A stretch of 64,000 nucleotides of DNA, taken from Squalus acanthias (taxonomy: Eukaryota). The translations under genes and the position numbers were made by a program. The notes beneath the pieces were generated by a model that saw only the letters and a program-made list of their open reading frames with translations, was not told the origin of the DNA and ran no database searches. Below are positions 1-64,000 of this stretch, in pieces. Positions within the stretch are counted from its first letter, which is position 1. Each line of letters begins with the position of its first letter. Where the stretch lies: positions 129,830,001 through 129,894,000 of the forward strand of contig CM059431.1 in assembly GCA_030390025.1 (NCBI GenBank). Reading direction: 5' to 3'.

Positions 1-527
1 TTCACAGTTCGCCGTCCATTGCTGCATCCGGGAGGTAACAGATGCTCCCTACAGAAGGAGAAGGGAGTACATCTCATTCCCCCATGACCAGAGAGAAACA
101 AGATGAACGCTCATGTGGCTTTGCAAGGATAGCGGGCTTCCCCGTGGTTCAGGGCGCCATTGACTGCACCCACGTGGCATTGCGGGCACCTCCTCACAAT
201 GCAGAGGTGTTCCGCAACCGCAAAGGCTACCACTCTCTGAACGTTCAGTTGGTGTGCGACCACAGACAGCGCATCCTCGCCGTCAATACCCGCTATCCTG
301 GCAGCAGCAACGATGCATTCATCCTGCGACAGACTGGTGTCCCAGCACTGTTGCCACCCACCACATGAAGCTCGCGGCTGGCTGCTCAGAGACAAGGGTT
401 ATCCACTCGCCACCTGGCTGATGACACCCCTCCACAACCCCAACACTCCTGCTCAGCATGCATACAATGACAGCCATAGCGCCACCAGGAACCTGATCGA
501 ACACACTATCGGGGTGTTAAAGCAAAG
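1..527 (+). pseudogene. Harbinger DDE transposase fragment (frameshifted, C-terminally truncated)
   Basis: Motifs [40 protein letters not shown], then in another frame DKGYPL…WLMTP and [14 protein letters not shown]. Homology stops abruptly at about 527. Confidence 0.9.
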
Positions 528-2672
528 GCCCAGCTGCAGACTGCACCACCTCAGCATGGGCGGCAGCAGTCTGGGCTGGCTGGGTTACAGGCTGCGACAA
601 GTGCAATGGTGGAGTGGCAGTGGTGGGAGCAGGAATGCTGTCATCCTGAGAGAGGACAGCACCTTCCTGCTTGACCGACACACTGCCACTCCCCCGGGGC
701 AGAACCTCAGCATTCGGAGAAATCTGCTCGAGCACAGATTGCTGGCCTGCTGCGGCACCGTGAGATCCCCGGTGGACTGTGGGCGACCCAGCGACAATGG
801 CAGCAGTCAGCGCTTGCGTGGCATCAATCTGAGACTGCATGAGTGCACTCTGAGATTGCATGCCAGCAACCACCGACTCCATTACAGCACTAAGCCGTTG
901 TGTTGCCTCAACCTGTGCTCTGGGTCCCCACGGTCTTGCTGCGAATTGACCATCCTTCGCAAACTGCCAAGGATGGGCTCGATGGTGTGTGCAGAGATTA
1001 GTGCAAAGTTGGAGGCGGACTCCTCCAAGCTCCTAGCCAGTGCATCATGCTCTCGGGCACCCTTGCCATTGCACCCATGAACTCGGTGTGCATGCCCATC
1101 GCCCGTGTGGTCATCGCCTCCACATCAAGGTCTACGTCTGTGTCCTGTGCAGCAGAACTCACGCGTGAACTCACCCTCGGGGAGATGGCCCCCGAGCTTC
1201 CCTTTCCCCGTGGCGTTGCTGCAGCCCGCTGGGTCCCAGAGCTTCACCCACATCTGACCCATCTACTAGGCTCCTCTCCAGCGACCGCATCACCCCATTA
1301 TCGGACCTAGTGCCTTCGGGAGACACAGGCAGTGTGGCTCTGGCTTGTTCTTCCTCCTCGTCTCCCGCGTCGCTGCCACTGGGAGGCTGAGGGACAGGCT
1401 GGTCATGTGATGGCTGATTATCTGAAAGCATAAAGGCACAAGAGTGGGGTTAAGGTCAGGGGAGGGGGGCAGGAAGGGAGCAAGGAATGGAGACAGTATA
1501 CTTAGATGGAAAGTGGGAAAGGTGTGAGGGGAAAAAAAAGACTTGCATTTATATGGCGCCTTTCTTGACCACTGGACGTCTCAAAGCACTTTACAGCCAA
1601 TGAAGTGCTATTTGGAGTGTAGTCACTGTTGTAATGTGGCAGCCAATTTGCGCACAGCAAGCTCCCACAAACAGCAATGAAATAATGACCAGATAATCTG
1701 TTTTTGTTATGTTGGTTGAGGGATAAATATTGTCCAGGACATCGGGGACAACTGCCCTGCTCTTCTTTGAAATAGCTGCCATGGGATCTTTTACGTCCAC
1801 CTGAAAGAGCAGACGGGGCCTCAGTTTAACATCTCATCCGAAAGACAGCACCTCCGACAACGCAGCACTCCCTCAACACTGCACTGGAGTGTCAGCCTAG
1901 ATTTATGTGCTTAAGTCCCTGGAGTGGGACTTGAACCCACAACCTTCTGACTCAGAGGCGAGTGTGCTACCCACTGAGCCACAGCTGACACAGCTCGAAG
2001 GAAGTGCTATGAGAAAAGAGGGAGAGGTGATGAACATACCGTTGTTGTCCCCAAGGGGGTCGACATCTCCGACGGCCGCAGCACACACAACCTGGGCGGC
2101 AATGATGCGGCCCACTCACTCCTCCAGGTCTGTAAGGGGGTACAGGTCTGCCTCACCTCCTCCAGTGCGTACTTGCTCCCTCCTGTTGTGAGTAAGCTTG
2201 GCCTACAAGAAAAAGGAAAGCGTGTGAGTGAGTGTGCAGCTATGTGTTTGACATATGTGCCTACCATAGTTGAATGGCTGTTAATGTATGCAAGGCGTGA
2301 GATGTGCATTTCACTTTTAGTTGGTGGGCATAGTTGGTGGGTGAGTGTTCAGTATGTGGTGGTTTATACAGTGTGTGCACAGAGTGAGGTTGAGATGTGG
2401 CATGTAGAGGTTTTTGAAGCATCTACTCACCCTGATCCCCAGAGTGAGGTCGTTGAATTTATCCGGCACTGGGTGGGAGTTCTGGGGACCACACTTCTAG
2501 CTGACACGTGCTGGGCGACCTCCCTCCACATCCTCCTAAAGGCCTGTGGCAATGGCCTCCTGCCAGGGTCCGGGAAGAGCACTGCCCGTCGAAGTTCCAT
2601 GGCCGCAACCAGAGCCTCCAATGCCTGGTCGCTGAACCGGCGAGCTCTCTCTCTGGGCCTCTGATCAGCCAC
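517..2672 (-). pseudogene. Harbinger Myb/SANT-like DNA-binding gene, 3 exons (about 2672-2431, 2202-2040, 1421-517)
   Basis: Exon 1 RARRFSDQALEALV…WREVAQHVSARSVVPRTPTQCR (Myb/SANT-like). Exon 2 KLTHNRREQVRTGGG. GT/AG sites visible on the - strand. Frameshifts present. Confidence 0.8.
1533..1991 (-). mobile_element. tRNA-derived SINE, SacSINE1/DeuSINE-like, nested in intron 2 of the Harbinger Myb gene
   Basis: - strand head gtgtcagctgtggctcagtggg…gggttcaagtcccactcc (A and B boxes). L2-like tail …atataaatgcaagtc. Confidence 0.8.
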
Positions 2673-3786
2673 CAGTTGCTTGAATGAAGGCTTGCAGCTC
2701 CTTGCAGGCCCAGTTCACAAGCAGCAATGATCAGAGTGAGGCTGTGCAGCATGATTGAACCTCCCCTTTAAGAACTGGAAGGCGCCAGTCTGTCTGAGGA
2801 CTCTCTAATTGACAGTGCCGGATCTTGATTAGCACTCTGAAGGTAGTGCCCCGCTCTGCGACGTTAGCGCCCTAAGAGAAGTGTGTAGTGCTTGATTTAG
2901 CGCTCCACTTCCCTCTTGGGCCGCTAAAACTCAATTTCGCGTTTGCCGATGCTAATTAGTGCCGGGCGCTAAAGTTGGCACCCAGGCGATGTCAGCGTCC
3001 CAAAATGGTCAATACCGAATTTTTCCCCCAGGGTCTTTTAAATAATCAGAGTCAGCCCCACATCTGTAGCAGCGCAACATTGGCACCTGCTCTGCATCGT
3101 CAGCAGAAACTTGGTGCAGTACCCTGCCGCTCTGAGAGGGGGAGCAAAAGACGGCTCAGGCCGAAGAGGACGAGGTGGAAACCTTTTTCTGGAATCCCTC
3201 GACAATCGATGCCTTGGGCAAAGGTAATCAATCTTTCCAGTAAAACACTGGGGAGAGGAATTTCAGATCAATGTGTCAAGCATTCATTCATTCGTATCCT
3301 ACGGCATAATTTCAAGGTCTAAATGCTTAACTCTAAAGAAAAAGCTTCACAAAGATTAAAGACTTGTGGCATTGTAACTTTAAATTACTGCCTATGATAT
3401 GCCCCAGCATAACACGGGATAAACCATACTTGTAACTATTTTCTTCAAATACAACTAATTAGTAATTTTTTTAAAGTTCATATTTTATACATCTAATTTG
3501 CCCTTCCTGTCTAAATTTCTCACCTCACACGCTATTGAGTTTAGGACAGAACAAGTTACCCATGCTGCTCTTTCACACTTTCCATATGTCCCATCGTAAT
3601 GTCATGTCTTTTGCTTCACACCTCACAACAAGGCTAAGATTGGAAAGCTCACCATATGATGGAAACCTGCATCCCACACAGCAAAGCACATTGGAACACA
3701 AGGATATAAGGATTTTCTTTGTACACTTTTTTTAACCCTCCACTACAAATAGCAAATATTGGAAATTCTCCCATTATATTTACAAT

Positions 3787-4170
3787 GGCCCAGATTTTGT
3801 TGCCAAAATAACAATGAGTTTAATGGCGCTCGTTGTTATTAATGTGTAAATTGTCCAGCAACTTGTGGCAAGAAAGAGATAACCTGTGAATTGTCCACAA
3901 ATTGCTGGACGATTTGCACCACCCCACAATTAGCCTGGAGAAAGCAACAGCTTGCCCTCAACCTCCCCGTGAGTTTCATGATATTGCTGCATTTGCGCAT
4001 TAATTGCCAATTAAACTCACCGCAGAAAGTTAGGGCTGCTATGTAACAGCGTAAGTACCTTTTTAATGAGGAGATTTATCATCCTGCATTGCCACTCAAC
4101 CTCTCCAGCCCAGAAAGGGAACAACATAAACCGTGTAGTCTAATTCCTATAGGTAGCAAATTGTTGGTTC
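3787..4170. mobile_element. Harbinger-like MITE fragment (left end), interrupted by L2
   Basis: Starts ggcccagattttg, matching the reverse complement of the terminus at 13786-13800. Confidence 0.5.
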
Positions 4171-4174
4171 CAGT

Positions 4175-5248
4175 CACCTGGAAATCGGCTGGTTCCATTT
4201 CTATCTATCGTAGCCAGAGAATCACCTGCAATGGCTTCTCTTCCTGCTCCCGTACCATTACTTCTGCAGTCCCCCAAGGATATATCCTTGGTCCACTCCT
4301 ATTTCTCATCTATATGCTGCCCCTCACATCATCCGAAAACACATCAGCTTCCACATGTATGCTGAGGACACCCAGCTCCACCTCACCACCACCGCTCTTG
4401 GCCCCTCTAATACCTTTGATTTGTCACGCTGCTTGTCCGACATCCAGTATTGGATGAGCAGAAATTTTCACCAATTAAATATTGGGCAGTCCAAAACCAT
4501 TGTCTTCAGTCCCTGGCACTAACTCCATCCCTCTCCCTGGCCAATGTCTGAGGCTGAATCAGACTGTTTGCAACCTTGGCATCCTATTTGACTTTGAGAT
4601 AAGCTTCCACCAATATCCTCTCCATCATGAAGACCGCCTACTTTCACCTCTGTAACATTGTCCATCTCCGCCCCTGCCTCAGCTCATCTGCTGCTGAAAC
4701 CCTCCTCCATGCCTTTGTTACCTCTAGACTCAACTATTCCAATGCTCTCCTGGCTGAGCTCTCATCTTGCACCCTCCGTAAACTTGAGCTCATCCAAAAC
4801 TCTGCTGCCCGAATCGTAATTCACACCAACTCCTGTTCACCCACCACTCCTCGATTTTATAATTCACCCCATTTTCAAATCCCTCCATGTCCTCATCCCT
4901 CCCTATCTCTCTAACCTCCTCCAGCCGTACAACTCTCTGAGATCTCTGCGCTCCTCCAATTCTGACCTCTTGCACATCCCCGATTTTCATTGTTCCACCA
5001 TTGGCGGCCATGCCTTCAGCTGCCTAGGTTCTAAGCTCTGGAGTTCTCTCCCTAAACTTCTCCGCCTCTCTACCTCTCTCTTCTCCTTTTAAGATGCTCC
5101 TTAACCTACCTTAGTCTACCGCTTTGACCAAGCTTTTGCTCACCTGTCCGAATATCTTGTTATGTGGCTCGGTGTCAAATTTTGTTTGATGATCACTCCT
5201 GTGAAGTACCCTGGGACGTTTTACTGTGTTAAAATGCAAGTTGTTGTT
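4175..5248 (+). mobile_element. L2 LINE 3' fragment (degenerate RT)
   Basis: VPQGYILGPLLFLIYMLPL, AETLLHAFVTSRLNYSNALL; ends aaatgcaagttgttgtt. Confidence 0.85.
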
Positions 5249-6089
5249 AGAGATTTTTAAAATGTAACACCATAATTTTTCTCTGGGGTTCTTCCGATAG
5301 GCCACCGTAACTTCTGCAGAAGATCTGCGGAAACCCTGTTTTTGTGGAGTATCAGAGTTTCTGACTATCTTCTGCCAAAGTTACAGCCAATGATCAGGAC
5401 CCTCAAGGCAATTCCAGGTGATAGTGACTAGAGGAAATCTTCTCATATTCCACATTCCCTATCTGGCTTCATATGTCTTTCCTTTTGTTTTCCTCTACGA
5501 GCTCCCTTTTTTCTGTCTTGTTAACATTATTTATCCACCTGTTCACACAAGATTCTTTTCCCTGCCCTGTGCAGTACAGTTTTATTTTGTTGAAGTGAGC
5601 AGGATGCCCAGCAGAACGTTCACTTCCCAGGCTTTTGCCTCTCTTCCAGAATCTCGAATATTCCTTGTTACACTGACGGAATTCTTTGGAAAGTCAAATC
5701 CAACATTGATTAAAATAAAATATTGTAGTAATGGCTGCAGAACTCCTGTGAGATACAAAGAAAATCTTACTATTAAAAATCAACGCTTTGATTAATTTAG
5801 CACATTCCATTAAATTAAAGTGCACAGCATTGTTTATTACATTAGAGTTTTTTGAACTGAAAACATCACCAAACTTTACATTATAATGCAAGAAACTGCA
5901 ACTGCTCCATACGCAATGGACACCAGATGGAGTAAGTGTGCTAACTTTTTAGCATTATAATCTGAAAATTGTAGTTTAAAAAGGATGTTAATTATTAGAT
6001 GTGAAATAATAAATATGTGCTGAGCAATGAGGTATGCAAGAGATATTAGTGTCAGACCTTTGTAACTCACAAATTATTGGATTGATTTA

Positions 6090-7300
6090 CATAGAATCAT
6101 GCATAAATTACAACAGGAAACAGGCTGATCAGTCAAGCCAGTCTGTATTGGTGTTTATCATTTACTGACATTGGTGAAAAAAAAAAATTCTCATGTTTTC
6201 TGTTCTAAGACAATTTAATCTGATATCTGTATCTCCTTGTCCTAGACCCCCTCAACCACTGGAAACCATCTATTTCTATCTACTCTGTCCCATCCCTTCA
6301 TAATTTTAAACACCTCTAACAAACTACCCTTTAATATCCTATTTTTTAATGACAGCAGTCCCAATTTTTCAATTGTTTCTTCATATTTGTATTTCCTCAT
6401 ACCAGACAGCACCCGAGTAAATCTGTGCTGTACCCTCTCTATTGCTTCAACATCCTTCCTATAGTGTGCAGTCCAAAACCGCACACAGTAGTCCAACTAT
6501 GGTTTTACTAAGGTTTTATATAGATTCATCATTAGATCCTGACTTTTATAATCTATACTTACTTTAAAACTCAGCATTACATTAACTTTTTTTAATGGCC
6601 ATATCCACTTGAGATGCTGCCTTTAATGTCTTCTGAACCTGAACCCCCAAATCCCTCTGCTCTTCCACATCATCCAGCCTTCCCCCATTTAAAATATCAT
6701 TATTACTTTTATTTTTTTACCAAGTTGTATCACCTCACATTTACTGATGTTGAATTCCATTTGCCATTTTTTGCCCATTTGACCCTCGTCAATATCTTCT
6801 TTTAGCTGCCGTTGGTCCACAGAATTATGTATTATGGGGTAAAAATTAGTTAGCGACCATTTTGTATCGCTAACATCGCCTGCGCCCGGCGAAAAATAGC
6901 GCCGGCGATCGCTTAATTCAGTTTTAGCACCCAGGCGAAAAGTCGTTTGCGTCCCCGGGGGGGCTAACGAGAGGTGCAAATGCACTGAATTTCTAGCCCT
7001 ATGTCTTTGATTTTAGTATTACCTGCAAAGTTGGACACTGCTCCCTCTAGCCCTATTTTAAAAATCATCAATGTACATAATAAAAAGAAGTCATCTCAAA
7101 ACAACCCTGTGGGAAACCACTACTCACTTTCAAACACTCTGAGAAGCTGCCCTTGACTCTCTGTTTCCTCCCTTCTAACCAGTTTTAATTCAAGTTCCTA
7201 CCCTTACCCTAATTTCATACCCCTTAATCTTCCCCGATAGTGTCCTGTATGGTACCTTGTTAAAGTCTTTCTGACGTCCATGCATTTTCCCCATCCACCA
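6090..7300 (-). mobile_element. CR1 LINE 3' fragment, old, with nested MITE
   Basis: YCVRFWTAHYRKDVEAIERVQHRFTR and KWQMEFNISKCEVIQLG in - strand ORFs. Confidence 0.85.
6836..6999. mobile_element. 164-bp Harbinger-type MITE
   Basis: TIRs GGGGTAAAAATTAGT / ACTGAATTTCTAGCCC; 3-bp TSD tat (6833-6835, 7000-7002). Confidence 0.85.
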
Positions 7301-7754
7301 TATCTTTCACTTCCTCAAAGATTTTTGATTGATGATGTTTTGCTACATACAGCTTCTATATATCATATGTCTTATACTTATACGTGGAGTGATATTCTAA
7401 TATATGTGGACCGATTATGTGGTCCCATCACAGTGGTGGTGGAATATCTGCTTCTCGGTACTTGTGCACTGACATGACCTTGCCCAGGTTTGAGGTTAGG
7501 CCATTTAAAGGGATGTGGCTACACAGAGGGGAAAAAATCTTTCCGCCTTTAGAAAAGCTGAAAATAATTTTTTAAATATTTGTCAGCCTTTCTGAATGCT
7601 GTAATGGGGTGACAAAAAAAGGTGGCAGGCTAAATTCAAGTGAAGGCAAACCAAATACTGAGGTATGAAATTATGTCTGTGGGCAAGTGAAAGAAAGGGG
7701 CAGCTCCTGACTCCTATTTGATGGCGAGTGAAGTTGCTGCATGAGATAGGTGTA

Positions 7755-8588
7755 CTCTTCTGGTTAAAACAATAAAACTGTAACTTAACAGAAAACATTA
7801 AAAGAACCGTAACAACTTAAATTAAAATTGTATTCCTCGGCGTGATGATGCACTCCAGTCCCTGCGGTGCCCACCGGTCGTGGAAGGCCTTGAGCGTGCC
7901 GGCGGACACCGCGTGCTCCATTTCCAGGGCCACCTGGGCACGAACGTGGCCGCGGAAGAGAGGCAGGCAGTCGGGCTGAACGTCCCCCTTGACCGCCCAC
8001 TGCCTGGACCAGTTGATGGCCACTTTGGCCAGGCCCAGGAGCAGTCCCACGAGGAATTCCCCCGATCTGCCCGCTCCCCTCCACACCGGGTGACCAAAGA
8101 TCAGGAGCGTGGTACTGAAGTGCAGCCAAAAACCGAGGAGCAGCCCCTTCAAATAATGGAAGAGGGGCTGCAACCTCTCACACTCCATATATACATGGAA
8201 CACGGACTCCTCCAGGTCGCAGTAAAGGCAGGTGGCCTGGGAGTCCGTGAACCTACTTAAAACCATATTGTACAGGACTGCTCCGTGCAACACCCTCCAG
8301 GCCAAGTCCCCAATAGAAAAAGGGAGGACTCCCGCGTAGAGAGCCCTCCATTGGGGACCTCCACCTCCGCCGGACGGCAAGATGCTACGCCAAAGCGTGT
8401 CCGGACGGCAGACGAAGATGGCAAAGTGGAGAGTGTGCAGGAGCAGCCCATACAGGAAACCCATCCGTGCAGAATGAAAAGGCACGGAGGGCATTTCCCA
8501 GAGATGGCTCAAGTTGTGAGGCGCCGGTTCCCGAGAGGGGTTTCGGGGCTGGGCGCCGATGAGAATTCCGTCCGAACATGGGTCAATT
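7755..8588 (-). mobile_element. Tx1/L1-clade LINE 3' fragment, copy A
   Basis: C-terminal ORF2 with zf-RVT-like motif DLAWRVLHGAV…CLYCDLEESVFHVYMECERL; bounded by atgagataggtgta at 7741-7754 and 8589-8602. Confidence 0.85.
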
Positions 8589-8602
8589 ATGAGATAGGTG
8601 TA

Positions 8603-9432
8603 CTCTTCTGGTTGGGTGATTAAACGAATCGTCCGTAACTTAATAAAACATTAAATAAAACTTAACAAATTAAATTAAAATTTAATTGGCCGGGGTGATG
8701 ATGCACTCCAGTCCCCGCGGTGCCCACCGGTCGTGGAAGGCCTCAAGCGTGCCAGCAGACACCGCGTGCTCCATCTCCAAGGCCACCCAGGCGCGAACGT
8801 GGCTGCGGAAGAGAGGCAGGCAATCGGGCCGAACGACCCCCTCGACCGCCCGCTGCCTGGACCAGTTAATGGTTTTTTTGGCCAGGCCCAGGAGCAGTCC
8901 AACGAGGAGGTCCTCCGATCTGCCCGCTCCCCTCCGCACCGGTTGACCAAAGATCAGGAGCGTGGGACTGAAGTGCAGCCAAAAATCGAGGAGCTGCCCC
9001 TTCAGATAATGGAAGAGGGGCTGCAACCTCTCGCATTCCATATAAACGTGGAACACGGACTCCTCCAGGCCGCAGAAAAGGCAGGCGGCCTGGGAGTTCG
9101 TGAACCTATTTAAAAACCATATTGCACGGGACTGCTCCGTCCAGGCCAAGTCCCCAATAGAAAAAGGGAGGACTCCCGCGTAGAGAGCCCTCCATTGGGG
9201 ACCTCCGCCTCCGCTGAACGGCAAGATGGTGCGCCAAGGCGTGTCCGGACGGCAGACGAAGATGGCAAAGTGGAGAGTGTGCAGGAGCAGCCCGTACAGG
9301 AAACCCCTCCGTGCAGAATGAAAAGGCACGGAGGACATTTCCCCGAGTCGGCTCAAGTTGTGAGGCGCCAGTTCCCAAGAAGGTTTCGGGGCTGGGCGCC
9401 GATGAGGAATTTCGTCCGAATGTGGGTCAGTT
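8603..9432 (-). mobile_element. Tx1/L1-clade LINE 3' fragment, copy B
   Basis: Homologous to copy A (CLFCGLEESVFHVYMECERL); bounded by atgagataggtgta at 8589-8602 and 9433-9446. Confidence 0.85.
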
Positions 9433-9683
9433 ATGAGATAGGTGTAAGGAGTGTTTGTTCTGATTGGCACACTAAGGCACGCTTCCCACAAGACAGCACT
9501 GCCTGGCAGGAGGTGGATGACCAGGCTTAATACTGTCTACAGTATTTGCAGGATTTTAGAACAGTTATGAGATGAAATGGCATTCTTTAAGGACCTGATG
9601 CGGAGATGCCGGTGTTGGACTGGGGTGGACAAAATTGAGAGGTCGCACAACACCAGGTTATAGTCCAACAGTTTTATTTGAAA

Positions 9684-9721
9684 TCACAAGCTTTCGGAGT
9701 TACTACTCCTTCGTCGGGTGA
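9684..9721 (-). ncRNA. Minimal hammerhead motif, copy in the inverted arm
   Basis: Exact reverse complement of 11873-11910. Confidence 0.7.
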
Positions 9722-10281
9722 AGTAAAGAGATACAGAATCGCCAAAGCATATATAGATAGAGAACAATGCATGTGTACCTTACAATTGCAGACAACTAAA
9801 TTTAATCATCCTGACTGTTTATCTGCCGAGGTGTGATAAAGTTAATCAGGTCAGCCAGGAAGGTACCACATCAAAGACATAGCAAGATACAACTGAGACA
9901 ATGAGGTGGAGTCGCATGTGGTCTAACGTGTCAAAAGCTGCCGTCTGTATGTAAAACGATTAACTTTAAAATTTTTACTTTTTTACTGGGAATCACATCT
10001 GTGAACAAGCCACCGACGACTCGAGTCCGGATCACGTCATGTATCGTGACATAAACCCAAGATCCCGGTTGAGACCGTCTTCATGAGTGCGGAACTTGGC
10101 TATCAGTTTCTGCTCGATGATTTTGCGTTGTCGTGTTTTCCTAAGGCCGCCTTGGAGAACGCTTACCCGCAGATCCGAGGCTGAATGTCCTTGACTGCTG
10201 AAGTGTTCCCCGACTGGGAGGTAACAATCCTGCCTGGCGATTGTTGCACGGTGCTCGTTCATACGTTGTCTCTGTGTCTGC

Positions 10282-11562
10282 ATGGTCTCGCCGATGTACC
10301 ATGCCGCGATGCATTCTTTCCTGCAACGTATGACCTTCGACAACCATTTTTTTACCCAAACACACGGAACCGTCATGGGGACCAAATTCGCACCCCAATA
10401 CGCCAACATCTTCATGCACAAGTTCGAGCACGACTTCTTCGCTGCACAGGACCTCCAGCCAACGCTGTACACCAGATACATCGACGACATTTTCTTCCTT
10501 TGGACCCATGGCGAAGGATCACTGAAAAGACTACACGATAACATAAACAAGTTCCATCCCACCATCAAACTCACCATGGACTACTCCTCAGAATCGGTTT
10601 CATTCCTGGACACACGAATCTCCATCAAAGACGGACACCTCAGCACTTCACTCTACCGCAAGCCCACGGACAACCTCACGATGCTCCACTTCTCCAGCTT
10701 CCACCCTAACCACGTTAAAGAAGCCATCCCCTATGGACAAGCCCTGCGAATACACAGGATCTGCTCAGACGAGGAGGAACGCGATGGACACCTACGGACG
10801 CTGAAAAACGCCCTCGTAAGAACGGGATATGACGCTCGACTCATCGATCGACAGTTCCGACGGGCCACAGCGAAAAATCGCATAGACCTCCTCAGAAGGC
10901 GAACACGGGACACAACCAACAGGGTACCCTACGTCGTCCAGTACTTCCCCGGAGCGGATAAACTACGCCATGTTCTTCGCAGCCTTCAACATGTCATCGA
11001 TGACGACAAACACCTCGCTAAGGCCATCCCCACGCCTCCACTACTTGCCTTCAAACAGCCGCCTAACCTCAGAAGTACCATCGTTCGCAGCAAATTACCC
11101 AGCTTTCAGGATAACAGCGACCACGACACCACACAACCCTGCCACGGCAAACTCTGCAAGACATGCCAGATCATCAACACAGATACCATCATCACACGTG
11201 AGGACACTACCCACCAGGTACATGGTACATACTCATGTGACTCGGCCAACGTTGTCTACCTCATACGTTGCAGGAAAGAATGCACCGCGGCATGGTACAT
11301 CGGCGAGACCATGCAGACACTGAGACAACGTATGAACGAGCACCGTGCAACAATCGCCAGGCAGGATTGTTACCTCCCAGTCGGGGAACACTTCAGCAGT
11401 CAAGGACATTCAGCCTCGGATCTGCGGGTAAGCGTTCTCCAAGGCGGCCTTAGGAAAACACGACAACACAAAATCATCGAGCAGAAACTGATAGCCAAGT
11501 TCCGCACTCATGAAGACGGTCTCAACCGGGATCTTGGGTTTATGTCACGATACATGACGTGA
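10282..11562 (+). CDS. Penelope-like RT C-terminal half + Cys-rich linker + GIY-YIG endonuclease (426-aa open frame; first ~17 codons come from the inverted arm)
   Basis: GTVMGTKFAPQYANIFM, RYIDDIF (catalytic), SFLDT, LYRKPT; linker CHGKLCKTC; NVVYLIRC…WYIGET…QRMNEH…HF…E…GLN. Confidence 0.9.
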   Translation: MVSPMYHAAMHSFLQRMTFDNHFFTQTHGTVMGTKFAPQYANIFMHKFEHDFFAAQDLQPTLYTRYIDDIFFLWTHGEGSLKRLHDNINKFHPTIKLTMDYSSESVSFLDTRISIKDGHLSTSLYRKPTDNLTMLHFSSFHPNHVKEAIPYGQALRIHRICSDEEERDGHLRTLKNALVRTGYDARLIDRQFRRATAKNRIDLLRRRTRDTTNRVPYVVQYFPGADKLRHVLRSLQHVIDDDKHLAKAIPTPPLLAFKQPPNLRSTIVRSKLPSFQDNSDHDTTQPCHGKLCKTCQIINTDTIITREDTTHQVHGTYSCDSANVVYLIRCRKECTAAWYIGETMQTLRQRMNEHRATIARQDCYLPVGEHFSSQGHSASDLRVSVLQGGLRKTRQHKIIEQKLIAKFRTHEDGLNRDLGFMSRYMT

Positions 11563-11872
11563 TCCGGACTCGAGTCGTCGGTGGCTTGTTCACAGATGTG
11601 ATTCCCAGTAAAAAAGTAAAAATTTTAAAGTTAATCGTTTTACATACAGACGGCAGCTTTTGACACGTTAGACCACATGCGACTCCACCTCATTGTCTCA
11701 GTTGTATCTTGCTATGTCTTTGATGTGGTACCTTCCTGGCTGACCTGATTAACTTTATCACACCTCGGCAGATAAACAGTCAGGATGATTAAATTTAGTT
11801 GTCTGCAATTGTAAGGTACACATGCATTGTTCTCTATCTATATATGCTTTGGCGATTCTGTATCTCTTTACT

Positions 11873-11910
11873 TCACCCGACGAAGGAGTAGTAACTCCGA
11901 AAGCTTGTGA
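11873..11910 (+). ncRNA. Minimal type I hammerhead ribozyme motif in the PLE 3' repeat (core variant CCGACGA)
   Basis: tcac-CCGACGA-a-ggag-tagtaa-ctcc-GAAA-gctt-gtga. Stem I TCAC/GTGA, stem II GGAG/CTCC, palindromic stem III AGCT. Confidence 0.7.
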
Positions 11911-12179
11911 TTACAAATAAAACTGTTGGACTATAACCTGGTGTTGTGCGACCTCTCATACTTTAAGGAACCAGGCAAGGTTAAGTTACCTAACGGTACC
12001 ATGTACCAGGTAGATGGCTCAAGATTGTATGCCACAAAATGTTGCATGTCAACCTGTTCTACATTTACTACCAAGCCTTCTTACCCTAAAAGCTGAAAAC
12101 ATTGTCACACTAACATCTTCCAGGGGTTTCACACACCAAACCATTGCAACACAAACTTGGTATTTACTGACACCCAGAA

Positions 12180-12660
12180 TGGGCAGCCAGTGCATCTCCA
12201 GCAATGGCTTCTCTTCCTACCTTCACACCATCAACACTTTGACTAATTTAGTCCAAGAGTCCCCCAGGATCTACCCTTGGCGACATAATTTGCAGGCATA
12301 AGGCAAGCTTCCATACGTATAGTTCTGACACTTGCTTCTACCATTCCACCACTTCCAGTGATCCAATGACAACCGCCATGCGGTCAGATTACCTGTCTGA
12401 TATCAAGTCATGGTTATGTCAAAACTTACTCCAGTTGAACATTGAGAAAACTGAAACCATTGTTTTTGGTCCTCACAATGAACTGCACTCCCTCACCACC
12501 AATACTATTCTCCTCTCCAGCCACTTGGTCAGGCTTAACCAGACCATGTGGAACCCCATAGTCCTGTTGGACCCAGAGCTGAGCTTCAAAGCCTATATCT
12601 TGTTTCATTCTCTAATGCCCTCCTTGCTGGTCTCCCATCCTCTGCCATCCATAAATTCCA
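12180..12660 (+). mobile_element. Old L2 LINE fragment
   Basis: LSDIKSWLCQNLLQLNIEKTETIVFGP. Confidence 0.75.
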
Positions 12661-13039
12661 ATATGTCCACTTTAGTGACACACCATTTGTTTGAGATTTT
12701 TGATTTCCCTTAAAGGAGAATGAAATATGCAGCTGAGCACAACATAAGAGCTTTTAAACTGCTGAGCTTTGCTAAACAGATACTCTGCCAGAATTTAGCT
12801 GTTCCATCCTTGAATTCCCCAGCTCAACAGGTGAGCAAATTTGTACTCGGCCATTTTAATGCCCACCTGCAGAAAATTCCCACATCTCTGAAAGCTGATT
12901 AACAATTTTTAACAAGCAACTGTGGATTTTTCTCACACACACAAAAAATCACTCCCAGGTTTAGTTTATCTCCCCAGTTTTAATACTTTCTCTGTTATTG
13001 CTGGCATTAAACAACAGCAGAAAACATCCCTAGCTTATA

Positions 13040-13800
13040 TATTTAAAAATCAGAGTACGAACATTTGTCCAGTTTTTGCTGTACTGATAATGGCACGGCT
13101 GTCAGCACTCACCGTTATTACTGGGTAAAACTGACAGCAACTTCTGGGGTCTGCACGTGCTCGGTTAAACGCGGAAATCTGGAAGTTGCTGTCAGAAATA
13201 CCCTGCTCCTTCACAGGGTGCGCTGTTGCAGTCTTTGCCGATGGAATCTGCACAGAAATCACTGTTAAGACGTGAACTTAAATGAATTACCCACTATTTT
13301 CGCACAAAAAGCCGATGAAATACTTAAACCTTGTTCAGTCAGGAGTAACTGAGTTTTTAATGGTGTAGTAAGTCATAATTACTGCTGAACAACTTCTCTG
13401 GCCCTGAAAAATTAATTTTATAAGTGTGGAGTATCATTCCCTCAGAAGAAAATTAATGTTGCAGATTTACATTTTTTTAAGTTTCTGTGTTTTTCTATTT
13501 AAGTTTCTCCCTTAATCCCATGTGTATGTCCCAATCTTCATTTTGCTTTCTGTACAATGATTTAAATGTGATTTATATTTCCTGTTTTTTACTTCCTGCT
13601 TTGCTGTCCGTGAGGATTCTTCAATCTGATTGGTTGATCAGCCTGCCTTTTGTCCTGTTCGCAAGACATCACAGATCCCCTGTAGAGTGTGCTGAATTCA
13701 AACTGATGTCGGAGAAGGAGCCTGCACTCAGGAGTTCGCTAAAACTTTGTGGGCAGCTTTTTTCGAGGTGAATGATGCCACTGATCACAAAATCCGGGCC
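13040..13800. mobile_element. Old Harbinger-like non-autonomous element
   Basis: Right terminus cacaaaatccgggcc matches the terminus type at 3787. Left end degenerate. Confidence 0.5.
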
Positions 13801-14279
13801 GTAGTGTCCCTAGTTTGTGCGATGAGTGCACAGCAAGATAAAATTAAATCTGAATACAGGAGAAATGCAGTTTATTAAAAACATTTAACATCAAAAGTCT
13901 GATAATCATAGGGCAGCATTTTCAAATTAACGTGAAGAGTTTGTAGTTTCCTTTATGATTTTTTTAATGATTCTGTTCTACGTTTGTAGTTTACTTCAGT
14001 ACTCCTGATTATTTCACTTTTGAATGTTCAGTGAATATAAATGTATCTCTGTTTCTGGTATGTCTATTGCGTATGCAATGCCTTTTTATGAATTTCAATC
14101 ACATTTTCAAGAAAAAAGTTAAATTATTCGAACAAAGCGATGTTCACAAATGGAGCCGATGTACTTTTGTTGCAAGTTTCAACGTGGCCAAACTATTTAG
14201 TGTACCCCCCTCTTATCTAACGCTAATGGTTATACTGTATTCTTGTTTTAAAGTGCATTTGTATTTCATATTGCTAAGT

Positions 14280-14814
14280 ATTGAACGAGCACTCTGCTTG
14301 CATAACCTGGAGCTCCTGCTGCAGCCAGTGGGTGGCTCTGATGTGATGTGGTTTGCTGGTGGAAGTAGCGCGCTCGCTCGCGAGACACGGGCACGCCGAT
14401 GTGGAATTGTGTCCCGGAGCGCGAGTGCTGTCCGGGTGGAACTCCAGGCTCTGCTCAGCCCAGCCTAGCCAGGGGCACTTCAGCCTGAGGTGTGCGAGCC
14501 TGCACACGCTTGCTGCTCCTCCTGCTTTTGTGTTTGACCCCACGCTGTCCATTTTAAGTTCTTTTTTCCTCAACACACTCGCTTCCAGTCGGCTTTGTGA
14601 TATTTTAACTGTGTTAAAATTAAAAGCAGCAGCCGGGAAAGAGGAGCGTTTCGGTGGGAAACTTTGCTGGCTATGCCACTTGAAGCTGCCTCGGGTTTAC
14701 CTTTTGGCTGCTTTAGTTTTGAGGAGGGAAGTCAAGTCCGGAGAAAATTTGGTGGCCAAAAGTTTGGCGAAGTTTTAAGTTCGGTTTGATTTTATTGGCG
14801 TTGCTTTGGCGAAG
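14280..14814 (+). promoter_or_regulatory. CpG-enriched putative promoter / 5' UTR of GPC5
   Basis: Non-repeat, locally GC/CpG-rich stretch (gcgcgctcgctcgcgagacacgggcacgccg) directly upstream of the ATG. TSS not determinable. Confidence 0.6.
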
Positions 14815-14977
14815 ATGGGGTTGAAGATGAAGCGCGCATCTTGTGCGAGTGGGGCTGTGTTGCTTTTCCTGGTGGGGGTGAGTTTGCAGTCTGAGCCCAA
14901 CTGTGAGGAGGTGAAGAAAGTTTTCCAGCTGCGTCAAATCGGAGCCTCCAAGTGGCTTCCAGAGACCCCCAGACCAG
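14815..14977 (+). CDS. GPC5: Glypican-5-type gene, coding exon 1 (signal peptide + start of Cys-rich domain)
   Basis: ATG in strong Kozak context (aagATGg) at 14815. Translates MGLKMKRASCASGAVLLFLVGVSLQSEPNCEEVKKVFQLRQIGASKWLPETPRPG, resembling the GPC5 N-terminus (hydrophobic signal, CEEV-K-F motif). Ends at donor CAG|GTGAG after 163 nt (phase 1), in frame with exon 2. Confidence 0.92.
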
Positions 14978-15625
14978 GTGAGCACCAACGTTACTCTACA
15001 TTCCATAAAATCCGCGCACTATCCAAACTGTCTGCAAATGCGTATACATTTTAGGCACTGTCTCTAGGTTAAAGGTAATATCCATAATTTATGTACACTG
15101 CATAATTTTATAAGCACCGTCCCTATAACAATGCTACACGTTATAGGTACTCCCCGTGTCGTATCCATACATTACACTGAGTGCATAATATAGACACTGC
15201 CCAATTAGTAGTGAAGAAACATTTAAAACTCCTACACTAAGACCTTCTGGCAAAACAAATCCGAAAGGCAAGGAATCCTGTGATGGGGATCGCCTCATGC
15301 CAGGACAGTGGCTTTTTTTTTGTGAGGTGGGGGTTAAAATATAGGAGGTGATTTCCTCCCCGCTTCTCCTGCTGTGCTGCCGTAAATTTGACGGAAACCC
15401 CTTTTACGTGCGTAAGCAGCGTTTCTGCCAAAGTTACATCAGTGCAGTGGGAGCAAGTGGGCTTCATTACTATTTCCATTGATTTGCATATAAAAAATTA
15501 ATTTCATTTAATCAGGAAACCATACTAAAGGAATCAATTGATAAGTAGTTCCAAGGTATTGACTGTAGAGGCAGCCATAGGAATTTCACTTTCCTTTTAT
15601 ATGATTTTGCACTGCAGTGGCATCG

Positions 15626-16840
15626 TTCCATTGATGTGTACATGAACTTTCAAAAGGCGTTTGATAAAGTACCACTTAATAGACTTGTTAGTAAAATTGA
15701 AGGCCATAGGATTAAAGAGGCAGTTGGCTATGTGAATACAAAATTAGCCAAGGGACAGAAAGCAGAGTAGTGGTGAATGGCTGTTTTTCCAGATTGGAGT
15801 GAAATGTGCAGTGGTGTCCCCGAGGGGTCAGTGTTGGAACCACTGCTCTTTTTGATATATATTAATGTCCTGGACCTGGGTATATAGGGCATAATTTCAA
15901 AGTTTGCAGATGACACGAAAATCAGAAATGTAGTAAACAGTGAGGAGGATAGTAACAGACTCCAGGAGGTCATAGACAGACAAGTGAAATGGTTGGACAC
16001 ATGGTAGATAAAATTTAACGCAGAGAAGTGTGAAGTGATTCATTTTGGTCGGAAGAATGAGGAGAGGCAATATGAACTAAATGGTACAATTTTAAAGATG
16101 GTGCAGGAGAAGTGAGACCGGGGGGTGTATGTACACAAGTCTTTGAAGGTGGCAGGACAAGTTGAAAAGGCTGTGTTTAAAAAAAAAAAGCGTATGGGAT
16201 CCTTGGCTTTATAAATAGAAATGAGAAGTCGCACAACACCAGGTTATAGTCCAACAGATTTATTTAAAATTACAAACTTTCGGAGCTGTCGCCCCTTCTT
16301 CAGGTAGGGTAGCTGTGAGAGAATCTCCCAGAATTCACAATATAAACACAGAAAAAATGGAAAAATAAAGGCATAAATAGAGGCATAGGGTACAAAAGGA
16401 CTGAAGTAATCCTTTATAAATTACTGGTTAGGCCCCAACTGGAGTATTGTGGCCAATTCTGGGCACCACTTTTTAGAATGGATGTCAAGGCTTTAGAGAG
16501 GGTGCAGAGGAGATTGACAAGAATGGTTCCAGGGATGAAAGACTTTAGTTGGAGAGACTGGAGACTCTGTGGTTGTTCTCCTTGGAACAGAGAAGGTTAA
16601 GGGGAGATTTGATAGAGGTGTTTAAAATCATGAAGGGTTTTGATAGAGTAAATAAGGAGAAACTATTTCCAGTAGCAGAAGGGTCGGTAAGCAAAGGGCA
16701 CAGATTTAAGGTAATTGGCAAAAGAACCAGAGGTGATAGGAATTAAAAAATAAATTGGATAGCTCTTTCAAAGAGCTGGCACCGGCATGATGGGCTGAAT
16801 GGCGGCCTCCTGTACTGTATCTTTCCATGATTCTATGACT
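15626..16840 (+). mobile_element. CR1 LINE 3' fragment with nested PLE mini-insertion
   Basis: gtggtgtccccgaggggtcagtg…aagtttgcagatgacacg (VP-GSV, KFADDT), LFSLEQRRLRGDLIEVFKIMKG, tail atgattctatga. Confidence 0.9.
16220..16372 (-). mobile_element. PLE 3'-end mini-insertion with degenerate hammerhead (16270-16307)
   Basis: tgagaagtcgcacaacaccaggttatagtccaacag matches 9636 onward. 9-bp TSD ataaataga (16211-16219, 16373-16381). Confidence 0.85.
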
Positions 16841-17814
16841 TCTGCAGATTGTAACTTGAAAATGTGTTTTGAAGTGTCTTGGGATGGGGGCAACGCTGGG
16901 AAGACAGTATTTGTTGTCCATCCATCTGTGGGCATTAAGAGTCAACTGTGTGGTGTGGGACTGTAATCACATGTAGGCCAGACTTGGGAGAGGAGGCAGG
17001 TTCCCTTTGAAGGACATGAATGACACTCTGGCAGCTTTCATGTTAATTTTTCAGTTTCTTCGCTCAACTTCTGCGTTGCTAGTCCAGTACCATAACTATT
17101 AGGCTTCTGTACCCTGCAATTGCCAGTCATACCATTAGTATTTTTAAACAGTGTACCAATACAGATTTATAGGTGCATTGGCAAACAACTCACTTCTGGC
17201 ACATTAGAGAAAAATATATAGACATCTTCCAATTATTTTGGTATATAAGAAACATACCACATAGTATATTACATATAAGTTCTTTACTATGAAAAGCAAA
17301 GAACTGTATGCATATTCCGCCTTGCATTGTTGACATCTTAGGTAATGGCATATCAGATGTTCAAATGCATAGAGACTTTGTGGAATATGACTAGGACAAA
17401 TTAACAAAATTATGACAGTGAACAGCCCAGGTGTGGGAGACGGTAATTTTGTGATATCTTGAAAATAACTTCATAAATGTCATTCGGATTTCTCAAAGCA
17501 ATTTTAAAAGGTAATGAAAATTAAAGCTGGTTTGAAAAATTATTCAATTCACTTGTGCACTCTATGCAAGTGCTGAATTGGAGGGAATTGCTGATCACTT
17601 GAAAAGATAGATTTACGTTTAGGGTGTTTGGAGAAATATCAACTACATTTTTTCCTGCTGTGAAGTTCCTTTTTTATTTCTGACTTTCAGCACTTGGAGA
17701 TTTTTTAAAATCTCATTTGTTCTGTCCACACTTCCATTGAGTTATTTTTGTAACAACAAAAAACAAATTGATATTTCCAGTCATAAAAGTACAAAATAAA
17801 AATGGTTTATGTAG

Positions 17815-18456
17815 GCAGCTAAGAAATTCAGTTTTAGCGCTCCAAGAGGGAAGTGGAGCGCTAAATCAAGCGCTAACCACTTCTCTTTGGGCGCTAAAGT
17901 CCGAGAGCGGGGCGGTAGCGGCAGAGCGCGAAACAATTTCGAGCGCATTGCAAACGACACTCTTTCATCACAGAGGCTGCTTCCCTTGCTTAAAGGGAAG
18001 GGCCAATGATGCTGCACAAGCTAGTTGTCGTCCGTTCTGTTTTACAGCCCCAAACACTCGCAAAGTGGAGGGCTTGGACATCTCGCACCAATGAAAAAGT
18101 AAAAAAATTTGCGCAGGCACCAGACTGGTGCAAATAATAAAGGTTGCGCTAGCTGAAAAGCATTCCTTTAATTACCGCACCTGAAGCGGCCAGCCAAGTT
18201 CACAATGCCTCCTCTTGCTGGCTTTGTCGGTGTGAGGCGATAAAGCAGGAGCGCGAATGAATTTTCCATCCGGGGCGATAACTGGCCGCTGCGCACTTTA
18301 TGACATCACGATTTGCAAGGCGCTAGAGGCCTAGGCGCTTAGAGTAAACTGACACTGAAGTTCGCGGGTGTCGTTGCATTCACTGCGCCCGGGCGCGAAC
18401 CCCTTAGCGCCCCATTAGCGCCCCCACCAGGCGCTAACATACCGAATTTCTAGCCC
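17815..18456. mobile_element. Harbinger MITE related to the element at 1-3029
   Basis: Right TIR accgaatttctagccc. About 17823-17875 is nearly identical to the reverse complement of about 2888-2938. Confidence 0.8.
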
Positions 18457-19757
18457 TTAGAGCTACAATATCAGCAAATTTTATAAACTGGCATTTCTCC
18501 TTGTGTAAACTGAAAAGACCTTCTCTTGAAATAACTGCTTTTAGGACTGGGGCTGTGTAAACTTTTCCCCATACATTGAAGCATCAGAGCAATTTGTAGA
18601 TATTCTTTATATTATAAAGTGAAAATATTCTTTGGTAGACATAGAATGATACAGAATTGGAAAATAAATTCCTAAAGACATACAGTAGTCACTAGCAGAT
18701 GTCTGGATTATATTTGGAGTAATAACCCCAGAAACAATTATAGTTTAATGTGTAGTTCAGCCAGAGGTTAGCCTAGAAATTATATGGAATAAGAACAGCA
18801 ACTCATTGTATTGTGGAGGGGAGGGAGTAGTCCAGCGATGTGGCCGAGAATTATGTTTTTACTAAACTTCTGTTTATAGCAGATAGAAAAAACTGCAGTA
18901 TACATTAGCTGACTTCTGGGTTTGTTCTTCATATACGTTGGCTATATGGGTCTGTAAAAAAGGATTATATTGCCTCTTATTTAGGATGATTTTTAAAAGT
19001 CCTGAAAGTTTGGAATCTGTATTTAATTGTTTCAAGTCATAGCAGCTCATGATTCCTGCTGTAGTCAAGAATTCCAGCAGTTTCTCAATGTAACATAAAA
19101 ATGATTGCCAGTTTTACCTTGCATTTTGTTTAGAAAGTTGAATGAAAGAATTGCTTTAGGTAAGTAAATCCTTGCCTTCTATATTTGCTTTGGTGTAACT
19201 TCAATGAAAATTACACATGAACACCGTAGTCATCCGTTAGTACAAATTTACCAATTGAATGTTGATTTTATTATTCCCCTGAAGATCAACATCTTGTATT
19301 CAGGGCACCATCTGTTCTGAGTAATGTAGATTGAGGAGCAAAATCAAAATATTAGCTGTAATAGTAAATATTCCCTGTGCCCACAATATAGCCATTTTAA
19401 AATCAAGACATACTTTGCCTTGGACTAAATTAGCAAACGTGCATCTTAATAAATTGAATTGTTTTGTCATGAATGACAAAGCAAAAGAAAGATAATCTAA
19501 CGTCTTGCATTAGTTTATGCAAAGTTATCTGATTAATACCGACAGAGTGCTGTGCTGTGGGGATTATTAAATGCATTTTATAGAGAGTAATGGATACCTG
19601 GGAGTGATTACAAGTAAACTAATTGTGATGTCATCCAAATGCCTCAAACGTAAAAGCAAGACTGAAACTGCTTATAACTGCCATATGAACTTAGATTATA
19701 TTACGTCTATGAAATCATTCCATGGGATCACTTTTTGTAACATATTTCACATTTATG

Positions 19758-22700
19758 GGGCTCGATTTTAATAGCCCTGAGGAGGCGGGTTTGGGGGTGG
19801 GACTGTTGGGGAAAATCGGGAAAAATGGCTTCAGACACCCAACCCAACCCGCCCCCACCTGATTTTCCTGAGTGTCTGTTTCGCCGTTTCCAAACTGACC
19901 CGTCTCCAACCGGTGGAACAAGTAGTTAAGGCAGTTAACAGCCTTGCTAATCCTATTTTCATAGTGGTTTCCCATTTTCATGCTTCTGGCTCCTGTTTCC
20001 CGACTTGTCAGAAACAGGCCAGGTTCAAAGAGACGAGTTGCTGGAACATGGCTGACATTCAAATGCAACAACTTTGCTTTGTAGATATGGGATAACATTT
20101 TGCACATCTACTGACCTTCTGACTGTTCAAGCTGACACCCATCTGCAGTGTGTCATGAATGGAATTATTTCAGGCCACTTCGACTGTGCGCTTGCAAGAT
20201 TGTTACCTCAAATGAAATCTATAGCAATGGGATGGGAAACATTTATGCCCTCTCATCCTGGTCCTCATAATCGGGGGAGTAACAGCTGCGTGGCTCACCA
20301 CATATCTTCCTGGGCAGAGCAGTAGGAGTAGGACGAGGGGAGCATTGCATGCCCTATTGTGACCAATGCAACATCCTTCCAGTTCACTGATGCCCGTCAA
20401 CCAGGGTATGCACACTGCCATGCCACACTACCATAAGCTTACTCTTCGACCATAGGTGGCCATCATATGGCTCTGTAATTGCAAGCGACACTTGTCCAAC
20501 GTCATACTTCTATACCCTCTTATTTCCTATCACTTTTACCGTCAGCATTACAAATGTAAGTCGCCCTGAGCCCTCAATGTGCTTTTGCCATTTCCCACAA
20601 CACATAGGCCACACAATCAACTGTTTGCCATAATTAATCTTTAACACATGACAAAATATACAAACAACAGTCATAAAAAAAGAAACACCACCCAAGTGAG
20701 TCCCCTTGTGACTATAGGTGCTTAATCTTTCTCTTGCGTGTGCTTCTACGTGGTGCTTCCCCTGTGGCTTCAGGCGATGCAGAGGCACCTTGCTGACTAG
20801 GATGCTGCGCCTGCTTAGACGCCTTTGGCGGGCGTCCTCTGGGTTTGGGAGCCTGGGAGGGCTCTTCAACAGTCTGCTCTTCCTGCGGCTGTGCAGGGGC
20901 TGAAACGGCCATCTCAGTTGTCTCTGCAAAGTGGGTCTCTGACCGAGGACTCCGTAGTGGCATAGTCGTGTGAGCGCTTTGAGAGGAGCCCACACTTCTT
21001 CTGTCCTGCCAACAACATCCCTCTCATGGGTCAGCCGCACCTCAGTGCTGACAAGTGGCAGGAGAGCACCTTGCTGCACTTCAGTGGGGCCATGAGGACC
21101 CGTATCTGCACTGGCAGTCCTCATAACAAGGACGTTCATGAAGCTCTGGTCTCTCTGCTCGACAGCTGCCCATCGCTCCTCCAGAGATGTCATTCTATTC
21201 TGAACAGTCACCATGTTTTCCTGACTCTGGTGACTTATTTCCTCCATGGTCGTAGCCATCCTTTCCACGGAGGTTGCCATCCTATCCATGGTGGTGCGTT
21301 CATGTGCCATTGCCTCCATCACAGCAGTGCTGATGTTAGAGATGGAATCCTCCATTCTCGCACTAACCCTGGAGGCAAATCCTTCCAGAGACACCTGCAC
21401 TTGTTTCTGTATTTCACGAACCGTTCTCTTTCTGGATGGCCCCAGAGGCACAGCGTCTGCATACAGCTCAGCAGAGCTAGGAGATTCCTGTGACCTCCGA
21501 GGAGGACTCTCCACTGCTGTCACTGTCTCCACCATCTGCTGATGCTCACTTGTGCGCTGTGATAGACCAGGTGGTAACATTACTCTAACTCACGATGGCC
21601 CCACTGAGGTGTGCGTTGCTGCGCTGGTGCTGGGTGCGCTGCTCCCTCAAAAGCTTCAGATTCCTCTGAGGAGATGTCCGGGTCTTCATCCTGGATCGTG
21701 GGGAGGGGGGACGCTCGATGGTCGTGTGGGAGAGTAAAGGCTTGAATTAGACATCTGATATTGATGTAGCAGACACATCCTTTTGAGCAGATGATACAAA
21801 GCGATTCTCTATGAACATATTGCATTGCTTTCTGAGAGGGATGAAAATCTATTTTATCACCAGCTTCCTCTAGTGTGCCCGTCTCTCCATCGCCCACTTC
21901 CAGGTCCTCGCCACCTCCAACAATCTCGTTTGCTGCCTCCTCAGCACTGGTCAGTGTTGCAAGGGTAGCTGTTCCCCCTCCAGTCATTGCTCTCTCCCTC
22001 TTATTGTGGGCTATCTTTTCTTGCAAGGAAGGACAGAAGCGGTGTTTCAGCCACAGTGATGGAGTGAGTGTGATTAATCCCTACCATAGAAGCTTTGAGT
22101 GAGACGAAGATGGGGTCAGGTGCCACGAGGAAGTTAACTCCCTGTGCGGCGTTAGTTGTTGTCACTGCATGACAGTGAGAGTGAGTCTAAAGGGTGCATA
22201 GGCAAGATGCTGAAGTGATTCAGTGCAGAGACAGAGATGGATAGGAAAGGGTGCAAGGGAAGTAAGGGTAAGGTGGGATGTGAAGGAGGAGGCTTACAAA
22301 GCAGAGTGAAGGCAAGTGAGATGGGATACTCAATTTTGATCTCACAAGATCATTAAACCTTTTGCGGCACTGGATCCATGAGCGTGCATAAATGCACCTT
22401 GCGCTCACCTCCTGAGCAATGCGCAGCCAGGCTGCCATGGTCTGCTGAGGAGGCTTCCTCCGGCCATCAGGAGGGAAGAGAATCTCCCTGCACCCTCTGA
22501 CAGCATCCACAAGAACTTGGAGGGACTCATCATTAAACCGAGGAGCTGCCTTGCCTCTGGAAGAAGTCATAGCTTTGAAAATAAGTCCAGGAAACCACAA
22601 TAGAAAGGCTCAGGCTGGATGGCAGCTTTAAAAGCAGCAGCTATGATGATGTCATCAGAGGCGGCCAGCTGACCTGATCCCACTCATTGGACCGGCCAGC

Positions 22701-22832
22701 GCGCCTCCATGAAATTAACAAGGTACTTTAATAAAAATCGCAACTCTGCAGCTGTTCCCGCCGGAAGCGGCTCCCGAACCCGCTCACCACGCAACCCAAC
22801 TCCAACCTGCCTTGGTAATTAAAATCGAGTCC
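19758..22832. mobile_element. Non-autonomous Harbinger (3075 bp) retaining the Myb gene but no recognisable transposase
   Basis: TIRs GGGCTCGATTTTAAT / ATTAAAATCGAGTCC. TSD atg at 19755-19757 and, beyond the RTE insertion, 23620-23622. Confidence 0.88.
20712..22570 (-). pseudogene. Harbinger Myb/SANT-like gene, 3 exons (22570-22334, 22020-21861, 21740-20712)
   Basis: MTSSRGKAAPRFNDESLQVLV…WLRIAQEVSARCIYARSWIQCRKRFNDL; EKIAHNKRERAMTGGG; basic C-terminus PKPRGRPPK…RRSTRKRKIKHL. Intron-1 splice sites appear mutated and exon 3 is frameshifted. Confidence 0.85.
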
Positions 22833-22834
22833 AT

Positions 22835-23618
22835 CCTTCTTCTTAGGCAGTACCTCGGAACCGAGGATGACTTGCTTCCACATTAAGAATGAGTTCTCAG
22901 GTGACTGATGAGTCCAATGCGGGACCTACAGTCTCTGTCACAGGTGGGGCAGATGGTGGTTGAAGGGGCGGGTGGGTGGGGTGCTTGGGTTGACGTGTGC
23001 TCTTTGTGCTGCTTGCGCTTGGCTTCTGCTTGCTCCCGGCAAAGAGACTCGCGGTTTTTGGCGCCTTCCCGGATGCTTCTCCTCCACTTTGTGCGGTCTT
23101 GGGCCAGGGATTCCCAGGTGTCGGTGGGGATGTTGCACTTTTTCAAGGAGGCTTTGAGGGTGTCCTTGAAGTGTTTCCTCTGCCCACCTGGGGCTCTCTT
23201 GCCGTGTCGGAGCTCCGAGTAGGGCGCTTGTTTTGGGAGTCTCATATCGGGCATGCGGACGATGTGACCCATCCATCGGAGCTGATCGAGCGTGGTCAAA
23301 GTTTCAATGCTGGGGATGTTGTCCTGAGTGAGAACACTGACGTTGGTGTGCCTGTCCTGCCAATGGATTTGCAGGATCTTGCGGAGGCAGCATTGGTGGT
23401 ACCTGTCCAGTGCTTTGAGGTGCCTGCTGTACATGGCCCATGTCTCTGAGGCATACAGGAGGGCGGGTATCACTACTGCTCTGTAGACCATGAGCTTGGT
23501 GCTGGGTTTGAGGTCCTGGTCTTCAAACACTCTCTTCCTCAGGCGACTGAAGGCTGCACTGGCACCCTGAAGGCGGTGTTGGACTTCGTCATCGACGTCT
23601 GCCCTTGTTGACAGTAGG
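22835..23618 (-). mobile_element. RTE (BovB-like) LINE 3' fragment
   Basis: STKLMVYRAVVIPALLYASETW, LRWMGHIVRMPD, C2H2 finger CPTCDRDCRSRIGLISHLRTH; tail …taagaagaagg. Confidence 0.9.
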
Positions 23619-23711
23619 CATGGTGTTTCATTCAATGTATCTCCTACTTTGTGATGCCAGTAGTCAGTAACTTATAGTGTGCTTTGTGTTGTTGATGCAT
23701 GATTTAATTAT

Positions 23712-23737
23712 CATGATGCGGAGATGCCGGTGTTTTT
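23712..23737 (-). mobile_element. 26-bp PLE tail-only insertion
   Basis: tgatgcggagatgccggtgtt (23714-23734) is identical to 9596-9616. Perfect 10-bp TSD atttaattat (23702-23711, 23738-23747). Confidence 0.85.
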
Positions 23738-24238
23738 ATTTAATTATGGCATACTTTCCTAAAATAATCTGTGGATGATTATAGGAACATTTTATGTCCA
23801 GTGTATATATTGGATAGAATTTACTGAACTGCATGTTATTTCTTAAAACTGCACTAATGACATAATGGGGGAAAATGTTTGTCCTTCTGTTTGTTGCAGA
23901 CCTGAAACTCTCTCCAAAATTGGTACCTTCCCATGAAGTGCAGTGTGTATATAATAAAATGTTGGATGGGTGTCAGTGTATGGTGAGGCAGCAATCCAAT
24001 TATCAGGTCCATATGATGAATATAAACTTCACTTTTTATGCAGTCATCAGATAAAATAACAGAAAATGATTTTCAATGTTCTAATCTAATCTTGTTCAGA
24101 TAACATTCATGAACTTTTAAAAATTCAGTCTTAAACATTTTATAATATCTGAACTTAATTAGATTTCAGCTTTGTAATTCCCCTCTTTTTTATTCCATTC
24201 TCATGGTACAAAAATGTATGACATGGAGGAAACACTTG

Positions 24239-24905
24239 GGGCTAAAAATTGAGTAGTGCCCCGGAAAAATTAGCACCCCCCGCATTGGAACTTGAGTGTT
24301 TGCGCCCCGAGAGGGAAGTGGGGCGCTACTGGAAGCGCCCCTCATCCCTCTTGGGGTGCTGCGAGTCAATATCGCGGTGCTACGTGCTGCAGTGCCGTGG
24401 TATTGCAGGCCTTCCTCCCCTTCTTAAAGGGGAGGGGCCTTGCGCAGCGCAACTTGGGGCCCAGCTGGGCCCCCGGAGTTTGGGAGTGCCGGCAAAAGAG
24501 TCCGGCACGCAAGAGAAGTGCCAGGCTCTTGGAGCGCAGCCGGCACTCCGCGGGATGGGCCGTTCAGGAGGCCGGGGACTGGAGCGCAGGCAGGTGCTGG
24601 CAGGTGGCCAGCATCAAAAATGGCCGCCCCGCACCTCGCCTTTGAATTGTGCCTCCTCAGCCGCAGGTAGGCCTCACTGATATCCGGCGGTAAGTCGGGG
24701 CGCTCCCGAAGATTGCAGCCGGGGCGCTGCGCACGGCGATGATGTCATCGCCGGCGGCGCGGCGCAGCACGCTACCGGTTACCACTGCTGCTAACCTCCC
24801 GCTGAATTTTGCGGGAGGCGTGGGTGGCACCACGCCCGGGTGCTAGTTGCTTTGCGCCCTGTTAGGGCGCTAACAGGATGCGCAAAGCAACCCAATTTTT
24901 CCCCC
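24239..24905. mobile_element. 667-bp Harbinger MITE (CpG-rich)
   Basis: TIRs GGGCTAAAAATTGAGTAG / CAACCCAATTTTTCCCCC; TSD ttg (24236-24238, 24906-24908). Confidence 0.9.
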
Positions 24906-26269
24906 TTGGTTATTTGATTAACATGTAGTGTAAATAAACAAATAAACCCAAAGTACATTGTGACAGTATTAATTGTCCTGGTTATAGTATTAAATATAGT
25001 AGATCTGATAGTGTAAACTTTTTGCTCATACCAAAATGTAGATTGCATAGAGCAGCACATTAATCTGGCTTTCTTAATTGAACAATATACAATTATATTT
25101 CTTCATCCTTTTCCCACCAATTTTCTCCCTTACTCTTCTTCTGAAGATGTTGATTCCTTTATGGAGCACAGCTCCATGTTAATGTAGCCATAGAAATTAC
25201 AACATGGAAATAGGCCATTCAGCCGAACTATTTTGTTTTGGTGTTTCTCATCCATTTGAGCAGTGCCTGTCCTGCTTCATATTCCTTTTTTCCCCTTTTC
25301 TTCAACCACCAATCTATTCTTAAATGTTGAGACGGTTTGTGCTTCAATTATTAATTCTGGTTTTCCACAGCCTCACACTTCTCCATTTAAAAAAAAACTT
25401 TCTCCACTCTGTCCCGAACATCTTGCATTTAATCTTGTATCTCTGCTCCCTTGTTGTAGACCTCACAATTATTATCAGTCTGTTTCAATCTAATCTATCC
25501 AATCCCTTTAATAATTTTGAACACCTCAATCAAATCGCCCTGTAATGTCCACTGTTCTAATGCAAATAGTCCAATTTTCAAGTGTTTGTATTTCCTCATA
25601 CCAGGCAGCATCATAGTGAATCATCATGGAACCCTGCTTAATTTTCTCCCCTCCTCAGTCAGTCCCCAATCTGAGACTAATTGCAGTATTTACCACTGCC
25701 GCAGTTGAGATTAGCTAATTAAGCACAAACTGCGAGTTAACCGAGGATATCCTTGCTCTGTATGGTTTAACTACTCAATGCCTTAACCAGTTCAGCAGTC
25801 ACACATTTTTATGTGGAAAGTGTCCGATGTGTCTGTAGGATATTAAGCATGTTGATTGGCTGAAAAAAACCCACATTAAAATAGTAGCAATTGCAGAAAA
25901 GAAACATAAAACTCATCAATAAATTTAGCTATTCCATTTTCTGATATGTCCAGCAATATTCCACACTAGCTTTCTGTTCCACTCCCAGAGCTTTGATCCT
26001 TGATTTTTCAGCGTTACATTAAGTGCCACATAATTAAGGTATGTGGTATAAAGGAATCTGTAGTGGTGTGGATAAAGAGGGACTGGTAAACAGAGTAAAA
26101 GGGAAGTGATTTTTTTGGATGGCAAGCATATCCAGTTATCTGTGCTGGAACCTTCTTTCTATTTCTATAAATGATTTGAATCTAGGCCTAAAATATCTCA
26201 TTTGGGGACGTGGCAAACTGTGAGGAAGATTACTGAAGGATGCAGACAGAGCAACTGAGCATGCAGATA

Positions 26270-27900
26270 AAGCCAGAGGATTTTACACCACAGAAAGAGG
26301 CCATTCAACCCACCCTTCTTGTGCGGATTCTCTGAAAGAGAAGTTACATCCCCCTTGCCCTGCTGTACCCTTAATTTTTTTTTCTTTTTCAAGCTTTTAT
26401 CCACTTCCCTTTTAAAAGCGATTGTGGTCTTTGCTTCCACTACTTTCTCTAGCTTGGCATTCCATGTCCTAAATGCCTTGAGATTAAAAAAAAAAATCTC
26501 CTAATCTCTTTTTTTGGTGATAAACTTAAATTTATATCCATTGGTCACCGAATCATCAACCTGTGGAAATAGTTTTGTCCTGATCAAGACCTCTTAGTTT
26601 TGAACACCTCTATAAGATCTCCTTGCAACCTTTTTTTTTCTAAAGGATAGACCCCAGTTTCTCTATTCTCTCCTCAATACTAAAGCCCCTTGTCATCATT
26701 TAGTAGCTCTCTTCTGTACCTTTTCTGGCAGTAACATGCTTCCTGAAGTAAGGTGCCCAAAACTGGACGAAGTATTTCAACTATAGCCTAACCAATGATT
26801 TCTGTAGGTTTAGCATTATATTTTAGCTTTTTTATTCTATGCCCTACTTATAAAACCTAGGAGTCCATGTTTTTTTTTGCCGCTTTATCAACTTGTCCTT
26901 CTGCTTTTAAAGATTTATGCATCTGAACCTCTAAGTCTCTGCTTCTTCAATTTTTTTTTAAGTTTTACCATTTTGTGCTCTCCTTATTCTTCCTCCCAAA
27001 ATATATCACTTCGCATTCAGTTTCATGTCTACCCAATCTACTAACCCTTCTATGTTGTCCTGAAGATAACCATGTTCCCCTATTTTTGTGCTGTCTACAA
27101 ATTTTGATATTGCGTCCCCTATACCCAAGTCCAGATCAATTTCATATATATATAACAGTTCCAACTGTGACCCTGGAGGACATCACTGTTTACATCCCGA
27201 AAGGCTGAAAAACATCTATTAACCAGTACACTACTTTCTATAACCATGCTGCCACAATCCTTTAATATTTTTGTGCTTTCAATTTTAAGCCTCCTTTGTG
27301 ACACCTTATCAAAAGCCTGTTGAAAATCCATCCATTGCATTTCCTTTTATTAAGAGATTTAATTATTTCCTCAAGAACTCTCTTACAAGACACAACTTGC
27401 CTTTTACAAATTCACGTTGGCTTCCCTTAATTAACCCATGTCTTTCGAGGTGAGAAATTTATTCTGTATAATGGCCTCTCGAAGCTTCCTCACTGCCCGT
27501 GTTAGGCTGATTTCTCGATAGTTCCAGTTTTATCCATTTCTGAACAGAGGTGTTACATTGGCAATCCTCAGCTCCACAATTTTCATATCTAAAAATATTG
27601 GAAAGATTGTGCTCCGAGCCTCTGCTATTTTCTCTCTGACTTCCCTTGGTATTCCGTCAGGGCCCAGTGACTTTTCCACTTTGAGTTCCACCATTTTATT
27701 TAGTATTTCCTTATCTATAGCTATCCTATCTAATTGCTCCACCTCCTCTTGTACCTTTTTATTCCAACTATCACACTCTTCCGTGAAAACTGAAGAAAAG
27801 TAGTCATATGGAGGAAGAAGCAATGGTGGAGATAGCGTAGGATTTTATTTTTCAATTCTAACCAACCTTCGCTTATCTTTAACTCTCTACTTTTAATGTT
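26270..27900 (-). mobile_element. Old CR1 fragments
   Basis: MDFQQAFDKVS, LKVEKSLGPDGI…ANVTPLF on the - strand. Confidence 0.75.
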
Positions 27901-27954
27901 TGTATAAAATGTTTTGCTATTTCCTTTATTTGCCCTATTTCCTCAAACCTTCTA

Positions 27955-28309
27955 CAGGAAACTCTTTATTAACCGGCACCGGCGTGGTGCCGGTTAATCA
28001 AAAAGTCCGGATAACAGAGAGTTATATCTCCCAACGTACGAGAACCCCGTATACATTGACATGCGCCTGCATTCGGAGCTCCGTCTCCCCGGGGACCGCC
28101 AGCTGACCATCTGTCGTGTCCGCTGCCTACCTGGGCTGCACATTCTCCTCCCAATCTACACGCTCCGATACAAGGCAAACGCCTCGGGGTTTTTAAAAAA
28201 ATTACTTTTAAACGAGAGATGAAGGAAAACCCCGGTTACCTACTCAAGAATTTTGCCGGTTAAGAGAGATTTCCGGATATTTGGGTGCCGGTTAATGAAG
28301 AGTTTCCTG
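27955..28309. mobile_element. Tc1-mariner (pogo/Tigger-like) MITE, 355 bp
   Basis: TIR CAGGAAACTCTTTATTAACCGGCACC / GGTGCCGGTTAATGAAGAGTTTCCTG; TA TSD. Confidence 0.9.
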
Positions 28310-29284
28310 TATTAGGCTTTCTAATAATTTCTGCTTCCTTTACATTTTTCTATATTTGGCTCGATTTTCCTTTTATATTATTAGCCTGAATTTATTAAAT
28401 GTCTTTGTAAACTCTCATTTTAATAATCTACTCATCCAAGGAACTCCTGCTTTTACTCTACCACTTTGACTTGTGGGAATATATCTAAAATATCTAATTT
28501 CTGTTAGGCAAGGATATTAAGGGTTACGGAACCAAGATGGGTAAATGGAGTTGAGATACAGGTCAGCCATGATCTAATTGAATGGCGGAATAGGCTTGAG
28601 GGGCTGATGTAGTCTGTATGAGCTCATGTTTATGAAGAGTGGAGGATGGGAAATTGGTTCAGAGAGCATTGGAATACTCGAGTCTGGAGTTGACATAGGA
28701 ATTGATGAGGGTTTCAGCAGCAGATGGGCTGAGGTGGGGCAGAGGCGGGTGATGTTACGAAGAGGGAACCACCTAATTTCTTGATCTAGTTGCAGTTGCC
28801 TGATTCTGAGCTCTGTCTACCCACTTCTCACCCATCCTGTTTTCTTCTTTCAGGAATAGTGGTCTAAACTTGTGCCTAGTGCTCGGGCCTATTCACCGAA
28901 CTAACTTCCTTCCACTAGATTGACTTTGGGGCCATCTTCTGCACACCTCCCTCCCACAGTTTCATATTTTCAGTAGTGGTGGTTAGGCCTTGAGCCTGCC
29001 ACCTCAGACTTTCTGACTACCCAATCCTCTGCATACCTGAACCTCTCCTTTTCCCTCGGAGTTCTTAGTGTCTTATTTTCTTTCTGGCTAAACCAGCACT
29101 GAACGCTGTACAAACTATACCATATGTATGGTGTTAACTTTTCAAGTGCCTCAGTAAACTAACAGACTTATTTCATGATAGTGCTCTTAAACACGTTTTC
29201 TAAATAAACTTAATTTTTATATTAGTGTGGGTTATGCTCTGAAACTGTCATGGGACTGGTTTATATGGTGATGGACATGGTAAG

Positions 29285-29382
29285 TCAGCAAAAGGTCATT
29301 GACCTGAAAGGTTAACTCTGTTTCTTTCTCCACAGATGCTGTCTGACCTGCTGAGTATTTCTAGCATTTTCTGTTTTTATTT
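29285..29382 (+). mobile_element. Second-family PLE 3'-end fragment, hammerhead core decayed
   Basis: ggtcattgacctgaaaggttaactctg…cacagatgctgtctgacctgctgagtattt, homologous to 48549-48658. Confidence 0.7.
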
Positions 29383-29885
29383 ATGGTAAATCAGCATATC
29401 CTTTGACTCACTGTGAAAAATGGCACAAGAGATCTGAAAGCACTATAGGGCACACACACATTATCATGAGTTCCTGTGTCATGATTTCCACACAGCACTT
29501 TTTATATCAACATTTCTAATGAGGAAAATCTAATGTCAACATTTTGCCATCACACTTGGACTCAAAATAAAATGGCAGTAAATCAGAACTAAAGATGAAG
29601 AGAACATACAAATTATAAGCATCTAAATAAACTGCCAATGAGTAGCTACTAAATACTTGTGTAAACAGCCAATCCTGAATGTCCAGTCAGGAGAACCTAC
29701 CAACTTAAAAAGAGGAACCAGGTGGACTAATTGAATAACTCGCCAAGCTTTTTGAAACAAAAATCACCAGCCACTTTTTCTCAGTAACTCAAATTTCTAA
29801 TGTCCAAAGTAAAGTTTTAAACATTTTTTGTAAATTATATATTTTGCATTGACAACATTAATTTACCCACTGACTTGTATTTTAT

Positions 29886-30536
29886 GGGAGAGAAATTCCC
29901 CATGAGGGCCATTTGGGGCATAAACATTTGTTACATTCTCTCTTTTTGCTCCAAGAAGAAAGTGGAGCGCTAAATCAAGTGGTCCACTTGCCTCTTGGAG
30001 TGCAAGAGGCGGGGAATGTCCTGATCTGTGGCGATGTGCTCACGTTGCAGGGGCTCTTCCCTGTATTAAAGGGAAGGGAGGGCCCCATGCTGCGTGCTCT
30101 GCAGGTTTCATTGTAGATTTCTGGGCCACCGGGGAGCGGGAGTGCCGCGCAATCAGCCTGGCACTCCAGCAGAGTGCTGGGCTGAGCGATGGCGGCATGG
30201 ACGCCGCGACCGGTAGCCGAAAATACATTTTTTAAAAATTGGCTTTTTTTTGGCCGGCTGCCCACTGTTTGCGACCCCTGCAGCAGTCGGTAACATTGCC
30301 CGGTGCTGCTGTGGGGTACGAGTGTGAATTTTTTTCCTGGGACGCTGCGCCCGGAGATGATGTCATGATCTCCAGGCACAGAAGATCGGGGTGATACCCG
30401 GTAGCGCCGCTGCTAACCTCCTGGGCATTTTGCTGGAGGCGCGGTTATTGCCTCAGTGTGTGGGGGCGGGGGTGAAAAACCATTTGCGCCCCGTTAGCAC
30501 CTCCCACTGGAGGCGCAAATGAGGGGAATTTTGCCC
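29886..30536. mobile_element. Harbinger MITE
   Basis: Ends gggagagaaattcccc / ggggaattttgccc; shares agtggagcgctaaatcaag with the MITE at 17815 and the element at 1-3029. Confidence 0.75.
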
Positions 30537-31023
30537 AGTGTCTTTTTAATGCCTTAGTTTTTACTTCAAAACCTGAGCTTTATCTGGATATTTTGTCCCC
30601 AGAATTGGACTTTTTAACCACATCTGTACATTCTGAGTATGTACAGTTTGCTGAATTTCCCAACCTGCAATGGCAGTTTTGAGTTGAAGCAGAAGGTTGT
30701 CCACCCGATCCTGTGAGGATTTGCGGGTTTCCTTGCTTTTTGCAAAAGACTTCAAAATAAACTGTAGGCTGAATTCTCAAAGCTTTACTTGAAGAAAGTC
30801 TCAGACTTTCATAATTGAAAACTGCTTACAGACAGAAAAATGCCTCTCTGTGCTCATTAACCTCTAGAGTGCATTCCTTCCCAGTGCCTCCTGATCCCGG
30901 GATGGTACCTAGAATCCTAAGGTCCCACCCGCCCCCCCTGGCCACGTGATGCTTTTAAACTCCAAGATCCCCTTCCAGTGCGCCCACATCCTGGGACCCT
31001 CCCTTCAAAATGCTCTCAACATC

Positions 31024-31750
31024 AACTTGCAATTACATAGTGCCATTAACATAGTAATTCACAGGAGTGTTATCAAACAAAATTTGATACCAAGCCACAT
31101 AAGGAGCTATTTTAGACAAATGACCAAAAGCTTGGTCAAAGAGGTAGGTTTTAAGGAGCATCTTAAAGGAGGAGAGGGAGGTAGGGAGACGGAGAGGTTT
31201 AGGGAGGGAATTCCAGAACTTGGGGCCTAGGCAGCTGAAGGCATGGCCGCCAATGGTGAGGTGATGGAAATCAGTGATGCACAAGTGGCCAGTATTTGAG
31301 GAGCGCAGAGATTTCAGAGGGTTGTAGGGCTGGAGGAGGTTAGAGATAGGGAGGGCAAGGCCATGGAGGAATTTGAACACAACGATGAGTGTTTTAAATC
31401 TGAGGCATTGCTGAACTGGGAGCCAATGTAGGTCAGCGAGTACAGGGGTGATCACGTGTGAACAGAACTTAGTGTGAATTAGGTTACGGGCAGCAGAGCT
31501 TTGGATGAGCTGATGTATACGGAGGGTGAGGGGCCAGTCGAGAGCATTAGAATAGTCAAGTCTGGAGGTTAACGGGCATGGATGAGGGTTTCAGCAGCCG
31601 ATGGACTGAGGCAGGGGTGGAGACGGGCGATATTACGAAGGTAGAAGTAAGCGGTCTTGAGAAGATAGGGGGTCGGAAGCTCAGCTCGGGATCAAAAAGA
31701 TGCCATGGTTGAGAACAGTCTGGTTCAGCCTCAGGCCAGGGAGGGGGATG
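31024..31750 (-). mobile_element. L2 LINE 3' fragment
   Basis: ITPVLADLHWLPV…AFSCLGPKFWNSLP…LKTYLF. Confidence 0.85.
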
Positions 31751-32169
31751 GAATTTATTCTGAAGGCCCATTACAGTATTTGCTGGACCCTAGGCCCCTT
31801 CCCAGTGATCTTGGGGCTAACTCCAATGCCAATAAATTACTGTTCCTGATAATGCTACTTGGTGCAATAACTCTGTCCTTAAAACCTATGACTTGCTTTG
31901 TGCAATGCCGTGGAGATGTGCTAGTATTGATGATTTTGGGCCAAATTGAGTACATCTAAAATTGTATGTTGACTGCGAGTAAGAATTCACCGGAATCTGG
32001 ATACCTGCATTTGTCTCTTTGCGGATTCCCAATTTTTTCTTGAAGGCTTCACAGGGACTCTTCAACTTTTTTTTTAGACCTTTACAGTCTATTTTTGCAC
32101 ATTACTTATCTCTCTCCCACTTTTCAATACAAATGCCTCTTTCTATACCAGTGTCTTTTTAAATGTTCT

Positions 32170-32775
32170 TCAGTCCCTCCCCACCTGACTGCAATGGTGC
32201 GAGCGGGCGGTTAAATTGGCGCTGGGCACTATTTGCTGTGTTTCCCCCCCCCCCCCCCAGCCACCCATTTTAATTCCCGGGTTTTCGGGAATATTGAGGC
32301 AGCCCGCTGCAGGCATGTGCGGACCTCATTAATATGTAAATGTTGAGACCCAGTGACTTAATTTGTACCCCAATGCGATTTGCACTTCCCTCCTGCCCCA
32401 AGTCCTGCACGCCACAATCCTGCCCCAGGTTAAAATTGTGGCGCGGCAGTGATGTCCAGTGCTAAAGCTGCCAGGAAAAGCTGGTGGCGGGCAGGATTCG
32501 GGGCCAGAAGAGACCCAGGTAAATGATTGTTTAAAATTTGTTAAGGGCTTTCCTCTGGTCCCTGCCGGTGGTGGCCTTCCTGTCTGATATCCTGCACCCG
32601 CCCGCTGGTCTCTAGATCCTCCCTGCCAGCTTCGGGCAGGAGCCAATGTGGCAAGATTTAGATGAGGTCCGCGATGTTTAAATTGTCTGGACCTCAGGCT
32701 GGCATCGTCGTGGGCACTTCCCTCCTGCCCCGGCTCCAGCACGCCGCAATCTTGGCCAAGGGTAAAATTGTGGCT
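32170..32775. mobile_element. GC-rich degenerate MITE-like element
   Basis: GC-rich island in AT-rich flanks with repeated taaaattgtggc and architecture like the other MITEs. TIRs not resolved. Confidence 0.4.
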
Positions 32776-33624
32776 TGGGAGTTTGAGGTCCTCCATACGG
32801 CAATGTTATAGAGAGATTTTGAGACGTATAATAAAAGATTCTATTGTAAAACAGTTGAACTTTGTTGTATTTTTGTTGTGTTTCTCTCCCCAAAATGATG
32901 GTCTACTCTAGTTATGGAAATGCGTAAAACTTTACACTAACGTGCAATATTGAATGCTGAGGTTATATAAGATTATTAAAAAAAAACACTCTTGTAGAAG
33001 ACTCTAGAAAGTTTTGAACATATTTGATTCATATGTCTGTAGTAACTTCCTGTTTCTGTTGTTGTAATGTTCAAGCGTAATCTGTGCACTGTGCCAGAGA
33101 TCATTTATAATGCCCAAACTAGGAAAACTAATTAAAAAGCACTTACTCTTCTGGCATTATTTCAAAAATGGAGTTAATGAATCCCTAAGGCCATTAATGT
33201 AGAACCTTTATCAGACATTCAAAAAAAATCTATAGTACACATTTTGTTCACAGTAGGAAAAACATGTAAATTTATGTCCAGGGACAGAACAGAAAACTGA
33301 ATATGTATTATGCTTTTCTAGGTGTGTAAATAAAATGTGATGGGGTGGCGATAGTGAAGTCAATGACATTTTAACCAACTGGAATATAAAATTTTATATT
33401 TTTACTATTTTGGTAAAATTGTTGTACAATATAAGCTGTTGAATAAGAAGCAAAAATAACCATGATCAGCAGTAAATTAACATTACGGCATATATCAGCT
33501 TCATCACTAGTTGTCTGAGTCATGGTCATGTCAGGATCATACTGAACTATGCAACAATGTTAGCTCAGCGAAATCCTAACTTCATTCTGTTTATTTTCTT
33601 AATTTCTTAGAGTCAGGATTGGAG

Positions 33625-34000
33625 CGCAGAGAGTAGAGGAAAATGAGGGACGGAAGGGGATGAAGGTAGGGGAGAGGAAAGGAAGAAGGGGAGGCTATTA
33701 AAGTGGGGGGGGAGGAAAGGGAGGGGGAATAAAGCAAGGGGGTAAGGGAGGGGTGGAAACGGGGAGGGGCTGGAGGAAATAGAGTTTAATCGATAAGGGG
33801 GAGGAAAATGAGAGGTAGGAGTGGAGGGAGAAACGGAGGGAGAGGGCTGTAAGTGGGTGAAGGAGGTAGGGGGCGGGGAGAGAGGGTGGGGAGGAAAAAG
33901 TGTGCTAGTGGGTGAGTGAGGGGTAGTGAGGAAGGAGGGAGGGAGAGGGGTGGTGGAGGGAGGGGATGGAAGGGGTAAAGAGGAGGAGGGGTAAAGGAAA
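33625..34000 (+). repeat. Purine-rich (G/A) low-complexity tract
   Basis: Dense GGA/GGGA runs with very few C. Confidence 0.85.
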
Positions 34001-34029
34001 ATGCAGTCATTGGAGAGACAGAAGCCCAC

Positions 34030-35362
34030 TATAAAGTGCTGCCAAAATAATTAAAACTAAACGGAGTTAAAACGTGACTGGTGCTTATCTCTCGACCCCC
34101 CCCCCTCCACTGTCTCTCTATTGTCAGACTGCTTGTCTGACATCCAGCACTGGATGAGCAGAAATTTCCTCCAACTGAATATGGGGGAAGACCGAAGCCA
34201 TTGGCCAGAATTTTCTGAGGTAAAAGCGGGTGGGTTGGAGGTGTGGGAGGGGGGGGAAGTGAAAGTTGAAAAACTGTGAACCCTGACCCCAGCCCGCTCA
34301 GTTTCACCTTTCACTCGGGTGGGGGGGGTGTGGTGCGGGCTGCTAGGAGGTGAGTTGGCAATTTAAATATTATGAGGGCTGAAGTCTCTCTTTCAACCTG
34401 CTTTGCAGGTTTTACTGTAGGCGGCCGGGGATCCCGGGGCTCAGGATTCTCGGTGGCTGCAACAAGTCGGCCTCCACCTCAGGGAACAGTCCTTGTGGGC
34501 CAGGAGGAGCAGGAATGCTTCCTCCTGGCCCCCCAAGCTCCCCCACCATCAGCCTGGGCCCTCCCAGAATCACGACTCTGGGGGGGGGGGGGGGCCCTCC
34601 CTCCCTCCCTCCCTCCCTCCCTCCCTCCCTGGGATCACGACTCAAGACTGTTCGTAACCTTGGTGTTGTATTTGACCCTGAGATGAGCTTCTGACCACAT
34701 ATCCACACCATTACTAAAACCGCCTATTTTCACCTCCATAACATCGCCTGACTCCGCCCCTGCCTCACCTCATCTGCTACTGAAACCCTCTTCCATACCT
34801 TTGTTACCACTGGACTTGACAATTCCAACGCTCTCCTGGCCAACTTCCAACTTCCACCTTCCATAAACTTGAGCTCATCCAAAATTCCACTACTCGTATC
34901 CTAACTCGCAGCAAGTCCCGTTCACCCATCACCCCTGTGCTCATTGGCTCCTGGTTATGCAATGCCTCGATTTTAAAATTCTCAGCCTTGTTTTCAAATC
35001 CCTCCATGGCCTCGTCCCTCCCTATCTATGTAACCTCCTCCAGCCCTAAAACCCTCTGAGATATCTGCGCTCCTCCAATTCTGGCCTCTTGCACATCCCC
35101 GATTTTAATTGGCTGTCATGCCTTCAGCTGCCTAGGCCCTAAGCTCTAGAATTCCCTCCCTAAACCTCTCCGCTGCTCTACCTTTCTTTCCTCCATGAAA
35201 ACGCTCCTGAAAACCTATGCTTTGACCAAACTTTTGTTCATCTGCCCCAATATCTTGATATGTGGCTCGGTGTCAAATTTTATTTGCTGTCACTCCTGAG
35301 AAACGCCTTAGAAGGTTTTATTATGTCAAAGGCACTATATAAATGCAAGTTGTTGTTGTTGT
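34030..35362 (+). mobile_element. L2 LINE 3' fragment interrupted by a MITE piece (about 34203-34620)
   Basis: Collinear with the L2 at 4430-5248; (gtt)n tail at about 35348-35362. Insert starts ggccagaattttc. Confidence 0.8.
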
Positions 35363-37467
35363 CATCTTTACTGAGACAGCTGATCAGATAGGAGAGAGCA
35401 AATTGCTGCAGAGCCACCCAGTGAACAGAATGTGGTAGTGCAGTGATTCTGAAACCAATCTTTTTAATTGGGATTTGCAGACGTCGGCTTTTGTTCCTGG
35501 AAAATGTGATGAAAGGCTGAATGTTCTAAATGGTAGATTAAAAAAAAACACTAGCATATCATAAGTGTTCTTCATTTGTTAATTCTTTAAGTAACTGAGC
35601 AGCTATCAGCACAGATGTTACTTTTACTGAGATGTGTACACCTTTAACACCCATATATATTTTCGTAGAGATGGTAGCTGGATGTGGTCTGGTACCGTGG
35701 CTCCACAGAGAGTCTGGTAGGTACACCATTTAAATTTTGAAGCTAACCAAGGGCTTTCGTCTTGTCAATCTTTTTCATTGTAAAAGCATTCAAAATGCCT
35801 TAAGACACTTCACTAGATTGAGTACAATGTTATAAATACTTGGGGCAATGGAAAGATTTCTCAGGTGTTGGAAACTCTTAAGCTCCAACATTTTTCTATT
35901 TAAATTAATTTGACTTGGCCCTTGATTTCCTTTTAAAGTTTTGTTTATTTTTCATCTTTATTTAACCTCCAACGAACTTCTTCAATTGGTTAGTCTAAAA
36001 CTTTTGTGCTACTGTTTGTATGTAACACTGAACAGGACAAGCTCATAAACCCTTAAACAAGGGAGTGATCTGGCAACAGCAGCAGCTGTTTGGTGGGAGG
36101 GGGAAGGGAGGCAGGAGGAATAATAATTGAATACAAATTTCAACAGTGTTAGCAACATTAGTTAAGGGTAGACAAATAAGCAAACCAGTAATATGTGAGA
36201 AACAAAAAACATGGTCAATAATTTTGTAAAAATCAAAAATTCGAGAGGAATTGTAATCATTATCTTCAGAAGATACATCATTGGTTTGAGTAGTAAATCC
36301 GAGGTTTCGCAAATACAAAGTGGTATTGGCTATTTCAGAATCACTTCAATGAGAAAGCAGTAATTGACACTCGGGTCTGGAAAATGTTGTTTATTAGTAA
36401 GTGATAGTATCACATCTTAGACTTGGATTTTTATCAATCCCAGGTAGGCAAGATAAAGTGGCTTTGCTTCTGAAAGATAATAAGCTAAAGTGAGATGCAT
36501 CCACAGCACTAAACTCTCCTCGAAGTCTGCATAAATCGGCACTAATTCAGCACCAAGGATTTGACGCTGTAATTGGGTGAAAAGCAGAAAACATGTTTCA
36601 TTGCTTTTTCTGGGTATAAAGTGGAAATGGTTTAAATTTTCAGCAATACCATCTATCGCCTTAATCAGAATACACTGCAACTGAATAAATAAGTCATGCA
36701 ATTAATGAGGCTGAATGTCGAGAAAGGTGAAGTGGAAGTAGGTAGCAGACGTAAATTTTTTTCAAAAAAAGAACGGATGACAGGATTTGAAATGTATTTC
36801 ATTTCCAATAATAGGATGTTAAGAAAACACATCTTCCATATACCCTTGCTGGAACAAAAATCTATAGTTTTATATGTCCTAGTTTTATATATCCTGTTAA
36901 CAGAAAAATTGTTGAGTTGGCATTATTGGGTACAAACTAACAGTTTGTTGTTGCTTGTGGGGTGCTAGTGTGTTTTGAAGTTTTTAATGAACTCTGTCAG
37001 AAGAAGCAGTTGTATGAGGTTTTGTAAAACTTGTGTGGATGAATGTTTAATACCTTGGGTGTATTGTACTGTGTTCTTAATGCGCACTTGTCAAGGTAAT
37101 ACTTCTGATCCGTGAAGTTTATGTATGCAAGCTTTACGCACATGTATCCCATTTCCAGGAATACTACTTTTATGCAGGCATAACAGCTATTGTGAATCAC
37201 ACATTGTGACACTACTAATGTTGAAAATGCCTATCCCAGTGCCACCTATATTAGTAACAGGTACTGCAGGTACTTTTGAGTTTTATACATAGTGTTTCTG
37301 TTTCATCATTGAAGAAAAGTGTTTTTTTAATTCATTCATGAGATGTGGGCGTCGCTGGCAAGGCCAGCATTTATTACCCGTCCCTAATTGCCCTTGAGAA
37401 GGTGGTGGTGAGCTACCTTCTTGAACCTGCTGCAGTCCATGTGGCAAAGGCACTCCCGCAGTCCTGT

Positions 37468-37808
37468 TAAACATAGAAACATAGAATCTAGGAGCAGGAG
37501 TAGGCCATTCGGCCCGTCGAGCCTGTTCCACCATTCAATACGATCATGGCTGATCATCCAAATCCAGTACCCTGTCCCTGCTTTAATCCCCACAATACAC
37601 ACTACCCCCGTAACCCCACGTATTTAATTCCCCCTAACATATCCCATCCCCCCACATATTTAAACTCCCCCTAACACTAAGGGTCAATTTATCATAGCCA
37701 AATCAACCTAACCCGCACATTTTTGGACTGTGGGAGGAAACCGGAGCACCCGGAGGAAACCCACGCAGACACGGGGAGAATGTGCAAACTCCACACAGAC
37801 AGTCACCC
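37468..37808 (-). mobile_element. 5'-truncated HE1/V-SINE-like SINE with CR1-type tail
   Basis: Core tgtgggaggaaaccggagcacccggaggaaacccacgcagacacggggagaatgtgcaaactccacacagacag, identical to the copy at about 40727-40800. Confidence 0.85.
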
Positions 37809-38330
37809 AGTTAGGTAGGGAGTTCTAGAACTTAGGAACAGCGATATATTTTCAAGTCAGGATGGTGTGTGACTTGGAGGGGAACTTGGAGGTGGGGTGT
37901 TCCCATGTGCCTGCTACCCTTGTCCTTTTAGATTGTAGAGGTCGCGGGTTTGGGAGGTGATGTCAAAGAAGCCTTGGCAAGTTGTTGCACTGCATCTTGA
38001 AGATGATACACATTGCAGCCATGGTGTGCCGGTGGTGGAGGGAGTGAATGTTTAAGGTAGTGGATGGGGTGCCGATCAAGCAGACTGCTTTGTCCTGGAT
38101 GGTGTCGAGCTTCATGAGTGTTGTTGGAGCTGCACTCATCTAGGCAAGTGGAGTGAATTCCATCACACTCCTGACTTGTGCTTTGGGGAGTTAGAGGTGA
38201 GTCACTCACTGCAAAATGCCCAGCCTCTGACCTGCTCTTAAAAGCCACAGTATTTATGTAGTTGGTCCAGTTAAGTTTCTTGTCAATGGTGACCCCCAGA
38301 ATGTTGATGGTGGGGGAATCAATGTTCGTA

Positions 38331-38694
38331 CAGGAAACTCTTTATTAACCGGCACCGATGGGACCGGCGTGGTGCCGGTTAATCAAAAAGTCCGGATAAC
38401 GGAGAGTTATATCTCCCAACGTACGAGAGCCCCGTACACATTGACATGCGCCTGCATTCGGAGCTCCGTCTCCCCGGGGACCGCCAGCTGACCATCTGTC
38501 GTGTCCGCTGCCTACCCGGGCTGCACATTCCCCTCCCAATCTACACGCTCTGATACAAGGCAAACGCCTCGGGGTTTTTTTAAAAGTTAATTTTAAGCGA
38601 GAGATGAAGGAAAACCCCGGTTACCTACTCAAGAATTTTGCCGGTTAAGAGAGATTTCCGGATATTTGGGTGCCGGTTAATAAAGAGTTTCCTG
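38331..38694. mobile_element. pogo/Tigger-like MITE, 364 bp
   Basis: Perfect 26-bp TIR CAGGAAACTCTTTATTAACCGGCACC; TA TSD; near-identical to 27955-28309. Confidence 0.92.
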
Positions 38695-40026
38695 TAATGC
38701 CATTGAATGTCAGTGGGAGGTGGTTAGACTTTCTCCTGTTGGAGATGGTCATTACCTGGCACTTGTTTGGTGCGAATGTTACTTGCCACTTATCAACCTA
38801 AATGTTGTCCAGGTCTTGCTGCATGTGGGCCCAGACTGCTTCATTATCTGAGGAATTGCGAATAGAATTGAACACTGTGCAGTCATCAACGAACATCCCC
38901 ACTTCTGACCTTTATGTTGGAGGGAAGGTCATTGATGAAGCAGTTGAAGATGGTTGGGCTGAGGACATTACCCTGAGGAACTCCTGCAGTGATGTCCTGG
39001 GGCTGAGATGATCAGCCTCCAACAACTACAACCATCTTCCTTTGTGTTAGGTATGGCTCCAGCCTGATCAATGTTCCCTCTAATTTTTATTTGTACTGAG
39101 CGGGCCACAAACTCCTCAGAGCACGACGTTTTTGTCCATGGGCAAATTTTATGACAACAACAACTACTTTCATTCACCTGAGCCAAATGAAATGATTCTG
39201 CACTGATGACTTCTTTTGTTAAGTGTTCAGTAATTGGAACAGTCTCCTCTTAAAGCTTGGTTTTATTACACATACAATGCGTCTCCCTCACTAAAAACCA
39301 GTTGATTCTAACTTGCTGAAGTCAAAATCGATACAGATCTCGTACACCTTTAGCCGCGCATACGCCTTCCTTGCTCTTACCAGAAACCCATTTTTCTGAA
39401 CAAGCAAGGTCACTGCGAAGCGATCGGCAGCTCTAATTGTTAAGAAAGGACGGCGGGAATAGAATACCACATAGTTCTTCAAGTTAGATTGAAGTTTAGT
39501 AACAATTTTTGAGATTTATGAGAGATGTTGCCTTTTGGTTTCAGGGTTGGTTTAGGATGCATTCTGTGCAATAGGTACGTGCAAATCAGTTTTACTATTT
39601 TAAAAACATGTTTCCCCAAGAAGATTTGGCATGCACTATGTTTTTAAATGTACAATGTATCGTGTTTGAATTTTATGCAAATCTTTGAACTCGCCCGCTC
39701 ATTTTTTTTGGCCAAGAAAGGAAATCGATTTGAAAGAGGTGCAGCGTTTGCGGAAAGCTGCTAAGTGCAGGTTGGGGAGGGTTGAAGGTGTCTGCCTCTT
39801 CGCAAGCGCTTTAACCTGAGCAGGATAGCCAAGGGATCAAGTCTGTGATTGTTTAAACCGTGTCCTAGCAACCGTGCGCACCCTGAACAAGCTCATGACT
39901 GCTAGGGAAGGATTCAAAGATATTTACTGACATTGCTGCACGCTGCCGCTCTGCCTTGATACAACTGCCACGCGAGTGAGTCTCTGGCTCAATCCTCTCT
40001 GAACTGCACCACAAAGGAACGTATTG

Positions 40027-40450
40027 AATCATAGAATAGTATAGTACAGAAGGAGGCCATTCGGCTCATTGAGTCTGCACTGGCTCTTTCGAAGAGCAGT
40101 CCAGTTAGTGTCTCTCTCCCGCTCTTTCTCCATATCCCTGCAATTTTTTCTCCAAGTATTTATCCAATTCCCTTTTGAAGCCTACTATTAAATCTGCATC
40201 AACAGTGCATTCCAAATCCTAACCACTCGTTGCGTTTATATAAAAAAAAGGTTTTTCCTCATGCCTGTTCTGGTTCTTTTGCCAATCACCTTAAATCTGT
40301 GACCTCGTGTTACAGACCCTTCAGCCATTGGAAAAAGTTTCTCTTTATTTACTCTATCTAAACCCTTCATGATTTTAAACGCCTCTAGCAAATCTCTTAG
40401 CCTTCTCTGCTCCAAGGAGAACAACCCCAGCTTCTCCAGTCTATCCATTT
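40027..40450 (-). mobile_element. CR1 3' fragment
   Basis: DRLEKLGLFSLEQRRLR; tail aatcatagaat. Confidence 0.85.
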
Positions 40451-40567
40451 ATTATTCTGCATGCAACTTAAATATAATATTTATGATTAGACTTGTCAAT
40501 GCCCTTTAAATTTTTATCCTTAAATAGGTAATGTTCAATCACTCTTTAGTTTTGTTGAGCGGAAAAG

Positions 40568-40878
40568 ATCACAGAATCCCACAATGCAGATAGAGGCCAT
40601 TTCGGCCCATCGAGCCTGCACCGACACATATCCCACCCTATCCCCGTAACCCCACGTATTTAATCCCCCTAACACTAAGGGTCAATTTATCATCGCCAAA
40701 TCAACCTAACCCGCACATCTTTGGACTGTGGGAGGAAACCGGAGCACCCGGAGGAAACCCACGCAGACACGGGGAGAATGTGCAAACTCCACACAGACAG
40801 TCACCCGTGGCCGGATTCGAACCCGGGTCCCTGGCGCTGTGAGGCAACAGTGCTAACCACGATGCCACCGTGCTGCCC
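40568..40878 (-). mobile_element. Full-length HE1/V-SINE-like tRNA SINE
   Basis: - strand head gggcagcacggtggcatcgtggttagcactg…ccgggttcgaatccgg (A and B boxes), V-SINE-like core, CR1-like tail. Confidence 0.88.
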
Positions 40879-42061
40879 TAATTTTTTTTTTGGCAGGAAC
40901 ATTGTTTAATGCTTCACCACTTCTAAAGGTGGGAGTCTGTTAATCACCACACTGTACAATCTCAGCAAATCCCATGACTCGAAGAAATGCAGCTGTTTGG
41001 CTGCAGGTTAATAAAAGGCCCTCATCGGGAAACCCAAACATCGCAAGTGTATATCGCAAAAGATCCTTTCAGTCCAGCTCACCAGCCTCAGGATTTCTAA
41101 CAGCCGATTTTTGGTCAGGGTGGGGAAGAAGGAGAAGGCTGCATTGAGTGATCCCAAAGACTGGGGTAAGGAAGGGGATGGAAAACTGTGCTATGAAGGA
41201 GTGGGGAGTGTTCCATGACTGGGGTAAGGAAGTATAAGAAAAGTGGAGGGTTTTGTTTTCAAGCAGAGTTTGGGATATGTTATCTTCAGACTGTTTGCCA
41301 CAAGATCCTAAGGTAGAGAAGCTCTGCTGGAAATTACATCCCAAAATGAGCACAGGAACTCATTCAAGTAACAAACCCAGCACAAGATGTCAGAAAAATC
41401 CACACCCAAAAGGAGCAGGTTCACTTGATTTTCTACCCAAGACCATCAGATCTCAAAACCCTTTCCTATAATTAGAGGTAACATTTCAACTTCAGTGTTA
41501 GAAAAGCATACATTAACAAGTCTGTTTTATGGAGGGAATACATAACATATGAAGCCTATAGAACTTACTTGCAATTACAGGGGACTTTGCACGACTCAGC
41601 AATTTTGGAGCAGGATTAACTTTGAGATCAGTGAGGTCCAAAGAGTTCACAACCTCTCCCGTGCTACCTGCAAGTGTTCAGTGGTGCAATCCATGCTTGT
41701 CAGTTAACATTACAGTCAAAGGCAGTTTCTAAAACTCAGAGGGAACACCACGATGGTGGCAAATACTTTACACAAGCCACGCAAAATCCTTGCAGGATTA
41801 AAATTGATACACCATTAATAGAAAACTATTAGAAGTTGCACGTTTATGAAATGATTCATATACTAGACAATGCTTCTCTTGTTAAAGTCAAGGTTGTCGA
41901 TTGAACATTGCTCCCACTGCTTGTAGCAATAGTCGGTTTGACACTTAATTAACTAGTGCACTTAATGGATTTGAACTTGTGGCTGAGACGTCCCAACACA
42001 GCTATTGTAGAAAACTGCAAAAGAAATCAGCTTTTTTTTTGGAGGAGCAGCCTTAGACTTG

Positions 42062-42110
42062 CTGAGAGAGAGAGAGAGAGAGAGGGGATGGAATAGAGAG
42101 AGGGAGAGAG
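42062..42110 (+). repeat. (GA)n microsatellite
   Basis: Directly visible. Confidence 0.9.
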
Positions 42111-42278
42111 GTGGGGGAGGGTTGAGAGTAAAACCCATGCAATCCCTGGGAATCTATGCAGTGGAGCCGGGAGTTTCAGCCAAGTTTACTGCCCGAGGCG
42201 ATTCGAGTCAGCACCAGATCGCGTGTGGCTGTACAAATATTTATCCCAGATTGTAATTTGAGACAAACCGACGCGGTA

Positions 42279-45200
42279 ATAGAAACATAGAAGGTAGGAG
42301 CAGGAGTAGGCCATTCGGCCCCTCGAGCCTGTTCTGCCATTTAATGAGATAATGGCTGATCATCCAAATTCAGTACCCTGTTCCTGCTTTCTCCCCATAT
42401 CCCTCGATGCCTTTAGTCTTAAGAAATATATCTTACTCCTTCTTGAATGTATTTAATGAGTTGGCCTCAACTGCCTTCTGTGGTAGAGAATTCCACAGGT
42501 TCACCACTCTCTGGGTGAAGAAATTCCTCCTCATCTCAGTCCTAAATGGCTTACCCCTTATCCTTAGACTGTGACCCCCTGGTTCTGGACTCCCCCGCCA
42601 TCGGGAACATCCTTCCTGCATCTAGTCTGTCTAGTCCTGTTAGAATTTTATATGTTTCAATGAGATCCCCTCTCATTCTTCTAAACTCTAGCGAATATAA
42701 GCCGAATCGACCCAATCTCTCTTCATACGTCATTCCTGCCATCCCAGGTATCAGTCTGGTGAATCTTTGCTGCACTCCCTCCATGGCAAGAACATCCTTC
42801 CTCAGATAAGGCGACCAAAACTGCACACAATACTCAAGGTGTGGTCTCACCAAGGCCCTGTACACTGCAGCAAGACATCCTTGCTCCTGTACTCGAATCC
42901 TCTCGCTATGAAGGCCAACATACCATTTGCCTTCTTAACCGCCTGCTGCACCTGCATGCTTACCTTCAGCAACTGGTGCACAAGGACACCCAGGTCTCGT
43001 TGCACTTCCCCTTTTCCCAATCTATTGCCGTTCAGATAATAATCTGTCTTCCTGTTTTTGCCACCAAAGTGGATAACCTCACATTTATCCACATTATACT
43101 GCATCTGCCATGCATCTTGCATCTGTCATGCATCTGCCCAATCACCCAACCTGTCCAAATCATACTGGAGTTTCTCTGCATCCTCCTCACAGCACACACG
43201 TCCACCCAGCTTTGTGTCGTCTGCAAACTTGGAAATACTACATCTAGTTCCCTCGTCTAGATCATTAATATATATTGTTAATAGCTGTGGTCCTAGCACC
43301 GATCCCTGCGGTACCCCACTAGTCACTGCCTGCCACTCAGAAAAAGACCCGTTTATTCCAACTCTTTGCTTCCTGTCTGCCAACCAGTTCTCTATCCAAG
43401 TCAGTACCTTACCCCCAATCCTATGTGCTTTAACTTGGCACGCTAATCTCTTATGCGGGACCTTATCGAAAGCCTTCTGAAAGTCCAAATACCCCACATC
43501 CACTGGTTCTCCCTTATCTATCCTACCAGTTACATCCTCAATAAATTCCAGTAGTTTAGTCAAGCATGATTTACCTTTTGTAAATCCATGTTGACTTTGT
43601 CTGATCCTGTCACTGTTTTCCAAGTGCTCTGCTTTTACATCTTTTATAATGGACTCTAGCATTTTCCCCACTACCGATGTCAGGTTTACCGGTCTAGAAT
43701 TTCCCGTTTTATCTCCACCACCTTTTTTTAAATAGTGGGGTTACAGTAGCTACCCTCCAATCCATGGGAGCTATTCCAGAGTCTATAGAATTTTGGAAGA
43801 TGACCAGCAATGCATCTACTATTTCTAGGGTCACTTCCTTAAGTACCCTAGGATGTAGATTATCAGGCCCTGGGGATTTATCGGCCTTCAATCCTGTCAA
43901 TTTCACTACAAATACTGATTTCATTCAATTCCTCCCTCTCATTAGACCCTATGTTCCCCGACATCTCTGGGAGGTTATTTGTGTCCTTTGTGAAGACAGA
44001 ACCAAAGTATGTATTTAGTTGGTCTGCCATTTCTTTGTTCCCCATTATAAATTCCCCTGATTCTGACTGCAAGGGACCTACGCTTGACTTCACCAATCTT
44101 TTTCTCTTCACCTATCTATAGAAGCTTTTACAGTCAGTTTTTATGTTCCCTGCAAGCTTACTCTCATATTCTATTTCCCCCTTCTTAATTAATCCCTTTG
44201 TCCTCCTTTGCTGAATCCTAAACTATTCCCAATCCTCAGGTTTGCTGCTTTTTCTGGCCAATTTATATGTCCTCTCCTTGGATCTTATGCTATCCCTAAT
44301 TTCCCTTGTTAGCCACGGTTGAGTCATCTTTCTTGTTTTATTTTTATTCCAAACAGGGATGAACAAATTCTATAGTTCATCCATGTGATCTTTAAATGTT
44401 TGCCATTGCCTATCCACCATCAACCCTTTAAGTAACGCTCCCCAATCCATCCTAGCCAACTCATACCATTGCAGTTTCCTTTATTTAAATTCAGGACCCT
44501 AGTCTCTGAGTCAACTGCTTCACTCTCCATCCTAATGAAGAATTCGATCATATTATGATCGCTCCTCCCCAAGGGGCCTCGCACAACAAGATTGCTAATT
44601 AATCCTTGTTACATAATACCCAGTCTAAGATGGCCTGATCTCCAGTTGGTTCCTCGACATATTGGTCCAGGAAACCATCCCGTATACACTCTAGGAATTC
44701 CTCCTCCACAGTATTGTTACTAATTTGGTTAGCCCAATGTATATGTAGATTAAAGTCACCCATGATAACTGCTGTGCCCTTATTGCACGCGTCTCTAATT
44801 TCCCATTTAATGCCATCCCCAACCTCAGCATTACTGTTTGGGGGTCTGTATACAACTCCCACTAACATTTTCTGCCCCATGGTATTTCTCAGCTCTACCC
44901 ATACAGATTCCACATCATCAGAGCTAATATCCATCCTTACTATTGTGTTAATCTCTTTAACCAGCAATGCTACCCCACCTCCTTTTCCTTTTTGCCTGTC
45001 CTTCCTGAATATTGAATACCCCTGGATGTTGAATTCCCAGCCTTGGTCACCCTGGAGCCATGTCTCCGTAATCCCAATGATGATATATCCGTTTACATCT
45101 ATTTGCGCAGCTAATTCATCCACCTTATTACGAATGCTCCTCGCATTAAGACACAAAGCCTTCAGGCTTGTTTTTTTAACACTCTTAGTCCTTTTTAGAA

Positions 45201-46072
45201 TTATTATTTACTGTAGCCCTGTTTGATTTACACCCTTGATTTCTCTGCCTTCCTCTTTTGCTTTTCTCCTTCCTGTCTTTTGTTTCTATCCTTGCTTCCC
45301 TTACCTCTGTCTCCCTGCACAGGTTCCCAACCCCCTGCCATTTTAGTTCAAACCCTCCCCAACAGCACTAGTAAACACTCCCCCGAGGACATCGGTCCCG
45401 GTCCCGCCCAGGTGCGAACTGTCCAGTTTATACTGGTCCCACCTCCCCCAGAACTGGTTCCAATGTCCCAGGAATTTGAATCTCTCCCCCTTGCACCATT
45501 CCTCTAGCCACGTATTCATCTGAAATATCCTTCTATTTCTACTCTGACTCACACGTGGCACTGGTAGCAATCCTGAGATTACTACCTTTTGAGGTCCTAT
45601 TTTTTAAATTACTTCCTAACTCCCTATATTCAGCTTTTAGGACCTCATCCCATTTTTTTACCTATATCATTGGTACCTATATGCACCAGGACAACTGGCT
45701 GTTCACCCTCCCCCTCCAGAATGCCCTGCAGCCGCCCCGAGACATCCTTGACCCTTGCACCAGGGAGGCAACATACCATCAGGAGTCTCGTTTGCAGCCA
45801 CAGAAACGCCTATCACTATAGCTCTCCCACTCTTTTTTTCCTCCCGTCCTGTGCAGCAGAACCACCCATGGTGCCAGGAAGTTGGCTGCTGCTGCCTTCC
45901 CCCGATAAGCCATTTCCCTCAACAATATCCAAAGTGGTATATCTGTTTGAGAGGGGGATGGCCACAGGGGACCCCTGCACTACCTGCCTGCGCCTACTAT
46001 TCTGCCTGGCGGTCACCCATTCCCTTCCTGCCTGTGCAGCCTTTACCTGCGGTGTGACCAACCCATTAAACG
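42279..46072 (-). mobile_element. Near-full-length CR1 LINE (ORF1 esterase + ORF2 APE-RT), frameshifted
   Basis: ORF1 LPVPR…NTWLEEWC…FLGHWNQFWGRWDQYKLDSSHL (SGNH-type); APE CLNARSIRNK…GITETW…MGDFN; RT QHGF…[11 protein letters not shown]…[10 protein letters not shown]…FADDTK. Confidence 0.93.
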
Positions 46073-46124
46073 TATTAAAAATATTGTTCCCATTTCTTTT
46101 TATAAAAAAAAGAAAAATCATGTA

Positions 46125-46549
46125 CAGGAAACTTTCGTTTATCCGGCATCGACGGGACCGGCGTGGTGCTGGTTTATCGAAAGTACCGGATAACGGAGAG
46201 TTATATCTACCGAGGCTATTTTTAACAAAGAGACTCCAGGCAGCGCGGGAGAATCAACTCCTGCTACTGCAATGTTTCGGACTTCTGACAGCGCCAGGAG
46301 GCCGAGTAGTGGCACTTTTGAAAAGTACCCCTACTGACTAAATCGGCGTTCGCGGACTCGGACTCTGACTCGGGATCGGCAACATTGCCGGTTATTTGAG
46401 AGGAGTTTTCGGAGCACTCGGCGTTCGCGGAGACTCGGCTGCGACTCGGCAACATTGCCGGTTATTTGAGAGGAGTTTTCGGAGGATGATTTTTGCCGGT
46501 TAAGCGAGAATTCCGGATATTTGGGTGCCGGATAAACGAAAGTTTCCTG
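46125..46549. mobile_element. pogo/Tigger-like MITE, second subfamily, 425 bp
   Basis: TIR CAGGAAACTTTCGTTTATCCGGCA / TGCCGGATAAACGAAAGTTTCCTG; TA TSD; internal ~70-bp duplication. Confidence 0.9.
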
Positions 46550-47179
46550 TATTTAATTTTTAAAGTTTTTTTGGGAACGTGGCATTTTATAAACAATCCT
46601 TTCACCTCTGCAAAAATCAGAATTCCATTGAAACCCCTCCAACATTTAAGTCGGGCGTCATTCCACGGAGCTATTACAAATAGTTTGTAAAATTGATGGG
46701 AGTTTTAAAATCTGATATTGGGAGCTGGGTTTCCGTTGGAGGAGCAGCCTGAGACTGACTTACTGCTGGCATTTTTTACCGAAATGGCAGCTCTCTGGGC
46801 AGCAGTGTTCTCACGAACATGTCTCAGTAAAAATGCCTGGCTTTTCCCTCGCTTCCTTCAGTCTGCATTTTATACATTTGGACAAAGAGCTCGCACTTAG
46901 AGAGCACAATACTCTTACCTAGCCATGACTGAGAGCGTGTTCATCACCTCCAATCCAGACACACGTACTGCACTACACTAGAGCTGAAAGCCAGTCAAAT
47001 GAAATTCTCCACCTCCCCCGCCAACACCCCCACCCCCAGCTGCACTTTATCTCTCCCTCTCTGCACCCGTACACACATTGGGTATTGGGCCCCTTCTTCC
47101 CCGGCCCCAAGCAACTCCAGCTTTCCACTGCGAGATCTTCCAGATTGCTGAGGGGCCACGCACCTTAGAACGAACATTG

Positions 47180-49000
47180 CCCCTGATACCCATTGACTTC
47201 AGTTTTACTACGGCTCCTTGGTGCCACACTGTCGAATGTTGCCTTGATGTCAAGGGGAGTCACTGTCACCTCACCTCTGAAATTCAGCTCTTTTGTCCAT
47301 GTTTGGACCAAGGCTGTAATGAGGTCTGGAGCTGAGCAGTCCTGGCGGAATCTAAACTGAGCATCGGTGAGCGGATTATTGGTGAGTTAGTGCCGCTTGA
47401 TTGCACTGTCGACGACACCTCCCATCAGTTTGCTCGTGATTGAGAGTAGGCTGATGGGGTGGTAATTGGCTTCATTGTATTTGTCCTGGTTTTTGTGAAC
47501 AGGACATATCTGGGCAATTTTCCACTTTGTTGTGTGGTTGCCACTGTTGTAGCTATACTGGAACAGCTTGGCTAGAGGTGCAACTAGTTCTGGAGTGCAG
47601 ATCTTCAGCACTACAACCGGGATGTTGTCGGGGCCCATAGCCTTTGCTGTATCCAGTGCGCGCATCTGTTCCTTGATATCACATGAAGTGAATCGAATTG
47701 GCTGACGACTGGCATCTTTGATGGTGGGGACCGCAGGAGGACGACGAGATAGATCATCCACTCGACACTTCTGGCTGAAGATGGTTGCAAATGCTTCAAC
47801 CTTGTCTTTTGCACTCGTGCTGGGCTCCGCCATCGTTGAGATGGGGATGTTCATGGAGCCTCCTCCTCCTGTCAGTTGTTTAATTGTCCACGACCATTCA
47901 TGACTGGATGTAGCAAGACTGCAGAGCTTTGGTTTGATCTGTTGGTTGTAGGATCACTTAACTCTGTCTATAGCATGCTGCTTCTGCTGTTTAGCATGCA
48001 TATAGTCCTGTGTTGTAGCTTCACCAGATTGGTACCTTATTTTCAGATATGCTTGGTGCTGCTCTTGGCATGCTCTTCTACACTCCTCATTGAACCAGTG
48101 TTGGTTGCCTGGCTTGATGGTAATGGTAGAGTGCGGGATATGCCGGACTATGAGGTTACAGATTGTGGTGGAATACAATTCTGCTGCTGCTGATGGCCCA
48201 TAGCGCCTCATGGATGCCCAGTTTTGAGCTGCTAGATCTGTTCTTAATCCATCCCATTTAGCACAGTGGTAGTACCACACAACACGATGGAGGGTCTCCT
48301 CAGTGTGATGACAGGACTTTGTGCCCATCAGGACTGTGCGTTCACTCTTACCAGCACTGTCATGGACAGATGCATCTGCGACAGGTAGATTGGTGAGGAT
48401 GAGGTCAAGTAGGTTTTTCCCTTGTGTTGGCTCTCTTGCCACCTGCCGTAAACCCATTCTGGCAGCTATGTCCTTCAGGACTCGGCCAGCTTGGTCAGTA
48501 GTGGTGCTACCAAGCCAGTCTTGGTAATGGACATTTTAAGTCCCCCATCAGCTGAGGGAGTTCTGACGAAGGGTCATTGACCTGAAACGTTAACTCTGTT
48601 TCTCTCTCCACAGATGCTGCCTGACCTGCTGAGTATTTCCAGCGTTTTTATTGCACAAATTTTAAGTCCCCCATTCTGTGCCCTTGTTACCCTCAGTGCT
48701 TTTTCCAAGTGGTATTTAGCATGAAGATATACTGATTCATCAGCTGAGGAAGGGCAGTAGGTGGTAATCAGCAGGGGTTTTCCTTGCTCATGTTTGACCT
48801 GATGCCATGAGACTTCATGGGGTCCAGATTCAATGTTGAGAGCTTCCAGGGCCACTTTCTTGTGACTGTATCACTGTGCCGCCACCCCTGGTGGGTCTGT
48901 TCTGCCAGTGGGACCGGACATACCCAGGGATGGTGATGGAGGAGTCTGGGACCTTGGCTGATAGGTATGATTCTGTGAGTATGACTGTCAGGCTGTTCTA
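47180..49000 (-). mobile_element. CR1-group LINE (second family), APE-to-RT fragment
   Basis: LRQVAREPTQGKNLLDLILTN, KAMGPDNIP…WKIAQICPVHK…YHPISLLS. Confidence 0.85.
48549..48658 (+). mobile_element. 110-bp PLE 3'-end mini-insertion with intact minimal hammerhead (48558-48596)
   Basis: Perfect 16-bp TSD attttaagtcccccat (48533-48548, 48659-48674). gagtt-CTGACGA-a-gggtc-att-gacct-GAAA-cgtt-aactc. Confidence 0.85.
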
Positions 49001-49033
49001 ATTTGTGCAATAAAAACTATTCCAATGTATAAA

Positions 49034-49215
49034 TGTCAGCTTGGCTCAGTGGCTGCACACTCACCTCGAAGTTAAGGTTGTGGATTCAAGTCCCTTTGCA
49101 GGTCCCAATCTAGGCTGATACTTCAGTTACAGTGCTGCGAGAATGCTGCATTTTCTGAGATGCCGTCTTTTGGGTAAGACATTATACTGAGCCCCTTGTT
49201 CAGGTGGATGTAAAA
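49034..49215 (+). mobile_element. SacSINE1/DeuSINE-like 5' fragment
   Basis: tgtcagcttggctcagtgg…gtggattcaagtccc, homologous to the reverse complement of about 1790-1990. Confidence 0.7.
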
Positions 49216-49229
49216 TATTTTTTTAAATA

Positions 49230-50400
49230 TATTCGTTCATGGGCAAGACCAGTATTTATTGCCCATCCCTAGTTGCCCTTAAGGTGGTGGTGAGTGGCCT
49301 TTTTGAACAGCTGCAGTCCGTGTGGTGAAGGTACTCCTGTTAGGGAGGGAGTTCCATTATTTTGACCCAGCGACGATGAAGGAACGGCGATATATTTCCA
49401 AGTCAGGATGGTGTGTGACTAGGAGGGTAACTTGGAGGTGATGGTGTTCCCATGCGCCTGCTGCCCTTGTCCTTCTAGGTGGTAGAGGTCGCTGGTTTGG
49501 GCGGTGCTATCGAAGAAGCCTTGGCGAGTTGCTGCAGTGCATCTTGTAGATGGTACACACTGCAGCCACGGTGGAGGGATTGAATGTTTAAGGTGGTGAA
49601 TGGGGTGCCAATCAAGCGGGCTGCTTTGTTTTGGATGGTGTCGAGCTTGTCGAGTGTTGTTGGAGCTGCACTCATCCAGGCAAGTGGAGAGTATGCCATC
49701 ACTCCTGACTTGTGCCTTGTAGATGGTGGAAAGGCTTTGGGGAGTCAGGAGGTGAGACACCCAGCCTCTGACCTGCTCTTGTTGCCACAGTATTTATGTG
49801 GCTGATCTAGTTAAGTTTCTGGTCAATGTTGACTCCCAGGATATTGATGGTGGGGGATTCGGCGATGGTAATGCTGTTGAATGTCAAGGGGCGGTGGTTA
49901 GACACTCGCTTGTTGGAGAGCCTGACACTTGTGTTGTGCGAATGTTACCTGCCACTTATCAGCCCAAGCCTGAATGTCGTCCAGGTCTTGCTGCATTCGG
50001 GCATGGACTGCTTCATTATCTGAGGAGTTGCGAATGGCACTGAACACTGCAGTCATCAGCGAACATCCCCACTTCTGACCTTATGTTGGAGGGAAGGTCA
50101 TTGATGAAGCAGCTGAAGATGGTTGGGCCTAGGACACTGCCCATAGGAACTCCTACAGCGATGTCCTGGGGCTGTGATGATTGACCTCCAACCACCACAA
50201 CCATCTTCCTTTGTGCTAGGTATGACTCCAGCCAGTGGAGATTTTTCCCCCGATTCCCATTGACTTCAGTTTTACTAGGGCTCCTTGATGCCACACTCGG
50301 TCAAATGCTGCCTTGATGTCAAGGGCTGTCACTCTCATCTCACTTGTGGAATTCAGCTCTTTTGTCCATGTTTAGACCAAGGCTGTAACGAGGTCTGGAG
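49230..50400 (-). mobile_element. CR1-group LINE (second family) 3' fragment
   Basis: GVPMGSVLGPTIFSCFINDLP…MFADDC; YSPLAWMSAAPTTL. Confidence 0.85.
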
Positions 50401-50824
50401 CCGAGGAATTCTCCTGGTGTCCATGCCTCAACCATCACCATTAACAAAACAGATTTACTGGTCAGTCTCAATGCTGCATGTGGGATCTTGTTTTTCGCAA
50501 ATAGGTTGCCACGTGCCTTTAGAAACAAGTGACAGCTCTTCAAAAAGCAATTCATTTGCTGTGAAATGCTGTGTCCTGAGGATGTAACTGGTGCCAAATA
50601 AATTAAAGTTTGTCCAACCTTTACTGGTATCTGAGCTATACATCAATGCAGTCTGCACCTGACATGAAAAATATTGGATTATTAAATCATTTGAATTTGT
50701 CAATGTAAAAAACATAATTAATTTTAGAACTAAATTCCTACATTCTTATCAGATAATCTGAACGAAGCAACATTGAATCAAGTGTAGAGAAAAAATGCAT
50801 TCATTCTTTACCATTTTCCTTTAG

Positions 50825-50986
50825 GTTCTGATCTTCAGGTATGCACGTCGAAGGATCCAACATGCTGCACAAGAAAGATGGAGGAGCGATACCAAGCAGC
50901 ATCTCGGCAAGATATTCAAAATTTGCTTCAAACATCCAGCTCAACTCTGAAATTTTTAATATCACGAAATGCGGCTGCTTTTCAAG
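50825..50986 (+). CDS. GPC5: Glypican-5-type gene, coding exon 2 (162 nt, phase 1-1)
   Basis: Acceptor ttttcctttag|G and donor CAAG|gtaac. Translates (G)[53 protein letters not shown], closer to GPC5 (…[19 protein letters not shown]) than to GPC3 as recalled. Not in the ORF track. Confidence 0.95.
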
Positions 50987-53900
50987 GTAACCTGTGATCT
51001 GGGTCAAATAAAGTCCTCCAAGTTTTTTTTGTCCTGCTTTTTTGTTTTTTTTATATATCTGGTAACACAACGATGTGTTCAGGCAGAGATAACTATAACA
51101 ATAGAATAAATCTCAAAGTTAATTCTGGTGATTGCTGTAAGTACAGAAAAACTTTGGAGAAATGATCAGAAACACATTTGCTAAAGCAAAATTCAGGCTT
51201 CAGAAACTCTTGCTCAAAAATGAGAGAAAGTTTTAACATTTGTGCACAATGAAGAGTCCAGTCCATTCATGGTCTGGAAGTAAACTCCACATTTAAAAGA
51301 AGTGGTGTACGAAGCTTCGCTTGGGCATCCTATGCAGACTTTATGATGAAGAATGTTGAGGTTTGGTTTGCCATAAGCAGGTCTGGTTTAAGTCTAGCAA
51401 TGTTTGTGGTACTTCATCAGTTATGATCGTTCAGAAGCTTAATAGCCTAGTCAGGTCTTTTAAGTGTTGAAGAGGGTGGACTCTGGCTTGGAGAGGTCCA
51501 TTGGTTTGCACAGCTTTTCACTAAACAGGATATTAAAATAGTCTTCAATACAATCCAAAGTCATGAAGAGTCAGATGATGAGGTTTCTCTGTAGCCAGCT
51601 GAACAGGGCTACAGTATACTACCACTCTGATTATGGAATTTGTAGAATATTGAAGTTGCCCTGGTGAGTTTCCAAACCATTTTGAAATGTCTATGTTACA
51701 GGTCAGAAAGTCTCTTCAAACCTTCTGATAGTTTTGCTCAGCTGTTGGATGATTGATTTCAGTCAATTTTCTTTTAGTAGGAAGAAACACTTTGAATTCC
51801 TAACTTCATTTTGTTTTGGTTAGTATATATGATGAATAGGTTTCAATATTTATTTAATTATTAAAAATAAAGGTTAAACCAATTCACGGAAATGATTAAT
51901 ACACCCAAATTAATTGAATGTTCCAGCATTGTTTTCACCAAATTTAGAAGTCCTGCTTTAAATATTTGGACATGTTCCAATAGTGAAGAGTTTTTGAAGT
52001 TAAGATCTTTTTATTTATTATGCCACGGAGAGTGATACGGAGAACCTTGCACTGATGTGCATAAGCATAATGCATTTAAAATGTGGTTACTTTTCTTGTC
52101 ATCATATTTTACTCCTTGTTGACAGATTTTCAAATTGTCTGCACAATTTTTGGGACCATTGTTCATTTTTCAAGTTCTAACTTTATTTTAACATATATGG
52201 ATTGAATACAAAACAGTTGCATGACTGAAAATTAAATAAATGACGAGCAAGGAATCAGTGCAATCTTCAAACGATACGCTGATTGAACTTTATCATACTT
52301 TGTGAAGTCTTTTTGAGGTTACAAAATTTTATTTTTCAAGTTATTTCTAAGCCTTCCCCATTTCCTAGTCTCTTCAAGGGAGCAGGGATGAGTTCTCCCC
52401 CTCATTGAGCAGATAAAGGCAAACTCTGGGCCTTAAGAGTGACTGAACCTGACAAAACTATATAGAATAACCAGCTTCTCCATTTCACTACCTAAGATCT
52501 TCCAAAGGTTGCAAGTTTAAGTGTTCCAATATGGAGGTATGACTCTAGCCAGATCTGAGAATTGCACCACAACTTGGTCAGGATTTGGCTTCAAGTACCA
52601 TGGGGTAATTGTAACTTCCAAACTCATTGACCTATACAAAAGATCACGCACGCACACATGCGAGCACTTGTCAGCATATTGCTTTGCTGGACAACAACAG
52701 CTTGCAGTGGCTTACAGTAGGCATCTTTCAGAGGCATTATATCTTACTCCAGGTGTTGTGCCACAGTCCAAATATCCTATTGTGGACCTAATTCTTGTCC
52801 TGCACTATGCTCTGTTCGTTAGATGTCAAATACTAAAATAACTCCAGTGTTGCAGACTGGGTAGAGTCAAAATATTTATACACGGACCAAGTTTCAAGAC
52901 GCAGATGGATAGTTAATGAGAATGCCAGGTAATGGTGGCTGCGAAAATGCTATATCTTAAAGGCACTGTTTCACACTTGATCTGTACATTCTGGTGAGAA
53001 TGCTTTTATGAGACAATTCAGCACTACAACAAAAAGTAGGCATTTGGAAAAAATAGCGAGGACACTGTTGCTAAAATGTTCTTGTACATGAAGGCAGGAG
53101 TATTCCTTAAAAGGGGAGCACAGGCATTTGGTTACATCTTGTGCTAGCACCTGACACACCAGACCCCTCTGCTTTAGTAGAGTTAGAGAAGCTTTTTCTC
53201 CATTATTCATTGCCTCCTTCCTGTGCCGGAATGCCTTCTGGATTCTGCTCTTCTTTCTCCATGATTAGGCCTCTTGGGCAGAGCAAAGTTATGGAACATG
53301 CAGCACGCATCAATTATCTTGGAGACTCTGGGGAAACTGTACTATAATGTGCCCCTGATCTGTCCAGATATCTGAACAGATGCCAGTGGTATGCTCAATA
53401 AAGATCGTGTAGATTATATCGTAAGCCAAAGTCTTGTACAGCATTTATTTTACAGCTTTCCAAAATCTAGGACACCAGGCGAGGGTTACGAACTATCCCG
53501 TAAACTAACTACAATTATGTGGGTTTCTGTTTAACCCATGGGACACAGAATTACCCCAAGTAATTGAGGCGGGCTGTTTTAGATCCTAACATGAGAAAAA
53601 TATCTGAGTAAAAGATCCAAAAATGTATTGCTCACTTTTGCAAGAAAATCTGGAACGGAGAAAATGAAGATTAACTAATGCTGTATTTGCATATATAGTG
53701 CTCGATTTTTTAACTCAGCCTGCCTGGCAGAAACCAGGCGGTGCGGGGTGCAATTAAGGTTGTGTGTATTTGCAACACCAAAGTTCTGATTGGTCCCCTT
53801 GGATGACAAGAACTGATTGCTGATTGGTCCCCTTGGAGGACAAGACACACCCAGCAGTTTCTCTGGAATAGAGTCATAGTTATACAGCACAGAAAGAGGC

Positions 53901-54473
53901 CCTTCGGCCCATCGTGTCCGCGCCGGCCATCAAGCCCTGTCTATTCTAATCCCATTTTCCAGCACTTGGTCCGTAACCTTGTATGATGTGGCGTTTCAAG
54001 TGCTCATCTAAATGCTTCTTGAATGTTGTGAGGGTTCCTGCCTCTACCACCCTTTCAGGCAGTGAGTTCCAGATTCCAACCACCCTCTGGGTGAAAAAGT
54101 TGTTCCTCAAATCCCCTCTAAACCTCCTGCCCCTTACCTTGAATCTATGCCCCCTGGTTATTGACCCCTCTACTAAGGGGAAAAGTTCCTTTCTATCTAC
54201 CCTATCTATGCCCCTCATAATTTTGTACACCTCAATCAGGTCCCCCCTCAGCCTTCTCTGCTCGAAGGAAAACAACCCCAGCCTGTCCAGTCTCTCTTCA
54301 TAGCTGAAGCGCTCCAGCCTAGGTAACGTCCTGGTGCAGCTCCTCTGCACCCTCTCCAATGCAATCACATCCTTCCTATAGTGTGGCGACCAGAACTGCG
54401 CACAGTATTCGAACTGTGGCCTAACTAGCGTTTTGTACAGCTCCATCATAACCTCCCTGCTCTTATATTCTAT

Positions 54474-54766
54474 AAAAGTGAGAAGTCGCACAACACCAGG
54501 TTATAGTCCAACAGTTTTATTTGAAATCACAAGCTTTCGGAGCTGCTGCTCCTTCGTCAGGTGAAGTGAAGGAATACAGATCGGCAAAGCATATATAGAC
54601 AGAGAACAATGCCTGTGCAGCGTACAATGTCAGACGACTACAGTTAATCTTTCTGACTGCCTTTTATCACACCTCGGCAGAGAGACAATCAGATCAGTCA
54701 GGAAGACATTATATCAAAGACATAGCAAAATACAACTAGGACAATGAGGTGGGGGTCACAGGGTCA
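54474..54766 (-). mobile_element. PLE 3'-end insertion (293 bp) with canonical hammerhead core (54527-54564)
   Basis: Homologous to about 9631-9920. 12-bp TSD cttatattctat (54462-54473, 54767-54778). - strand tcac-CTGACGA-a-ggag-cagcag-ctcc-GAAA-gctt-gtga. Confidence 0.88.
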
Positions 54767-56560
54767 CTTATATTCTATGCCTCGGCTAATGAAGGCAAGT
54801 ATCCCATATGCCTTTTTAACCATCTTATCCACCTGTCCTGCTGCCTTCAGGATCTATGTACATGCACACCAAGGTCCCTCTGATCCTCTGTCCTTCTTGT
54901 GGTCCTACCATTCATTGTGTATTCCCTTGCCTTGTTAGTCCTCCCAAAATGCATCGCCTCACACTTTTCAGGGTTAAATTCCTTTTGCCACTGTTCTGCC
55001 CATCTAACCAGCTCATCTATATCGTCCTGTAGCCTGAGGCTTCCCTCCTCGCTATTTACCACTCCACCAATTTTCGTGTCATCTGCAAACTTACTGATCA
55101 TACCTCCTACATTCATATCTAAATCATTAATGTACACTACAAACAGCAAAGGACCCAGCTCCGATCCCTGTGGTACATTACTGGACACAGGCTTCCAGTC
55201 ACGAAAACAACCTTCGACCATCACCCTCTGCCTCTTGCCACTAACCCAATTTTGGATCCAATGTGCCAAATTGCCCTGGATCCCATGGGCTCTTACCTTC
55301 TTGACATGTCTCCCATGCGGAACTTTGTCAAAAGTCTTACTGAAGTCCATGTAGACTACATCAACTGCACTACCCTCATCCACACACATAGTCACCCCCT
55401 CTCAAAATTCAATCAAATTGGTTAGACATGATCTCCCCCTGACAAAGCCATGCTGACTATCCTTGCCTCTCCAAGTGGAGACTAATTCTGTCCCTCAGAA
55501 TTTTTTCCAATAATTTCCCTACCACTGATGTTAGGCTCACTGGCCTGTAATTCCCTGGTTTATCCCTACTACCCTTCTTGAATAATGGTACTACGTTAGC
55601 TGTGGCCAGAGAGGTTCTGAAAATTTGTGTCAGAGCCCCTGTAATCTCCTCCCTTGCCTCACACAGCAGCCTGGGATACATCTCGTCTGGGCCTGGGGAT
55701 TTATCCACTTTTAAGCCCGCTAAAACCGTTAGTACCTCCTACCTCCTCAATACTAATTTGTTCAAGTATATCACAATCCCCCTGCCTGATTTCTATGCCT
55801 ACATCGTCCTTCTCCATAGTGAACACAGATGCAAAATATTCATTTAAAACCTCACCCACATCTTCCGGCTCTACACACAGATTGCCACTTTGGTCCCTAA
55901 TGGGCCCTAATCTTTCCCTGGTTATTCTCTTGCCCTTAATATACTTATAAAACACCTTGGGATTTTCCTTTTATTTTGCCCGCCAGTGTTTTTTCATGCT
56001 CCCTCTTCGCTCTCCTAATTTCTCTTTTAAGTACCCCCCTGCACTTTCTATACTTCTCTGGGGCTTCCACTGTTTTTAGTCCTTTGTATCTGCCAAAAGC
56101 CTCCCTTTTTTTCCTAATCCATTCTCGTATATCCCTTGACATCCAGGGTTCCCTGGGCTTGTTGGGAAAATGTTGGCGTTGTACTCTCTCTATTTCCTTT
56201 CTGAAAGACTCCCACTGCTCTGATGTGGATTTTCCTACTAGTAACTGATCCCAGTCCACTTTGGCCAGATCCTGCCTTATCATATTAAAATCGGCCTTCC
56301 CCCAATTTAGAACCTTTATTTCCGGTCCATCTTTGTCCTTTTCCATGACTACCTTAAATCTCACCGAATTATGGTCACCGTCACCAAAATGCTCTCCTAC
56401 TGACACTTCTACCACTTTTCCGGTTACATTGCCTAGAATTAGGTCCAGTACTGCCCCCTCTTGTCGGACTTTCTACATGCTGGCTCAAAAAGCTCTCCTG
56501 GATGCACTTTAAGAATTCCGCACCCTCTGAGCCTTTCACACTCTGACTATTCCAGTTAAT

Positions 56561-57311
56561 GGCCCAGAAATTGATCTCGCTCTGTTCCCGCGGGGGTAAG
56601 CCTTCCCCGCGATGTCTCACCTCGCTTATGCTTTTTCTGATCCAGCTCGCACGAACTTGATGTTCCAGACATCAGCTGTGCTGGGCTTGCGTATCCCAGC
56701 GGCGTAGTTAATTCGTGCGAGCTGTGGGATCACGTGACTCAGTTAGAGCCAATGGCAGCACACCATCTTCCATTCATAAGTCTCACAGCATGGCTGTGAG
56801 ACTTATGAATCTTACACCCCCCAAAATAACAGCTAAACCTCAATTAAATTAAAAAAAAAAACCATCACATTAATAAAATAAGTATAGTTAATTAAATTAA
56901 CCATTTTAAAAAAAAATTAAATTTTTGAAAAAATTTAAAATCTTTTAACAAGTTATAAAAATAAACTTACCTTTCTTTAAAGTCTCTAAAAAAGATAAAC
57001 CTGTAAAAAAAAAAAAAAAAAAAAATTCAAAAAAATACTTAATTCACTACTTACCTTCTTAAAAGCGGGTCTTACTCCTCTTTACATTTCCAAAATCTTC
57101 CCTACTTACCTGCGCGTCCAAAGCATGAAGTGCACAGCGTGCGCGCAGCCTGTAGCGCGCACGCGATGCACCCAGGCCCCGCCCCCTTTTCAGAAGAGCA
57201 ATTGCCGGTTTTCAGCGCATGCGCAGGGCATGCAGAAAACCGGCAATTGGAGTGGGAATACGCGAGAGTATGCAGTGCGTACTCTCGCGTCCCGGGATCA
57301 ATTTTCGGCCC
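56561..57311. mobile_element. 751-bp Harbinger-type MITE with internal palindromes
   Basis: TIRs GGCCCAGAAATTGATCTCG / CGGGATCAATTTTCGGCCC; 3-bp flanks aat/att; interrupts CR1 cleanly. Confidence 0.85.
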
Positions 57312-58159
57312 ATTATTGGGGAAGTTGAAATCCCCTACTATTATTACCCTATTATTTCTACACTTCTCTGAGATTTGCCTACATATCTGTTCCTCTATCT
57401 TCCCCTGACTGTTGGGGGCCTATAGTACACTCCCAGCAAAGTGCTTGCCCCCTTTTTGTTTTGAAGTTCTACCCATATGGCCTCATTAGAGGAACCTGCT
57501 AAGATATCATCCCTCCTTACAGCAGTAATTGACTCCTTGATTAATATTGCGACACCCCCTCCTCTTTTACACCCCCCCCCCCCCCTTCTGTCTCGCCTGA
57601 AGATTCTATACCCCGGAATATTGAGCTGCCAGTCCTGCTGTCCTAATGTGTAATTAGATCCTCCCTACCAAAGTAATCAATTACTTTGCAAAGTGTAATT
57701 CGAGCCATTCTGACTGCCTTCTCCAGACAGAACAGAGCTCACTTGGTACAGACAGGGCTCACCCTCACGGGTTAAGACCTTCTCCCACCCCCCAAACAAG
57801 TTCCTGCCCTCACCGCCCAAGCTCCTGACCTTCCCTCCCCCCCCCCCCCCCCCCAAGTTTCTAACCTACTCCCCGCCACCCAAGTTCCTGACCTCCACCA
57901 ATCTCCGCCCCCCCCCCCCCCCCCCCCCTCCGTAGATGGGACATTGTGTGTGGGTCACGGCTTGTTAACAGGTTTATTGGATATGAAGTGAATAGTGACA
58001 TTGGACTGGACAAAATTTGGAAGTCATGACAATGATGTCACTTGCCACACATGCACCGAGATTTCCGAGAAATCAACAAGGTCAAGAGGGAGGAGAGGGA
58101 GACCGTGGTGCGGGTGTAAAGGGGGTGGGGTTGGAAGAACATAATCGCCTAACCAGCTG

Positions 58160-58620
58160 GATCACATTCTTGCTCTCATTCCCCCCGCCCCCCACCCCAC
58201 CCCCAGACCTGGATCATGTTCTTCCCTCATCACCACTATTCTCCGTGCTCTTTCGCAGCCCCCGCCACCCTTCACTACCCCCAGGGTTCCTGACCTTCTC
58301 TGCCCTCCGATCCTCTCTTCTCCCCCTCCTCTCTCCCTCCTCCGTTCCCTCCCCTCCGATCTCTTTCACCTGCCTCGATCCTCTCTTTTATTCCCCCCTC
58401 TGATCCTCTCTTTCTCTCCCCCCTCCGATCCTCTCTTTCTCTCCCTCGTCAAATCCTCTTTTTCTCTATCCCCTATTCTCTCTCCCCATCTCTCTGTCTC
58501 CCCGCGCGCTCTGTCTCCCCCCCCCCCCCCCCCCCCCCCTCCTCGTCGCTTGCGCCCTCCACCATCCTCTCTTGTCTCACGCTCCCCCTCTCCCCGATCC
58601 CTCCCTCTCGCGTTCCCTCC
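58160..58620 (+). repeat. Pyrimidine-rich (C/T) low-complexity tract with repeated cgatcctctct units
   Basis: Directly visible; poly-C runs also at about 57835 and 57907. Confidence 0.85.
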
Positions 58621-61146
58621 AAACAAACTGACTGGACTCCAAAACTCTCTGAAAGCCTTGTTCTACAGACCTAAGTTAAGAAATGGGAAAAATGATTTTA
58701 AATCTGTATTTTAAAATGAGAAGATGTTAAAATGAATGCCAACATTTTATCAACAAAATAGTCGCACAGTACATCATACCACGTATACTTGGAGCATCAG
58801 AAGTAACGAGGAGGTGGAGGCTGTTTGCCTTATAGCTTAATGCAGATTTCAGTCTTCTCTATCCTTTGTTCTCTCTGAGCAGTATCCAAGGAGTAAGGAA
58901 CAGAACCCAAAACAACTGTTGTATTTACTTTAGAGGTTGTTGTGCTTTCGATACTATTGATCCCAAACTGATTTAAATATTTAGATTTGCATATTGGGGT
59001 GCAACAAGTAATCCATTTGTTACGCACATGCATTGAGCAATTCTGGACACTTGGATTTATATATTGATTACACATTCATTAAAAAAGGGGAGACAGCAAG
59101 CAGGGTTAATTACATACAAATTTGGGCATTTTGGTCAGGATGAAGACAAGGGTAGTCTTGTGAAAAAGACTACCATTATGTATACCTTTTGATTTAAATG
59201 TTAAATGTTGGATCAGTCCCAGTTTATAAAGTGCCATCATGTTTAATGATGGTAAAAAGCTACTCTATCTTCTGACATAGATTCTCAGCAGTACCAACAA
59301 CTTTAGTCCATCATCAATGTAAGTATGAATTATTGAAGAAATATAAATTATTATGCTTTTTCTTTTTTAATCTGACATCTGAATTGTATTTGAACTGCTT
59401 GTAAAATGGTTTAGGACTTGTATTGTGCTTTGTGTTCTAAGCACAGGTAACCATGGCTTTTCAAGTTCTTTCAGTCCCTGAGCAATTGTAGCCTCAAGTA
59501 CAGGAAAATAGTTTTCAGTTTGCATGAACTTGACATCCATTTGGGAGATAGGCGTACATCACTTTTATCCCAGATATAATCGTTACTGCAGCATTGAGGA
59601 TTGAACCCATTATAACTAATTAAATCTCAGACAATGCCTGCACTATGTAAGCATTATTAATAATAGCAGCACTTGTACCACAACAGCAGTACACAGGTCA
59701 CTGGTACACATGCCCTTTGCAACGCTAGCTTTCTGTTCCAACAAAGATTATTTCTTTTGTTTGCTTATCAGATTCTGTTAAGGAATTAATTAATCCATTT
59801 ATTTTAGTTTGTGTTTTGTCGGGTAATAGTTTAGCATTTTGCATGTCCTATGTTACAGATAAAATATATCTGCAGATCTGGTGTTGCAAATCTAATTATT
59901 TTCCATCTTCTCAGTCATAAAATCACTATACCTTCAGTTGTTATATCATGTGACATCTTTCAATGGAAATGACTGCACCAGAAAGATAAGAAAAGCAGTT
60001 GCAATATACCTAGCATATCTTCCATGATATTGCTGATAGTAAGTTGGAGGCTTTATAAGTACAGATATTATGCTGGGTAATGTTACCAGACACACACATC
60101 AGTGTTGGGGGTGATGCTGAGATCTAGGAGCACTGGGAAGGGAGCCCAAGTATAGCAGTCTTGAGATAGGGGCAGGTTCTAGCAGAACTTGGAGGGTGGG
60201 GGAGGGAGGCGGCGGGGTCCAAGTGTCTGGGAGTACTGGGAGGGATATTCTGGAAATACAGGGGAAGGTTCAGGGATCACTGAGAGGGAAAGGTCTGTAG
60301 GTCTAGTAGCATTGTTGGTGGGTCGGGGTGGGGATGGTTGTACTGGTGTCAGGAAGCCTTGGAAATGTCATTCAGGCATTTGTAAGCACTGAGGAGCTCT
60401 TAGGATCTGGGATTGGAGGGTGAGGCCCAGCAGGATCGGAAAGAGGGTTTTGGAGCATTGATGGGGGCACAGTCTGGTAGTATTGGGAGGGATTGCTGGG
60501 ATATGGCAGTATTGGTGGGAACTAACCTTGCTGGAGAAGGGAGACCCAGGAAAATCTGCCATTAGGCCCTTTTGGGACCAGACGCCGATCCTCCCTACCT
60601 CATCACGTTCCCGCCTGTCGGAACCCTTTTGTGGACACGGGTACCTCCTTTCCTAACTGTCCCAATCTTTATGTTCCTGCCTTAAAGCATTTAAGAGTAA
60701 GTTTTCTGCTTCAGCACTCTTTGGCTAGATTAAGGGACCAAAAATCAGGGCAGAGGGTACGCAATTTCCCAATATGTGCTCTTGATGCAGAATTGGAAAA
60801 TTTACTCTTTTTAGTGCAGGGTTAAATTTTGCCAACTTAACAACACATGCTTGGACTGCATGGATGTGGTTGGAAGCTCTTCAGTGTTATCTCTCAGAAA
60901 ACTGTTTCACAGGGAAGAAGAGGTAGCCTTCAAGCTGCCTGTGAAATGAGCAATTTTTGGAGGCAAAATCTCTGAAGTTGCCTGTGCAAGTCAATGTTCT
61001 TGAGTGTGACTGCACTGGCCCCTCTGGGAAAGAATTCTGACACGCTTTCTGGTGACTTCTGAATACTGGACACCAGGGACTAACCGACAGCCCTGATATT
61101 AAACGTCCAAATAGGGTGAAAATGTGGGAAACAAAGCAGAGATTGT

Positions 61147-61779
61147 GGCCTTGATATTAACCTCCACACAATGGTCATGGGGGCAGGGAAGTGGTTAAAG
61201 AGGTAAATGCAGGGAATGCAATCTCAACACACTGCACATGCTCCTGCCGCCTCGAGTGTCCCATTTCATGAACATATTTAAATCTGACCCCCACAGAGAT
61301 TTTGGAAGCCCATTTTAAAATTGACTGCTGCTGCTGCGTGGGTTTCCAAGGGGTCAAGAAAACCAGCAGTGAAAGGGAGGCAGGAGCTACTGGCTCCACA
61401 ATGTAAGTGCCTTTTCCAGCACTCCTTCTGGCCAGGAGGAGCAACAGTGCTCCCCACAGCCCCTCAAGGAAGCATTTGGCCACCCCCAGCCCCAATCACC
61501 AACCTCTCTTTCCCCCCGCCCCCCCATGATTATGGGCTCTCTTCCCCCGTGCCCTCCCGATTGGCAGGCCTTTCCAACCTCCTGATTGTGTCCCGGCTGC
61601 GGCCTTCTGCCGCTGGTGTTCTCTCTCGCCCGTCAGCCAGGCTGCCTGGGTGGGAAACGGAGTCAAAGTTTTTTTAATGAGGTCTTGCCGTTAATGTCAT
61701 CAGGACCTCCGTCTTGCTGGGTTCTCCGGTTGTTTTCGGCCTCACCTGCACCATCCCGCCTCCTGCAAATATCGGGGCT
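61147..61779. mobile_element. Harbinger-like MITE, degenerate
   Basis: Ends ggccttgatatt / aatatcggggct. Confidence 0.55.
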
Positions 61780-62189
61780 AGTATTTCCCTTTATAGTTAT
61801 TTAATTTACATTTGTCTGCCCACATATGGATGGGTGCCTGTTATGCTGCCAGGCCTGATCTCTGCGAAAAGGGTAAAAGGAGGCAGAGTAGAGTGCATGC
61901 TTTGGCATGTTTCCACCTCCACATTAGCCACAGATCCACTGGGAATCTGATGGGATGAGGCTGAACAGCCTGGGCCATTAAGTCCTGCATACTGCGTGCA
62001 CTTTTATAAATGTCACACTTCCAGTAACACTTTTCAGACATGCTTCGCTGTTGTGATTAAACTTACCGATTCATTTTACTTACCTCTGAATGGTCCATGC
62101 TTTGTCTTCATGTTAGTTGGTGTTCTCCCAAAATTGAGCATTGTGATTCAGTCCTGGCTGCTTTCTCCTCCAGCTCATTGCCCCCTCTT

Positions 62190-62860
62190 TTTTAATTCAT
62201 TCATGGGATGTGGGTGTCGCTGGCAAGGCCAGCATTTATTGCCCATCCCTAATTGCCCTCAAAGGTGGTGGTGAGTCACCTTGAACCGCTGCGGTCCTTG
62301 TGGTGAAGGTACTCCCACAGTGTTGTTGGGGAGGGAATTCCAGGATTTTGACCCAGTGACAATGCAGGAATGGCGACATATTTCCAAGTCAGGATGGTGT
62401 GTAACTTGGAGGGGAACTTGCAGGTGATGGCGTTCCCATGTGCCTGCTGCCCTTGTCCTCCTAGGTGGTAGAGATCGCGGGTTTGGGAGGTGCTGTCGAA
62501 GAAGCCTTGGCGAGTTGCTGCAGTGCATTTTGCAGATAGTACATACTGCAGCCCCGGTGCACCGGTGGTGGAGGGAGTGAATGTTTAAGGTGGTGGATGG
62601 GGTGCCGATCAAGTGGGCTGCTTTGTCCTGGATAGTGTCAAGCTTCTTGAGTGTTGTTGGAGCTGCACTCATCCAGGCAAGTAGAGAATATTCATAACAC
62701 TCCTGACTTGTGCCTTGTAGATGGTGGAAAGGCTTTGGGGAGCCAGGAGGTGAGACACTCGCCGCAGAATACCCAGCTTCTGACCTGGTCTTGTAGCCAC
62801 AGTATTTATGTGGCTGGTCCAGTTAAGTTTCTGGTCAATGGCGACCCCCCAGGATGTTGC
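62190..62860 (-). mobile_element. CR1-group LINE (second family) 3' fragment
   Basis: MSAAPTTLKKLDTIQDKAAHLIG…SKSWNSLP. Confidence 0.85.
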
Positions 62861-62864
62861 TGGT

Positions 62865-64000
62865 ATTAATCAACAAATAACACGAGCTTGTAATAAAGGT
62901 AATACAATGACCATGGGTGACTTTAATCTTCATATAGACTGGGCAAATCAAATTGGCAAAGCCAGTCTGGAGGACGAGTTCATGGAATGCATTCTAGACA
63001 ATTTCCTGGAGCAATACATCCTGGAACCAATCAGGGAACAGGATATGTTAATCTCAGTAAAGGATCCTTTCGGGAAGAGTGATCATATGATAAATTTTCA
63101 CATCGAGTTTGACAGTAAAATACTTCAGTCGGAAACGAGAGTCTTAAACTTAAATAAAGATAATTACCGAGGTATGAGGGGCGAGTTAGCTAAGGTAGAT
63201 TGGGGAATTAGATTTAAAAGGTATGACGGTAGAAAAGCAGTGGCATACATTTAAAGAAATATTCCAAAATTCTCAACAAATATACATTCCATTGAGAAAT
63301 ATAAACTCCACGGGGAAAGTGATCCATCCGTGGCTAACTAAAGAAGTTAAGGATAGTATTAGGTTAAAAGCAAAGTCTTATAATGTTGCGAAGAATAGTA
63401 GTAAGCCTGAGGAATAGGAGAGCATTAGAAACCAGCAAAGGATGACCAAAAAATTGATGAGGGAGAAAATAGAATGAGGATAAATTCGCAAAAAATATAA
63501 AAACAGAGTGTAAGAACTTCTACAAGTGTGTAAAAAGGAAGAGAGTAGGTGAAATTATAATGGGGAATAAGGAAATGGCAGAGACTTTAAACAAGCATTT
63601 TTGTATCTGTCTTCACAGTAGAAGACACAAAAAGTATACCAAACATAGTGGGAAACCAAGGGGCTAATAAGAGTGAGGAACTTAAAGTAATTAATATCAG
63701 TTTCTCAAGTACTTTTTCTCTACTAATGGGACTAAAAGCCAACAAATCCCCTAGAACTGATGGCCTACATGTGAGGGTTCTAAAGGAGGTGGCTGCAGAG
63801 ATAGTGGATGCATTGGCTGTGATTTTCCAAAATTCCTTAGATTCTAGAACAGTCCTAGCAGATTGGAACGTAGCAAATGTAACCGCGCAATTCAAGAAAG
63901 GAGGGAGAGAGAAAACCAGGAACTACAGGCCAGTTAGCCTGACATCAGTCGTTGGGAAAATGCTGGAATCCGATATGAAGGATGTGCGAACAGGGCACTT
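62865..64000 (+). mobile_element. CR1 ORF2 fragment running off the window end
   Basis: MGDFNLHIDW…FLEQYILEP, GKSDH, PWLTKEVK, aactacaggccagttagcctgac (NYRPVSL). Confidence 0.9.

What the first reader, a model, noticed from the sequence alone, without database searches (positions are those of the whole stretch)
7741..9446. Head-to-tail Tx1-type dimer: three copies of one 14-bp target, identical ends, yet diverged bodies
Seen: ATGAGATAGGTGTA occurs at 7741, 8589 and 9433, separating units of 834 and 830 bp. Both units start at the same 5' point (aa[c/t]tgaccca…ttcggacg) and end in aaccagaagag without poly(A). They differ by roughly 10% in a ~190-nt stretch I compared, and their 3' UTRs differ more, while the 14-mers are identical. 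Established: many Tx1 families are target-specific (U2, tRNA arrays, 5S, microsatellites), but I do not recognise this 14-mer as such a target. Inference: either a non-autonomous Tx1 derivative with a fixed 5' end that inserted twice into a regenerated, possibly undescribed target, or an old tandem duplication.
Basis: partly seen in the sequence, partly recalled or inferred. Interest (0 to 1): 0.7.

Follow-up and report, generated by a model that had tools for sequence, protein, structure and literature searches.

The report
Chimeric tandem pair of Tx1 fragments
Two old, dead tail-end copies of a very common Tx1-type jumping gene lie head to tail at one single-copy spot, most likely because a second copy landed beside the first and finished its front end by copying its neighbour, which is a known side route of such elements and not a new targeted family.

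Summary
In detail: three identical 14-mers (7741, 8589, 9433) separate 834- and 830-bp 3' fragments of a Tx1-clade LINE (45% identical to the Xenopus Tx1 protein end). Contigs from 4 public runs show a very abundant family whose copies run past the shared 5' point, so it is a truncation, not a fixed end. The laid left flank is single-copy; one more distant organism's contig stops exactly at the 14-mer, as an empty site would, so the 14-mer is most likely an ordinary target-site duplication. The bodies differ by 61 of 736 sites in a neutral pattern, which makes identical 14-mers unsurprising (P 0.13-0.34). The last 76 nt differ far more (20 of 74), like two tail lineages, while both units share a breakpoint and a derived Pro-to-His change near the 5' end. 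Best reading (0.5): a second retrotransposition at the regenerated site supplied a new tail and completed its 5' end by copying the resident copy through its duplication. Main rival (0.28): recombination between the duplications plus later tail conversion. No non-autonomous family or new multicopy target is supported. The middle junction was not confirmed by independent reads.

The parts
7741..7754 (-). Downstream (3') copy of the 14-bp target-site duplication; host sequence
   Evidence: in run X11 a 1316-nt contig aligns 7265-7754, stops at the last base and has 201 further letters (table 8; letters not shown)
7755..8588 (-). Unit A: 5'-truncated Tx1-clade LINE 3' end (end of ORF2 with zinc-binding region, stop at 7817-7819, short AT-rich 3' UTR); probable resident copy
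   Evidence: zf-RVT E 1.2e-5, below curated cutoff; 45% identity to Xenopus Tx1 protein residues 1060-1291; junction with left flank also in runs X1, X16, X17
7755..7841 (-). A-type tail (last codons and 3' UTR, ending in the family's 11-nt terminus)
   Evidence: 20 of 74 sites differ from B in 7766-7841, 13 transversions; depth at 7765 is 61-107x single-copy in X1, X16, X17 and 0 in X11
8579..8579 (-). Derived base shared with B (9423): Pro to His near the common 5' breakpoint
   Evidence: A and B read His; three loose-end consensuses (45 contigs) read the other base; relatives P0001, P0013, P0018 keep Pro
8589..8602 (-). Middle copy of the 14-mer, at the tandem junction
   Evidence: not seen bridged in the 32 contig pieces listed
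8603..9432 (-). Unit B: second 5'-truncated Tx1 3' end, same 5' breakpoint, majority-type tail, 10-nt deletion and in-frame stop; probable chimeric second insertion
   Evidence: B-tail depth 4670-11115x single-copy in X1, X16, X17 and 42x in X11
9433..9446 (-). Upstream (5') copy of the 14-bp target-site duplication

Best explanation
Step 1 (shown, apart from order): a Tx1-clade LINE was reverse-transcribed at a single-copy site, stopped after about 830 nt and left a 14-bp target-site duplication (flank-T-A-T-flank). Step 2 (inferred): the upstream T, which restores the original nick context, was cut again by a family member of another tail lineage. Its cDNA began with the new tail, then paired with the near-identical resident copy lying just downstream and copied it to its 5' end and through T (SDSA-like templated completion); annealing at T gave flank-T-B-T-A-T-flank. 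This gives one 5' breakpoint, a shared derived base near it, three Ts, and two different tails in one event. Step 3 (shown): both copies then decayed neutrally. The switch point lies somewhere between 7842 and 8579 and is not located. Both copies are dead; no function is implied.
For: Same 5' breakpoint although the family runs on upstream (X17 loose end at 8563, 34 contigs; X16 at 8560 and 8577, 7 and 4 contigs). Shared Pro-to-His base at 8579/9423. Body differences look post-insertional: 61 of 736 sites, 48 transitions, 25 at CpG, codon positions 18/19/20; synonymous share 0.35 against 0.31 expected under neutrality (p 0.57), omega 0.3 rejected (p 7e-5). Tail differs far more: 20 of 74 sites, p 8e-6; transversions p 4e-8; p 6e-4 and 2e-7 with the more gap-tolerant alignment. 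In the last codons the Pro and Asn kept by close relatives are identical in A and B while the residues between them differ. Both tail types reach the terminus at 61-144x single-copy depth in 3 of 4 runs. Precedent: 22 L1 templated insertions copying DNA next to the site (bioRxiv 2024.08.27.596794, passage); chimeric L1 with new 3' end and copied resident 5' part (PMC8087252, passages); double insertion with a junction duplication (bioRxiv 158386, passages).
Against: The final sequence is also produced by duplication plus tail conversion; nothing here separates the two. Needs a second cut at one base of a single-copy site, and target preference of this family was not shown. The templated insertions cited are mostly under 250 bp and somatic. 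The shared-derived evidence is one base, and loose ends are biased towards contigs unlike the reference; 0 of 9 A-private sites are shared with B, so any copying was early or short. Simple-count pN/pS is 0.60, so slight lineage divergence in the body is not excluded. Summed contig depth is not a copy number, and AT-rich tails align poorly.
Confidence: 0.5

Rival explanations
1. One insertion was duplicated early by unequal exchange or slippage between its two 14-bp duplications, and the last 76-90 nt of one copy were later replaced by gene conversion (or a homology-resolved second priming at the 3' T) from another tail lineage.
For: Explains same breakpoint, shared His, neutral body and T-unit-T-unit-T exactly. 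Unequal crossover between TSDs is proposed for LINE-1-captured genes in poxvirus (PMC9578705, passages); exact removal of elements is described as very rare but real (PMC5737362, passage).
Against: Needs two rare events, one across only 14 bp of homology; the converted tract must end within 11 nt of the element end.
Confidence: 0.28
2. A non-autonomous Tx1 derivative of fixed length inserted twice, independently, into a preferred target.
For: Two tail lineages; 0 of 9 A-private sites shared with B; many Tx1 families prefer targets (PMC4494074, passages and section 15).
Against: The units are plain ORF2 3' ends; other copies continue upstream at this point and no place where many molecules begin or end was reported (tables 6, 7; contigs are weak for ends); depth falls towards the 5' end; left flank single-copy in 4 of 4 runs; body shows no subfamily-type synonymous excess. 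Only 24 of 3207 loose-end rows were shown, so a small fixed-end subgroup is not excluded.
Confidence: 0.08
3. Simple old tandem duplication through the TSDs; the tails differ only because AT-rich sequence mutates and misaligns faster.
For: Body pattern; fewest events.
Against: 6 of the tail differences sit in 12 nt of GC-rich coding sequence (7830-7841); transversion excess p 2e-7 to 4e-8; both tail types have multi-copy depth.
Confidence: 0.07
4. A read-through transcript of the first copy carrying upstream flank was re-inserted at its own site, or the dimer is an assembly error.
For: Would also give one breakpoint; middle junction not seen in the pieces listed.
Against: Does not explain the different tails; 8-9% divergence is too high for two alleles joined by mistake (closest run differs by 8 letters over 7250-7773).
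Confidence: 0.07

Closest known systems
Tx1-clade LINEs (Xenopus Tx1L; Keno, Kibi, Koshi, crocodilian Tx1-Mar; as described in PMC4494074)
   Same: ORF2 C-terminus 45% identical to the Xenopus Tx1 149-kDa protein; a 64%-identical relative carries RT and zf-RVT and is 41% identical to it over 99% of its length, against 26% to a fish L1 ORF2; 5' truncation; target duplication.
   Different: No known target class here: no U2, tRNA, 5S, microsatellite or repeated flank. No RT tree could be made from these fragments.
Double-insertion tandem dimers of non-LTR elements (jockey, DMRT1B, R1; bioRxiv 158386)
   Same: Head-to-tail copies with the target duplication at the junction.
   Different: There the two 5' truncations usually differ (6 of 10 mapped jockey dimers by more than 500 nt); here they are the same to the base.
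L1 templated or chimeric insertions by SDSA-like template switching (bioRxiv 2024.08.27.596794; PMC8087252)
   Same: New 3' end from an RNA, 5' part copied from nearby or homologous genomic DNA, with duplication.
   Different: Described for human L1, somatic or de novo, mostly under 250 bp of template; here an old fixed Tx1 locus, and the mechanism is inferred.
Penelope-tail-targeting Tx1 families noted elsewhere in this genome (AI notes e1-7852016, e1-7851855, unchecked)
   Same: Tx1 clade, head-to-tail stacks.
   Different: This 14-mer has no match in the window's Penelope-like element beyond chance (best 9 of 14; 60 of 60 random 14-mers reach 9 or more); these copies are old and truncated.

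Membership tests
Tx1-clade LINE | ORF2 similarity to Tx1L closer than to L1 | tested here: met
   45% over 236 aa to Xenopus Tx1; relative P0001 41% to Tx1 against 26% to Polypterus LORF2
Tx1-clade LINE | Placement by RT-domain phylogeny; APE endonuclease | not testable with these tools
   The units lack RT and endonuclease; no full-length copy of this family was retrieved
Tx1-clade LINE | 5' truncation with target-site duplication | tested here: met
   Family continues upstream of 8588; X11 contig stops at 7754; empty-site letters not shown
Target-specific Tx1 family | Target is a multicopy gene, repeat or transposon | tested here: not met
Target-specific Tx1 family | Other copies share the 3' flank motif | tested here: inconclusive
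   One joint (X1, 8093 to 8599) keeps the 4 bases next to the 3' end; 15 of 420 joints shown
Non-autonomous fixed-length Tx1 derivative | Copies share one 5' end | tested here: not met
   45 contigs in 3 loose-end rows run on into family sequence; table 6 empty. Contigs are weak evidence on ends
Non-autonomous fixed-length Tx1 derivative | Own head or promoter sequence, or internal deletion | tested here: not met
   Units start directly inside ORF2
Double-insertion dimer | Target duplication at the tandem junction | tested here: met
Double-insertion dimer | Two independent source molecules | tested here: inconclusive
   Tails point to two lineages; breakpoint, shared His and neutral body point to one template
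SDSA-like templated (chimeric) LINE insertion | New 3' end joined to sequence copied from adjacent DNA, with a locatable switch point | tested here: inconclusive
   Anatomy fits; switch point not located and later conversion not excluded

The most novel reading that the evidence does not exclude
This Tx1 family has a short sequence preference (beginning TACA next to its 3' end), re-cuts its own target duplications, and often finishes the second insertion by copying the neighbour, so that the genome holds many same-breakpoint, mixed-tail dimers and arrays: a germline fossil record of templated 5' joining in a LINE. The hints are two further tail-to-interior joints at 13x and 37x single-copy depth (X1 8093 to 8599; X17 7930 to 8642), whose intervening letters were not shown.
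Probability: 0.15. Interest if true: 0.55.

Novelty: new member of a known kind. Interest (0 to 1): 0.25.

Why it matters
As it stands it is one dead locus in a family with thousands of copies, and it matters little. It is a tidy natural example of how a LINE dimer with one breakpoint and two tails can arise, and such TSD-separated dimers are the substrate for satellite arrays (bioRxiv 158386). If a genome-wide count showed many such dimers, it would let one measure how often 5' joining uses a neighbouring copy as template in a germline, and would reveal a target motif for this Tx1 family.

Tried and rejected
No whole genome is held, so copies could not be collected or put in a tree. Protein-based scans of viral, genome and metagenome contigs found 0 confirmed relatives among 14, 84, 338, 124 and 259 pattern hits. 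DNA pattern scans gave 5 viral loci (not read, taken as chance 17-mers), 1 metagenome locus and 1 viral locus, both read and unrelated to Tx1. Phage collection: no match. Rfam and ARAGORN: nothing; the joined empty site itself was compared only with the window, not with Rfam or a repeat library. Tandem Repeats Finder 7000-12500: 0 rows (period limit 500). Tail folding: z -1.37 and -0.45, no structure claimed. NCBIfam: 0 of 2 proteins. Microhomology as the cause of a recurrent truncation: the family reads TCCG upstream of the breakpoint and the 14-mer ends TCAT, so no junction microhomology; a gapped 5-of-7 likeness is within chance (my estimate, no call). Order from CpG decay (16 in A, 9 in B): p 0.23, not informative. 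Earlier-findings searches by sequence, near and relatives gave nothing. Paper searches showed no paper on this family's target or on same-breakpoint Tx1 dimers; Repbase and subscription journals were not searchable, and PMC1199538 was not held.

Full report
Observation. The 14-mer lies at 7741, 8589 and 9433 and nowhere else in the window with up to two mismatches. It separates units of 834 bp (A, 7755-8588) and 830 bp (B, 8603-9432) that differ at 77 of 820 aligned sites. Read on the minus strand the order is flank, T, B, T, A, T, flank; both units begin at the same base and end in the same 11 nt without poly(A). Identity between the three sites stops at 14 nt on the flank sides. No other copy of the unit is in the window.

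What the units are. Each is the 3' end of a LINE ORF2 plus a short AT-rich UTR. A's peptide has a zf-RVT match below the curated cutoff (E 1.2e-5), is 64% identical to an unnamed 622-aa RT protein and 45% identical over 236 aa to the Xenopus Tx1 149-kDa protein. That relative is 41% identical to Tx1 over 99% of its length and 26% to a fish L1 ORF2. Two hits are whale-shark proteins, so the host is probably a cartilaginous fish (inference). Both copies are dead: frameshifts near the 5' ends, a 10-nt deletion and an in-frame stop in B.

Other copies. I laid 4 of 21 public runs, each of a different coded organism, on 7250-8690, that is the left flank, A, the middle T and B's tail (tables truncated: 40 of 505 difference rows, 15 of 420 joints, 24 of 3207 loose ends, 32 of 48781 pieces shown). 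7813 to 17174 contigs per run lie on the stretch, so the family is very abundant. Three loose-end rows (34, 7 and 4 contigs) run past the shared 5' point into sequence that continues the reading frame seen in relatives, and no place where many molecules begin or end was reported. The shared start is therefore a truncation inside ORF2. Contigs are weak evidence on ends, so a small fixed-end subgroup is not excluded. The terminal 11 nt are a family end: depth at 7765 and 8611 is 61-144 times the flank depth in X1, X16 and X17, and 0 in X11; summed depth is not a copy number.

The target. The flank next to the site (7691-7739) is at 1.0-1.15 times single-copy depth in 4 of 4 runs. Rfam and ARAGORN find nothing. 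The 14-mer is not in the neighbouring Penelope-like element beyond chance, so this is not the Penelope-targeting Tx1 family of earlier AI notes on this genome. Flank contigs of X1, X16 and X17 run through the 14-mer into A by 19, 67 and 25 letters; only X16 meets the tool's 31-letter rule for bridging. The X11 contig aligns 7265-7754, stops on the last base of the 14-mer and has 201 more letters that were not shown; I read this as the empty site. Flank differences are 8, 37, 33 and 52 letters over about 500-570 nt (roughly 1.5, 6.5, 6 and 11%; denominators estimated by me). The first insertion thus falls between the X11 split and the X16/X17 split.

Identical ends, diverged bodies. This is not a paradox. 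At the observed divergence three 14-mers stay identical with P 0.13-0.34, and with the two 11-nt ends 0.04-0.19; five identical runs of 25 nt or more occur inside the units. The body (7842-8588) differs at 61 of 736 sites: 48 transitions, 25 at CpG, codon positions 18/19/20. The synonymous share is 0.35 against 0.31 expected without selection (p 0.57); omega 0.3 is rejected (p 7e-5), omega 0.5 weakly (p 0.03); the simple-count pN/pS is 0.60. The bodies were near-identical at the start and decayed in place. Non-CpG divergence (36 of 711, 5%) is of the same order as the X16/X17 flank distance.

One template at the front. Both units carry the same base at 8579/9423, giving His where the three loose-end consensuses and relatives P0001, P0013 and P0018 have Pro. 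It is one base, and loose ends favour contigs unlike the reference. Against long shared history: of 15 listed difference rows inside A, 9 have A differing from most contigs, and B has the family base in 9 of 9; I dropped the other 6, where the other letter dominates mainly in X11. So any copying took place in roughly the first quarter of A's age (95% bound 28%) or covered only the 5' part.

Two sources at the back. The last 76 nt before the common terminus differ at 20 of 74 sites, 13 of them transversions (p 8e-6 and 4e-8 against the body; permutation p 0.001), and still p 6e-4 and 2e-7 with a more gap-tolerant alignment. Six differences lie in 12 nt of coding sequence, yet the Pro and Asn kept by close relatives are the same in A and B. 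Contigs lie on A's tail (177-396 times flank depth at 7789) and far more on B's (4670-11115 times) in three runs. This points to two tail lineages; poor alignment of AT-rich tails and forced placement of contigs on A are caveats.

Mechanism. One event explains all of this: a second target-primed insertion at the upstream T, with a new tail from another lineage's RNA, whose cDNA paired with the resident copy and copied it through its 5' end and T. This step is inferred. Precedents, read as passages only: 22 templated L1 insertions, typically under 250 bp and within 15 bp of the site, ascribed to an SDSA-like switch (bioRxiv 2024.08.27.596794); a chimeric L1 with a new 3' end and a copied resident 5' part (PMC8087252); double insertion leaving the duplication at the junction, with differing truncations in 6 of 10 jockey dimers (bioRxiv 158386). 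The main rival is unequal exchange between the two Ts followed by tail conversion; crossover between TSDs is proposed in PMC9578705 (passages) and exact removal is called very rare in PMC5737362 (passage). The sequence alone cannot separate the two. I give 0.5 and 0.28; a fixed-length non-autonomous family 0.08, plain duplication 0.07, re-insertion or assembly error 0.07.

Comparison and novelty. It works like a double-insertion dimer finished by templated joining. It is a Tx1-clade fragment by protein similarity, without an RT tree. It fails the tests for a multicopy target and for a fixed 5' end. Target preference in Tx1 is well known (PMC4494074, passages and section 15; PMC4640811 and PMC3747384, passages; PMC2718515, passages on 14-bp duplications and 5' junctions of R1). 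Searches (listings) showed no account of this family's target or of same-breakpoint Tx1 dimers, but Repbase and subscription journals were not searched and no supplements were read. The one lead to something wider is two further tail-to-interior joints at 13 and 37 times flank depth, one keeping the four bases next to the 3' end; their intervening letters are unknown. Verdict: a real feature, new member of a known kind, interest 0.25.

Noticed in passing
window 9594-11960: Young Penelope-like element: RT match in 10225-11559, GIY-YIG match (E 1.6e-4), 698-nt inverted arms 99% complementary (9636-10333 and 11261-11958), 9-bp direct repeat at 9585 and 11961. Older fragments at about 16217 and 54474-54750.
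   Followed up: partly
run X1 joint 8093 to 8599 and run X17 joint 7930 to 8642: Tail-to-interior joints of this Tx1 family at 13x and 37x flank depth, suggesting other tandem pairs or small arrays with other 5' points; a 9-letter loose end at 8093 in X1 may belong to the first.
   Followed up: no
window 241-1080: DDE_Tnp_4 (Harbinger/PIF-type, family name recalled) transposase fragment, E 2.8e-9.
   Followed up: no
window 27943-28348, 38319-38733, 46104-46588: Three copies of a 350-470-bp element with terminal inverted repeats (MITE-like); two are 96% identical over 300 nt.
   Followed up: no
window 6835-6928, 2743-3030, 17823-18018, 24288-24360, 29932-30004: A second, internally palindromic short repeat family.
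   Followed up: no
window 8620-8634: B's tail holds a CpG-rich 9-nt palindrome where loose-end consensuses of other copies read an A-rich stretch; origin unexplained.
   Followed up: no
window 37666-37808 and 40664-40806: 143-nt direct repeat, 99% identical, 2998 nt apart.
   Followed up: no

Follow-up and report, generated by a model that had tools for sequence, protein, structure and literature searches.

Here we describe an inverted-repeat insertion found in a stretch of 64,000 nucleotides of the Squalus acanthias genome (assembly GCA_030390025.1, contig CM059431.1), which was analyzed as a whole and is referred to as the window. With a probability of about 0.88, we read it as a lineage-specific event, a single insertion of a highly abundant Neptune-type Penelope-like element (PLE), non-autonomous from the start and without a function of its own. 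The element totals ~2.37 kb, is 5′-truncated, and consists of two truncated copies lying head to head and facing outward, the left one of 738 nt with its tail and the right one of 1625 nt without a tail. The features to which the text refers, including the target-site duplication (TSD) and three further insertions of the same kind within the window, are as follows:

9585-9593, plus strand: left copy of the TSD, 9-bp exact core (9583-9593 under an 11-bp reading)
9594-9635, minus strand: PLE tail, 40 nt (9596-9635) plus 2 nt, on the left (inverted) arm only
9636-10333, minus strand: left arm, an inverted 5′-truncated copy comprising the greater part of the endonuclease-coding sequence, the 3′ UTR and the pLTR
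9684-9721, minus strand: left-arm hammerhead motif of the minimal type, its core position 4 being C
10330-10334, plus strand: inversion junction (10333/10334), with 1-nt microhomology and an in-frame ATG created at 10330
10334-11260, plus strand: spacer, with RT motif B′, YIDD, thumb, CX4CxxC linker and the beginning of the GIY motif
11261-11958, plus strand: right arm, with the remaining GIY-YIG endonuclease, 3′ UTR and pLTR, terminating where the tail begins
11873-11910, plus strand: minimal hammerhead motif of the right arm, core at 11877-11883, predicted cut after 11906
11961-11969, plus strand: right copy of the TSD, 9-bp exact core (11959-11969 under an 11-bp reading)
14815-14980, plus strand: first coding exon of GPC5, outside the element, matching the same shark glypican-5a protein as exon 2
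near 16.3 kb: short copy with a tentative 9-bp TSD
23712-23737: tail-only insertion of 26 nt with a 10-bp TSD, ending in ATG
near 54.5 kb: 283-nt copy with a 12-bp TSD

The two arms, of 698 nt each, form the longest inverted repeat of the window. An earlier note, made from the letters alone, had reported these arms with at least four mismatches, and the base-by-base comparison gives exactly four substitutions in 698 positions (11285, 11321, 11468 and 11913) and zero gaps. The same note had placed an RT spacer of ~930 bp between them; its size is 927 nt and, since the GIY motif straddles 11261, the arms correspond to the endonuclease plus the 3′ UTR and pLTR, the spacer holding RT motifs B′ to E, the thumb and the linker. 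That an inverted truncated copy is a known feature of PLEs, as had also been stated, agrees with what is described in PMC8557442 and PMC3846280. Contigs of four of the 20 public sequencing runs available, two from the same species (X2 and X5) and two from related species (X6 and X8), were compared with positions 10295-13600 of the window.

Regarding the coding content, the frame 10225-11562 is free of stops; its opening 36 codons read the left arm in antisense. From the inversion junction onward it is homologous to PLE-type proteins, the alignment starting near residue 465 of the best match (P0002, 881 aa, 64% identity over 100% of the query), and 51 longer homologues were found. RT motif A, which sits at residue 426 of P0002, is absent from the present copy. 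Because the N-terminal half and motif A are missing, and with them the first catalytic aspartate, the copy is, judging from its frame, non-autonomous and cannot mobilize itself; an autonomous PLE copy was rejected on the same ground, the ORF lacking motif A and the N-terminal domain. The stop-free RT/GIY-YIG frame of the earlier note is thus indeed without stops, but it is half an ORF and carries a private Ala-to-Val codon change in motif B′ at 10373, where the family depth is all C in the four runs. Downstream, YIDD lies at 10477-10488, the CX4CxxC linker at 11140-11166 and the GIY-YIG core, which crosses the right-arm boundary, at 11251-11304. A CCHH motif with two Cys inside this core is present, and further endonuclease motifs (CCHH; catalytic R, H, E and N) were located at 11329-11343, 11383-11394, 11476-11493 and 11518-11526, ahead of the stop codon at 11560-11562. 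The Pfam matches to RVT_1 (E 1.1e-4) and GIY-YIG (E 6.6e-4) both fall under the curated cut-offs. The layout, an RT followed by a C-terminal GIY-YIG domain in a single ORF, is that of EN+ PLEs.

Within PLEs, a CX2-5CxxC linker marks the Neptune and Nematis clades and is absent in Penelope/Poseidon, the Neptune group being reported as paraphyletic (PMC8557442). From the linker to the next conserved Cys there are 23 aa in the present copy, compared with 25-27 in the four Neptune rows of Fig. S2 of that paper and 7 in three named Nematis rows (all counted by eye). By its linker motif and spacing, the element is therefore placed as a Neptune-type PLE, in accordance with the Cys-rich RT-EN linker of Neptune type that the earlier note had proposed. 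The reduced linker of Nematis led us to reject that clade, and Penelope/Poseidon was rejected because it would lack the CX2-5CxxC linker. In Naiad/Chlamys, an N-terminal endonuclease and no canonical hammerhead would be expected, whereas the present element has its endonuclease at the C-terminus and does carry a hammerhead motif. A DNA transposon or MITE with terminal inverted repeats was also discarded, given that the arms encode an endonuclease, that the two ends differ by 40 nt, and that one-armed solo copies with their own TSDs exist in the window. A 30-nt pLTR pattern gave 0 matches in metagenome contigs, and no earlier report of shark Neptune elements was found in a search of largely open-access literature.

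The element is bracketed by a duplication whose 9-bp core is exact; for two boundaries drawn at random in the same window, a match of this kind at a distance of 0-3 nt has a probability of 6.5e-5. The TSD of probably 11 bp previously proposed is real as a duplication, but it reaches 11 bp only with one mismatch, and it does so in two ways, 9583-9593/11959-11969 or 9585-9595/11961-11971. Because the match of the related species starts three bases before the 9-bp core, 11959-11960 would be target DNA, which suggests the former pair as the favored duplication. Either reading leaves one or two bases unexplained. On the left side, the 2 nt at 9594-9595 probably belong, with one change, to a downstream ATG. 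The 40 nt at 9596-9635 are element sequence: 83 contigs of X2 and 62 of X5 continue past 11958, and the first 10 letters of the consensus of these loose ends agree with the tail at nine positions. Taking together the five element 3′ ends of the window, three stop 0-5 nt into the tail and two at its far end. An optional tail of 30-40 bp has been described for PLEs, its two ends being two start sites of reverse transcription in vitro (PMC11167929). In the same line, an inverted 5′-truncated copy with a one-sided tail of 30-40 bp is typical of PLEs (PMC8557442), and the locus presents the whole set attributed to EN+ elements, namely 5′ truncation, inverted truncated copy, one-sided tail of that length and TSD. 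Neighboring Tx1-like fragments were considered as insertions targeting the tail and rejected, as they stop ~150 nt short of the element and are flanked by a 14-mer of their own.

In both X6 and X8, the match of the orthologous contig starts exactly at 11958 and is preceded by 184 or 168 unaligned letters, and the pLTR ends of other copies align abundantly in these two runs. Judged from the start of the alignment and the unaligned letters, the site is empty in both relatives, so that the empty-site comparison put forward in the earlier note comes out with the insertion absent from the two species. Furthermore, the 3′ UTR bins 11627-11848 have almost no cover in either relative at 88% likeness, which hints at a lineage-specific subfamily. 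The depth summed over the element is ~10^5 times that of the flank, a figure that speaks of great abundance and is not a copy number. Against this background, both arms carry an A at 11675/9919, where 99.96% of the X2 family depth is C; the rare A accounts for ~130 of 332,127 depth units, compared with ~11-12 for the single-copy flank, a rough value that again is not a copy number. This A and a core change in the hammerhead motif (U4C), both common to the two arms, suggest a single donor. Together, the single TSD, the rare variant in both arms and the site empty in two relatives make one integration event, as originally proposed, likely.

The arms have since diverged by 0.57% (95% interval 0.16-1.47%). 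One mismatch is derived on the left arm, a change from Leu to Gln where the eight aligned homologues are all hydrophobic. Two are derived on the right arm, a change from Arg to His where the eight homologues have Arg, and 11913, by comparison with two other copies; the fourth may have arisen on either arm. The flanks differ from the relatives by 51 of 1150 and 53 of 1172 letters, i.e., ~4.5% with gaps uncounted, which places the insertion at ~13% (3.5-33%) of the depth of the split. Using the rate of 7e-10 per generation obtained in the epaulette shark (PMC10587355), and hence a rate from another species, this would amount to ~4 million generations (2-20 over the interval of the rate). Errors of the RT would shorten the age estimate. 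The description of the element as young thus holds in relative terms, but perhaps millions of generations have elapsed; low divergence between arms need not mean a recent origin in a slowly mutating lineage.

These data also bear on whether the structure exists as assembled. In favor of a fold-back artefact, PLE structures of this kind are known to trouble assemblies (PMC8557442), and none of the contig pieces listed, beyond which there were 64,801 more, spans the inversion junction. Nonetheless, changes derived on both arms fit independent drift and do not fit such an artefact, and neither the one-sided tail, the improbable TSD match nor the unique flanks would be expected from it. In X2, the right junction is crossed by a contig of 280 nt whose depth is that of single-copy sequence and which leads out of the arm into the flank, although with 25 element-side letters, below the bar of 31, its support for that junction is only suggestive; in X5, of which ~55% of the run was read, none of the listed contigs lies at the right junction. 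Moreover, opposite-strand joints, two of the 15 joints listed from a total of 138, are present in other copies. An artefact is in our opinion very improbable. Even less credit is given to two independent insertions at one spot, later homogenized by gene conversion. Copies of the family are very numerous, and gene conversion between inverted repeats is possible, but a single TSD surrounds both copies, no target DNA lies at the junction, and the identity of the arms extends to the last base of both ends.

How would one event have produced two opposed copies? Given the identity of the element, we consider it slightly better than an even bet that reverse transcription was primed by both strands of the cut target, one at each end of the tail. 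The RT-endonuclease would cut the two strands of the target ~10 bp apart, and each 3′-OH would prime reverse transcription of RNA from a single donor, whether a tandem molecule or a pair of RNAs. Synthesis would begin at the distal tail end on the top strand and at the proximal tail end on the bottom strand. Both cDNAs would stop early and be end-joined at a 1-nt overlap, after which the arms would drift independently, accumulating the four substitutions. In fact, the 3′-OH of each flank is joined to the reverse complement of the element 3′ end, at the far end of the tail on the left and at the near end on the right. The native element letters 5′ of 10334, known from loose contig ends at 10333, overlap the left arm by 1 nt. 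Cleavage and extension of the two target strands by a PLE protein have been shown in vitro, with two start sites of reverse transcription that bound the tail (PMC11167929); both-strand extension from two start sites, applied by analogy to the present element, would be the simplest account of its structure. As a general proposal, that head-to-head PLE insertions arise by double target-primed reverse transcription on the pLTR, one per tail end, is put forward tentatively, with odds somewhat short of even. No published twin-priming model of PLE inversions was found in the largely open-access literature searched.

The main competitor, which we hold to be unlikely though deserving attention, is fold-back or self-priming, in which a single cDNA would turn back on itself or jump to an antisense template, the tail being subsequently trimmed off one end by the endonuclease. 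Self-priming from palindromes at inverted junctions has been proposed (PMC3846280), and the tail has been ascribed to endonuclease resolution of an intermediate (PMC8557442). The rare variants common to both arms are accounted for equally well, and a weak hairpin of 6-8 bp (-6.5 kcal/mol) is present around the truncation point at 11261. However, no palindrome was found at the inversion junction 10333/10334, where the microhomology amounts to a single nt, and a loop as long as 927 nt would result. In addition, the 40 nt of the left arm are absent from the right-hand cDNA, so that plain copying back along the latter is impossible and an extra trimming step is required. A single locus cannot separate double priming from fold-back with trimming. 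It is improbable, in turn, that an older donor locus already of this shape gave rise to the entire inverted unit, be it through retrotransposition of a read-through transcript or through duplication at the DNA level. A small sub-lineage does seem, from the rough X2 depth, to have the rare A at 11675; against this, a 700-bp RNA duplex would be a poor template for the RT, and the TSD adjoins both outer ends, which coincide with the two priming sites.

The pLTR of each arm was said to carry a hammerhead motif. Following the criteria of PMC4209133, both arms do present the minimal PLE motif, with a 4-bp helix I, an extra A after A9, the pair G10.1-C11.1, a 5-bp helix II, GAAA and a palindromic AGCU at 15.2-16.2, but the conserved core CUGANGA is altered to C at position 4 and the two motifs lie on opposite strands. 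Copies at 54.5 and 16.3 kb retain U at this position, and U4C reduces hammerhead activity considerably in vitro (PMC3088659). The metazoan PLE hammerheads described in PMC4209133 share the helix I of 4 bp, the base after A9, the G10.1-C11.1 pair and the palindromic 15.2-16.2, and opposite-strand pairs were already noted in that work; the present motifs differ from them by U4C, by a helix II of 5 instead of 7-8 bp and by having no same-strand partner. Rfam returned no match with E up to 1 in positions 8000-14000, nor at the gathering score across the whole window. The folds of the motifs (z -1.06 and -0.77) are no more stable than those of shuffled sequences, which holds for all six folds computed on hammerhead and tail (z -0.02 to -1.06). 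Minimal PLE hammerheads require a same-strand dimer and cleave poorly (PMC4209133). The two motifs being on opposite strands, a single transcript cannot form an active dimer; any RNA would have one sense motif, buried by the duplex. The hammerheads are passengers in the pLTR.

From the perspective of the host, the question is whether the insertion affects its surroundings. The earlier note had situated it ~2.9 kb upstream of the GPC5 start, and the ATG, at 14815 or 14827, is indeed ~2.86 kb from the right arm. GPC5 exon 2, at 50830, has a Pfam Glypican match and is 98% identical to shark glypican-5a, with which exon 1 agrees at 75%; a PDB search with exon 1 gave weak glypican-3 matches only, and an Atlas search with exon 2 gave no match. 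A read-through transcript had been expected to form a perfect hairpin of ~700 bp. In silico, an RNA across both arms folds almost fully, with 694 of 698 pairs on the plus and 696 on the minus strand, but not perfectly, its longest exact run being 444 bp. Such a hairpin RNA is a possible by-product that would require read-through. None of the datasets listed for the flank was of RNA, a finding without bearing on its expression. Symmetric TATATA elements exist at 9750 and 11839, as does AATAAA at the outer end of each arm; the sense pLTR promoters of the arms would point outward, away from each other. The cruciform potential invoked at the DNA level is improbable with a 927-nt spacer. In yeast, breakage at inverted repeats drops by 80% with a 9-bp spacer (PMC8053094), although in long single-stranded DNA repeats lying far apart are able to pair (PMC10164571).

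A function as a cis-regulator of GPC5, with an outward pLTR promoter directed at the gene, as a source of hairpin RNA, endo-siRNAs or A-to-I editing, or through the 410-aa protein opened by the junction ATG is held to be quite improbable, even though an effect on GPC5 would matter more than the insertion itself. The near-complete pairing of the arms and the TATATA and AATAAA signals speak for it, as do the siRNAs that inverted Penelope copies yield in Drosophila (PMC3681739) and the predicted frame for half an RT plus endonuclease, which starts at 10330 and continues without a stop across a GIY-YIG domain of intact appearance. This open frame, however, needs no selection, because at the present age only ~2.7 substitutions are expected in 927 nt, and the three coding mismatches and the private change are all non-synonymous. 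Moreover, the insertion is missing in two relatives ~4.5% diverged, the sense promoters of the two arms would point apart, and in so abundant a family one locus would add little to the small-RNA pool.

The value of the locus is rather that of a tidy specimen, whose one-sided tail, TSD and 1-nt junction constrain how PLE inverted repeats form, and that of a presence/absence marker between closely related sharks. Double priming, if true, would take the place of self-priming in explaining PLE inverted repeats, would extend the both-strand chemistry with two start sites, shown in vitro for a Poseidon element, to a second clade, and would make this locus a clean genomic trace of the process in a Neptune-clade element; copies of this kind are so numerous in a shark genome that the matter lends itself to counting.

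In L1 twin priming, cDNA synthesis likewise starts from the two strands of the target and its products are joined head to head; the inverted part corresponds to upstream RNA, so that no inverted repeat arises. Here, in contrast, both primers would start at the pLTR end, resulting in a long inverted duplication. Among PLEs, Neptune-1_Ac, DrerioNep1, Neptune1_Nv and Penelope1_XT have in common with the present element the C-terminal GIY-YIG with CCHH and the long-spaced CX2-5CxxC linker; Neptune is reported to favor microsatellites (PMC8557442), whereas the target here is not a microsatellite. PAc, a Poseidon of Anolis carolinensis, likewise has two classes of 3′ ends bounding an AC-rich tail and a hammerhead shortly upstream, and both target ends here carry the element 3′ end, as the both-strand extension of PAc predicts (PMC11167929). 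It belongs, however, to a different clade, the linker zinc finger present here being absent in Penelope/Poseidon, and its tail lies 111-118 nt into the ORF, while that of the present element appears, from one mini-insertion, to end at the ATG. A matching architecture is known from Adineta vaga, in Pen2a_Av, with its inverted pLTR and 9-bp TSD, and in a derivative of Pen2 on scaffold 304 (PMC3846280); there, as here, an inverted copy lies head to head at the 5′ end, with a TSD of 9-10 bp, a one-sided tail of 31 bp and a TATA readable both ways. The shark element differs in its 698-nt arms, which reach into the endonuclease, in having no upstream direct pLTR, in the loss of half the ORF and in a junction free of palindromes. 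It is, in sum, a real but ordinary case, a dead and truncated insertion in a configuration already published for PLEs in Adineta Pen2a.

One PLE insertion in the window contains distal tail sequence and nothing else, and two further insertions are one-armed copies of the 3′ end:

23702-23747, including flanks: tail-only PLE insertion, 26 nt
54462-54778: one-armed PLE 3′ end, 83% identical, with a 12-bp duplication
16211-16381: one-armed PLE 3′ end, 91% identical, with a tentative 9-bp duplication

The tail-only insertion, whose last letters are ATG, is surrounded by an AT-rich target duplication of 10 bp and would represent a minimal product of reverse transcription begun at the distal start site. 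Both one-armed ends carry the canonical U at hammerhead position 4, and the host site of each is apparently an older LINE-like fragment.

In the main element, an in-frame ATG arises at the inversion junction, and the resulting frame (10330-11562) could possibly encode a 410-aa protein comprising half of the RT and the whole GIY-YIG endonuclease.

Repeats other than PLEs were also found in the window:

7741-9446, minus strand: two tandem, 5′-truncated Tx1-like LINE 3′ fragments; weak zf-RVT match (E 0.053)
46104-46570: a second inverted pair, small, with 45-nt arms spaced by 377 nt

The LINE fragments are about 87-93% alike, and one identical 14-mer occurs at 7741, 8589 and 9433, as if the first copy's target duplication had served as the insertion site of a second. 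The repeat containing the small inverted pair recurs at 27943-28348 and 38328-38733, and looks like a MITE family.

Another copy of the PLE family was observed in X5, a sequencing run from a second sample of the species, where the pLTR end, extended by 10 nt of tail, is fused to the linker region (11958 to 11149); this joint is a direct partial-tandem junction. Finally, related PLE RT/EN segments are annotated within turtle KRAB zinc-finger isoforms and a bamboo-shark PPP1R12A-like isoform (P0010-P0012, P0047 among the protein homologues), and these may be either exonised copies or annotation errors.
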